From positions 3,120,001 to 3,152,000 of the forward strand of contig NZ_CP036280.1 in NCBI RefSeq assembly GCF_007748075.1: a DNA stretch of 32,000 bases. Direction: 5' to 3'. This DNA comes from Mucisphaera calidilacus (lineage in GTDB: Bacteria > Planctomycetota > Phycisphaerae > Phycisphaerales > Phycisphaeraceae). A program made the position numbers and the translations under genes. Below the pieces are notes generated by a model. That model was not told the DNA's origin and did no database searches. It was given only the letters and a program-made list of their open reading frames with translations. How positions within the stretch are numbered: the first letter of the stretch is position 1; every line of letters starts with the position of its first letter. This document shows positions 1-32,000 of this stretch, one piece after another.

Positions 1-1965
<1,965 letters not shown>

Positions 1966-2124
1966 ACCCCTAACAGAATACCGTTTATAGCCGAATATTA
2001 TTCTGGCGGAGAACTCGTTCGGGCCTATACTTCTGATGCCTTCTGCGCTATTGAGTCGATGTTGAACTTGCAAGGACAGCAGCGTGCGCACAGGATGTGC
2101 CGACTTCAGGAGAGGTAGGCAGGC

Positions 2125-2589
2125 ATGATGGTGCGTGGAACACAACAGTCCGGAGTCAAGGTTGCTCACCTTAGAGAGGGAGAAACGGAGTTTCTCACGC
2201 TGCATCGTGAGAACGAGGACCGGATACCGATCGAGGTTACGCCCCAACTCATTGAGCATCTGAGCCAGTTGTCATCGGTCTTCAAGATCACCACGGAGAT
2301 CGAGTCTGTCCTTTCTGAGGCTGTCGATCGCCTTGCCCGTGATTTTTCTGATCGAATCGAACTCATTTCCAAGCATCCCCGAATCAACGATGGCGAAATC
2401 GTCATTGCGGTGAAGCCACGCGGCGGGGTCTTCGACACCAGATTGTCCCTCGACCTGAACCACCTGTCGTGGGACTTCGAGGAGATGCTCACGGACACTC
2501 TTGGACCCGATCATGGAATCATGATAGGATTCAGACAGGAGTTTCCGGATGAATACGATTCAGAAGCATCTGCAGCGGTGGGAGCATAA
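2125..2589 (+). CDS. hypothetical acidic protein, upstream partner of the HEPN-like gene
   Basis: 154-aa ORF in a ~50% GC islet, with AGGAG at 2108-2112 upstream. Its 3' end overlaps the next gene by 41 nt. I recognise no family motif. Confidence 0.5.
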   Translation: MMVRGTQQSGVKVAHLREGETEFLTLHRENEDRIPIEVTPQLIEHLSQLSSVFKITTEIESVLSEAVDRLARDFSDRIELISKHPRINDGEIVIAVKPRGGVFDTRLSLDLNHLSWDFEEMLTDTLGPDHGIMIGFRQEFPDEYDSEASAAVGA

Positions 2590-2986
2590 CCGTAGTTTCA
2601 TCGGACGTGTCGATCCTGCCTATCCGGAATGGGCTGTCACGGTTGCTTTTTATGCGATGCTCCACCTTGTACAAGCGTACCTGATGCGCGAAGGGTACTG
2701 CCCCGATAAACATAAAATCCGCAGTGACGCGCTAAAGCGCATAGCTAAAGACAAACGCGGGAAAGATCGTGATCGCATTCGTACGCTGATTGATTATTAC
2801 AAGACACTTCGTGAGGCCTCAAACCACGCTCGTTACGATCCCGAACTGACGCGTTTTGGATCCGCGGAAGCCGTCAATGATGAGATCATGTCGGGGCTTG
2901 TGGTGAAGATCGAGGACATGGTCAGAAATCTGATGGGCGGCAATTCGGCTGTACCAAAGTTGGGTCAGATCGAACTCCGACAGTAA
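2549..2986 (+). CDS. HEPN-like helical protein (Rx4H motif)
   Basis: 145-aa all-helical-looking ORF with AGGAG at 2537-2541, 7 nt before the ATG. It contains LREASNHARYD, i.e. R88-x4-H93 followed by RY, matching the HEPN Rx4-6H signature near the C-terminal helix. Confidence 0.6.
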   Translation: MNTIQKHLQRWEHNRSFIGRVDPAYPEWAVTVAFYAMLHLVQAYLMREGYCPDKHKIRSDALKRIAKDKRGKDRDRIRTLIDYYKTLREASNHARYDPELTRFGSAEAVNDEIMSGLVVKIEDMVRNLMGGNSAVPKLGQIELRQ

Positions 2987-3009
2987 GCACAGGTACGATC
3001 CGTGGCCCC

Positions 3010-4806
3010 TCAGATCTCATAAGCCCAGACCTTCGCCCGCCCGGCCTCAACATCACCCCGGCCCGCGGTCAGCAGGCTGGCCCGCCGGATCGCACGCTTG
3101 GCGCTCGCGAAGATGCCGTCGCCGGCCTCGAAGATATTGTCCTGCCCGATGCGCTGGGCCAGACCATAGCTCTGGAACAGCTTCATCATCTCCGGCCGTA
3201 CGCCACAGAGCACGACGTGCCCGCCTCGCTCCCGGACGCGCTCCACGTAGCGCTCGAAGACGGCGAGAACCGTCGAGTCCATGCTGCGCGTGCGCTTGAG
3301 CCGAAACACGATCGCGCCGGGCTGGTTCTTCTCGATGCCGGTGAGTCGGTCGTGCAACTCGTCGGCGTGCCCGAAGAACAAGTCGCCTTCGACCTGGAGA
3401 AAAATGACGTGCTGGTCCGTGGTGTGCTCGCGCAGAGGACGCTCGATGAAGTGCCCCGTCGCCGCGTCCGGAGTGACCATCTCGTTGATGTGCAGCTGGC
3501 TGGTTCGCCGTACATACAAAGCGAGATTGAGGAAGACGCCGATGAGCACGGCATACGAGAGCGGGAGCAGGAGCGTAAAAAGAAGCGTGCCAAGACAGAC
3601 CGCCGCGTCGGCACGACTGCTGCGGCAGAGCTTGAGGATGGTTCGCCAGTCAATCAGGCCGTAAACGATCACAAAGAGGATGGCGGCAAGACAGGACAGG
3701 GGGATGTAACGCGCGTAATCCGCACCGATGAGAAGGATGATGAGAACAAACAGCGCATTAAAAAGACTGGAGATGGCCGTCTTGGCCCCGGCGTACTGGT
3801 TGAGGGCGGAACGCGAAAAACTGCCCGAGCCCGGAATGCACTGGAGGAAGCCGGTGACAAGGTTGGTCAGCCCCTGACCAAAAAGCTCCTGATTCGCACG
3901 AACCTGGTCGCCTGACTTCTCGGCGAGTGACTTGCCGATCGAATAAGCCTCCATAAGGCCCAGCAGAGACAACGCGAGCGCCCCGCCCAGAAGCACCTGC
4001 GTGTGCTGAAGCCCCTCCCAGGGGATGACGAACCGGAACTGGTCAAGTCCCGCAGGAATCGGCGCAACGAGCCGGACCTGCTCGTGGGTGTACCCAAGCA
4101 ACGCGACGGCAGAGGCGGTCGCAACAATCGCGAGCAGCGGACCGGGCACAAAACGAGAGATCATGCGCGCGCCAAGGACGATGCCGAGCGCAAGAAGCCC
4201 GAGCACAACGGACCCGGTGCTGACATCCGTGATGTTGGGCAGCAGCCGCTGGAAGACGCCCACGATCCCGGGCCAGTCAGCACTGGACCGCGCCGAGGCC
4301 GCCACGCCCAGAAAGTTCCCGATCTGCCCCGCAGCGATCAGGATCGCAGCCCCCGCAGTGAATCCCACGACGACAGCGGAACTGACGTAACGAGCAAGAG
4401 CACCCAGACTCAGCGTCGCCATGAGCAGCTGACAGCACCCCTTGAGAATCGTGAGCGCGAAGACGAGCTGAAGATAGAGGGCCGGGATCTGCTCAGCGGG
4501 AACGTCCCCCAACTGACGCATGGCGAGGGTCACGGTCGAAGCGACGAGGAGAGACTGCGTGTTGATGGGCCCGACCGAGAGATGCTTCTGGGAAGCAAAC
4601 AAACCACCCAGCGCCGCCTGGAAAATGACCGTGTACAGACCGTACTGCAGCGGCACGCCGGCGATCGCCGCGTACGCCATCGACTGCGGCACCGCGACCA
4701 CAGCAACCGTAAGCCCGGCGAGAGCATCGGCGCGGAGCGTGCCCGGATTCGTGTCGCGGAAGGCCTGCGTCGCGGGCGCGAGGAGTTTGAGGAGTTGGCT
4801 GGTCAC
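3010..4806 (-). CDS. SulP-family anion (sulfate/bicarbonate) transporter with C-terminal STAS domain
   Basis: 598 aa. The N-terminus LRADALAGLTVAVVAVPQSMAYAAIAGVP is the SulP signature region, followed by many TM helices. A C-terminal STAS-like segment is present (VIFLQVEGDLFFGHADEL...RLKRTRSMDSTVLAVFE). GTG start at 4806. Confidence 0.9.
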   Translation of the reverse strand: MTSQLLKLLAPATQAFRDTNPGTLRADALAGLTVAVVAVPQSMAYAAIAGVPLQYGLYTVIFQAALGGLFASQKHLSVGPINTQSLLVASTVTLAMRQLGDVPAEQIPALYLQLVFALTILKGCCQLLMATLSLGALARYVSSAVVVGFTAGAAILIAAGQIGNFLGVAASARSSADWPGIVGVFQRLLPNITDVSTGSVVLGLLALGIVLGARMISRFVPGPLLAIVATASAVALLGYTHEQVRLVAPIPAGLDQFRFVIPWEGLQHTQVLLGGALALSLLGLMEAYSIGKSLAEKSGDQVRANQELFGQGLTNLVTGFLQCIPGSGSFSRSALNQYAGAKTAISSLFNALFVLIILLIGADYARYIPLSCLAAILFVIVYGLIDWRTILKLCRSSRADAAVCLGTLLFTLLLPLSYAVLIGVFLNLALYVRRTSQLHINEMVTPDAATGHFIERPLREHTTDQHVIFLQVEGDLFFGHADELHDRLTGIEKNQPGAIVFRLKRTRSMDSTVLAVFERYVERVRERGGHVVLCGVRPEMMKLFQSYGLAQRIGQDNIFEAGDGIFASAKRAIRRASLLTAGRGDVEAGRAKVWAYEI

Positions 4807-4890
4807 GTTGACCCGATGTTAACGAGTCGCGGGCACCTGTTCAGAGGGCAAGGTGTTGTGGTCAACCAAGCCCGCGACAGGCTCAGTCCC

Positions 4891-4976
4891 CCCAACGAGC
4901 CCGGGACGGGCGTCCCGGGTCGTGCACGTCTCAACCTCCCCACCCCGCCCTGCCCGCGATGATGCAAACCCGTGCC
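4891..4976. repeat. ~86-bp intergenic repeat, copy A, with internal palindrome CCCGGGAC-GGGC-GTCCCGGG (4900-4919)
   Basis: It aligns by eye at ~90% identity to the reverse complement of 10723..10807. The flanks are near-identical (cccaacgag.ccgggacgggcgtcccgggtc.tgcacgtctcaacc ... tgcccgcgatgatgcaaacccgtgcc) around a variable C-rich centre. Confidence 0.8.
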
Positions 4977-5069
4977 CCCTCCTCTGCACCCCGAACCTAC
5001 CCCGGATCCCCCGCCGCCAAATAGTTGCTCCCACAGACCCACGAACACCATGCCTCTGAAGCACGAGAC

Positions 5070-6824
5070 CTAGCGCTGACGCATACGCGACGACAACCAC
5101 AATACACCCAGCACCGCGGCCACCGATGGCGCTGGCACCGACGCAGGTTGATCGAAATTCTGCGCGAGCAAACTCAGATCCAATAAGTCAACCACGCCGT
5201 CGCCGTTGAAATCACCCTGCTCCCACATCCCTGAGCCTCCAAATGATCCGGCAAGCTCGCTGAGATCAACCAGATCAACCTGAAAGTCAAGATTCGAGTC
5301 TCCGGCACGAACGCCTAAATATTCGGTAAGCCATACAAGACGATCTAGCACGTCAAGCATCTGGTCGCCGTTGAGATCGACAGCTGGTTCTCCCTCTGCA
5401 ATCAAGTAGTCAAGCAGTGGCAGATCATCACCATCAATCACACCACTAAAGTCAGCATCCCCAGGTATCTCAAATTCAAAACGCCACGATTCGCCCAGGA
5501 TACCCGCACTCATTGCCGAAGCGACGAGCCGCGCACCCTCTGCCGTGTAATGAACGCCATCGTTCGAGTAGACATCGAAGTATGGCGAATCAACCGACCA
5601 GTAAGCCTCTGCAAGCGTCCGACGCAGATTAACGGACATGACATTCGACATCGATCGCGCAATCTCATAGTGCACGCCCGCGTGCTGATCGTAGTAAGCC
5701 CTCTCCTCAGCAGATAACTCAATACGATCAGGGTCGGTGATGAGAATCACCGGATAATCCGAATCCCCCTGCCACGACCTCAAGCGATCGATCATCTGTT
5801 CCAGATTGACTCGATACTGATCAGTTTCAACACCGAATCCACCATCATTCGCACTCAACGTGATCACAGCCGCATCAAAACCCAAGGCCGCATACATAGC
5901 GCCCGCCTCATCATGCCTGGAGAGAAACGTCCCCGTTGCGTAACCGCCAACCGAAAGGTCCGACACGACAACACCTTCCGGGCGATGCATGTTCACATAA
6001 CGCATGCCGACAATGTCAGTCAGGCGATCATCATCCGTACCATACAACTCCACCGCCATGTAAGTCTTGTCGTCGAAATCGAGTGGCTCGGTCATGGCAG
6101 ACCGTACCGCGTATGTTTCCGTCGCAAGTCCCATCTCGAGTTCGCCCGATGTGGTCACCGGCGCGAAGTAACTCATAGACCCATCCACCGGCCGAGCCGC
6201 ATACGCCAAACCGCCCGAGTCCGGGTGTGTCCCCGCGAACACCTCCGCACGAATCTCTCCCGAGACGTCAAACATCATGACATCATCAGGAAGCTTGACG
6301 CCAGAAGAGACAAACTCGCCACTCGGTAATAAGCCAGTCAACTGGCCATAGGCTTGACCGTTGATGTTGCTGAAATAACGCTTGGTTGAATGGGCACGCA
6401 CATTCATACCCGGCAAGACCTGATGAGACGAAAGCCGACCCTGCGACGGAGTCGGTGACGCAGCCCCATTGCGCAACAGCATCTCAGCAGCAACGCTCCC
6501 ACCACCGCCATAACTCGAATAAGAAGCCACCTGAGTCTCGGGAATGTTCCCATACCGCTGGTAGAACTCATACCCGAGTCTCGGAATCACCACCGCACCC
6601 GCGCCGCCAGGCGAGGTCTCCTGCGAATCACCAATCACAGATAAACGAACCGTATCCATGTAGGCCGAGGCAAACAACGCATCAAAGACCTCTGGATTCT
6701 GCGTGAAGCGGTAAGGCACCTCGGCATAAGTCGGGTACGCAGCGGCATGACGACCCAATACACACGAGAAGACCAAACAACCCGACATGATCAGGAGTCT
6801 CGAGTCAATCATGATCTTTCTCAC
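5070..6824 (-). CDS. secreted SGNH/GDSL-type hydrolase with large insertion, dockerin-like repeats and PEP-CTERM-like anchor
   Basis: Signal-peptide-like N-terminus. SGNH blocks are VIGDSQ (Ser67), SVGGY, SANDGG and NDGVHYT. C-terminal Ca-binding dockerin-like repeats are present (DLNGDQMLDVLD, GDFNGDGVVDLLDL), followed by VPAPSVAAVLGVLWLSSRMRQR (PEP-CTERM-like). GC is ~45-52%, lower than the flanks. The start could be GTG 6824 or ATG 6812. Confidence 0.8.
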   Translation of the reverse strand: MRKIMIDSRLLIMSGCLVFSCVLGRHAAAYPTYAEVPYRFTQNPEVFDALFASAYMDTVRLSVIGDSQETSPGGAGAVVIPRLGYEFYQRYGNIPETQVASYSSYGGGGSVAAEMLLRNGAASPTPSQGRLSSHQVLPGMNVRAHSTKRYFSNINGQAYGQLTGLLPSGEFVSSGVKLPDDVMMFDVSGEIRAEVFAGTHPDSGGLAYAARPVDGSMSYFAPVTTSGELEMGLATETYAVRSAMTEPLDFDDKTYMAVELYGTDDDRLTDIVGMRYVNMHRPEGVVVSDLSVGGYATGTFLSRHDEAGAMYAALGFDAAVITLSANDGGFGVETDQYRVNLEQMIDRLRSWQGDSDYPVILITDPDRIELSAEERAYYDQHAGVHYEIARSMSNVMSVNLRRTLAEAYWSVDSPYFDVYSNDGVHYTAEGARLVASAMSAGILGESWRFEFEIPGDADFSGVIDGDDLPLLDYLIAEGEPAVDLNGDQMLDVLDRLVWLTEYLGVRAGDSNLDFQVDLVDLSELAGSFGGSGMWEQGDFNGDGVVDLLDLSLLAQNFDQPASVPAPSVAAVLGVLWLSSRMRQR

Positions 6825-7048
6825 CCGAATGATGTAACGATGGCTGCCTTATTGACGCTGCTGTAAGAGTATCAGCTTGCACTCGACCCGCCAGTCGAAT
6901 GACGGAAACCTCACAGACTTCTGCTTAGCCATCAATGCCATGACCCCGACCGTTGTTTCAAGCCTTCTAACCGCCGCCGTAACTTACCCAATTTGCCAGC
7001 TGACAGAAGTCAACCCCCTACCCCACCTCCTGACCTCAGTCTGCCCCC

Positions 7049-7651
7049 TCACAACGCCCCCAGCAGACGCTCCTCCAGACCCACGTCACGACCGGCAGGC
7101 GACCAGAACACCCGACTCGACCGAGGATCACCCGTCATCGTGATGCCGCCTGTCGGCACACCATTGCGAACCCCCGTGTCGTAATAAACCTTCCGACCGA
7201 AGTTCCCGCCCAGCCGACGATCCGTGTGACGCAGCCGCTCGTGCTCCACCGTCATAATCACCGACACCCCCCCTTCCACCACCTCCACCCGCGCCGTCGC
7301 GATCCGACGCATCGCCGTCATCGTCGCCACCGCCGACTCCGACCCGCTCGCCGAAGGACCCGCCCAGAACTCACCCGCCACGGGCACCGGCGCCGGCAGC
7401 GTCCGCAACGAGCCAAACCGCTGATTCACACGCTCGATCACAAAACCCTCGTCCTCCAGCAACAGCTCCACACGACGCAGAACCTCCAGACGCGAACCGT
7501 CCGAAACCACCCGCGACGTCAACGGCCGATCCTCACCCGCCGGCACCACCTGCGCATCCGCCGCCACCTCGTTCGCCTCAGGCGTCGACGTGCAACCCCA
7601 CACACAACAAGCCGCGAACACCATCAGACCCGCCAGCGCGCATCGCATCAT
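7049..7651 (-). CDS. probable lipoprotein, unknown function
   Basis: Internal start MMRCALAGLMVFAACCVWGCTST (signal peptide plus Cys lipobox), with GGAGG (rc of 7655-7659) just upstream. The 55 codons upstream in ORF 7049..7816 lack coding character. Confidence 0.6.
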   Translation of the reverse strand: MMRCALAGLMVFAACCVWGCTSTPEANEVAADAQVVPAGEDRPLTSRVVSDGSRLEVLRRVELLLEDEGFVIERVNQRFGSLRTLPAPVPVAGEFWAGPSASGSESAVATMTAMRRIATARVEVVEGGVSVIMTVEHERLRHTDRRLGGNFGRKVYYDTGVRNGVPTGGITMTGDPRSSRVFWSPAGRDVGLEERLLGAL

Positions 7652-7997
7652 CAACCTCCGGAATCCACAATGAACGCACAAAAATCCATGCCGACAGACT
7701 ACACGATCCGAAAAAAACGCGTCCATGCGCTCCTTCCGAATCCGTCGTATAAGATCAACGAAGGTGCCATCCACACAGGCAGCGTTCGGCGAATCGATCC
7801 AGCAAGCTCCCAGCAAGCCCGATCACTGATGCTGCCGATCACCCACAACTCCGGGTCGTCCCTAACCCGAAACGCGGGCCCAATCTGTCCTGCGCGCTGG
7901 CCGCGAATCCTTTCTGCCTTCGTTGACGTCCCACGGCCCTCCCGGGCCGTTCATTCCAACTTGTCGACCGCCGACCTCCTGCCGACGGCCCCGAAAC

Positions 7998-8486
7998 TCA
8001 GTCCGTGATCCCCAGCGGACCACTCGCGCGAATCACCTGGTCCGGCTCCACAAACACCCGACCAATATCCAGGCCAGCCTGACGCTGACCCCAACGCTCG
8101 AGCGGCATCAACTTCATGTGCGCTCCGTTTCCCACGACGGCCACGTCGCGTCCCAACGCAACCAGCTCCACGAGTCGGTCCGGCAATCGGATCCTTCCCT
8201 GCCGATCCGATTCCACGCGGAAGCTGTGCGAGAAGAAGGCTTCCTTATAGACGACGAGCTGGTCGACCGGCATCCCGGACGAATCAATCTGCCGGGCGTA
8301 CTCGTCGAACGACCGCTCCGGGAAAACGCGAAGCGTCCCCGGCTCGTGCGACGGGTTGACATAGAACGCGAGCGGGTCGCCTTCCGCCGCTCCCATCTCC
8401 CGCTGAATCGCGGTGCGGAAACTGGAAGGAATGGCGATCCGGTTCTTCGTGTCAACCGAGTGCTCATAGTTGCCAGTCAGAAACAA
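7998..8486 (-). CDS. mraZ: transcriptional regulator MraZ
   Basis: MFLTGNYEHSVDTKNRIAIPSSFR plus a second DRQGRIRLPDRL repeat gives the duplicated SpoVT/AbrB-like MraZ architecture. TTG start at 8486 with GAGGA 6 nt upstream. Confidence 0.9.
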   Translation of the reverse strand: MFLTGNYEHSVDTKNRIAIPSSFRTAIQREMGAAEGDPLAFYVNPSHEPGTLRVFPERSFDEYARQIDSSGMPVDQLVVYKEAFFSHSFRVESDRQGRIRLPDRLVELVALGRDVAVVGNGAHMKLMPLERWGQRQAGLDIGRVFVEPDQVIRASGPLGITD

Positions 8487-8566
8487 GGTGTGTCCTCAGA
8501 ACCTCGTAAGGATTGGCCTTCCATGGCCATCAAAAGGCTCCGTCCGATATCCATGTCGGCACGGTA

Positions 8567-8630
8567 CCCCACTCTTCCCCACTTTGCAACACTCTTCCCC
8601 ACTTTTCACCACTTTGCCCCACCAAGCCCC
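8567..8630 (-). promoter_or_regulatory. array of six GTGGGG-like hexamers at exact 10-bp spacing (MraZ-box-like operator) upstream of mraZ
   Basis: The top strand reads cccc|actcttcccc|actttgcaac|actcttcccc|acttttcacc|actttgcccc|accaagcccc. On the mraZ strand this gives GTGGGG, GTGGTG, GTGGGG, GTGTTG, GTGGGG, GTGGGG, each 10 bp apart, ending ~80 nt before the mraZ start. Confidence 0.6.
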
Positions 8631-8745
8631 TCAAATGCGGATAAAGCCCCATGCAGCGGCACGGCCCCGTCTCTCCCCCGGCACGATCTCCACAACCCAT
8701 CCACCGCCGGCTTATCGGACCCGCCGGGTCGAAATATGTGCTGAT

Positions 8746-9639
8746 TCAGAAGCGGATGACAAACCTGCAGCCGCTTGGCTCAACCGTCTCGTGCTCCAGG
8801 CTCCCCCCCGCCCGGAGGATCAGCTCCCGGCACAGCGACAAACCTAAACCATGACCGGAAACAGACTTAACCCACGGATTAAACAGCGAGCCCACGATCG
8901 TCGGGTCGATCCCCGGCCCGTCATCCTCAACCACCACCCAGATTCCGGCGTCGTCGACGCCGGCGAGGATGCGGATGAGGGTGCCCTGGCCGCTGCGCTG
9001 CATCGCCTGATGAGCATTGTTCGCAAGGTTCGTCAGCACGCGTTCGAGCGCGCCGGCCTCGATGGGCAGATCGGGACACAACTCTAAGTCACATTCAATA
9101 CTGATGTTAGCATCGCTGCCGGTCAGGTCGAGGGATTCGATCACCGCGTCCGCGACGCGCTGGGCATCGCAAGTTGTTGGTGTGGGGTCACTTGTGGCGG
9201 ACCGCGCGAGGTCGAGGATGGTCTCGGTCAGTCGGCCGACGCGGTCGATGGTCGAGCCGGCGCGGTCGAGGGCGTTGAGGACCAGGTCGGCGTTGCCCGG
9301 GTCGCGCTTGGCGCGTGAGGCGTATATGCCTAGCGGCGTCAACAGATTATTGATCTCGTGAGCGAGGATGGAGGCCAATCCCAAGCCTTCGGGATTGATC
9401 CAGGGCGTGTCGCCCCCCTGCTCCTCATCCAGCGTAAGTTGTTTCATTTCCGTGAGTTGCTGCTCGACGTCCGCGAGATGACCCAGGGCCTGTCGGGCGA
9501 CGCTGGCGTCGGGCCGGTCGCCCAGGGCGGGGAACGCTGCGGTGTCGTTCGGCTCGGCGTTGGTCGGGGGGTCCGGATAACTCACACTCAGGTTATCGGG
9601 GCCTGGCGGCTTGACATGAGGGGTGGGGAACGGAACCAC
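8746..9639 (-). CDS. soluble sensor histidine kinase (HisKA + HATPase_c), start uncertain
   Basis: H-box ILAHEINNLLTPL, N-box NLANNAHQAM, G1 DDGPGID, G2 GHGLGLS. No TM segment. The longest ORF reaches TTG 9747, but 9671-9741 holds the parS sites and the parB promoter. Candidate starts are GTG 9639 or ATG 9447, and neither has a clear SD. Confidence 0.8.
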   Translation of the reverse strand: MVPFPTPHVKPPGPDNLSVSYPDPPTNAEPNDTAAFPALGDRPDASVARQALGHLADVEQQLTEMKQLTLDEEQGGDTPWINPEGLGLASILAHEINNLLTPLGIYASRAKRDPGNADLVLNALDRAGSTIDRVGRLTETILDLARSATSDPTPTTCDAQRVADAVIESLDLTGSDANISIECDLELCPDLPIEAGALERVLTNLANNAHQAMQRSGQGTLIRILAGVDDAGIWVVVEDDGPGIDPTIVGSLFNPWVKSVSGHGLGLSLCRELILRAGGSLEHETVEPSGCRFVIRF

Positions 9640-9670
9640 GCGATCAATCTGGCGCTGGCGTGCCGGCAGG

Positions 9671-9686
9671 TGTTCCACGTGGAACA
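9671..9686. other. parS-like site 1: TGTTCCACGTGGAACA (perfect 16-bp palindrome)
   Basis: Direct read. It matches the canonical parS consensus TGTTNCACGTGAAACA at 15 of 16 positions (the only mismatch is G for A at position 12), and its two half-sites are perfectly symmetric. It lies 12 nt upstream of the -35 of the putative parB promoter. Confidence 0.8.
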
Positions 9687-9697
9687 GGTTGTCTTTC

Positions 9698-9726
9698 TTG
9701 ACAGGGGGGTCGGCGTGCGGTTTGAT
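9698..9726 (+). promoter_or_regulatory. putative sigma70-type parB promoter TTGACA-17 nt-TTTGAT
   Basis: TTGACA at 9698-9703, a 17-nt spacer, TTTGAT at 9721-9726, then AAGGAGG (9746-9752) 6 nt before the parB ATG. Confidence 0.5.
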
Positions 9727-9741
9727 GTTCCACGTGAAACA
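9726..9741. other. parS site 2: TGTTCCACGTGAAACA (full match to consensus TGTTNCACGTGAAACA)
   Basis: Direct read. It starts at the last base of the -10 element, 18 nt before the parB ATG. Confidence 0.85.
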
Positions 9742-9758
9742 GGTCAAGGAGGACCCCC

Positions 9759-10697
9759 ATGGTCACCAAGCGTCCATCTCGTCTGGGTAAGGGGCTGGCA
9801 AGCCTCGTGAGTCAGCCGGTGTCGGTGCAGCCCCCTGCTGCTTCTGAAAAGGCTGCGGCAGCGGCGGCATCGTCCGATGCGGAGGTGATTCATCGCCTGC
9901 TGCTGGAGGATCTGGAGCCGAACCCGTTCCAGCCGAGGCAGGACTTTGATCCGGCGCGGCTTCGGGAGTTGGCGGACTCGATCCGATCGCAGGGCGTGAT
10001 GCAGCCGGTGACGGTGCGGAAGAAGCCGGGCGAGGCGGGTCGGTACCAGATCATCGCAGGTGAGCGTCGCTGGCGCGCCGCGAAGCTGGCGGGGTTGGAG
10101 CGGATCCCTGCCCTGCTGCAGGCGTTGGAGGATCAGCAGGCGGCGGAGTGGGCGTTGATCGAGAACCTGCAGCGGGAGGATCTGAACCCGATTGAGCGCG
10201 CGAAGGCGTTGCAGGAGCTGATCCATAGGCATGGGCTGAGTCATGACCGGCTGGGGCAGCAGATCGGGTTGGAGCGGTCGACGGTGACGAATCTGCTGCG
10301 GCTGCTGTCGCTTGCTGAGCCGGTGCAGGATCATCTGCGGTCGGAGCGGCTGGCGATGGGTCATGCGCGGGCTTTGGCGGCGGTGTCGGACCTGGATTTG
10401 CAGGCGGAGCTGGCGGACCGGGCGGTGCGTGAGGGGTGGTCGGTTCGGCGGGTGGAGTCGGAGGTCAAGCGGGCGGGCAGGGCGCAGGACGAGGCGCCGT
10501 CGGTGAAGCGTGAGGCGCGGGGCGTGCACCTGGCTGCGTTTGAGCAGCATATTCTGCAGCACACGGGGTTGAAGGCGAGCATCAAGCCGACGGGCAAGAA
10601 GGGGGGCGGGAAGCTGACGCTGGCGTTTGATTCGCCTGAGGGGTTCATGGCGCTGCTGGGGCGGCTGGGGGTTCCAGAGCCTGAGGAAGGCGTTTAG
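9759..10697 (+). CDS. parB: chromosome partitioning protein ParB/Spo0J
   Basis: SRLGKGLASLV N-terminus, LEPNPFQPRQDFD, and the IIAGERRWRAAKLAG arginine patch/CTP-binding motif. HTH region plus a C-terminal dimerisation tail. Confidence 0.95.
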   Translation: MVTKRPSRLGKGLASLVSQPVSVQPPAASEKAAAAAASSDAEVIHRLLLEDLEPNPFQPRQDFDPARLRELADSIRSQGVMQPVTVRKKPGEAGRYQIIAGERRWRAAKLAGLERIPALLQALEDQQAAEWALIENLQREDLNPIERAKALQELIHRHGLSHDRLGQQIGLERSTVTNLLRLLSLAEPVQDHLRSERLAMGHARALAAVSDLDLQAELADRAVREGWSVRRVESEVKRAGRAQDEAPSVKREARGVHLAAFEQHILQHTGLKASIKPTGKKGGGKLTLAFDSPEGFMALLGRLGVPEPEEGV

Positions 10698-10722
10698 GTC
10701 CGATAACCTCTTGCGGATGCGA

Positions 10723-10807
10723 GGCACGGGTTTGCATCATCGCGGGCAGTGCGGGGCGGGGGGTTGAGACGTGCATGACCCGGGACGCCCGTCCCGGCCT
10801 CGTTGGG
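10723..10807. repeat. ~85-bp intergenic repeat, copy B (inverted relative to copy A)
   Basis: Its reverse complement aligns with 4891..4976. It contains the same CCGGGAC-N-GTCCCGG palindrome and lies between the convergent parB and cheB 3' ends. Confidence 0.8.
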
Positions 10808-10915
10808 AGGGGCTATTGGTTGAGAGGGGGCACGCCTAGCAGACGATTCTCTGACGAGAAGCTTGCTGAGATTCGGCACGCGTGCGTGGTTTGGAGGGAT
10901 GTGTGGATGGGGTTG

Positions 10916-12001
10916 TTATGCGGCGGCGCGGGTGGTTTGGGTTTCGATGAGTGCCTGGGCGAGTTGGACGGGGGGCATGGCGGCGAGGGCGGTTTGGTCT
11001 TCGACGACGGCTTTGGGCATGCCATAGACGACGCTGGTGGCCTCGTCCTGGGCGAGGATGGTTCCGCCTGCCTCTTTGAGCGTTTTGGCGCCGTTGGCTC
11101 CGTCGCGGCCGATGCCGGTGAGGACGATGCCCAGGGCGTTGGCCCCGAAGACCCTGGTGGCGGATTCGAGGAGGAGGTTGACGCTGGGTTTGTAGGCTTC
11201 GTCGGGTGCTTCGACGGTCTGGATGCGTGGGTTGTTGGGTCGTCCGGTGATGATGTGGTGTGAGCTGCCATGCATGATGGTGATGGTGCCGGGCCGGATG
11301 ACCTCGCCGTCTCCACCATGAACTACGTTCATTCTGCAGACGTTATCGAGTCGGTTGGCCATGGACTCGGTAAAGACTTTGGGCATGTGCTGGGCGACGA
11401 CGATGGGCAGGGGGAAGTTTTCGGGGAGTCGTTCGAGGATGTATTCGAGGACGGGGGGCCCGCCTGTGGAGGAGCCGATGCAGACGATGCTGACGTTTCG
11501 GACGGGTTCGATGGCGGATCTGACGGCGGCGGGGGGGTTCGTGGTGGTGGTGTCGTTCTGGGCGTCGGCGTTTCGTGGGGTTGTCTGCGTTGTGGTGAAG
11601 CGACCGCGTGAGGCGGCGATGGCCTTGATGCGTTCGAGCAGGTCGTCGCGCATGTCGCCCATTTTGGTGGAGAAGGTGGAGTGGTCTTTGGCGATGACGT
11701 CGACGGCGCCGATGCGTAGAGCGCGCAGGGATTCGACGGAGCCTTCGGTGGTGAGGGAGCTGCACATGAGGACGCGTGTGGGGCACTCGCGCATGATGAC
11801 GCGTAGGGCGGTGAGGCCGTCCATCTCGGGCATTTCGATGTCGAGTGTCATGACGTCGGGTTTGAGGGATTTGGCGAGTTCGACGGCCTGGAGTCCGTTC
11901 TTGCCGGTGGCCACGACCTCGATGCGCGGGTCTTCGTTGAGCATGGTGCTGATGGCACGTCTCATGAAGGCCGAATCGTCGACAACTACTGCTTTGATCA
12001 T
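10916..12001 (-). CDS. cheB: chemotaxis response regulator protein-glutamate methylesterase CheB
   Basis: MIKAVVVDDSAFMRR...DVMTLDIEMPEMDG receiver, then the esterase motifs GSSTGGP, VAQHMP and GIGRDGA. Start at ATG 12001 with GGAGAG upstream. The upstream 31 ORF codons are rejected. Confidence 0.95.
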   Translation of the reverse strand: MIKAVVVDDSAFMRRAISTMLNEDPRIEVVATGKNGLQAVELAKSLKPDVMTLDIEMPEMDGLTALRVIMRECPTRVLMCSSLTTEGSVESLRALRIGAVDVIAKDHSTFSTKMGDMRDDLLERIKAIAASRGRFTTTQTTPRNADAQNDTTTTNPPAAVRSAIEPVRNVSIVCIGSSTGGPPVLEYILERLPENFPLPIVVAQHMPKVFTESMANRLDNVCRMNVVHGGDGEVIRPGTITIMHGSSHHIITGRPNNPRIQTVEAPDEAYKPSVNLLLESATRVFGANALGIVLTGIGRDGANGAKTLKEAGGTILAQDEATSVVYGMPKAVVEDQTALAAMPPVQLAQALIETQTTRAAA

Positions 12002-12032
12002 GTCGCTCTCCGCGTTGGTGGTTCCCGGGTGA

Positions 12033-13493
12033 TTACGCGGCCTCTCGTGCGTTGGCGAGGCTGGCGAGTTTTTCGATGGGCGTCTGGATGCCATCGGTTT
12101 CGACGACGAGGTCGTTGCGTGGGTTGCGGCAGAAGTGGACGGGGCCGCGGAGTTCGTTCTTGAGTTTCATGGCGACGCCTCGGTAGGTGAAGACGACGGC
12201 GGGGAAGGCTCGCGCGGTGACGGTGAGGTCGACGACGCGGTCTTGTTCCATGCGTTCTTCGAGGGTTTCGAGGGCGCCTTGTGCTTTCTTGAGCCGGGTT
12301 TCGGTCATGGAGAAGTCGCACATGATCATGGTCATGCGTTCCTTCTGTTCGGCGTTGGGTTTTTTGAGGTACTTAAGGTTCTCGTTCTCGACGGTGAGTT
12401 CCTCGAGCTGCTGTTCGGAGATCCGGATGATCTGTCTGAGTTGTTCGGCGAGGGGTTCGAGTTTGGGGAGTGCGCCGAGGACGATGTTGGTGGCCATGCC
12501 GCCCGGGGATCCGAGTTCGTTGACGGTGCCTGAGCCGACGAGTTGTATGGTTCCGCCGACGAGCGAGGCTCGTGGTGCTTCGAGGTTGCCGTGGATGACG
12601 AGGTCGGATCCGAGGAGTTCCTTGTCGATGATGAGGTTGTGGTGGACCTGTCCGGAGACGTCGTTGAGGTATCGGGCGTGGAGGTCGTTGCCGACGTCGA
12701 CGGTTCCGTCCTCGCCGCCTGCGAATCCGCCTTTGGCGTGGAGGTCGCCGGTGCAGATGATGGTGGCGGACTCGATGAGTCCGCGGATCTCGATGTTGCC
12801 GTCGGCCTTGACGCGGAAGAGGTCTCGGACGCCTTTGGTGATGAGGACGTCGCCACAGAAGTCGATATGTCCGGTGGAGAAGTCGACGTAGCCGTTGACT
12901 TCGAGTTGTGATTCGATAACGGCGCGGCTGTGTTCGCGCAGGAGGACGCCTCGGCAGGTGGCGATGAGGTCACCTGCGGGTTTGATCTCGATGGAGTCGT
13001 TGGTGTCGAGTTTGGCGGCGGTGCCCATGTGAGCCTTGACGACTTCGCCGCAGATTTCTCTGCCGTCTTCGCCTGCGGTGGGCTCGTGGATCTTGCCGAT
13101 CTTCTGTCCGCGTTTGACCATGATGAAGGCGGAGCGGTCGTAGTGCGAGAGGCTGTGCGGCGCGTCGTCGGTGTTCTCGGTCTGGTCGTTGTCGGTTTTC
13201 TCGTCGGGTTCTTTGACGAGCCACTGGACGTAGCCGTCCTGGCCGTGTTCGGCGGGCGTTCCTTCGGCGATGGTGGCGGTGAGGTTTTCGCCTGGCTTTC
13301 GTTCGCGGATGGCGCGGTCGATCGCTGAGCGCACCTCGTCGGTGAGGTGGATGTTTTTCTCGGAGGCGGCCTGTTCGACGTAGACCGTGGTGAGGTGTTC
13401 GGCGTCGAAGCCTGCGGGCACCTTGAGTTCGGCGGTCATTCGGTCGGGGGCGAGTTTGACCGAGATATCGCGATCTTTGGGTGTGTCGGGCAC
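12033..13493 (-). CDS. DUF342/FapA-family protein embedded in the che operon
   Basis: The N-terminal ISVKLAPDRMTAELKVP segment and the long beta-helix-like repeats (GNIEIRGLIESATIICTGDLHAKGG...VIHGNLEA..LVGGTIQLVG), followed by a C-terminal coiled coil, are typical of DUF342. GTG start at 13493 with GGAG 5 nt upstream. The longer ORF to 13880 overlaps cheY and is S/P/R-rich. Confidence 0.8.
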   Translation of the reverse strand: MPDTPKDRDISVKLAPDRMTAELKVPAGFDAEHLTTVYVEQAASEKNIHLTDEVRSAIDRAIRERKPGENLTATIAEGTPAEHGQDGYVQWLVKEPDEKTDNDQTENTDDAPHSLSHYDRSAFIMVKRGQKIGKIHEPTAGEDGREICGEVVKAHMGTAAKLDTNDSIEIKPAGDLIATCRGVLLREHSRAVIESQLEVNGYVDFSTGHIDFCGDVLITKGVRDLFRVKADGNIEIRGLIESATIICTGDLHAKGGFAGGEDGTVDVGNDLHARYLNDVSGQVHHNLIIDKELLGSDLVIHGNLEAPRASLVGGTIQLVGSGTVNELGSPGGMATNIVLGALPKLEPLAEQLRQIIRISEQQLEELTVENENLKYLKKPNAEQKERMTMIMCDFSMTETRLKKAQGALETLEERMEQDRVVDLTVTARAFPAVVFTYRGVAMKLKNELRGPVHFCRNPRNDLVVETDGIQTPIEKLASLANAREAA

Positions 13494-13524
13494 ACGATCG
13501 CTCCGTTGTGGGAGCGGGTCTGGC

Positions 13525-13896
13525 TCAGGCGGCCTGTACCCGCTCGAGTGTTTCCTTGATGCGTCCGCCGAGGACGTCGGGCGTGAAGGGCTTGACGACG
13601 TAGTTGTTGACGCCGGCCTTGATGGCCTCGACGACGCGAGACTTTTCGGCCTCGGTGGTGACCATGATGATGGGTGTTTTGTGCCCTTGTTCGCGGTACT
13701 TCTTGACGAAGGTGAGTCCGTCCATGTTGGGCATATTCCAGTCGACGAGCAGGAGCTCGGGCTGGAAGGCACCGACCTTGGAGAGTGCGTCGAGACCGTC
13801 GGCGGCCTCTTCGATCTCGCTGTATCCGAGTTGGGCGAGGATGCCCTTCTGGATGTTGCGCATGGTCTTTGAATCGTCAACGAGCATGACTTTCAT
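13525..13896 (-). CDS. cheY: chemotaxis response regulator CheY
   Basis: MKVMLVDDSKTMRNI...LLLVDWNMPNMDG...IIMVTTEA...NYVVKPF carries all canonical receiver residues. Start at ATG 13896 with AGGAG upstream. Confidence 0.95.
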   Translation of the reverse strand: MKVMLVDDSKTMRNIQKGILAQLGYSEIEEAADGLDALSKVGAFQPELLLVDWNMPNMDGLTFVKKYREQGHKTPIIMVTTEAEKSRVVEAIKAGVNNYVVKPFTPDVLGGRIKETLERVQAA

Positions 13897-13931
13897 CGTG
13901 GTTTGCTCCTGTTCTTGAGTGGTTTGGTGGA

Positions 13932-14408
13932 TCAGGCGGCGGTGGCGTTGACCCACTCGACCATGGAGACCTCGACGGAGAACTCGCCGATGTCGCAGCT
14001 GCAGGGGATGGTGACGCCCTTCATGTCTTTTTTGCCGAAGACGGTGTGCCCGGTTCCGACGACGACGGAGGGTACGGAGATCTGGATGGACTTGCCTTCG
14101 AACTGTGCCTTGGCGCCGCCCGAGATCATGTTGACGAGTTCGCCGATGGCGTCGGCGAAGTCGGGGTTGGTGGCCTCGAGTGTTTCGCCGGTGAAGAGGC
14201 TGACGGCACGTTCGGCGGTGGAGGTTGGGAAGCTGACGACGACGAGACCTTCGATATCGCCGGAGAGCCCGATGATGCCGGAGACGTCGTGAGCGGGTTC
14301 GGGTTCTTTTTTGAGTTCCGGCTTGCCGACGGTCACGGGCAGCTGGAGCATCATCTCGAACACGTTGGATGTTGATTGCACGAAGGGTGTGATCGATGAG
14401 GAATCCAC
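13932..14408 (-). CDS. cheX: CheX-type CheY-P phosphatase (CheC/CheX/FliY family)
   Basis: A single DAIGELVNMISGG (D-x3-E-x2-N) active-site motif. ~158 aa. GTG start at 14408 with AAGGAG 6 nt upstream. Confidence 0.8.
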   Translation of the reverse strand: MDSSSITPFVQSTSNVFEMMLQLPVTVGKPELKKEPEPAHDVSGIIGLSGDIEGLVVVSFPTSTAERAVSLFTGETLEATNPDFADAIGELVNMISGGAKAQFEGKSIQISVPSVVVGTGHTVFGKKDMKGVTIPCSCDIGEFSVEVSMVEWVNATAA

Positions 14409-14427
14409 GCCTGTCTCCTTATAAATC

Positions 14428-16704
14428 TCAGGCCGCCTGACGTTCGGCGGTGGGGTTCTGGTTACGCAGGATCTGTGTGACGTCGAGGATGAGGCTGACT
14501 TCGCCGTCCTCCTGGATGGTTGCTCCGCTGAAGGGTCCGCCCTGGGTGTACCCGTCGTCGAGCGGCTTGATAACGATTTCCTGTTGTCCGACGAGTCGGT
14601 CGACGAGGAGTCCGGCGCGTTGGCTGCCGACGCTGACGACGACGGCGAAACGTCCGGAGTTTTCGCTACGGTCTTCGTTGAGTCGTGTGGTGAGGTCGAT
14701 GAGCGGCAGGACGGTGTCGCGGAGTCGGATGACGTCCTGTCCGTTGACGGTGTGTCGGCCGTGCTCATCGGGCCTGACGATCTCGTGGATGGACTGGAGG
14801 GGTATGGCGTAGAGGTGTTTGCCGACGCCCGTGACCATGGCGGGCATGATGGCGACGGTGAGTGGGATGAGGATCTCGATAGTGGTTCCGTCGCCCTCGA
14901 CGGAGTTGATGTTGATGGTGCCGTTGATCTTCTCGACGTTGGTTCGGACGACGTCCATGCCGACGCCTCGACCGGAGAGGTCGGAGACTTTTTCGGCGGT
15001 GGAGAATCCGGCCTGGAGGATAAACCGGAAGACGTCTTCGTCGGAGAGTCCTGTGAGTTGTTCTTCGGTGGTGAGTCCGCGTTCGACGGCCTTGCGCGCG
15101 ATGACGTCGCGGGAGAGTCCCTTGCCGTCGTCGATGATGGCGATGCGGACGTGGCTGCCCTGGTGTTCGGCGACGAGTCGGATGCATCCTTCTTCGGGCT
15201 TGTCGCTGGCCTGTCGTTTGTCGGGCGCCTCGATGCCGTGGTCGGCGGAGTTTCGGAGGATGTGGACGAGGGGGTCGGAGAGTTGTTCGAGGACGCTCTT
15301 GTCGACCTCGGTGTCCTTGCCCTCGATTTCGAGTCGGAGTTTCTTGCCGGTCATGCGTGCCATGTCACGGATGACGCGTGGGTATCGGTCGAAGAGTTTG
15401 GCGAGTGGCTGCATGCGTGTGCGCATGACGCCCATCTGGAGTTCGCCCATGAGCTGGTCGAGTTCGCCTGATGCGGAGGAGAACGACTCGGCGGTCTCGT
15501 GGGGGACGCCTGAGTCGCGGATGGTTCGCGTGAGTCCGAGGAGCCGGTTCTTGTTGAGGACGAGTTGTCCGACGAGGTTGAGGAGTGATTCGAGTCGTCC
15601 GACCTCGACGCGGATGGTCTGTTCGGCGACCTGCTTGGTGGCGGCTTTGGTTTCGGTTTTGTCGTCGGTCTTGTCGGCGGCGGCCTGGGCGTCGGGTGTT
15701 TGGGTGTTGCCGGGGGTGTCGGGTGCGGCGGCGTTGCCGGTGAGTTCGTTGTGTTCGGCCTCGGTGAGCAGTTCGTCGAGGAGGATGAGTGTACGGAGGT
15801 CGTCGTTGTGTTTGTTGGCGACGTCGGGTTCGAGGGTGTTGCCCTGTGCGAGTGTGTCGAGTCGTTGGATGTAGGTGTTGACGCTGAGGTTGAGGGCGCG
15901 TTTCTCGGCGAGGGTGTCGGCGGACTGCTTGACGAGCCAGGCGAGGGCGCGGATGCGGATGACGAGGTCGGGGATGGCGTTGGCGTCGGTGTGTCGGAAG
16001 TCGAGTGCGTGTCGGTGGATGGCCTGTGTGAGTTGCGAGAGGTCGTCGAGGTCGAAGAAGTCTGCGGTCTTGACGAGGATGTCGGCGACCTCGGCGAGGT
16101 GTTCGGTGGCGTCGCTGCGTGTGGCGTCGTTGGCGAACTGTCCGGCGGCTTCCTCGATGAGTTCGACCTGTTCGCGTAGGTCGGTGACCATGAATTCGAG
16201 GAGGTCGGCTTTCTGTTCGGGCAGTTCGAGGGCTCGGCTGGCGACGCGGTTGTCGTCGGCGGGCGTGGTTGGTTCGGGGGTGTCGTTGCTGATGACTGCT
16301 GCGGCGGCGGTTTGGGCCTTGACCAGTTCCCCGAGTGCTTCCATGAGCGGTTCGGGCGCGGGGTCGGCCTCGCGTCCTTCGCCGAGGTCGCTGATCATCT
16401 GTCGGACGACGTCGGCGGACTGCAGGAGGACGTCCATGCTGGCGTCGGTGACCTCGATCTCGCCCTTGCGCATGCGGTTGAGTGCTTCTTCGGCGACGTG
16501 TGCGAAGCGGATGATGGTTTCGAGGTTGAGGAAGCTGGCGGCGCCCTTGATGGTGTGGAGTGCGCGGAAGCAGCTGTTGAGCAGGTCTTTCTGGTCGGCG
16601 TCGTCGGCGGTTTCGAGCTTGACGAGATCGTTGTCGAGCTGGTCGATGAGTTCGCCTGACTCGGTGAGGAAGTCCTGCAGCAGGCTAGGATCGATGGCGT
16701 CCAT
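14428..16704 (-). CDS. cheA: chemotaxis histidine kinase CheA
   Basis: P1 Hpt (CFRALHTIKGAASFLN), P3 (IRVEVGRLESLLNLVGQLV), P4 (LVHILRNSADHGIE, DDGKGL, GRGVGMDVV) and a C-terminal CheW-like P5. Start at ATG 16704 with GGAGAA upstream. The 173 upstream R-rich ORF codons are rejected. Confidence 0.95.
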   Translation of the reverse strand: MDAIDPSLLQDFLTESGELIDQLDNDLVKLETADDADQKDLLNSCFRALHTIKGAASFLNLETIIRFAHVAEEALNRMRKGEIEVTDASMDVLLQSADVVRQMISDLGEGREADPAPEPLMEALGELVKAQTAAAAVISNDTPEPTTPADDNRVASRALELPEQKADLLEFMVTDLREQVELIEEAAGQFANDATRSDATEHLAEVADILVKTADFFDLDDLSQLTQAIHRHALDFRHTDANAIPDLVIRIRALAWLVKQSADTLAEKRALNLSVNTYIQRLDTLAQGNTLEPDVANKHNDDLRTLILLDELLTEAEHNELTGNAAAPDTPGNTQTPDAQAAADKTDDKTETKAATKQVAEQTIRVEVGRLESLLNLVGQLVLNKNRLLGLTRTIRDSGVPHETAESFSSASGELDQLMGELQMGVMRTRMQPLAKLFDRYPRVIRDMARMTGKKLRLEIEGKDTEVDKSVLEQLSDPLVHILRNSADHGIEAPDKRQASDKPEEGCIRLVAEHQGSHVRIAIIDDGKGLSRDVIARKAVERGLTTEEQLTGLSDEDVFRFILQAGFSTAEKVSDLSGRGVGMDVVRTNVEKINGTININSVEGDGTTIEILIPLTVAIMPAMVTGVGKHLYAIPLQSIHEIVRPDEHGRHTVNGQDVIRLRDTVLPLIDLTTRLNEDRSENSGRFAVVVSVGSQRAGLLVDRLVGQQEIVIKPLDDGYTQGGPFSGATIQEDGEVSLILDVTQILRNQNPTAERQAA

Positions 16705-16730
16705 GTCGTTCTCCGTTTTCCCGCTTGCGG

Positions 16731-17576
16731 TTAGATCTTGGTGTAGGCGAAGGCCTGTGCCGCGCCGATGGGTTCGAAGCCGACGTCGAGGCTCCGGAGT
16801 GTTTCGCTGTGCCCGATGAAGAGGGTGCCGTCGTCGGCGAGCTGGTTGTGGAAGGTTTTGACGACGCGTGTTCTCATCTCGTCGTCGAAGTAGATCATGA
16901 CGTTTCGGCAGAAGATGACGTCGAAGGTTCCGAAGCGTTTGGCGGCGAGAGAGTCTTTGAGGTTGAGTTTCTCGAAGTGGACCATGGACTTGATATCGGG
17001 GTCGATGGTGTAGTTGCCGTTGTCTTCGGAGAAGTATCGGTTGAGGACCATGGGGTCGACGGAGCGAATGGCGTAGTTGGTGTAGACGCCTTTGGACGCG
17101 GTGAGGAGCACTTTTTCGCTGATATCGGTGCCGAGGATCTCGATGCGCCAGTCGTTGAGGCGTACGCCGAGTGACCGGTAGATCTGTATGGCGAGTGTGA
17201 AGGGTTCTTCGCCGGAGGAGCATGCGGCGGACCAGATGCGGAGTTGCTTCTGTCCTTTGCGTGCTTCGAGGAGTCCTGGGAGGACCTGTCGTTCGAAGAC
17301 TTCGAGTTGTGGTTCGTTCCGGAAGAAGCTGGTTTCGTTGATGGTGATGCGGTTGAACATTTCCTGGAACTCGTCGGACTGGTAGGGTCCGGCGGTGAGG
17401 AACATGATGTACTGGTCGAAGTCGTTGAATCCGAGTTCCTCGACGCGTCGTGAGAGTCTTGATTCGAGGACGTACTTCTTGGATTCCTGGAAGTGGATTC
17501 CGGCCCGTTCGTAGACGACGTCGCGCAGCTTGCTGAACTGGGCGTCGTTGAGTTTGAGGGTCGCGGTACCGGGCAT
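16731..17576 (-). CDS. cheR: chemotaxis protein methyltransferase CheR
   Basis: N-terminal helical domain plus a SAM-dependent MTase (RIWSAACSSGEEPFTLAI, VIFCRNVMIYFD). Confidence 0.95.
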   Translation of the reverse strand: MPGTATLKLNDAQFSKLRDVVYERAGIHFQESKKYVLESRLSRRVEELGFNDFDQYIMFLTAGPYQSDEFQEMFNRITINETSFFRNEPQLEVFERQVLPGLLEARKGQKQLRIWSAACSSGEEPFTLAIQIYRSLGVRLNDWRIEILGTDISEKVLLTASKGVYTNYAIRSVDPMVLNRYFSEDNGNYTIDPDIKSMVHFEKLNLKDSLAAKRFGTFDVIFCRNVMIYFDDEMRTRVVKTFHNQLADDGTLFIGHSETLRSLDVGFEPIGAAQAFAYTKI

Positions 17577-17644
17577 CTCGTCTCCCTTGGTGTGGAAGGC
17601 GCGTGACGGCGTTTGTGCCGTCGCGCGTGGTTGTGTTGTGAGGA

Positions 17645-18199
17645 TCAGGCTGCGGCTCGCAGGGCGGCCTGGTCGAGTGCCCGGAGTTCGTCGGTGTCGA
17701 AGAGTTTTTCGAGGTTGAGGAGGATGAGGAGTCGGTCCTGGAGTTTGCCGACGCCCTGGACGTAGTCGGAGTTGATGCCTGTGGCCATGGGTGGCGCGGG
17801 CTCGACGATGTCGGAGTTGATGCGGAGGACCTCGTTGACGGAGTCGACGGTGAAGCCGATGACGCGCGTCTCGACCTCGACGACGATGATGCGTGAGTCG
17901 GCGGTGTTCTCGCGGATTTCCATGCCGAAGCGTTTACGCAGGTCGATGACGGGGATGATTTTCCCGCGGAGGTTGATGACGCCCTCGACGTAGGAGGGGC
18001 TCTGGGGGACCTGGGTGATCTGCATCATGCGGTTGATTTCCTGAACGCTCAGGATGGAGACCGCGTATTCTTCGTCGCCGACCACGAAGCTGACGAGCTG
18101 GAGCAGTTCGCCTTCGGCGGTGGAGCCGATCTGTTCGGTGGTCTGTTTCTGGTTGATCTGTTCGGCGAGGTCGGTGGCACGTTCTGCGATCGTGGACAT
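17645..18199 (-). CDS. cheW: chemotaxis coupling protein CheW
   Basis: LVSFVVGDEEYAVSILSVQEI...VEGVINLRGKIIPVIDLRKRFG is the CheW-like domain. GGAG upstream of the ATG. Confidence 0.95.
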   Translation of the reverse strand: MSTIAERATDLAEQINQKQTTEQIGSTAEGELLQLVSFVVGDEEYAVSILSVQEINRMMQITQVPQSPSYVEGVINLRGKIIPVIDLRKRFGMEIRENTADSRIIVVEVETRVIGFTVDSVNEVLRINSDIVEPAPPMATGINSDYVQGVGKLQDRLLILLNLEKLFDTDELRALDQAALRAAA

Positions 18200-18342
18200 G
18201 GTTTTTTCTCCATCCGGAAGGGACCTGCGTGGCTCAACAAGGCTTACGCCTAGCTATCGTCGGAGCGTGGGGTGTCTTGCTTTAGGTGATGTGTGGTGGT
18301 TGCGGGACGATATGGGTGTGATTTCGCGTGGGTTACCCGGCG

Positions 18343-19428
18343 TCAGTCGTCGTTATCGGGATTTGTGGTGAGTCTGAGTTCGACGGCGGGGTGGGCGTGT
18401 CGGGAGGCGGCGTCGCGGTCGTGGTGTTTTTTCTTGGCGGCGTAGAGGTCCTGGTCGGCGATGACGAGGAGTTGTTCGGGTCGTCGTGCGTTGGAGGCGA
18501 GGCGTGTGGTGATGCCGGTGCTGACTGAGGCGTTGCCTTTCTGGCCGTGTCGGAGGAGTTGTGCACGGGAGGCGACGGCGAATTCGCCGGCGATGCGATC
18601 GGCGACCTGTCGTGCGGTCTGTTCGTCGGTTTCGGGCATGAGGATGACGAACTCGTCGCCTCCGAGTCGTCCGACGCAGTCGGATCGTCGGCTGTTGCTT
18701 TTGAGGACGCGTGCGAGTTCGCGGAGCATGAGGTCGCCGAAGGCGTGTCCTGCGGCGTCGTTGAGTTGTTTGAATCCGTCGAGGTCGATCATGAGGCAGG
18801 CGAGGTCGCGGTTGTAGCGTTGTGCTTCGGCGAACCCGCGTTCGAGGGCCTCGCTGATGGCTCTTCGGTTGGCGAGCCCGGTGAGGGGGTCGGTGGCGGC
18901 GGCGGTTTCGAGGAGCGTGACGGCCTCTTCGAGCTGCTGGTTCTTGAGTTTGACCTGGGTGAGGGTGGCTCGGAGTTGTGCCTGGAGGGCGTGGTGGTCT
19001 TCGCGGAGTCGGTGTTGTTCGAGGTTTTTCTCGATGATGGTGGGGAGGATGTTGAGGAGGTTATCGGTTCGGATGACGAAGTCGCAGGCGCCGGCGCGGA
19101 TGGTGGCGGGCGCGAGGTGAGCGAGGTCGTGGTCGGCGATGACGAGGACGGGGAAGGTGTGTGCCTCGTTCTGCCAGTGCGTGATGAGGTCGATGACGGG
19201 GTCGTCTTCGTGGTGGAGGAGGATGATGGCGAGGTCGGGGCCGTGCAGGAGGTGGCGTGCTTTCTCGATCCCGTCCGCCCAGTTGATGTGTTGACCGGTC
19301 TGGTGTTGCGTGAGGGCGCGTTCCCAGTCGGTCTTGTTCTCCCGATCCGCCCCGATGATCAGGACCCTGGTGTTGGTGTGGTCCTGGGGTGCGAGCTTGT
19401 GGATGATGTCGTTCTCGGGCCTGATCAC
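18343..19428 (-). CDS. diguanylate cyclase (GGDEF) with degenerate N-terminal receiver-like domain
   Basis: C-terminal DPLTGLANRR...GRLGGDEFVIL with RRSD (RxxD I-site) 5 aa before GGDEF. The N-terminal domain aligns to CheY-like receivers but lacks the acidic pocket, the phospho-Asp, and the conserved Thr and Lys. GTG start at 19428 with AGGAG 8 nt upstream. Confidence 0.9.
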   Translation of the reverse strand: MIRPENDIIHKLAPQDHTNTRVLIIGADRENKTDWERALTQHQTGQHINWADGIEKARHLLHGPDLAIILLHHEDDPVIDLITHWQNEAHTFPVLVIADHDLAHLAPATIRAGACDFVIRTDNLLNILPTIIEKNLEQHRLREDHHALQAQLRATLTQVKLKNQQLEEAVTLLETAAATDPLTGLANRRAISEALERGFAEAQRYNRDLACLMIDLDGFKQLNDAAGHAFGDLMLRELARVLKSNSRRSDCVGRLGGDEFVILMPETDEQTARQVADRIAGEFAVASRAQLLRHGQKGNASVSTGITTRLASNARRPEQLLVIADQDLYAAKKKHHDRDAASRHAHPAVELRLTTNPDNDD

Positions 19429-19546
19429 GCCAACGGCTCCTGCACGGCTCGTTCCTGAGGGGAGAGATCGGTCTCATCGCGGCGTGACTTAACCGTCAAA
19501 GTCGGCCTTGTTTCACAAGGTCCGGATCTGCTTTAGGGTGGTCTGT

Positions 19547-20572
19547 ATGGATGATGGTCTGATCGTGGAGGCGACGGGGGGCGGGGTTGAGCGTGCGTCG
19601 GCGGCGCTGGGGCGTGGTGAGCTGGTGGGCATGCCTACGGAGACGGTTTACGGGTTGGCGGCGGATGCGTTGAATGAGCGTGCGGTGGCGCGTGTGTTTG
19701 AGGCGAAGGGCCGTCCGCGGTTTGATCCTTTGATTGTTCACGTCGGGGATGCGGGTGCGGCGGCGGGTTTGGTATCGGAGTGGCCGGAGCGGGCGCGGCT
19801 GCTGGCGGAGCGTTTCTGGCCGGGTCCGTTGACGCTGGTGCTTCCCAAGCGGGGGTTGGTTCCTGATCTGGTGACGGCGGGTCTGGATTCGGTGGCGGTG
19901 CGTTGCCCGGAGCATCCGGTGGCGTTGGGGTTGATTCGTGCGTTCGGGGGTCCGGTGGCGGCGCCGAGTGCGAACCGGTTTGGTGGGATCAGCCCGACGG
20001 CGGCGGAGCACGTGGTTTCGGAGTTGGGTGCGTCGGTGTCGTTGGTTCTGGATGGTGGTCCTTGTGGTCGGGGGTTGGAGTCGACGGTGGTGGGGTTGAC
20101 GGGTGAGCGTGCGACGCTATTGCGTCCCGGGGCGTTGGCGATTGAGTTGATCGAGGGTGTGGTGGGGGCGTTGGAGCGTGTTGCTGCGTCCGATAACCCG
20201 TCGCGGCCGCAGGTTTCGCCGGGGCGGATGGATCGTCACTATGCGCCGCGTACGCCTATGTTGACGTTCGGAGCGGCGGTGCCTGATCGTGAGATCATCG
20301 TTCGCGCGGCGGGTGGTGCGGATGTGCCGGTGGCGTTGATGACGCTTGGGCCGGGTCACCCGGCGGCGGGGGTGTACGGGTGGCATGAGCAGGTGGTTCT
20401 GAGCGAGACGGGTGACTTGACGGAGGTGGCGGCGGGCTTGTTTGCGGCGTTGCGTCGTCTGGATGAGGGTTCTGCGGGTCTGATTGTGGCGGAACATCCG
20501 ATAAAAGCGTCCGGTTTAGGGCCCGCGATCCGCGACAGGCTAGCCCGCGGGTCGATGGTTCAATCTTTCTGA
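19547..20572 (+). CDS. tsaC: L-threonylcarbamoyladenylate synthase, long Sua5 form (YrdC domain + Sua5 C-terminal domain)
   Basis: GELVGMPTETVYGLAADA...KGRPRFDPLIVHV...GPLTLVLP...VAVRCPEHP...APSANRFGGISPT. The ~340-aa length implies the extra Sua5 domain. ATG 19547 is preferred over TTG 19508. Confidence 0.9.
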   Translation: MDDGLIVEATGGGVERASAALGRGELVGMPTETVYGLAADALNERAVARVFEAKGRPRFDPLIVHVGDAGAAAGLVSEWPERARLLAERFWPGPLTLVLPKRGLVPDLVTAGLDSVAVRCPEHPVALGLIRAFGGPVAAPSANRFGGISPTAAEHVVSELGASVSLVLDGGPCGRGLESTVVGLTGERATLLRPGALAIELIEGVVGALERVAASDNPSRPQVSPGRMDRHYAPRTPMLTFGAAVPDREIIVRAAGGADVPVALMTLGPGHPAAGVYGWHEQVVLSETGDLTEVAAGLFAALRRLDEGSAGLIVAEHPIKASGLGPAIRDRLARGSMVQSF

Positions 20573-20591
20573 AATTTCGGGGTTCTTCTGA

Positions 20592-20619
20592 TTGACAAGA
20601 CTGAAGACTCCGATATCTT
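20592..20619 (+). promoter_or_regulatory. putative sigma70-type promoter TTGACA-16 nt-TATCTT
   Basis: A perfect -35 at 20592-20597 and TATCTT at 20614-20619, in a locally AT-richer intergenic patch 20 nt after the tsaC stop. Confidence 0.4.
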
Positions 20620-20625
20620 TAATGC

Positions 20626-20876
20626 GGAAGTCGGGCGAACATCCGGCTTCCACAACCGGCCCCCTCAGCCACGGCCGGGCCCGAGCCTGACGCAAGAATG
20701 ACGGGCGGGCGGATCCTGAGGGGGACTTTGACAACTTGGGTTTCAGGAGCCTGGCGCGGTCTCGTTCGTCTTCCCGACAGCCCCACCCCTTTCCGATTTC
20801 TCTTCTCAGAAGACCCCTTGCTCCACCCATAGTTTCAACCGTCGACTCCCTAATCGGGGTCGACGGTTGTTTTTTT
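20626..20876 (+). ncRNA. candidate ~250-nt structured non-coding transcript or leader (class unknown)
   Basis: Bounded by the promoter-like element above and a strong intrinsic terminator. Local helices are visible by eye: GGAAGUCGG/CCGGCUUCC (20627-20651) and the long-range pair CCCCCUCAG (20661-20669)/CUGAGGGGG (20716-20724). It contains no convincing ORF. Confidence 0.35.
20836..20876 (+). terminator. rho-independent terminator
   Basis: caaccgtcgac-t-ccc taatc ggg gtcgacggttg forms a ~13-14 bp stem with one bulge and a 5-nt loop, followed by TTTTTTT (20870-20876). Confidence 0.8.
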
Positions 20877-20940
20877 GCGCGCAGGGGAGGAGGTCGCAGG
20901 GCTCGTGGTTCGGGGGCGCGGCGTGGGCATGCTGGTGTGT

Positions 20941-20964
20941 GGGGTGGGGAGGGGTGTTGGGGGG
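20941..20964 (+). other. canonical G-quadruplex motif GGGG-T-GGGG-A-GGGG-TGTT-GGGGGG on the sense strand of the ATPase leader
   Basis: Direct read. Four G4+ tracts with loops of 1, 1 and 4 nt, ending 33 nt before the ATPase ATG. Confidence 0.5.
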
Positions 20965-20997
20965 TATGAAATGTGATTGTGACGCTATGATGCCCGC

Positions 20998-23019
20998 ATG
21001 GCACACGACTTTGTTAAAGATCAGTTTCATTTGGATGCCGAGGGCGGTCGCCTGGGGCTTCAGATCATTCTCACGCTGCTGGGCGGCACGCTGCTGATTG
21101 CATCGGCTGTTGCTTACGGCATTTACGAGAACAACGACACGGCGCAGCTTTTTGCGGCGGCGGCGACGATTCTGCTCGCGGGTCCGTTGATCTGGACGGC
21201 GGCGATGGAGATTCTGCATGGTCATCAGCACATGAATGAGCTGGTGGCGTTGGCGGTGCTGGCGGCGTTTGCGACGGGTCAATACATCGAGGCGGGCGCG
21301 ATCGCCTTCTTCATGATCATTTCGGTGCTGATCGAGAACCGGACGGCGTTGGGTGCTCAGAAGTCGATTGAGAGTCTGGTTCGGATCACGCCGACGCGTG
21401 CGTTCCGCGTTGTGGGTGATCAGGAGGAGGAGATTGATGCGGCGTCGCTTTCGCCTGGCGACGTGGTTCGGGTTCGTCCTGGTGACAACATTCCGGCGGA
21501 CGGCGTGATTGATCGTGGTGCGTCGACGGTGGATCAGGCGAACATCACGGGTGAGTCGTTTCCTGTGGAGAAGGAGGAGGGGGACGAGGTTTACTCGGGC
21601 ACGATCAACCTGACGGGTGTGATGGAGATCCGGGTGACGTCGGCGGGCGAGGACACGACGCTGGGTCGAGTGAAGGAGATGATTCTTCAGGCGGAGCAGA
21701 CGAAGGCTCCGTTCATGCGGATGATTGATCGATATGCGTCGTGGTATACGCCTACGGTGCTGATGCTGACGTTCATGGTGTGGTTTTTCGTGAGTCAGAC
21801 GGACCCGACGGAGGCGGCGTCGCGAGCGATTTCGATGCTGGTGATCGCGTGTCCGTGTGCGTTGATTCTGGCGACGCCTACGGCGATGGTGGCTTCGTTG
21901 TCGGCGGCGGCGCGTCTGGGCGTGCTGGTGAAGTCGGTGGTGAATCTGGAGGCGGCGCGTGGGTTGACGTCGGTGATTTTCGACAAGACGGGCACGTTGA
22001 CGACGGGTTCGCTTGAGGTTTCGCGGCTGGCGCCGGCCGAGGGTGTTGATGGTGCGGACCTGCTGCGTTCGGCGGCGTCGGCGGAGCAGAACTCGCGTCA
22101 CCCGGTGGCGCGTGCGGTGTTTGGGGTGGCGCGAAAGGCTCGTCTGGAGCTGACGGAGCCGGTGGATTTCGAGGAGGTTGCGGGCAAGGGCGTGCGGACG
22201 CGTATCGGCGAGGACTGGGTTCTGGTGGGTCGGGGCACGTGGCTGGCTGAGGAGCAGATCAGTGACGGGGCGCGTGGGGTGATCGAGCAGATCGGGTCGT
22301 CGGCTGAGACGGAGGGTCTGTCGGTTCTGTACGTGGTTCGGAACGGTGAGTTTCTGGGTTGGATCGGTCTGGCGGACAACACGCGTGGGGAGGCGGCGCA
22401 CGCGGTGGACTGGCTACGGAACCTGGGCATCAAGCGGATGGTGATGTGCACGGGCGACCGGGAGTCGGTGGCCAAGCGTGTGGCGGAGCAGTTGAACACG
22501 GAGTACCAGGCTGAGGTTCTGCCTGGCGAGAAGCTGGAGTTGGTGGATCAGCTCAAGGGTCGTGGCCACAGTGTGGCGATGGTGGGTGACGGTGTGAATG
22601 ACGCGCCGGCGTTGGCGGCGGGTGACATTTCGATTGCGATGGGTGCGGCGGGTTCGGACGTTGCGATTCACTCGGCGTCGATCGTGATCAACAACAACAA
22701 TCTGAACCGGATCCCGTTCCTGATTGATCTGAGTCGTCGGACGCACGCGGTGGTGCTTCAGAACCTGGCGTTGGGCGGCGTGTTCGTGATTGCGGGTCTG
22801 GCGCTCTCGGCGATCGGTTACATCCCGGCGATTGCGGCGGCGGTTCTGCACGTGGTGAGTTCGCTGATCGTGATCTTCAACTCGGCGCGTCTGGTGCGTG
22901 TGGGTGAGGAGATCGAGGAGATGGAGGCGAAGGGTCTGGACCGGAAGCATGGTCAGCGTGCGGCGGCTCGCTCGGGTTCGGGCGACGGGGCTGCGGCGGG
23001 CGGTCTGGTTCCGGCGTGA
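20998..23019 (+). CDS. heavy-metal-translocating P1B-type ATPase (CPC motif, no N-terminal metal-binding domain)
   Basis: TGES (ITGESFPV), CPC in a TM helix (LVIACPCALILATP), DKTGTLT phosphorylation site, SRHPVARAV, and the GDGVNDAPALA hinge. 8-TM layout. Confidence 0.95.
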   Translation: MAHDFVKDQFHLDAEGGRLGLQIILTLLGGTLLIASAVAYGIYENNDTAQLFAAAATILLAGPLIWTAAMEILHGHQHMNELVALAVLAAFATGQYIEAGAIAFFMIISVLIENRTALGAQKSIESLVRITPTRAFRVVGDQEEEIDAASLSPGDVVRVRPGDNIPADGVIDRGASTVDQANITGESFPVEKEEGDEVYSGTINLTGVMEIRVTSAGEDTTLGRVKEMILQAEQTKAPFMRMIDRYASWYTPTVLMLTFMVWFFVSQTDPTEAASRAISMLVIACPCALILATPTAMVASLSAAARLGVLVKSVVNLEAARGLTSVIFDKTGTLTTGSLEVSRLAPAEGVDGADLLRSAASAEQNSRHPVARAVFGVARKARLELTEPVDFEEVAGKGVRTRIGEDWVLVGRGTWLAEEQISDGARGVIEQIGSSAETEGLSVLYVVRNGEFLGWIGLADNTRGEAAHAVDWLRNLGIKRMVMCTGDRESVAKRVAEQLNTEYQAEVLPGEKLELVDQLKGRGHSVAMVGDGVNDAPALAAGDISIAMGAAGSDVAIHSASIVINNNNLNRIPFLIDLSRRTHAVVLQNLALGGVFVIAGLALSAIGYIPAIAAAVLHVVSSLIVIFNSARLVRVGEEIEEMEAKGLDRKHGQRAAARSGSGDGAAAGGLVPA

Positions 23020-23036
23020 TGGTGGGGTTTGGGGGG

Positions 23037-24104
23037 TCAGCCGACTTCGCGGCTCTGGAAGAGCCCGACGGCGAGGCTGAGTACGACGCCGGCGTAGAGG
23101 GATCCGTAGGCGACGATGCTTGCGATGTAGGTGAGGGTGAAGGGGTTGCCCTGGGTGATGGCGTCGGCGGGCCAGAAGTACTGGAAGTTGGGGAGCAGGA
23201 GGTAGAGTGATTTCACGCAGAGGAAGATGGCTTTGACGCCCAGGGAGATTTCGGCGTTGGCGATGGCCTGAGCGGTGGGGATCCAGCCGTACCCGACGGG
23301 GACGTGGACTTGCTGGTCGACCCAGTTGGAGAGGAATCCGGCGGTGACGCCCAGGCCGAGTACGCCCAGGCAGATCATGAGCGTCATGACCTGTCCGAGT
23401 CGTGTTGAGGCGGCGATGGCGACGGCGGCGATGACCATGACGCCTTGGAAGACGAGGATGAGTCCGAGGAGGGTTTGTGCGAGTTCGGCGTTGTGCTGGG
23501 TGAGGTCGTGCCAGGGTGCCTGGAGGGTGAATTCCTTGCCGATGACGAGGACGAGGAGGAAGGCGGCGGTGAGTGTGATGGCGAGGGTTTTCATGAGGAT
23601 GGAGGTGAAGACCCATCGGTAGAGGTAGTTTCCGGCGGTGGCGATGAACATCGATCCGGCGATGGCGGCGCATCCGAAGAGGATGACGGGGATGTCGAAG
23701 TCGTCGCGAGCGGTCTGCATGACGCGGTGTCGGATGGTGAGTGCGAAGACGGCGGCGAGGATCCAGAAGGCGAGTGTGATGGCGGCGGCGACGCCTGCGA
23801 ACTTCCCGAGGACGAAGATGGGTCGGTTGACGGGTTTTGAGATGACGGTGAGGACGGTTCGGTTCTCGATTTCGGTGGCGAGGACGCCTGTGGCGGAGAA
23901 GGCTGAGAGGAAGAGTCCTGCGAGGAGGACGGTGGAGAGGCCGAGGTCGATCATCAGCTTGTTGTCGTTTTCGAGGGTGTAGGCGGCGAGCATGGGGTTG
24001 ATGACGAGCATGATGATGCCTACGAGGGTGATGACCACGTAGACGGGCTGTCGGATGGCTTCGGAGAAGGTGTTGGCTGCGATGGACCAGAACTGTTGAA
24101 GCAT
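23037..24104 (-). CDS. ABC-2-type transporter permease (NosY/GldF-like)
   Basis: Polytopic membrane protein with ATEIENRTVLTVISKPVNRPIFVLGKFAGV, a motif paralogous to ATEFGQKQIYMTLTKPVSRWQYLLGKWLGI in the 30042..31892 product. Confidence 0.8.
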   Translation of the reverse strand: MLQQFWSIAANTFSEAIRQPVYVVITLVGIIMLVINPMLAAYTLENDNKLMIDLGLSTVLLAGLFLSAFSATGVLATEIENRTVLTVISKPVNRPIFVLGKFAGVAAAITLAFWILAAVFALTIRHRVMQTARDDFDIPVILFGCAAIAGSMFIATAGNYLYRWVFTSILMKTLAITLTAAFLLVLVIGKEFTLQAPWHDLTQHNAELAQTLLGLILVFQGVMVIAAVAIAASTRLGQVMTLMICLGVLGLGVTAGFLSNWVDQQVHVPVGYGWIPTAQAIANAEISLGVKAIFLCVKSLYLLLPNFQYFWPADAITQGNPFTLTYIASIVAYGSLYAGVVLSLAVGLFQSREVG

Positions 24105-24314
24105 TCGTGGAGCTCGTGGGAGGAGGGGGTTAGTCGCCGCTTGTTCCTGTTAGCGGGTATCATACGTCGTTCCCCGCGGGCCTCGGCAGGGTCTGTCAAG
24201 GGTATTACAATCCGGTCCCGTCCCGCCGTCCGGGGCTCCGGTTCTGCTCCGGAAGCTGGTTCAGGGCGTTCTGGGGGGTGAGGGATCGGGACTGAGACGC
24301 ACTTTCGATAAGGA

Positions 24315-26402
24315 ATGCTGCAGCTGATGGCACACGACGCACAGACTTACCGCAGGGCGACGAACGCGGCCATTCTGGGGTTAGCGACACAGGCGGGTTT
24401 GTTTGTGGCGTTTGGTTTGCTGGGGTTGTATGCGGAGTCGGGTGCGATCAACGCGTTGGCGTGGCACACGCTGGCGGGTCTGCCGGTGTGGGTGATTCTG
24501 ATTGTTTTTTATTACCAGCAGCGTCTGGAGCGTGAGGAAGCGCTCGAGGCGGAGCGGATGTCGCGTTCGGACGTTCGTGCGGCGGCGTTGTTTGAGGAGG
24601 CGGGTGCGAATCTTCAGCTGGCTCGTCAGCGGCTGGAGTGGCTGAGCAAGTGGGGTCTGACGATCGTCTCGATCCTGACGGCGGTGGTGATGCTGATCAT
24701 CGGGCCGGTGTTTCTCTATGACCATTACGTGCGGTTTTCGACGGATTCGATCGAGCCGTGGGTTCGGGGGGACCTGAGTCACGGGCTGCTGATTATTTTG
24801 CTGGCGGCGTTTGGTTTTGTGGCGTTTCTGGTGGGTCGTTTCGTGTCGGGCATGACCAAGACGGACGCGTGGGTAGAGCTTCGTGGTGGTGCGGGGACGA
24901 TGCTGGGCGTGGTGTTCCTGGCGTTGCTGGGGATCGTGGCGGCGTTGGTGCACCTTCTGGGATTTGAGCCGGCGTTTGCGTGGCTGGCGATCGCGGTGCC
25001 GGGCGTGACGACGCTGCTGGGTCTGGAGATCGTGGCGAGTCTGGTTCTGGGTGTTTATCAGCCGCGTCGGCCCGGGGCGTTTCGTCGTCCGGCGTTTGAC
25101 AGTCGGTTGCTGGGGTGGATGTCGAGTCCGGAGTCGATCGGGAAGATCGTTTCGGAGACGCTGGCTTATCAGTTTGGGTTTGATTTTTCGCGGAGTTATG
25201 CGTACCGGCAGGTGATGAAGATGCTGACGCCTATGTTCGCTGTGGGCGTTCTGGCGTTGTTTGCGATGACGTGTGTGGTGGTGGTTCAGCCGCATCAGGA
25301 GGCGGTGGTGACGCGTTTTGGTGCGTTGGTGACGGACGAGGAGCCGTTGAAGGCGGGCCTGCACTTCAAGCTGCCGTGGCCGATCAGCCAGATTCACCGT
25401 CACGACGTGTACCGGGTGAGTGAGTTGATGGTGGGTTCGAGCGCGGATGCCAAGCGTTTCCGTGACCGAGCGATCCTGTGGACGAACGAGCATGTCGAGG
25501 GTGGTGACGAGACGTACCTGGTGACGGCGCCGTCGCGTTTCCCGGATCAGCCTCAGGCTGAGGACGTGGTTGCGGGCGAGTTGATGGGTGGTGACATCCT
25601 GGTGAAGTACCGGATTCGACCGGGCGGCGGTTTGATTGAGTATGTGGGCAGCGCGGCGGATCCGAAGGGGTTGTTTAAGTCGGTGGTGGCCGGCGAGGTG
25701 AACGAGTTTTTCTCGACGCATCAGGTTGATGATCTGCTGCGTGCGTACCGGTTGTCGGCGAGCGGCACGCTTCGGGCCTCGATGCAGGCGAAGGCGGACG
25801 AGCTTTCGTTGGGGATTGAGGTGTTGTCGGTGTCGGTGATCAGCATGCACCCGCCTCAGAAGGGCGAGGTTGCGGACAGTTTTCACGATCAGATCAACGC
25901 GGTTCAGGAGAGTCGTTCGGAGTTGAATCGTGCGGAGCGTGACGCGATGACGACGCTGGCTGAGGTGGCGGGATCGCGTGAGAAGGCGATGGACATCGAC
26001 TCGGCGATTCTGGAGCTGGAGCGTCTTCGTCTGGAGACGGCGGAGACGGGGGTGGATCGTTCGGAGGCGATCGCGGTGCAGTCGGCGTTGATCGAGGAGC
26101 GTGTGAGCGAGGCGGGCGGTCAGGCGGCCCAGCTGATTGCGCAGGCGCGGGCGTTCCGCTGGACGTTTGCGGTGCAGGAGTTGGCGAAGTCGGAGCAGTT
26201 TGTGGCGGAGATCGCGGCGTACGAGCGTGCGCCGGCCTACTTCAAGACGCGTCGTTATTACGAGGCGTTGAAGGCGGGTTTGAAGAACCGTCCGAAGATC
26301 GTGATGACGGACCCGGCGAGCGAGGCGGAGGGTGATGCGCGTGTTCTGCAGCTGGATCTGACCGAGGCCCGCACGGGTCTGGAGTCGATCCTCGGGAACT
26401 GA
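24315..26402 (+). CDS. SPFH/Band-7 domain protein with ~300-aa polytopic N-terminal membrane domain
   Basis: About 7 predicted TM helices, then VVVVQPHQEAVVTRFGALVTDEEPLKAGLHFKLPWPISQIH (SPFH core), then a long coiled-coil-like tail. ATG 24327 is an alternative start. Confidence 0.85.
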   Translation: MLQLMAHDAQTYRRATNAAILGLATQAGLFVAFGLLGLYAESGAINALAWHTLAGLPVWVILIVFYYQQRLEREEALEAERMSRSDVRAAALFEEAGANLQLARQRLEWLSKWGLTIVSILTAVVMLIIGPVFLYDHYVRFSTDSIEPWVRGDLSHGLLIILLAAFGFVAFLVGRFVSGMTKTDAWVELRGGAGTMLGVVFLALLGIVAALVHLLGFEPAFAWLAIAVPGVTTLLGLEIVASLVLGVYQPRRPGAFRRPAFDSRLLGWMSSPESIGKIVSETLAYQFGFDFSRSYAYRQVMKMLTPMFAVGVLALFAMTCVVVVQPHQEAVVTRFGALVTDEEPLKAGLHFKLPWPISQIHRHDVYRVSELMVGSSADAKRFRDRAILWTNEHVEGGDETYLVTAPSRFPDQPQAEDVVAGELMGGDILVKYRIRPGGGLIEYVGSAADPKGLFKSVVAGEVNEFFSTHQVDDLLRAYRLSASGTLRASMQAKADELSLGIEVLSVSVISMHPPQKGEVADSFHDQINAVQESRSELNRAERDAMTTLAEVAGSREKAMDIDSAILELERLRLETAETGVDRSEAIAVQSALIEERVSEAGGQAAQLIAQARAFRWTFAVQELAKSEQFVAEIAAYERAPAYFKTRRYYEALKAGLKNRPKIVMTDPASEAEGDARVLQLDLTEARTGLESILGN

Positions 26403-26475
26403 GTTGATCGGACGGAACGAAGGAACTGGAACCACGACCCGGACGTATAGTCCTGAAGCACAGAGTCAAGGCCCC

Positions 26476-27381
26476 ATGAAAGATCACATCTGGACCCTCA
26501 TCATTGCCGTTGCCGTCGTTTGCGTGCTGCTGTTCTACACGTTCAGCTACACGGTTCGCTATGACGAGGTTGCGGTGATCACGCGTTTTGATTCGGTGGT
26601 TGGTGACGTTGCGGTGGAGGAGCCGGGTCTTGGCTTCCGGTGGCCGCTGCCGATTGACCGTGTTTACAAGTATTCGAAGAAGCTGCAGCTGCTTGAGGAT
26701 CAGCTCGAGGAGTTCCAGACGTCGGACGGTTACGCGGTGATTCTGCGGACGGACCTGACGTGGCGTATCGAGGACCCGATCGCGTTTTTCCGGAGTCTTC
26801 GGACGGTGGAGAAGGCGCAGGAGCAGTTGCGGCCTTTGATTCGTGAGTTGACGGCGGTGGTGAGCAAGTATCGTTTTGATCAGCTGGTGAACAACGACCC
26901 TTCGATGCTGGCGTTGCCTGAGATCGAGGCGGCGGCGAAGGCGGAGTTAACGTCGAAGCTGGCGGGTCTGGGTTTTGGCATCGCGATCGAGCGTGTGGGT
27001 GTTCGTCGCCTGATTCTGCCTGAGTCGACGACGGAGAAGGTGTTTGAGCGTATGCGTACGACGCGTGAGGCGTTGGCGGAGAAGGCTCGTGCGGAGGGTC
27101 GTGCGCGTGCGTCGACGATCCGTTCGGACGCGGAGTCGGCGCGTGACCGGATTCTGGCGTTTGCCCAGCGTCGTGCGGAGGGGATTCGTTCGGAGGGTCT
27201 CCAGGAGGCGGCGTCGTATTACGAGGCGTTCAAGCAGAACGAGGAGTTGGCGATCTTCCTGAACGCGATGCAGAGTCTTCAGGAGATTCTGGCGAACAAC
27301 ACGAAGTTCATTCTCGATTCGGGTCAGATCGGCGCGAGCGAGCTGTTCGGCGAGGTTGAGGGTGTGTCTGAGGACGAGTGA
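26476..27381 (+). CDS. SPFH/Band-7 protein, HflC-like topology
   Basis: MKDHIWTLIIAVAVVCVLLFYTF (a single N-terminal TM) followed by VRYDEVAVITRFD...GLGFRWPLPIDRVYKYS. ATG 26476 is preferred over TTG 26404. Confidence 0.85.
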   Translation: MKDHIWTLIIAVAVVCVLLFYTFSYTVRYDEVAVITRFDSVVGDVAVEEPGLGFRWPLPIDRVYKYSKKLQLLEDQLEEFQTSDGYAVILRTDLTWRIEDPIAFFRSLRTVEKAQEQLRPLIRELTAVVSKYRFDQLVNNDPSMLALPEIEAAAKAELTSKLAGLGFGIAIERVGVRRLILPESTTEKVFERMRTTREALAEKARAEGRARASTIRSDAESARDRILAFAQRRAEGIRSEGLQEAASYYEAFKQNEELAIFLNAMQSLQEILANNTKFILDSGQIGASELFGEVEGVSEDE

Positions 27382-27435
27382 TCGGTGTCTGCCGGCGTGG
27401 GTCGGCATTGCGATAAGCGGAACGATTGAGTTGCT

Positions 27436-28770
27436 ATGAACGATACGCGTGACCCACTGACCGAGCTTGAGCCGACGCAGCCTGCTGTTGAGGCGGCGGA
27501 CTCGATGGATGCTCAGGAGCTGGATGCGGCGCAGCAGTCGCTGGCTGACGCGATGCAGGTGAGTTTTCGTCTGCTGACCGTGATCATGGTGTGCCTGGTG
27601 CTGTTTTACATTTTCGGGTCCGGCTGGTTCCAGGTGTCGGAGCAGGAGAAGGCGGTTCGTCTGTTCTTCGGCGAGATCGCGGGGGATCAGAGCCAGCAGG
27701 TTCTGGAGCCGGGCTGGAAGCCGAATTGGCCTTACCCGGTGGGCGAGAACGTGCGTATCCCGACGGCGCCGCGGACGATCATGATTGACAAGGCGTTCTG
27801 GTTCGAGGTGACCGAGCGTGATCAGGGCAAGACGCTTGACGAGATGGCGGGTGGTGCGGGTCCGTTGAACCCGGAGCTGGACGGGGCGTTGATCACGGGT
27901 GACGCGAACGTGGTGCACGCGCAGTTTGAGGCGTCGTACCGGATCGGTGACGGGCCGAGTGATCCGATCAATTACGTGACGAACGTGGGTGATGTGGCGT
28001 TGGCGGATGCGTTGGTGCGTTCGGCGGCGGAGTCGGGGATTATCCGTGCGGTGGCGGAGGTTGAGGCGGACGACGCGGTGCGTGGCCGTATCAACCAGAA
28101 CCGTGCGAAGCTGTACGCGAACGAGATTCTGGACGGGTTGGCGACGGGGATCGAGATCACGACGCTTCCTGCGAAGCGGACGACGATGCCCTTGTCGGTG
28201 CTGGCGGCTTATCGTCAGGTGAATGATGCGGAGTCGGAGCGAGCGAACCTGATCAACCAGGCGCGTCAGGAGGCGACGCAGATTCTTCGTGACACGGCGG
28301 GTCCGGGCGCGGACGGGTTGTTCCGTCTGATCCAGGACTTTGAGCTGGCGCAGTCGGCGGGTGATGCGGAGCGAGCGGCTGAACTTCAGGCGTTGCTGGA
28401 CCGGTCGCTGACGGATCAGCGTCTGCCTGAGGCGTATGGCGGCGAGCCGATCGTGGGCGAGGTGCGTTCGACGCTGAACGGGGCGTTGGCGTTCCGGACG
28501 CAGGAGGTGGAGCAGATCCGCACGGAGGTTCAGCGGTTTGAGTCGCTTTTGGAGATGCATGGCGAGGTGCCTGCGATCGTGGAGAACCGTGTGCGTGAGA
28601 ACGCACGGCGTGCGATTCTGGGCGGCGAGGACAACGAGGCGTTCTGGCTGGCTCCGGGCGAGATCCGTATTCAGGTGAATCGTGACCCGGATGTTCAGCG
28701 GCGTGTTGACGAGCGGCGTCTGCAGGCGATTCAGGAGCAGAGCAACGAGCGTCGCGAGGTGATCCGATAG
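27436..28770 (+). CDS. SPFH/Band-7 protein, HflK-like topology
   Basis: Acidic N-terminal tail, one TM (FRLLTVIMVCLVLFYIF), an SPFH core (QVSEQEKAVRLFFGEI...EPGWKPNWPYPVGE), and a helical C-terminal region. Confidence 0.85.
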   Translation: MNDTRDPLTELEPTQPAVEAADSMDAQELDAAQQSLADAMQVSFRLLTVIMVCLVLFYIFGSGWFQVSEQEKAVRLFFGEIAGDQSQQVLEPGWKPNWPYPVGENVRIPTAPRTIMIDKAFWFEVTERDQGKTLDEMAGGAGPLNPELDGALITGDANVVHAQFEASYRIGDGPSDPINYVTNVGDVALADALVRSAAESGIIRAVAEVEADDAVRGRINQNRAKLYANEILDGLATGIEITTLPAKRTTMPLSVLAAYRQVNDAESERANLINQARQEATQILRDTAGPGADGLFRLIQDFELAQSAGDAERAAELQALLDRSLTDQRLPEAYGGEPIVGEVRSTLNGALAFRTQEVEQIRTEVQRFESLLEMHGEVPAIVENRVRENARRAILGGEDNEAFWLAPGEIRIQVNRDPDVQRRVDERRLQAIQEQSNERREVIR

Positions 28771-28790
28771 GACCGCTGGCAGGAACCGTT

Positions 28791-30029
28791 ATGGCAGAAG
28801 CCCCCGTGAGTGACAACCAGGCGGTGATCCGTTGCCTGGACCTGACCAAGACGTTCAAGGATTTCTGGTTGCGTGACCGTGTTCGTGCGGTGGACGCGAT
28901 TGATCTGGACGTGTTTCGTGGCGAGGTGTTTGGTCTGCTGGGTCCGAACGGTTCGGGCAAGTCGACGACGATCAAGATGATTCTGGGTCTGCTTCGGCCG
29001 ACGTCGGGCCAGATCGCGGTGCTGGGCAAGCACCCGGAGGACGTGTCGGTCAAGCGTCACATCGGTTATCTGCCCGAGGAGTCGTACCTGTATCGTTTTC
29101 TGACGGCGCGTGAGACGCTGGAGTATTACGCTCGGCTGTTCGGTCTGAATGGTCGTCAGCGGAAGACGCGTGTGGACACGCTGCTGGAGCTGGTGGGATT
29201 GACGCACGCGGAGCGTCGTCCGGTGGGCGAATTTTCGAAGGGTATGCAGCGGAAGATCGGTCTGGCGCAGGCGTTGGTGAACGACCCGGAGATTCTGATT
29301 CTGGACGAGCCGACGACGGGCATGGACCCGATCGCGACGGCGGACGTGAAGAAGATTCTGCTGACGCTCAAGTCGCGTGGCAAGACGGTGATTCTGTGTT
29401 CGCACCTGCTGGCGGACGTGGAGTCGGTGTGCGACCGTGTGTCGATCATGTTTGGTGGTCGGGTTCGTGCGGAGGGCCCGGTGAACGAGTTGCTGACGGA
29501 CTCGGGCAAGACGACGCTTGAGACGGCGCACCTGTCGGAGTCTGAGGTTCAGGCGGTGGAGGAGGCGTTGCGTTCTCGTGGCAAGGCGTTGGATGCGGTT
29601 CGTCAGCCGCGGACGTCGCTTGAGGACCTGTTCCTGGACATCGTGAAGCAGGCGGAGCGTGAGGGTTTGTCGACGAGTGGTGCGCGTTCGGGTGCCGAGG
29701 TGACGGGCTTCCTTGCGGAGGGTGCTGAGGGCGGGTCGTCGGCGGATGATCCGGACCGGCTGATCGCGGACCTAGTGGGTCGTCAGCGTTCGGAGGCGGC
29801 TGAGCCGTCGGATGCGAAGCGTGGTGTCGAGGTGCCGCCGCCACCCGGTCGCACGGACCCTGCGATGGAGGAGGCGACGGAGGTTCTGGACGATCTGATC
29901 CAGCAGCGTTTCGAGCCGTCTGCCGAGGGCGGTGGTGATGCGTCGGAGTCTGCGTCTGAGGAGGCGAAGGATTCGGATTCGGTTGACCGTTCGCTGATCG
30001 ATGACCTAACGCAGCGCGATAAGGATTAA
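28791..30029 (+). CDS. ABC transporter ATP-binding protein with ~170-aa acidic, low-complexity C-terminal extension
   Basis: Walker A GPNGSGKST, signature FSKGMQRK, Walker B ILILDEPTTGMD, and an H-loop CSH. The tail is rich in E/D/S/A. Confidence 0.95.
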   Translation: MAEAPVSDNQAVIRCLDLTKTFKDFWLRDRVRAVDAIDLDVFRGEVFGLLGPNGSGKSTTIKMILGLLRPTSGQIAVLGKHPEDVSVKRHIGYLPEESYLYRFLTARETLEYYARLFGLNGRQRKTRVDTLLELVGLTHAERRPVGEFSKGMQRKIGLAQALVNDPEILILDEPTTGMDPIATADVKKILLTLKSRGKTVILCSHLLADVESVCDRVSIMFGGRVRAEGPVNELLTDSGKTTLETAHLSESEVQAVEEALRSRGKALDAVRQPRTSLEDLFLDIVKQAEREGLSTSGARSGAEVTGFLAEGAEGGSSADDPDRLIADLVGRQRSEAAEPSDAKRGVEVPPPPGRTDPAMEEATEVLDDLIQQRFEPSAEGGGDASESASEEAKDSDSVDRSLIDDLTQRDKD

Positions 30030-30041
30030 GCCCGCGCGATC

Positions 30042-31892
30042 ATGAAGACCCGTCCCCTTCCCCTGATGCTGACGGCCTTGAGCCTCGTCGTGTTGAACGT
30101 CGTGGTGTGTGCTTTTTTGCTGGTGCAGGGTTACGTGCTGGCGTCGGGCGTGGTGGGTGTTCTGGCGTCGCTGGTGGTTCTGGGGATGTTTGTGTTCGCG
30201 ATGGTTCGTCACCAGGACGTTCCGTGGGTGGCGACGGCGGGTCAGTACGCGAGCGGGTTGACGTTGGCGTTGGCGTGTCTGGGTGTGTGTGTGCTGATGG
30301 ACTGGCCGGACGGCGTTCCGGTGGTTGTCGGTTTTTACGTGATGGGTCTGAGTTTTTTCCTGGGGGTGCGTTTGATTCGGCTGTTGCTGCGGTCGGGTCA
30401 TCCGATCCTGGGCGTGGCGCGGACGCTGGTGGACGAGTCGCTTCGGATGCGTGTGCCGCTGGTGTTTCTGATTCTGATGCTGTTTCTGGTGCCGAGTCTG
30501 CCGCTGGTGATGGACCCGGAGGAGCGTCTGGCGTACCGGGTGGCGAGTTTTCTGAGCTGGGCGATGCTGGCGTCGTCGGGTTTGCTGAGTCTGCTGACGG
30601 TGTTTCTGGCGGTGGGGACGGTGGCGACGGAGTTTGGTCAGAAGCAGATTTACATGACGCTGACCAAGCCGGTGTCGCGTTGGCAGTATCTGCTGGGCAA
30701 GTGGCTGGGGATCGTGCTGCTGAACGTGTTGCTGGTGGGGATTTCGGGTGCGGGGATTTACACGTTCACGCGTCTGATTGCGAGTCAGCCGGCGTTGGAT
30801 GGTCGTGACCGGATGGCGGTGGATGCTCAGGTGCTGGCGTCGCGGGTGGCGATCGGTCCTGAGATGTCGAGTCCGGAGGCGGTGCAGAATCAGGTGAGGC
30901 GTCAGCTGCTTCGTTTGCAGGCGGAGGACCCGGCGGCGTATGGGGATCCGGTGGACCCGAATGACGGGGAGGCGTTGCAGCGTGCGTTGGATCGTTTGTC
31001 GCCTGAGGCGGTGAATCGGATCCGGACGATCGTGATTGGGGAGTGGTTGTCGATCGGTCCGCGGAGCAGCCGTGTGTATCGGTTTACGGATCTGCTGGAC
31101 GCGCGGGCGTTGGGGGGGAACATCCAGTTCCGCGTGGAGCCGAACGGTCGCGGGCCGACGCCTGGGGGCATGGTGGAGCTGCGTATGCGGCTGAACCAGC
31201 GGCCTTATTTCAGTTCGGTGTTCCCGGACGGCCGTATCCGTCTTTCGGAGGAGACGTTTCACGTTCTGGATCTTCCGGTGGAGGCGATCGACGATTCGGG
31301 TGTGCTTGAGATCGAGTTGATCAACAACCTGGAGGGTCAGGCGTCGGTGAGTTTCAGCCCGGCGGACGGGATGCAGCTGCTTTACCGGGTGGACACGTTC
31401 GAGAACAATTTTCTGCGTGCGATGTTGTTGTTGTGGACGCGTCTGGCGTTTACCGCGATGGCGTCGCTGGCGGCGGCGTCGTTTCTGGGGTTCCCGGTGG
31501 CGTGTCTGCTGGCGTTGCTGATTTATTTTGGTGCGGCGACCTCGGCGTTTCTGAATGAGGCGTTGGTGTGGTTCTCGGACAAGCCGCCTGCGGACGCGGG
31601 CGTGGTGGAGGTGCTGCTTTGGTACCCGGCGGTGATCGTGGCGAAGCTGTCGGAGGGTGAGATTGTTGATGCGATCAAGATCGTGATCCGAGCGATCGGT
31701 CTGATGTTTATGTCGCTGGTGCCTTCGTTCAGCGATTACACGGCGAACGAGCCGATCGCGAAGGGGTTGCACGTGGGCTGGGGTGTGGTGGGGATGGCGT
31801 TTTTGTGGGTGAGCGGGATCTGGACGGCGGTGGTGTTTGTTGCGGGTTATGTGATGCTGCGCAACCGCGAGCCTGCCGAGGTGATTGTGTGA
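30042..31892 (+). CDS. large ABC-2-type permease with ~230-aa extracytoplasmic insert
   Basis: 616 aa. N-terminal TM bundle, the TKPVSRWQYLLGKWLG ABC-2 motif, a soluble segment (~residues 250-470), then C-terminal TM helices. It starts 12 nt after the ATPase stop. Confidence 0.8.
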   Translation: MKTRPLPLMLTALSLVVLNVVVCAFLLVQGYVLASGVVGVLASLVVLGMFVFAMVRHQDVPWVATAGQYASGLTLALACLGVCVLMDWPDGVPVVVGFYVMGLSFFLGVRLIRLLLRSGHPILGVARTLVDESLRMRVPLVFLILMLFLVPSLPLVMDPEERLAYRVASFLSWAMLASSGLLSLLTVFLAVGTVATEFGQKQIYMTLTKPVSRWQYLLGKWLGIVLLNVLLVGISGAGIYTFTRLIASQPALDGRDRMAVDAQVLASRVAIGPEMSSPEAVQNQVRRQLLRLQAEDPAAYGDPVDPNDGEALQRALDRLSPEAVNRIRTIVIGEWLSIGPRSSRVYRFTDLLDARALGGNIQFRVEPNGRGPTPGGMVELRMRLNQRPYFSSVFPDGRIRLSEETFHVLDLPVEAIDDSGVLEIELINNLEGQASVSFSPADGMQLLYRVDTFENNFLRAMLLLWTRLAFTAMASLAAASFLGFPVACLLALLIYFGAATSAFLNEALVWFSDKPPADAGVVEVLLWYPAVIVAKLSEGEIVDAIKIVIRAIGLMFMSLVPSFSDYTANEPIAKGLHVGWGVVGMAFLWVSGIWTAVVFVAGYVMLRNREPAEVIV

Positions 31893-31936
31893 TGAGAACC
31901 GTCGGGCGTTGGCCCGCGTAGTGTCTGGTTGAAACC

Positions 31937-32000
31937 ATGCGTCGAACCCGAACCATTCAGGTTGTGAGTCTGATTACCGCGGCGGCGTTGCTGGTTGGTG
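31937..32000 (+). CDS. 5' end of a further gene (signal/anchor-like MRRTRTIQVVSLITAAALLVG...)
   Basis: ATG 31937 lies 44 nt after the permease stop on the same strand. It encodes a basic N-terminus followed by a hydrophobic stretch and is truncated by the window end. Confidence 0.35.
   Translation, partial: MRRTRTIQVVSLITAAALLVG

What the first reader, a model, noticed from the sequence alone, without database searches (positions are those of the whole stretch)
8500..9800. Origin-polarity flip of strand composition (top strand C+A-rich to G+T-rich) at ~8.9 kb, beside parS/parB and inside a kinase gene
Hand counts on the top strand: 7261-7320 G10/C34; 8761-8940 G38/C74; 9121-9300 G78/C47; 15661-15720 G30/C13; 21241-21300 G28/C14. 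The bias follows position, not transcription. atpD (+ strand gene, left side) has a C-rich coding strand. The P-type ATPase (+ strand gene, right side) has a G-rich coding strand. The che operon (- strand genes, right side) has a C-rich coding strand. T versus A follows the same switch. Negative-to-positive G-C skew read 5' to 3' is the polarity expected at a replication origin, not a terminus, and the change point (~8930-8990) lies ~700 bp from the two parS sites. Two things are odd. The flip falls inside the histidine-kinase CDS, between the N-box and G1-box codons, rather than in a spacer. No dnaA or dnaN is present, and I see no convincing DnaA-box cluster. Possible explanations are a nearby non-dnaA-linked oriC, an old inversion or recombination breakpoint, or an assembly join.
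Basis: partly seen in the sequence, partly recalled or inferred. Interest (0 to 1): 0.65.

Follow-up and report, generated by a model that had tools for sequence, protein, structure and literature searches.

The report
Sawtooth strand skew: many origin-like flips
The strand-composition flip is real and has replication-origin polarity, but it is one of about thirty equally sharp flips spaced roughly 100 kb apart in this planctomycete chromosome, a sawtooth that suggests replication from many start sites, which I know of in no natural bacterial chromosome.

Summary
G-C, keto and T-A cumulative curves all reach their minimum at window 8940-8946, inside an intact histidine-kinase gene and 0.7 kb from the only two good parS sites in the genome.

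The window is Mucisphaera calidilacus Pan265 (3.49 Mb, closed). This site is not the global skew minimum (that is at 617,845). It is one of about 34 sharp minus-to-plus jumps, median spacing 93 kb.

The reverse plus-to-minus changes are almost never sharp (29 up versus 2 down at a step of 0.3 or more). They are gradual and lie near the midpoints between jumps. The same sawtooth occurs in two congeneric assemblies and in a Poriferisphaera-like genome.

Jumps arise and disappear in sequence that stays collinear between species, and inverted blocks have regained the local skew. This excludes inversion breakpoints and assembly joins. The summed up-steps are about 15 times what one origin per cycle could produce.

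Best reading (about 50%): many fixed bidirectional replication start sites with diffuse termination. These sites show no DnaA boxes, no shared motif and no AT-rich element, and many sit inside genes.

The parts
8938..9162 (.). Sharp minus-to-plus switch of GC, TA and keto skew (support interval). The point estimates are 8940-8962, which is genome 3,128,940-3,128,962.
   Evidence: The step across +-4 kb is 0.49, among the larger of the 34 jumps.
8746..9747 (-). Histidine-kinase gene (HisKA plus HATPase_c) that spans the switch. It is intact. The maximal ORF is given; the real start is probably downstream of the parS sites.
   Evidence: Pfam. Third-position G:C changes from about 7:18 to about 15:5 around codons 262-270. 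The G001 ortholog aligns to the last residue.
9671..9686 (.). parS 1 (TGTTCCACGTGGAACA)
   Evidence: One of only two good parS sites in the genome.
9726..9741 (.). parS 2 (TGTTCCACGTGAAACA)
9759..10697 (+). parB. Its GC3 skew is +0.66, so it is fully equilibrated to the plus domain.
   Evidence: Pfam. GC3 values.
7998..8486 (-). mraZ, the only copy in the genome. It lies on the minus-skew side.
8570..8640 (-). Array of GTGGGG repeats (MraZ-box-like) spaced 10 nt apart, upstream of mraZ and about 350 bp left of the switch.
   Evidence: family D5.
4977..8940 (.). Short minus-skew segment (about -0.1 to -0.39) between the near-zero plateau and the switch.
1..4800 (.). Near-zero GC-skew plateau. 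It begins at a half-jump at genome 3,118,889, 1.1 kb left of the window. The DNA is native, not foreign: the ATPase gene is syntenic in G002 at 86.7% amino-acid identity.
8963..32000 (.). Start of a 98-kb plus-skew domain (+0.25 to +0.47). It declines gradually through zero at genome 3,227,020.
4888..4976 (.). Left arm of an inverted repeat of about 86-89 nt. The pair is unique in the genome and brackets GDSL lipase, an unnamed ORF, mraZ, the kinase, parS and parB.
10723..10810 (.). Right arm of the same inverted repeat.

Best explanation
The flip at window 8.94-8.96 kb is a real, step-like switch in a position-dependent mutational strand asymmetry. To its right the top strand has been the C-to-T-prone, G+T-enriched strand; to its left the bottom strand has. 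It is one of about 34 such switches in the Mucisphaera calidilacus chromosome.

Together they form a sawtooth: a sharp minus-to-plus step, a plateau, and a gradual reversal near the midpoint to the next step. I read each sharp step as a fixed site from which DNA synthesis sets off in both directions, that is, a replication initiation site. I read the gradual reversals as zones where converging forks meet. On this reading the chromosome behaves as a multi-origin replicon of about 30 units of roughly 100 kb, and the window holds the initiation site that lies next to the parS/ParB partition locus.

Shown here: the pattern, its asymmetry, its presence in independent genomes, its independence from gene orientation and from rearrangement, and its evolutionary turnover.

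Inferred: that the asymmetry reports fork direction with the usual polarity (leading strand rich in G and T), and therefore that many origins fire within one cycle. What specifies the sites is unknown. They are apparently not DnaA boxes.
For: (1) Sharp jumps are almost only upward: 29 versus 2 at a step of 0.3 or more over +-4 kb (p = 5e-7), and 11 versus 0 at 0.4 or more. This holds at 2, 4 and 8 kb and also in TA skew.
(2) Averaged profiles show the up changes complete within 500 bp, while the down changes spread over about 20 kb on each side. Change points are localised to 31-400 bp.
(3) Zero crossings lie near the midpoint between adjacent full jumps. For n = 24 the mean is 0.47 and the SD 0.16, and 75% fall within 0.35-0.65 against 30% expected under a uniform distribution.
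(4) The same sawtooth appears in other assemblies: G001 (10 up, 3 down; 7:0 at 0.4), G002 (7:1; 4:0) and the Poriferisphaera-like G008 (8:2).
(5) The skew follows position rather than history. Block B (MraZ-HK-ParB-che...) is inverted between G000 and G001 yet has plus skew in both. A 6-kb inversion shows no local flip in either species.
(6) Four of seven mappable G002 jumps lie in sequence that is locally collinear with G001, where G001 has no jump. MraZ-HK-ParB is collinear in three species, and only G000 flips there.
(7) The summed up-steps of the 34 jumps come to about 13.7 skew units, my hand sum of the skewR minus skewL values. One origin per cycle, or any mixture of single-origin cycles, can give at most 2 x the plateau skew of about 0.45, which is 0.9. 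So at least about 15 full reversals coexist.
(8) G>C and T>A switch together, as expected for the classical replication-linked deamination asymmetry.
Against: The 34 sites share no k-mer motif. DnaA boxes are not enriched (3 seen against 2.5 expected). There is no AT-rich dip in the averaged profile, and only a marginal excess of AT-richer 40-mers. About two thirds of the sites lie inside predicted coding sequence.

Neither DnaA paralog (394; 3,276,233) is at a jump. Genes show no co-orientation with the presumed forks. tRNAs (21:12) and marker genes show only a weak one.

The sites are poorly conserved between congeners, which is unusual for sequence-specified bacterial origins.

To my knowledge no natural multi-origin bacterial chromosome is known, and none turned up in the literature searches.

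In G008 the sawtooth runs only between about -0.45 and 0, which also fits other models.
Confidence: 0.5

Rival explanations
1. Some other strand-asymmetric process, not chromosome replication proper, spreads in both directions from labile sites. Candidates are recombination- or repair-associated DNA synthesis from recurrent break or R-loop hot spots, or another process that keeps one strand single-stranded over tens of kb. Normal replication would still run from a single origin that leaves little imprint.
For: The sites have no origin hallmarks and no motif, they lie in genes and they turn over quickly. The whole family lacks a canonical RNase HI and has only a weak RNase H-like hit, which could favour persistent R-loops. 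A weak two-arm pattern in gene orientation (minimum at 2.71 Mb, maximum at 0.88 Mb; p about 0.04) might reflect a separate global replication axis.
Against: I know of no process that gives third-position skews of 0.3-0.6 over 50-kb tracts with reversals at the midpoints. End resection at a break predicts the opposite polarity under a deamination model (inference). The weak RNase H hit is shared by weak-skew relatives.
Confidence: 0.2
2. The chromosome has a conventional two-arm layout, but lagging-strand synthesis starts only at sparse, structure-defined priming sites about 100 kb apart, so replication is like strand displacement. Exposure time of the single strand, and therefore skew, would rise linearly away from each priming site and drop sharply at the next. 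That gives sharp up-jumps on both arms.
For: This predicts sharp-up and gradual-down whatever the fork direction (inference). It fits the one-signed sawtooth (-0.45 to about 0) in 600 kb of G008. Structure-defined priming signals need no sequence consensus and could lie in genes.
Against: In G000, G001 and G002 the sawtooth is symmetric about zero (+0.3 to -0.3) with plateaus on both sides. Exposure of one strand alone cannot produce that. The near-zero net skew over the whole G000 chromosome shows no two-arm offset.
Confidence: 0.1
3. The polarity is reversed in this lineage. The sharp jumps would be fixed fork-arrest or termination sites, and the broad reversals would be wide initiation zones.
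For: An earlier agent argued that some jumps look and evolve like termini (note e1-2673443, unchecked). The lack of any origin hallmark is compatible with this.
Against: It needs a C-rich, A-rich leading strand, which I know of in no bacterium. About 34 barriers would also need a recognisable site, and none is found. There is no reason for initiation zones to sit at the midpoints between barriers. tRNA and marker genes lean weakly toward the standard polarity. A related bold reading of an earlier report was later marked as fallen.
Confidence: 0.08
4. One reading: this site is the chromosome's single or primary oriC, not linked to dnaA and placed next to parS/parB. The other jumps would be secondary features.
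For: The only two good parS sites and the only ParB lie 0.7-0.8 kb from the jump. In all three Mucisphaera genomes parB sits on the plus side of an up-jump, at 0.8, 7.8 and 29 kb.
Against: The global cumulative minimum is at 617,845, and this site ranks 7th of 34 local minima. Twenty-eight other jumps reach a step of 0.3 or more, several of them larger than this one. There are no DnaA boxes and no unwinding element. The flip is absent from the collinear HK-ParB locus of G001 and G002.
Confidence: 0.05
5. The flip is an old inversion or recombination breakpoint, for example recombination between paralogous kinase genes or between the 86-nt inverted repeats.
For: Inversions of 6-30 kb are common between the Mucisphaera genomes, and synteny breaks lie within 0-4.5 kb of several jumps. 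A unique 86-nt inverted-repeat pair brackets the flip.
Against: Inversions create equal numbers of sharp up and down boundaries, whereas 29:2 is observed. The kinase is intact and orthologous along its whole length. MraZ-HK-ParB is collinear in the relatives. Inverting the segment between the repeats would leave the flip inside the kinase gene (inference). Inverted blocks have regained the local skew. Jumps arise in collinear sequence.
Confidence: 0.03
6. The flip is an assembly mis-join.
For: None beyond the abruptness of the flip.
Against: The gene across the flip is intact and has full-length orthologs. The genome is a closed 3,486,541-bp chromosome of a cultured strain. The same sawtooth appears in the G001 and G002 assemblies, of which at least G001 is a metagenome-assembled genome. 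An assembler cannot produce codon-level mirror composition.
Confidence: 0.01

Closest known systems
GC-skew switch at a bacterial oriC (Lobry/Grigoriev cumulative-skew minimum; the basis of Ori-Finder and DoriC)
   Same: It is a minus-to-plus step in G-C together with T-A, it is independent of gene orientation, and it lies close to parS/parB.
   Different: It is not unique (about 34 per chromosome) and not the global minimum. It has no DnaA-box cluster, no AT-rich unwinding element and no dnaA or dnaN nearby. It lies inside a coding sequence and is not conserved in congeners.
Skew 'N-domains' of mammalian genomes and skew jumps at yeast origins (my own knowledge; PMC3459929 for yeast came up, seen only as its listed title and abstract start)
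   Same: The shape is a sawtooth: sharp upward jumps at initiation sites and gradual decline between them. The sites have no strict consensus and turn over in evolution.
   Different: This is a bacterium with a 3.5-Mb circular chromosome and DnaA. The amplitude is several times larger (plateaus of 0.3-0.45; third-position skew up to 0.66). The shape is plateau-sigmoid-plateau rather than strictly linear.
Multi-origin archaeal chromosomes (Sulfolobus, Haloferax; PMC3000693 and PMC4595724, listed, seen only as listed titles and abstract starts)
   Same: Several origins on one circular prokaryotic chromosome.
   Different: From my own knowledge, archaea have 2-4 origins with ORB repeats next to orc1/cdc6 genes and weak skew. 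Here there are about 30 sites with no motif, no adjacent initiator gene and extreme skew.
Constitutive stable DNA replication from oriK sites in E. coli lacking RNase HI (PMC4631800 and 10.1101/757963, listed, seen only as listed titles and abstract starts)
   Same: Initiation away from oriC that does not depend on DnaA boxes. The Phycisphaeraceae genomes searched lack a canonical RNase HI hit.
   Different: That is a mutant phenotype, and from my own knowledge it involves a few broad initiation zones. Here the pattern is natural, the sites are sharp to under 100 bp, and it has been stable long enough to saturate third codon positions.
Strand-specific codon usage in genomes with strong replication skew (Borrelia type; my own knowledge and earlier notes)
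   Same: Codon usage is set by which strand a gene lies on relative to the local skew domain.
   Different: In those genomes there are two domains per replicon; here there are about 60. The skew here is also stronger.

Membership tests
Bacterial DnaA-dependent chromosomal origin (oriC) | Strand-composition switch of origin polarity (minus to plus, G-C and T-A together) | tested here: met
Bacterial DnaA-dependent chromosomal origin (oriC) | Single site per replicon at the global cumulative-skew minimum | tested here: not met
   The global minimum is at 617,845. This site ranks 7th of 34 local minima.
Bacterial DnaA-dependent chromosomal origin (oriC) | Cluster of DnaA boxes | tested here: not met
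   Three boxes with at most 1 mismatch lie within +-500 bp of all 34 jumps together, against 2.5 expected. The only cluster in the genome is at 827,006-827,249. The consensus used is the E. coli-type box; the Planctomycete consensus is unknown.
Bacterial DnaA-dependent chromosomal origin (oriC) | AT-rich DNA-unwinding element | tested here: inconclusive
   The averaged GC profile is flat at 0.63. At this site there is one 40-mer of 38% GC at window 9070-9109, inside the kinase gene. The excess of AT-richer 40-mers across all sites is marginal (0.457 against 0.482, p about 0.013).
Bacterial DnaA-dependent chromosomal origin (oriC) | Linkage to dnaA or dnaN, or conserved position among relatives | tested here: not met
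   The DnaA paralogs are at 394 and 3,276,233. G001 and G002 have a collinear MraZ-HK-ParB locus without a flip.
Bacterial DnaA-dependent chromosomal origin (oriC) | Origin-proximal parS/ParB | tested here: met
   The parS sites lie 709-764 bp from the jump and are the only good parS sites in the genome.
Multi-origin replicon with skew domains (N-domain type) | Many sharp upward skew jumps and few or no sharp downward ones | tested here: met
   29:2 in G000, 10:3 in G001, 7:1 in G002 and 8:2 in G008.
Multi-origin replicon with skew domains (N-domain type) | Gradual reversal between jumps, centred near the midpoint | tested here: met
Multi-origin replicon with skew domains (N-domain type) | More total upward variation than a single origin can give | tested here: met
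   The up-steps sum to about 13.7 (my hand sum of the values), against a maximum of about 0.9 for one origin.
Multi-origin replicon with skew domains (N-domain type) | Measured initiation at the jumps (copy-number peaks, fork-direction reversal) | not testable with these tools
No published replication data were found.
Multi-origin replicon with skew domains (N-domain type) | Recognisable origin element or adjacent initiator gene (as at archaeal and yeast origins) | tested here: not met
   No shared k-mer. No recurrent DnaA-family gene at the jumps.
Inversion / rearrangement breakpoint | Synteny break exactly at the flip, with a paired sharp boundary of the opposite sign | tested here: not met
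   The kinase gene is intact and collinear in the relatives. Sharp down boundaries are nearly absent. Jumps occur in collinear sequence.
Assembly mis-join | Broken gene or a pattern private to one assembly | tested here: not met
   Read support itself could not be tested.

The most novel reading that the evidence does not exclude
Mucisphaera, and at least the Poriferisphaera-like lineage of Phycisphaeraceae, replicate their circular chromosome from about 30 sharply defined origins that fire in the same cycle. These origins do not depend on DnaA boxes and turn over quickly in evolution, as in yeasts. They are visible in the sequence only because this clade has an exceptionally strong leading/lagging mutational asymmetry. 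As far as I know this would be the first natural multi-origin bacterial chromosome. The family-wide lack of a canonical RNase HI is a lead that initiation might be primed from R-loops.
Probability: 0.45. Interest if true: 0.95.

Novelty: new variant of a known kind. Interest (0 to 1): 0.85.

Why it matters
One origin per replicon is treated as a defining difference between bacterial chromosomes and those of archaea and eukaryotes, and origin-finding tools assume it.

Here the sequence of a cultured, closed-genome bacterium, together with independent assemblies of its relatives, carries the compositional signature expected of about 30 concurrently used bidirectional start sites. If replication profiling confirms this, it gives a tractable bacterial model for three things: multi-origin replication, origin specification without a consensus sequence, and rapid origin turnover. 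It would also explain why skew-based origin prediction fails in this group.

If it is refuted, an unknown process that can impose third-position skews of 0.3-0.6 in 50-kb tracts would need explaining.

In practice, at least ten separate flips in this genome were each flagged as 'the origin' in this scan. They should be treated as one phenomenon.

Tried and rejected
- Motif search: exact k-mers (k = 7-10, both strands) within the support intervals +-300 bp of the 34 jumps. Nothing is shared by more than about 9 sites.
- DnaA-box enrichment: none.
- AT-rich dip: none in the averaged profile, and only a marginal excess of AT-richer 40-mers.
- Gene orientation relative to the skew domains: about 50/50.
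- Global gene-orientation curve: a weak two-arm pattern, p about 0.04, unrelated to the skew extremes.
- tRNA (21:12) and marker-gene orientation: too weak to fix the polarity. The 16S gene sits at a zero crossing and the 23S gene is unlinked.
- Foreign-island explanation for the near-zero plateaus: rejected for this window, because the ATPase region is syntenic in G002 at 86.7% identity, and for G001's 904.9-911.3 kb plateau, which holds native orthologs.
- The lexA jump appearing conserved to the nucleotide between G000 and G001: discounted. In G001 both neighbours are minus, and a G-rich conserved coding tail probably fixes the change point.
- Gene-content explanations for the clade-specific strong skew: UDG, MutS, MutL and two DnaA paralogs are present in all relatives. 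The canonical RNase HI hit is weak or absent across the whole family, including weak-skew members.
- Rfam scan of the window: no match.
- Literature: no paper describing this pattern was found.
Full report
IDENTITY AND OBSERVATION

The window is bases 3,120,001-3,152,000 of a single-contig genome of 3,486,541 bp and 63.9% GC. Size and GC match Mucisphaera calidilacus Pan265T, CP036280.1, as given in PMC8882080. The closest named relative by ParB is a Mucisphaera MAG.

Sliding skew goes from -0.2/-0.35 at 6.5-9 kb to +0.25/+0.33 from 9.5 kb to the end of the window, and AT skew switches with it. Cumulative G-C, keto and T-A curves reach their window minima at 8946, 8940 and 8942. A likelihood change-point gives 8962 with support 8938-9162.

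Pfam confirms the genes:
- mraZ at 7998-8486 (-)
- a HisKA/HATPase_c kinase at 8746-9747 (-)
- parB at 9759-10697 (+)
- cheB, a FapA-family gene, cheA, cheW and a GGDEF-domain gene on the minus strand at 10.9-19.4 kb
- a P-type ATPase at 20998-23019 (+)

Minus-strand che genes have C-rich coding strands (-0.22 to -0.32). Plus-strand genes in the same stretch have G-rich ones (+0.23 to +0.30). So the bias follows position.

Inside the kinase gene, third-position G:C changes from about 7:18 to about 15:5 around codons 262-270, between the N-box and the G1-box. The protein is intact and aligns to its last residue with the G001 ortholog. The two parS sites (9671-9686, 9726-9741) are real and are the only good parS sites in the genome.

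THE WHOLE CHROMOSOME

It does not. The cumulative G-C minimum is at 617,845 and the maximum at 1,984,558, and the total excursion is small.

The chromosome alternates between strongly plus and strongly minus domains of 40-100 kb. A two-state segmentation gives 131 segments, about 60 of them major. Genes are split about 50/50 between strands within each domain. Third-position GC skew on the coding strand is +0.25 to +0.29 for genes whose coding strand is the locally G-rich strand, and about -0.50 for the others.

THE KEY ASYMMETRY

A scan that treats both signs alike, comparing skew in the 4 kb to the right with the 4 kb to the left, gives these counts:

| Step threshold | Upward jumps | Downward jumps |
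|---|---|---|
| 0.30 | 29 | 2 |
| 0.35 | 20 | 1 |
| 0.40 | 11 | 0 |

The result holds at 2 and 8 kb and in TA skew.

Averaged profiles show upward changes complete within one 500-bp bin. Downward changes decline over about 20 kb on each side (individual domains).

Thirty-four upward jumps were localised with support widths of 31-400 bp, apart from two wider ones (628 and 1300 bp). Median spacing is 93 kb, and 22 of 34 lie inside predicted coding sequence.

Zero crossings between adjacent full jumps cluster near the midpoint: mean 0.47, SD 0.16, 18 of 24 within 0.35-0.65.

Several jumps are split into two half-steps 7-21 kb apart with about zero skew between them. The window's jump is the right half of such a pair. 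The left half is at genome 3,118,889, 1.1 kb left of the window.

Nine flips that earlier agents of this scan each took for 'the' origin or arm boundary all coincide with entries in my list. They are at 160.5, 268.7, 617.9, 838.1, 1176.5, 1553.1, 1820.1, 2421.7 and 2939.3 kb.

NOT AN ARTEFACT AND NOT REARRANGEMENT

I pulled contiguous stretches from relatives:
- G001, the same genus, a 3.25-Mb contig of a MAG: a regular sawtooth over 800 kb, 10 up against 3 down at 0.3 and 7:0 at 0.4.
- G002, a second congener: 7:1 and 4:0 over 400 kb.
- G008, 4.24 Mb and 49% GC, Poriferisphaera-like: a sawtooth between about -0.45 and 0.
- G005, whose contig length equals the chromosome size PMC8882080 lists for Phycisphaera mikurensis: |skew| below 0.1. 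Most other members of the family and order have ordinary weak skew.

Synteny at about 70% amino-acid identity shows three things:
- The 29-kb block MraZ-HK-ParB-che-ATPase is inverted in G000 relative to G001 and G002, yet has plus skew in both G000 and G001. A 6-kb inversion carries no local flip in either species. So skew re-equilibrates to position.
- Of seven G002 jumps whose flanks can be mapped, four lie in sequence locally collinear with G001, where G001 has uniform skew. One is conserved to within 250 bp, and two lie within 2-4 kb.
- MraZ-HK-ParB is collinear in all three genomes, and only G000 flips inside the kinase. The nearest up-jump is 7.8 kb from parB in G002 and 29 kb in G001.

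Inversions or mis-joins predict equal numbers of sharp boundaries of both signs, breakpoints at the flips, and relic rather than positional skew. None of these holds.

A QUANTITATIVE ARGUMENT (INFERENCE)

Suppose skew reports time-averaged fork polarity. Then any mixture of cycles with one origin each has a total upward variation of twice the plateau skew, about 0.9 here. The 34 up-steps sum to about 13.7, my hand sum of the values. A single origin that wandered over evolutionary time is therefore also excluded. At least about 15 full polarity reversals must coexist.

MECHANISM

G>C and T>A on the same strand is the classical signature of the strand that is the lagging-strand template, which has the leading-strand sequence. 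With that polarity, each sharp step is a point from which synthesis diverges, and each gradual reversal is a zone where forks converge.

Other features fit this reading. Plateau-sigmoid-plateau shapes with midpoint crossings fit roughly synchronous firing and similar fork speeds. Flat zero plateaus between paired half-steps fit two nearby sites of which one fires per cycle. G008's one-signed sawtooth fits weaker local sites inside a region replicated mostly in one direction.

I therefore read the window's flip as one of about 30 replication initiation sites, the one next to the partition locus. My confidence in that mechanism is about 0.5. My confidence that the flip is a genuine positional switch, one of many, and neither a unique oriC nor a breakpoint nor a mis-join, is above 0.9.

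WHAT ARGUES AGAINST THE MECHANISM

- No shared motif.
- No DnaA-box enrichment.
- No AT-rich element beyond a marginal trend.
- Most sites lie inside genes.
- Neither DnaA paralog is at a jump. The better-scoring one, at 3,276,233, lies in mid-plateau.
- No gene co-orientation.
- Poor conservation of sites between congeners.
- No replication data.
- To my knowledge no natural precedent in Bacteria, and nothing in the searchable literature.

Three rivals remain open: a non-replicative bidirectional process, sparse lagging-strand priming, and reversed polarity. Gene-content checks did not explain why only this subclade shows strong skew.

LOCAL DETAILS

- The two parS sites lie within the first 26 codons of the maximal kinase ORF. 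Similarity to the G001 ortholog begins near codon 50, so the real start is probably downstream of parS.
- A unique inverted-repeat pair of about 86 nt (4888-4976 and 10723-10810) brackets GDSL lipase, an unnamed ORF, mraZ, the kinase, parS and parB. Inverting that segment would not remove the flip from the kinase gene.
- GTGGGG repeat arrays with 10-nt phasing occur at four loci in the genome, and three of them lie within 1.3 kb of an up-jump, including this one. This was noticed after looking at the jump sequences and covers 3 of 34 sites, so I treat it as a lead only.
- Rfam finds nothing in the window.

Noticed in passing
window 4888-4976 and 10723-10810: An inverted repeat of about 86-89 nt, 90-95% complementary, that itself contains a GC-rich hairpin. 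The pair occurs only here in the genome and brackets GDSL lipase, an unnamed ORF, mraZ, the kinase, parS and parB. A 27-nt piece recurs at genome 771,440-771,466, 2.4 kb from another up-jump.
   Followed up: partly
window 8570-8640; genome 897,950-897,990, 1,700,070-1,700,120 and 2,453,700-2,453,740: GTGGGG repeat arrays (MraZ-box-like) with 10-nt phasing occur at four loci, although there is only one mraZ gene. Three of the four lie within 1.3 kb of an up-jump. The 14-mer GGTGAAAAGTGGGG occurs twice in the genome, 21 and 352 bp from jumps.
   Followed up: partly
genome about 3,108,6xx-3,108,8xx (about 11 kb left of the window); G001 1,029,565-1,029,637; G002 804,898-804,971: A non-coding element of about 75 nt with two hairpins is conserved in all three Mucisphaera genomes (about 90% identity between G001 and G002) in a spacer where neighbouring DNA is about 70% identical. 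In G001 and G002 it lies 0.5-0.8 kb from a conserved up-jump, but G000 has no jump there. It may be a small RNA. ARAGORN finds no tRNA or tmRNA in it; Rfam was run on the window only, not on this spacer.
   Followed up: partly
whole genomes G000-G018 (family f1) compared with G019-G030: A canonical RNase HI (Pfam PF00075, 135-167 bits) is present in every other family of the order. In the family that contains Mucisphaera there are only weak hits of 27-48 bits or none at all, with one exception in an incomplete MAG.
   Followed up: partly
genome 394-867 and 3,276,233-3,276,715: Two DnaA-family genes are present in every genome of the order that was searched. The record's coordinate 1 is set at the weaker-scoring paralog (171 bits); the better one (229 bits) is at 3.276 Mb. 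Neither is at a skew jump.
   Followed up: partly
genome 2,495,502 (16S, +) and 2,841,150 (23S, -): There is a single 16S gene, and the only 23S-motif match lies 345 kb away, so the rRNA genes are unlinked. The 16S gene sits exactly at a gradual plus-to-minus crossing.
   Followed up: no
It has almost no strand skew, and it is syntenic at 86.7% identity in G002, where it lies in a plus domain.
   Followed up: partly
window 7001-7750: This stretch has the strongest minus skew in the window (-0.35 to -0.39). It holds overlapping ORFs on both strands (7049-7816 minus, 7226-8008 plus), neither with a Pfam match, so the coding strand is unresolved.
   Followed up: no
G012 (same family), many contigs: About 18 copies of a short DnaA-like ATPase domain (about 38 bits, ORFs of about 185-433 aa). 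These are probably helper ATPases of an IS21-type insertion sequence in an element-rich genome.
   Followed up: no

Follow-up and report, generated by a model that had tools for sequence, protein, structure and literature searches.

A terminal Ala-Ala conserved among chemotaxis operon proteins of Phycisphaerae as a candidate ssrA-like ClpXP degron

The window is the whole stretch of 32,000 nucleotides from Mucisphaera calidilacus (Phycisphaerae) that was analysed. A chemotaxis (che) operon with the order CheW-CheR-CheA-CheX-CheY-FapA-CheB is located on its minus strand from 18199 to 10916. The operon is a contiguous and co-oriented set that encodes the CheA kinase, the CheW coupler, CheY, the CheR/CheB adaptation pair, and the auxiliary proteins CheX and FapA, with unequal intergenic spacers of 26-68 nt. 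The identities of these seven proteins and of the REC-GGDEF protein encoded upstream were confirmed with Pfam, where the che matches are all far over the cut-offs. The CheY of the window matches a Mucisphaera calidilacus protein at 100% identity. No MCP gene was found in the window. The features, in the order of transcription, are as follows.

18343 to 19428, minus strand: REC-GGDEF diguanylate cyclase (Pfam), 143 nt upstream of cheW; protein end ...PDNDD.
17645 to 18199, minus strand: cheW, 184 aa, PF01584 (E=2e-42); protein end ...ALRAAA; end codons GCC GCA GCC TGA, terminal Ala-Ala codons 17648-17653, stop TGA 17645-17647.
16731 to 17576, minus strand: cheR, 281 aa (Pfam); protein end ...AYTKI, which lacks the motif.
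14428 to 16704, minus strand: cheA, 758 aa, with Hpt, dimerisation, HATPase, and CheW-like P5 domains (Pfam); protein end ...AERQAA; end codons GCG GCC TGA, Ala-Ala codons 14431-14436.
13932 to 14408, minus strand: cheX phosphatase, about 143-158 aa as its start is uncertain, PF13690; protein end ...VNATAA; end codons GCC GCC TGA, Ala-Ala codons 13935-13940.
13525 to 13896, minus strand: cheY, 123 aa (Pfam); protein end ...ERVQAA; end codons GCC GCC TGA, Ala-Ala codons 13528-13533.
12033 to 13493, minus strand: fapA/DUF342, 486 aa (Pfam); protein end ...NAREAA; end codons GCC GCG TAA, Ala-Ala codons 12036-12041.
10916 to 12001, minus strand: cheB, 361 aa, with REC and methylesterase domains (Pfam), the last gene of the operon; protein end ...TTRAAA; end codons GCC GCC GCA TAA, Ala-Ala codons 10919-10924.

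Re-reading of the stop-proximal codons gives an Ala-Ala C-terminus for six of the seven operon proteins, with CheR as the exception. All protein ends named in the original prediction were confirmed in this way, including the -DD end of the upstream GGDEF protein. Its statement that no other CDS of the window ends in -AA is also upheld, with none found among about 17 other credible CDSs. The REC-GGDEF protein lacks the motif and provides both context and a negative control. Its gene is found next to cheW only in the Mucisphaera clade and in one further locus (L004), and its tail is not conserved among relatives.

Synteny of the che operon extends over 24 Phycisphaerae genomes, where 82 of the 147 che proteins (56%) end in -AA and 113 of the 147 end in -A. 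At least one che protein ending in -AA is present in every one of the 24 genomes. The conservation that had been proposed as a check is borne out in the orthologous operons of relatives. Only 4 of 203 non-che genes that flank these operons end in -AA (2.0%; Fisher p ~1e-33, uncorrected for phylogeny). The motif occurs at the end of CheW in 18/21 orthologues of the loci and in 90/120 of the closest clusters, which carry 111 distinct 12-residue tails. It is found in 116/120 of the closest CheY homologue clusters, 14/24 CheA orthologues, 11/23 CheX orthologues (17/23 end in -A), and 7/19 CheB orthologues (14/19 end in -A). FapA has it in 21/28 Phycisphaerae-type homologues versus 0/19 distant ones. 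The motif has been lost from CheY and CheA in some clades. CheR of close relatives ends in TKS or TKA, and CheR of one subclade (L009-L012, L016, and L018; 6 of 20 genomes) has a C-terminal extension that ends in -AA; from this gain, the motif tails look appended. The sole MCP available, one receptor from a related locus only (L022, 5371-7401), ends in KIEQ without the motif.

The expected frequency of -AA ends is low. Internally, AA dipeptides occur at a frequency of 1.4%, which together with the 2.0% of the flanking genes agrees with the 1-2% that had been estimated, and the probability of at least six in seven at p=0.02 is ~4e-10 by our own arithmetic. The pattern is not due to chance since it is conserved in relatives as well as improbable at the 2% background. 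Accidental hits from Ala-rich, low-complexity tails of a GC-rich genome would be suggested by the genome GC of 62-64% and by tails such as AAAPPTSAAA in locus L002. However, the Ala frequency in che tails rises at the last two positions alone (0.77 at -1 and 0.64 at -2, against 0.27 at -3, ~0.15 further upstream, and 0.10 and 0.13 in flanking genes). The 48% GC genome L001 still carries the motif in three of seven proteins, none of 194 che proteins from other phyla, GC-rich ones, end in -AA, and hundreds of non-redundant homologues keep the motif. With a background of only 2%, this compositional explanation is effectively refuted and its probability is next to nil. Among the 120 CheY clusters, the column entropy is 0.14-0.17 bits at -1/-2 compared to 2.4-2.95 bits at -3 to -6, and the residues that precede the terminal AA vary freely. 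These sequence comparisons support a motif that is restricted to che-operon proteins and kept by purifying selection.

The terminal Ala codons (GCC 87, GCG 52, GCA 13, and GCT 12) occur at the ratios seen for internal Ala codons. Across the Mucisphaera trio, Ala codons shift synonymously and the preceding residues shift non-synonymously. Selection acts at the protein level since the terminal Ala codons vary synonymously, and the original prediction of a protein-level feature is thus sustained by the codon usage, the differing stops and spacers, and the synonymous changes in close relatives. Nascent C-terminal residues are known to affect termination at UGA, and TGA is the stop of 57 of the 82 AA-enders; both would suit an effect of Ala-Ala or of GCN GCN codons on termination efficiency or on coupling within the operon. 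Such a translational effect is nevertheless highly improbable, as the Ala codons track general Ala usage, TAA (23) and TAG (2) stops are also used, the spacers are unequal, the last gene of the operon has the motif too, the gene order varies between clades, and flanking operons lack the motif.

It has been reported that Ala-Ala-COOH is the main ClpX determinant in ssrA-like degrons (PMC7652416, PMC10862746, PMC11034885), as the original prediction had stated. In an unbiased E. coli screen, Ala-Ala-COOH was the only strong short C-degron class, these strong degrons were dependent on ClpXP only, -VA worked too, and Arg at -4 was favourable, although terminal Ala-Ala by itself was insufficient (PMC10862746). 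CdnL is stabilised by AA-to-DD substitution (PMC11034885). Terminal Ala-Ala with a free alpha-carboxylate, which defines such degrons, is what the six window proteins and the 82 orthologues have. The best explanation, which we consider probable from the sequence evidence, is that Ala-Ala-COOH serves as an ssrA-like C-terminal degron encoded in the gene for each soluble pathway component, namely CheW, CheA, CheX, CheY, FapA, and CheB, and CheR in some lineages. The tagged proteins would be ClpXP substrates: the ClpXP axial pore would bind the alpha-carboxylate and the two Ala side chains, unfold the protein, and pass it to ClpP. The cytoplasmic signalling machinery may then turn over rapidly or be removed jointly under certain conditions, and the level of Che proteins would track operon transcription. 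Possible settings include motile cells that settle into extracellular matrix and the removal of surplus, unassembled subunits. We infer ClpX as the reader, and likewise the occurrence and timing of degradation; neither the window nor the 24 loci were found to contain a clpX or tmRNA gene.

The accessibility of the tails and their upstream residues differ between the proteins. ClpXP needs five free residues on GFP, where GFP-YALAA is degraded and GFP-LAA is not (PMC7652416). In the AF2 model of CheY (pLDDT 93.7), helix alpha5 spans residues 106-122 of 123 with Ala-Ala at its very end, and the last three residues average a pLDDT of ~76. As a caveat, the predicted CheY tail would thus have only ~1-3 free residues, fewer than the five needed on GFP. 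CheW has ~20 residues past the last strand in a poor model (pLDDT 62.5), and CheA, CheB, and FapA have 10-30 residues after the last Pfam domain. E. coli favours Leu, Ala, or Arg at -4 and Leu at -3, and disfavours Pro, His, Gly, and short polar residues at -3 (PMC10862746). The window CheW and CheB (R-A-AA) fit these rules. The fit is poorer for CheX (A-T-AA), FapA (R-E-AA), CheA (R-Q-AA), and CheY (V-Q-AA), where the -3 residues T (CheX), E (FapA), and Q (CheA and CheY) are disfavoured in E. coli.

The short CheY tail and the variable -3 residues would fit adaptor-assisted or alternative recognition, that is, a C-terminal degron for another protease or reader (ClpAP, Lon, FtsH, or a lineage-specific adaptor) and not for ClpX directly. 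The ssrA tag is recognisable by four of the five E. coli ATP-dependent proteases, and yet the strong short C-degrons of the E. coli screen relied on ClpXP only (PMC10862746); with no candidate reader gene in the operon or its flanks, we regard this reading as unlikely. The Ala-Ala end may also be a non-proteolytic address or docking tag, by which a common partner (a polar or array scaffold, or a PDZ/TPR-like reader) co-localises or assembles the components.

Short terminal peptide tethers are established in chemotaxis pathways, and the receptor NWETF pentapeptide, which tethers CheR and CheB, is an analogy for a docking tag. Proteins that have to come together at the array share the motif, a semi-conserved 'DEL..LDQ' segment precedes AA in the CheW tail, and the CheY AA caps a helix in the AF2 model and is not floppy. 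Against docking, two alanines offer very little binding specificity, no gene for a candidate reader is nearby, CheX and FapA are not known as array components, and among motif classes only the ClpX degron is known to be recognised through Ala-Ala-COOH (PMC10862746, PMC7652416). A docking role is unlikely. A broader proposal, which we hold to be rather unlikely, is that Ala-Ala-COOH is a two-residue pathway 'postcode' whose reader is other than bare ClpX, for instance a specialised adaptor or scaffold by which degradation is gated or all soluble Che proteins are brought to one place. Under this proposal, one reader would exert post-translational control over an entire signalling pathway, and we know of no pathway-wide C-terminal code of this kind.

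Known ssrA-like ends include the ssrA tag (...YALAA), Caulobacter CtrA and CdnL (...AA), and the Ala-tails added by RqcH, and the ssrA-like C-terminal ClpX degrons are reportedly the C-motif 1 of Flynn et al. in 2003. The che ends resemble C-motif 1 in that the terminal Ala-Ala with its free carboxylate is conserved and the positions before it vary. Basic residues are likewise common at -4, as preferred in E. coli (K or R in 28/82 AA-enders). Unlike in the ssrA tag, Leu at -3 is uncommon in the putatively degraded che proteins (9/82, with A 23, R 9, and Q 7). Previously described cases concern individual proteins, or a quality-control tag attached post-translationally, whereas the che tag is part of the coding sequence of essentially every soluble protein of one signalling pathway, class-wide. 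Several paralogous mycobacterial anti-sigma factors are reported to have an encoded ssrA-like C-terminus that is read by ClpX (bioRxiv 10.1101/491043). They are similar in bearing such an end on several proteins, with ClpX reading presumed here, but they are a paralogue family, whereas the che proteins have unrelated folds united by operon and pathway only.

In Caulobacter, ClpXP clears McpA, McpB, FliF, and TipF (PMC8973945), which agrees with the original prediction for McpA and extends to McpB. This clearance of the apparatus, with the CpdR adaptor, follows the logic that degradation here would follow, namely ClpXP acting via C-terminal determinants (PMC8973945). In Caulobacter, where the cell cycle is dimorphic, receptors and flagellar proteins are the documented substrates. 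Unlike those, the tagged proteins here are cytoplasmic signalling proteins, one receptor from a related locus is untagged, and the host divides by binary fission. M. calidilacus Pan265 is reported to be spherical and motile, with binary fission and with no stalk or holdfast observed (PMC8882080). The dimorphic cycle (swarmer/stalked or budding) of Caulobacter-type cell-cycle proteolysis is thus not found, and the 'dimorphic or budding' setting of the original prediction is unsupported.

No published description of an -AA pattern in a che operon was found in the literature. Pathway-wise censuses of C-terminal dipeptides can expose post-translational regulons from sequence alone. If the degron reading is true, the ends constitute a natural, phylogenetically replicated data set on the upstream contexts tolerated by an Ala-Ala degron. 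The receptor-clearance paradigm of Caulobacter would be extended to cytoplasmic Che proteins in a bacterium without a known dimorphic cycle, which would have a simple mechanism to switch chemotaxis off or to hold subunit stoichiometry. The tagged pathway spans a kinase, coupler, response regulator, phosphatase, methylesterase, and accessory protein, with the end kept across a class of Planctomycetota, and should that end function as a degron, this pathway would be the first in bacterial signalling to be hard-wired as a whole for ClpXP turnover by an identical two-residue end.

The chemotaxis operon in the window consists of seven genes on the minus strand with a diguanylate cyclase (REC-GGDEF) gene ahead of it, all identified using Pfam. 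The C-terminal ends of the operon proteins were read directly from the stop-proximal codons and are listed below.

19428-18343, minus strand, REC-GGDEF, end ...PDNDD
18199-17645, minus strand, cheW, end ...ALRAAA, final codons GCC GCA GCC TGA
17576-16731, minus strand, cheR, end ...AYTKI
16704-14428, minus strand, cheA, end ...AERQAA, final codons GCG GCC TGA
14408-13932, minus strand, cheX, end ...VNATAA, final codons GCC GCC TGA
13896-13525, minus strand, cheY, end ...ERVQAA, final codons GCC GCC TGA
13493-12033, minus strand, fapA (DUF342), end ...NAREAA, final codons GCC GCG TAA
12001-10916, minus strand, cheB, end ...TTRAAA, final codons GCC GCC GCA TAA

The ends, the codons, and the absence of Ala-Ala (AA) elsewhere in the window that had been reported in the original prediction were all confirmed by re-reading the codons. 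No other credible CDS of the window has an AA end. These CDSs encode an ATP-synthase-like ATPase, a SulP transporter, a GDSL lipase, MraZ, a histidine kinase, ParB, Sua5, a P-type ATPase, three SPFH proteins, and ABC-transporter parts.

The AA dipeptide occurs inside these che proteins at a frequency of 1.4%. Among the non-che genes flanking the orthologous operons, 4/203 (2.0%) end in AA, which is only approximate because the strand-aware, self-trained, home-made gene caller that was used makes some mis-calls in the loci of ~70% GC (L004 and L011). The probability of at least six AA ends out of seven at p=0.02 is ~4e-10 by our own arithmetic. Regardless of that figure, the comparative data speak against chance, and the claim that six of seven is not chance is upheld by the low rate in the flanks and by conservation in relatives.

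The CheA genome scan identified 24 Phycisphaerae operons (L001-L024; CheA identity 42-58%) and 56 control loci from other phyla. The Phycisphaerae che proteins end in AA in 82/147 cases and in a single Ala or AA in 113/147, whereas none of the 194 che proteins in the control loci ends in AA. The comparison between che and flanking genes gave p ~1e-33 by Fisher's test, in which shared ancestry is ignored. The AA end is most frequent in CheW (18/21) and FapA (12/17), followed by CheY (14/23), CheA (14/24), CheX (11/23), CheB (7/19), and CheR (6/20). All 24 genomes have at least one AA-ending che protein, and the range is from 1/7 to 6/7 with the window at the top. In a large protein collection, AA ends 116 of the 120 CheY clusters closest to the window (non-redundant at 90%). 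The corresponding number for CheW is 90/120, with 111 distinct 12-residue tails. FapA of the Phycisphaerae type ends in AA in 21/28 cases compared to 0/19 for distant FapA.

Strict AA is found in just 56% of the orthologues. Those without it still end in xA (KA, SA, TA, VA, and others) in 31/65 cases, which may be weaker variants. One clade has AA replaced in CheY (…CGVKA and …GVSS) and in CheA. The over-dispersion expected from joint loss of the motif across the proteins of a genome was only slight and fell short of significance (P=0.086). CheR, the one operon protein of the window without AA, acquired an AA end in one Phycisphaerales subclade (L009, L010, L011, L012, L016, and L018; cheR at ~9000-10000 in each locus) through 7-10 extra C-terminal residues, such as ...KLAARARLAA and ...GETMGAAA. 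The motif looks appended and appears to be a secondary gain in that subclade.

The frequency of Ala in the 147 orthologues is 0.77 at the last position (-1), 0.64 at -2, 0.27 at -3, and ~0.15 further upstream, and is 0.10 and 0.13 in flanking genes. In the CheY set, the last two columns have an entropy of 0.14-0.17 bits, and those at -3 to -6 have 2.4-2.95 bits. Conservation of the final two residues thus exceeds that of most of the receiver-domain core, and the residues next to them vary freely. This pattern indicates that the AA end is under purifying selection. The window and its two close relatives (L085 and L086) keep AA in CheW, CheA, CheY, FapA, and CheB, with synonymous changes in the terminal Ala codons (GCC, GCG, GCT, and GCA) and non-synonymous changes in the residues just upstream. 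The terminal Ala codons (GCC 87, GCG 52, GCA 13, and GCT 12) mirror the internal ones (1034, 786, 242, and 164). The stops of the AA-ending genes are TGA (57), TAA (23), and TAG (2), and the spacers downstream are unequal. AA is also found on the last gene of the operon, and gene order varies by clade, with cheB closing the operon in one clade and opening it in the other. The signal is thus at the protein level and not at the nucleotide level, as had been proposed from the varied Ala codons, stops, and spacers of the window.

The motif is absent from the upstream GGDEF protein, from housekeeping neighbours such as ParB, histidine kinase, MraZ, Sua5, and P-type ATPase in the three Mucisphaera-clade genomes, and from receiver paralogues that do not belong to the core operon (L013 and L021). 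The sole chemoreceptor seen (L022) ends in KIEQ, and the flanks of related operons have no flagellar genes. Multi-CheW-domain proteins from unrelated lineages end in AA above background (13/150; P0201-P0313, one from a Glaciecola MAG). These proteins swamped the representative CheW search, by which phylogenetic breadth is not mapped. Three longer clusters of such proteins (among L081-L084) have AA on CheW alone. In L081, the adjacent upstream protein of 657 aa, which has no recorded Pfam match, likewise ends in ...LQSAA. Operon-wide AA was not found outside Phycisphaerae in three clusters of multi-CheW-domain proteins and the 56 other-phyla loci.

Several other features of the loci were observed. 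Proteins directly upstream of the operon have acidic ends, which are GDDD, SEDL, and DDED on a small ORF without Pfam match just upstream of cheB in L008, L015, and L017-L020 (e.g., L018 6475-7011), and DNDD on the window GGDEF protein (18343-19428). These ends, the opposite of AA, may be a coincidence. An Rrf2-family regulator is found instead of GGDEF directly upstream of cheW in L001 (7766-8197), L004 (7710-8162), and L021 (7719-8111), and its end, AAAG or ALAG, narrowly misses the motif. A tRNA-Leu(GAG) gene lies ahead of the operon where cheB is first (L008, L011, L012, and L015-L020), at ~7000-7250 and in L020 at 8680-8766. Window positions 24315-28770 encode three consecutive SPFH/Band-7 proteins (695, 325, and 444 aa) and, after them, an ABC ATPase and an ABC-2 permease. 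The che operon of distant relatives (L018) likewise has an SPFH protein and an ABC-2 protein at its flanks. Two small overlapping ORFs at 2125-2986, the second with a weak HEPN domain match, may be a toxin-antitoxin pair of the HEPN/MNT type. A phage terminase large-subunit gene lies a few kb beyond mraZ in L085 (19042-20372) and L086 (18898-20372), and the window has a GDSL-lipase/dockerin protein (5070-6824) at equal distance instead, so the stretch beyond mraZ is variable.

The GC skew is unusually strong at window positions 4600-12000, changing from values between about -0.2 and -0.38 to about +0.3, with the sign change at ~8800-9000. The flip adjoins mraZ, the histidine kinase gene, and parB, and over the rest of the window the skew remains positive on genes of either orientation. 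The sign pattern suggests a replication origin, and the switch shows no enrichment of E. coli-type DnaA boxes. Replication would then meet the che operon head-on, and the coding strand of the operon would be the one rich in C and A. This composition also fits the low-complexity, Thr/Pro/Asn-rich linker between the receiver and methylesterase domains of CheB (11400-11560), TTTQTTPRNADAQNDTTTTNPP. It defeated the codon-usage gene caller as well. Lagging-strand genes differ in codon usage owing to the very strong strand skew, so that this caller picked antisense ORFs across the operon and was dropped. The longest-ORF caller (over-extended 5' ends) and the GC-position caller (CheX mis-called and real CDSs lost) were also dropped.

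To our knowledge, no reader of Ala-Ala-COOH other than ClpX is well characterised. In an unbiased screen with C-terminal pentapeptides in E. coli (PMC10862746), essentially only ssrA-like, ClpXP-dependent degrons were returned, 91% of the top 100 had terminal Ala-Ala, Arg at -4 was favourable, and -VA was as good as -AA. K or R is found at -4 in 28/82 AA-ending proteins. Caulobacter CdnL is stabilised by AA-to-DD (PMC11034885), and Caulobacter McpA, McpB, FliF, and TipF are removed by ClpXP (PMC8973945). The best explanation, which we consider fairly probable, is that every soluble Che protein has a ClpXP degron encoded in its gene, for which we infer recognition and degradation. No tmRNA or ClpX gene lies within the window or the 24 loci. 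Terminal AA alone was insufficient in E. coli (PMC10862746), and tags under five residues failed (PMC7652416). The -3 residues such as T, E, and Q are suboptimal by rules that are those of E. coli. In the AF2 model of CheY (pLDDT 93.7), helix alpha5 reaches residue 122 of 123, and AA therefore sits on the end of a helix and not on a floppy tail. For CheY to be degraded, the helix would have to fray or an adaptor would have to assist. The AF2 model of CheW was too poor to judge the tail, which extends ~20 residues past the last conserved strand. CheA, CheB, and FapA extend 10-30 residues past the last domain.

Recognition of AA by another protease or reader is unlikely, and a role of AA as a non-proteolytic docking tag is about as unlikely. 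An effect on translation termination or coupling is very improbable given the synonymous codon variation, the varied stops and spacers, and the AA on the last gene. Composition or chance can hardly be entertained, since the signal is position-specific, the background is 2%, and both L001, a genome of 48% GC, and the controls from other phyla speak against it.

The degron type and the removal of chemoreceptors by ClpXP are already known. Full-text literature searches found no published account of an Ala-Ala end shared across an operon or a pathway, in agreement with the view that it is undescribed for a che operon. What is new is the tag across unrelated folds of one pathway that is kept through a bacterial class. 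The dimorphic or budding life cycle of the original prediction does not suit M. calidilacus, whose cells are spherical and motile and undergo binary fission, with no stalk or holdfast seen, and which grows as a viscous colloid within a dense extracellular matrix (PMC8882080). The REC-GGDEF gene is immediately upstream of the operon in the Mucisphaera clade. Three more cautious rationales for ClpXP degrons on the Che proteins can be offered. The degrons may keep stoichiometry by removing unassembled or excess subunits, or clearance may be adaptor-gated. Alternatively, short half-lives would let the levels of the pathway track operon transcription, which would suit a switch between the motile and the matrix-embedded state.

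Follow-up and report, generated by a model that had tools for sequence, protein, structure and literature searches.

The window analyzed here, a stretch of 32,000 nt from Mucisphaera calidilacus, carries an eight-gene membrane cluster that runs from 20998 to about 34066 (in coordinates extended past the window end). Its first member is a P1B-type ATPase of 673 aa on the plus strand (20998..23019; TIGR01525, 567 bits), which lies 18 nt from the stop codon of a minus-strand gene for an ABC-2-like permease, perm355 (23037..24104). Beyond a divergent intergenic region (24105..24314), three genes for SPFH proteins follow on the plus strand: the HflK-like SPFH1 (24327..26402, 691 aa; an alternative start at 24315 would give 695 aa), the HflC-like SPFH2 (26476..27381, 301 aa), and the HflK-like SPFH3 (27436..28770, 444 aa). 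Next on the same strand are an ABC ATPase of the DrrA/GldA type (28791..30029, 412 aa; ABC_tran, 120.7 bits) and perm616, a probable NosY-like ABC-2 permease (30042..31892). The reading frames of the five codirectional genes from SPFH1 to perm616 are exactly those given in a preliminary description of this DNA, with gaps of 73, 54, 20, and 12 nt, and the further gene that it placed at 31937 is g7, which begins 44 nt after perm616 (31937..32000, plus strand) and continues for 2066 nt beyond the window end, encoding 709 aa in total. The genes first described are real, but the cluster was drawn too small: the P1B ATPase had been omitted, and g7 is also a member.

No terminator-like sites were found in the intergenic sequences between 24315 and 31892, which is a signal of an operon, and a promoter scan placed a promoter-like site for this plus-strand operon at 24183-24211. 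At 24159-24166 in the same intergenic region is a conserved ATCATACG motif, seen again in the printed intergenic regions of orthologous loci. On the minus strand the motif reads TATGAT, and it probably serves perm355 as its -10 box. In the window the P-type ATPase needs a promoter of its own, as the opposite-strand gene perm355 stands between it and the SPFH trio. Neither an inverted repeat nor an Rfam element was found upstream in the window's cluster. Searches with the PADLOC defence models returned generic ABC-ATPase matches only; the SPFH proteins, both permeases, g7, and the P-type ATPase had no match.

All three SPFH proteins pass the Pfam gathering threshold for Band_7 (PF01145, 23.6 bits), with 54.3 bits for SPFH1, 94.2 for SPFH2, and 44.5 for SPFH3, and are members of the SPFH/Band_7 superfamily. 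None reaches the level of an HflK or HflC equivalog as defined by the NCBIfam cut-offs: SPFH1 (83.2 bits) and SPFH3 (67 bits) score below the 159.4 bits set for hflK (TIGR01933), and SPFH2 (130.3 bits) below the 134.4 bits set for hflC (TIGR01932). A canonical hflK-hflC pair is encoded elsewhere in the genome (266 and 262 bits), and the trio is an additional set. SPFH2, which has a single N-terminal TM helix, shares 28% identity with the canonical HflC of the genome (E=1e-24), and SPFH3, with a single TM helix at residues 42-60, shares 24.5% identity with the canonical HflK.

The N-terminal domain of SPFH1, at first taken to have about seven TM segments, consists according to hydropathy and an AlphaFold model (pLDDT 83) of six TM helices, the remaining one being the anchor helix of the SPFH part. 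Within its approximately 300 aa, the N-domain also contains a helical hairpin in the cytoplasm and a segment, RPAFDSRLLGW...YQFGF, that is strongly conserved; C-terminal to it are the anchor TM, an SPFH domain, and long helices that form a coiled coil, an HflK-type fold. Foldseek searches with this model retrieved HflK (7vhq_E, E=8e-13) as well as stomatin, prohibitin, and erlin structures. The N-domain has no Pfam match. Its matches comprise 793 clusters (50% identity), of which 150 were listed, almost all of them proteins of 650-750 aa. A reading of this domain as a cation diffusion facilitator (CDF), which would require a Cation_efflux domain whose TM2 and TM5 carry a conserved metal site, was not supported: Foldseek similarity to ZnT/YiiP was weak (E 0.007-0.02), PF01545 was found in one of seven N-domains (E=0.67), and the listed conserved TM residues (Q22, W55, F167, and E234, unaligned to the CDF site) include no His or Asp.

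The cluster's P1B ATPase is the only one in the genome. It lacks both an HMA domain and the His-rich N-terminus seen in many of its orthologs, and it carries a CPC motif in TM4 and LHvvSS...FNSARL in the last TM; the CPx motif of TM4 varies among orthologs at its third residue (C, S, T, G, or L). Phylogenetic analysis places the cluster-linked ATPases in a clade (95/91) that is separate from other P1B paralogs and is sister to the HmtA clade (95/91), not nested inside it. Across the phylum, the cluster-linked ATPase is conserved inside or beside the cluster.

The two permeases, of which perm355 (about 8-10 hydrophobic segments) is the first in the ABC module, score 21.3 and 23.9 bits with Pfam ABC2_membrane, below its cut-off of 27.2, and the perm355 match to ABC2_membrane_2 (Pfam, E=1.8e-4) is likewise below cut-off. 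Their proposed paralogy is nevertheless supported, the C-terminal halves being related (hhalign 96%), and a profile of perm616 orthologs matches NosY (7o0y_D) with E=5e-6; by hydropathy, perm616 has extra N-terminal TM helices. The large insert noted earlier in perm616 measures about 228 aa (residues about 240-467), contains no predicted TM segment, and is probably periplasmic. Also present as described is the acidic C-terminal tail of the ABC ATPase (167 aa, 40 D/E vs. 19 K/R); this tail is long wherever a genome encodes the trio, the ATPase having a median length of 421 aa where the trio is present and mostly 285-344 aa in genomes without it, a link that is confounded by phylogeny. A GldG-like relationship, for which a search had been suggested, was not borne out, with 198 versus 402.6 bits for GldA, 17.8 versus 288.5 bits for GldF, and no match to GldG/ABC_transp_aux in perm616 or g7. 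The sequence of g7, obtained by joining the window end with L086, comprises an N-terminal signal-anchor helix and an all-alpha, TPR-like solenoid. It has no Pfam match, and the AlphaFold model of an ortholog (from locus L001; pLDDT 84.8, pTM 0.82) has no PDB fold match at E<=0.001. The gene lies directly 3' of perm616 in about 41 of the 43 Phycisphaerae loci with enough downstream flank (41/46 listed), and it was never found in loci without the ABC genes.

The operon-like combination of SPFH trio and ABC-2 genes is conserved well beyond the source genome, as the survey of gene neighborhoods proposed at the outset shows, and the cluster is found in hundreds of species. All 52 related loci with sufficient flanking sequence retain the trio, and the ABC ATPase and perm616 lie downstream of it in 43/52; perm355 is present in 40/40 loci with these two genes and in 0/8 loci without them. 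A survey of 401 Planctomycetota genomes found the SPFH1 N-domain in 69, 61 of which also encode perm616, and in 43 genomes perm616 shares the strand of the N-domain and lies 4.7-7.6 kb downstream (Fisher p=2.5e-38 for co-occurrence across the 401 genomes). In distant families of the Planctomycetota the order is perm355, SPFH1, SPFH2, SPFH3, P-type ATPase, ABC ATPase, perm616, and g7, often with 4-nt stop/start overlaps. The linkage survives rearrangement: where the P-type ATPase has moved and perm355 is inverted, both are still adjacent.

The cluster is a merger of two modules, each of which is also found separately. Module A comprises the SPFH trio (an HflK-like protein with the 6-TM N-domain, an HflC-like protein, and a second HflK-like protein) and the P1B ATPase; Module B comprises the ABC ATPase, the two NosY-like permeases, and the membrane-anchored, periplasmic alpha-solenoid g7. 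The four-gene core of Module A also occurs without the ABC module in Rhizobium, Burkholderia, and Pseudomonas: in Rhizobium it encodes proteins of 717, 331, 346, and 648 aa from genes with 4-nt overlaps, a layout shared by P. aeruginosa and P. syringae. Module B occurs without any SPFH gene in many families of the Planctomycetota and, in some Phycisphaeraceae, lies apart from the trio. The most widely conserved partner of the trio is the P1B metal pump. The initial proposal that the trio is dedicated to an ABC exporter is not supported by this distribution: since Module B stands alone or unlinked from the trio elsewhere, and each module occurs without the other, the SPFH proteins are not dedicated to it, and the P1B ATPase is the wider partner.

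We rate as an even bet the reading that the trio forms an HflK/C-type ring or arc that takes the metal pump and, in the Planctomycetota, the ABC-2 machine as clients and organizes a metal-handling membrane patch. The three SPFH proteins would assemble into one periplasm-facing hetero-oligomer, whose clients would be the co-encoded transporters rather than, or besides, FtsH, with the metal pump first and the ABC-2 machine and solenoid as further clients in the Planctomycetota. The patch would serve the handling of transition metals, most likely a zinc-type ion; candidates for the contact surfaces are the ABC ATPase's acidic tail and, in SPFH1, a basic cytoplasmic segment that is conserved. Only tentatively do we go further and suggest that the three-subunit assembly might enclose the HmtA-like pump (with the ABC-2 machine and solenoid in the Planctomycetota) in a periplasmic nanocompartment, delimited by membrane, that acquires or hands over a scarce transition metal. 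To our knowledge, HflK/C around FtsH is the only bacterial SPFH cage with a structurally known client, and a nanocompartment of this kind would be the first with defined nonprotease clients. For noncanonical SPFH paralogs, the cluster supplies concrete, genetically linked candidate clients in the P1B pump and the ABC-2 machine.

Neither FtsH nor NfeD is encoded in the cluster, as originally stated: the one FtsH of the genome is encoded at 0.67 Mb, and NfeD-like genes lie at 1.98 and 3.26 Mb. The missing neighbors had been used as an argument, which carries no weight: they say little because the canonical hflK-hflC pair is itself unlinked to ftsH. Since such lack of linkage is normal for hflKC, the distance to ftsH is no argument against the trio being a second HflK/C system that modulates FtsH. 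It would then bind FtsH as canonical HflK/C does and control how FtsH turns over or quality-controls the co-encoded transporters, with these as substrates, not residents, of the assembly. That the trio derives from HflK/HflC in a genome with a single FtsH is consistent with this, and the authors of a P. aeruginosa proteomics study note the interaction of HflK/C with the zinc metalloprotease FtsH (PMC11761036). We nevertheless think it unlikely, given that the canonical pair is already present and scores far above the cut-offs that the trio fails to reach, and that the 6-TM domain and the third subunit are without counterpart in the FtsH-HflK/C structures.

Equally improbable in our estimate is co-regulation only, in which a shared stress or metal regulon would keep the ABC-2 module, the P-type ATPase, and the trio adjacent for joint expression without any physical assembly. 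The tight packing and the stop/start overlaps across module borders in distant families suggest co-translated stoichiometric partners instead, the adjacency outlasts several independent rearrangements, and the long ABC ATPase tail is associated with the trio; the occurrence of each module alone or unlinked in some lineages speaks for co-regulation. The version first envisaged, a hetero-oligomeric SPFH cage that serves the ABC-2 exporter exclusively and gates it, is very unlikely. Three observations fit it: SPFH3 and the ABC ATPase are 20 nt apart, the ABC genes lie downstream in 43/52 loci, and tail and trio are correlated. Against it, Proteobacteria have the trio and P-type ATPase without an ABC module, many Planctomycetota have the ABC module without the trio, and in distant families the gene immediately after SPFH3 encodes the P-type ATPase rather than the ABC ATPase.

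The proposed HflK/C-type ring or arc with transporters as clients can be compared with several known systems. With the E. coli HflK/HflC-FtsH complex (PDB 7vhp, 7wi3, and 9cz2), the trio shares an SPFH domain followed by a long coiled coil, an N-in topology with the SPFH domain in the periplasm (a predicted orientation for the trio), and HflK-like and HflC-like paralogs that alternate and are encoded side by side. It differs in having three subunits instead of two, in the 6-TM domain of SPFH1, in its sub-equivalog scores, and in its co-encoded candidate clients, which are transporters, whereas the client of E. coli HflK/HflC is a protease. The stomatin/NfeD and flotillin/NfeD operons (SPFH1, SPFH2, and SPFH5 subfamilies; PMC2636767) resemble the cluster in that an SPFH gene shares an operon with that of a presumed membrane partner; in contrast to them, the cluster has no NfeD, and its SPFH proteins are of the HflK/C type with a probable periplasmic orientation. 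An SPFH subfamily linked to ABC transporters or P-type ATPases does not appear in the searched passages of Hinderhofer et al. 2009 (PMC2636767), where "ABC" occurs 0 times. Module B, a probable ABC-2 machine, has in common with the ABC-2 complex NosDFY (PDB 7o0y) a large periplasmic partner and a metal-related context; however, the partner in Module B is an alpha-solenoid and that of NosDFY the beta-helix NosD, Module B has two different permeases, the similarity is at the family level only, and the cluster offers no NosL or NosZ context.

The closest counterpart is the P. aeruginosa hmtA locus (PA2439-PA2435; PMC4542158), which encodes PaFlo5, PaFlo6, PaFlo7, and HmtA. The view that no characterized system has this architecture therefore fails for the core of trio and P-type ATPase, which is that locus, and holds for the combination of SPFH proteins with an ABC-2 module, of which we found no description in the literature searched. 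The order of the trio is as in the window, with the P1B ATPase after it; in the window, by contrast, the ATPase gene precedes the trio, with an inverted permease gene in between. The last TM of both ATPases has the motif LH..(S/T)...N(S/A)xRL. A profile of SPFH1 aligns with the Rhizobium ortholog from TM3 to the C-terminus (hhalign 99.6%), which in turn shares about 50% identity with the Pseudomonas proteins; sequence identity between the hmtA locus and the window is only about 24-38%. Unlike the window, the Pseudomonas SPFH/ATPase genes have no ABC-2 module or solenoid called beside them, and the Rhizobium locus has no ABC-2 permease or solenoid by tblastn. Two weak ABC-ATPase-like matches lie about 2 kb from the Rhizobium locus on the opposite strand. 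P. aeruginosa has an extra 144-aa gene, at the position of PA2436, which is absent from the window's cluster. Under zinc depletion, PA2435-PA2439 are induced 5.6- to 14.4-fold and have a weak Zur box (PMC4542158), P. aeruginosa proteomics agree with this induction (PMC11761036), and import of Zn and Cu by HmtA has been reported, according to a passage of PMC8456098 citing Lewinson 2009; deletion of PaFlo5-7 in P. aeruginosa gave subtle phenotypes only (PMC13086221). The core is common to Pseudomonas, which is experimentally tractable, and whether SPFH proteins serve transporters is directly testable there; if such scaffolds do, the HflK/C-like genes beside hmtA would have a role.

The SPFH trio comprises SPFH1 (24327–26402, or from a start at 24315), SPFH2 (26476–27381), and SPFH3 (27436–28770), all on the plus strand; ORF calling on the window returned exactly the positions of the preliminary description, including the gaps of 73, 54, 20, and 12 nt that separate these genes and the downstream ABC genes. 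All three proteins exceed the Pfam cut-off for Band_7 (54.3, 94.2, and 44.5 bits against 23.6), and the NCBIfam ranking places SPFH1 and SPFH3 as HflK-like and SPFH2 as HflC-like, with scores of 83, 67, and 130 bits that stay below the respective equivalog cut-offs (159, 159, and 134). The genome, a single contig of 3.49 Mb, also encodes a canonical hflK–hflC pair at about 1977100–1979070 (1604–3573 of the fetched region L084, minus strand; 266 and 262 bits); judged by sequence, the trio comes on top of this pair as a diverged set derived from HflK/C. For SPFH1, hydropathy and an AlphaFold model (pLDDT 83) indicate six transmembrane (TM) helices, a helical hairpin in the cytoplasm, a segment of very high conservation (RPAFDSRLLGW...YQFGF), an anchor TM helix, an HflK-type SPFH domain, and long coiled-coil helices; the top Foldseek match of the model is HflK (7vhq_E, E = 8e-13). 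The predicted topology of the trio is N-in with periplasmic SPFH domains. The weak Foldseek likeness of SPFH1 to CDF zinc transporters was rejected as a sign of membership, a Pfam search with seven N-domains having given no meaningful match at E ≤ 10.

The preliminary description had emphasized the lack of an FtsH or NfeD partner. Genes for both do sit elsewhere in the genome (FtsH at 0.67 Mb; NfeD-like at 1.98 and 3.26 Mb). Since even the canonical hflK–hflC genes lie apart from ftsH, nothing can be concluded from the lack of FtsH next to the trio. About 3 kb from the canonical pair, on the other strand, is a small NfeD-like gene (180 aa, NfeD_membrane and NfeD domains; L084:6703–7245). That the trio would serve as a second FtsH modulator is an alternative reading against which gene position does not count, but we regard it as unlikely.

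The ABC-2 module consists of the permease perm355 (23037–24104, minus strand), an ABC ATPase (28791–30029), the permease perm616 (30042–31892), and g7 (start 31937). The ATPase matches ABC_tran with 120.7 bits, and both permeases match ABC2_membrane only below the Pfam threshold. The acidic ATPase tail and the perm616 insert described earlier are both borne out: the tail spans 167 aa with 40 D/E against 19 K/R and is cytoplasmic in the predicted topology, and residues ~240–467 of perm616 are TM-free. The g7 gene continues for 2066 nt beyond the window, and its 709-aa product has no Pfam family; an AlphaFold model of a 70%-identical orthologue (pLDDT 84.8, pTM 0.82) shows a TPR-like, all-alpha solenoid behind an N-terminal signal-anchor helix, and the positive-inside rule predicts g7 to be periplasmic. 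Against the PDB, Foldseek gave only generic alpha-solenoid matches for this model (E ≥ 0.008, TM ~0.13), and a PDB profile search was empty. The searches lent no support to reading the accessory proteins as GldG-like, NosD-like, or NfeD-like, and PADLOC returned no defense-system match for the cluster. Genes for a dockerin-domain protein and a rhomboid protease lie 3′ of g7 on the opposite strand (2–4.5 kb past the window end; 2070–4446 of L086); neither is seen again among the distant and selected loci that were compared.

Scanning one genome per GTDB species yielded 429 loci with an SPFH1 relative, of which the best 80 were fetched, all from Phycisphaerae or Planctomycetota. Among the 52 loci with 6.5 kb or more of downstream sequence, SPFH2 and SPFH3 are kept in all 52, and the ABC ATPase and perm616 also in 43; the linkage proposed from the sequence of the window is kept beyond its genome. 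Upstream perm355 is found in 40/40 fully informative loci with ABC genes and 0/8 without, and g7 follows perm616 directly in ~41/43 Phycisphaerae loci with enough downstream flank (41/46 listed), and in none of the loci without ABC genes. The nine loci without ABC genes are stand-alone three-gene SPFH operons amid unrelated housekeeping genes; all nine genomes encode the ABC module elsewhere, and the six of these modules that were fetched are intact and without an adjoining trio. In a survey of 401 Planctomycetota genomes, the SPFH1 N-domain occurs in 69 (among them every listed genome of the window's own class), perm616 homologues in 95, and both together in 61 (Fisher p = 2.5e-38), with perm616 located 4.7–7.6 kb downstream of the N-domain on the same strand in 43. 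In many other families of the Planctomycetota, the ABC unit (perm355, ATPase, perm616, and g7) is also present on its own, with neither SPFH genes nor a P-type ATPase.

An eighth gene, encoding a P1B ATPase (20998–23019, plus strand), belongs to the cluster. In distant families (loci at 21–40% identity), the order is perm355, SPFH1, SPFH2, SPFH3, P1B ATPase, ABC ATPase, perm616, and g7, with frequent stop/start codon overlaps across all gene borders; in the window and two other families, the P1B ATPase instead lies just upstream of an inverted perm355. That the ATPase has moved and perm355 has flipped with both still adjacent is a classical signature of selection for linkage. No gene family beyond the eight recurs around the cluster in the distant and selected loci compared. 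One genome (G098) carries two copies of the cluster (L093 and L094, contigs C151 and C97), one seemingly without the ABC ATPase. Two genomes of 9.3–9.5 Mb (G008 and G176; L095/L096 and L122/L123) hold the trio, the P-type ATPase, and the ABC ATPase at one locus, with perm355 and perm616 paired megabases away; here the ABC ATPase stays beside the trio in the absence of its permeases.

The window's P1B ATPase is the only one of its genome; it lies at about the same distance from each of the solved structures of CopA, ZntA, and CoaT. In a maximum likelihood tree of 39 P1B ATPases, all cluster-linked planctomycete sequences, relocated orthologues included, form one clade (support 95/91), the sister of which is the HmtA clade (95/91), both apart from the further P1B paralogues encoded in these genomes. 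Common to the two clades is the last-TM motif LH..(S/T)...N(S/A)xRL; a His-rich N-terminus is seen in many members. The second Cys of the TM4 motif is the defining residue of classical P1B subgroups; the window (21846–21860) and its Phycisphaerae relatives have CPC, replaced by CPS, CPT, CPG, CPL, or TPC in the alignment of distant cluster-linked orthologues, so that this Cys is not conserved in the clade.

No inverted repeats or operator-like palindromes were found in either upstream region, an Rfam scan of 20300–24400 (ATPase leader and divergent region) for a metal riboswitch gave no match at E ≤ 1, and the intergenic gaps of the plus-strand genes hold no terminator-like site. A ATCATACG / CATGATACG motif at 24159–24166, ~55 nt upstream of the perm355 start, recurs in the 12 perm355/SPFH1 divergent intergenic regions printed of 55 extracted (window and relatives L001–L014); reading TATGAT on the minus strand, it probably serves perm355 as its −10 box. 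A promoter-like site and then a strong terminator-like hairpin (14-bp stem, T7) lie at 20592–20876, ahead of the P-type ATPase gene; the element matched no Rfam family and might act as a leader or attenuator, or else represent an independent small RNA.

Searching plasmid records at the protein level extended the trio to the Proteobacteria. In Rhizobium sp. T1473, the trio is followed by a P1B ATPase (717, 331, 346, and 648 aa; 4-nt overlaps), and Burkholderia sp. FXe9 has the same layout with a frameshifted ATPase; neither locus encodes an ABC-2 permease or solenoid, and the Rhizobium locus has two weak ABC-ATPase-like matches ~2 kb downstream. In the Burkholderia plasmid, the ATPase lies in two reading frames (L127 12308–14250), making it a probable pseudogene; the trio itself is intact and annotated. 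Alignment of the SPFH1 profile with the Rhizobium protein (hhalign 99.6%) covers everything from TM3 in the N-domain through the C-terminus. The Rhizobium protein is ~50% identical over ~90% of its length to "HflK" proteins of 650–716 aa in many Pseudomonas species, P. aeruginosa and P. syringae among them. In P. aeruginosa, three Band_7 genes (716, 335, and 346 aa) stand together with a 144-aa gene and one for an E1-E2 ATPase (661 aa), which is the PA2439–PA2435 layout; P. syringae shares it except for the 144-aa gene. In a znuA mutant starved of zinc, the hmtA-containing cluster PA2434–PA2439, which has a weak putative Zur box, is upregulated 5.6- to 14.4-fold (PMC4542158), and HmtA, PA2438, and PA2439 are higher by proteomics under zinc depletion (PMC11761036). 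HmtA was reported to import zinc and copper (Lewinson 2009, as reviewed in PMC8456098). The three SPFH proteins, PaFlo5-7, are encoded in one operon with patchy distribution across classes, and their deletion causes only subtle phenotypes; that study does not mention the ATPase (PMC13086221).

We suggest that SPFH1, SPFH2, and SPFH3 together build a ring or arc of the HflK/C type, which would organize the co-encoded transporters: ancestrally an HmtA-like pump, and in the Planctomycetota also the ABC-2 machine. Such an assembly probably works in transition-metal handling. The same linkage could reflect only co-regulation of the trio, the P-type ATPase, and the ABC-2 module, and the separate occurrence of the modules would suit this; we find it doubtful in view of the ABC ATPase, which is long-tailed next to the trio (median 421 aa; 57 of 58 at least 368 aa) and also when the trio is present but unlinked (418–440 aa), and mostly short-tailed (285–344 aa) without an adjacent trio (most of these from genomes without an SPFH1 match in the survey). 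This correlation, which is not phylogenetically independent, counts in favor of the suggested assembly. The original proposal of an SPFH cage dedicated to an ABC-2 exporter is very unlikely as it stands: its linkage is conserved, but each module also occurs without the other.

Our preferred reading is an SPFH assembly that would organize several transporters. Searches of the literature on SPFH with ABC transporters, or on HflK/HflC with Planctomycetes, returned no description of the combined cluster. The hmtA-type cluster of SPFH trio and P1B ATPase, which derives from HflK/C, is already known, although poorly understood; it shares these four genes with the window, whereas the ABC-2 module was added in the Planctomycetota, and this eight-gene form is new.
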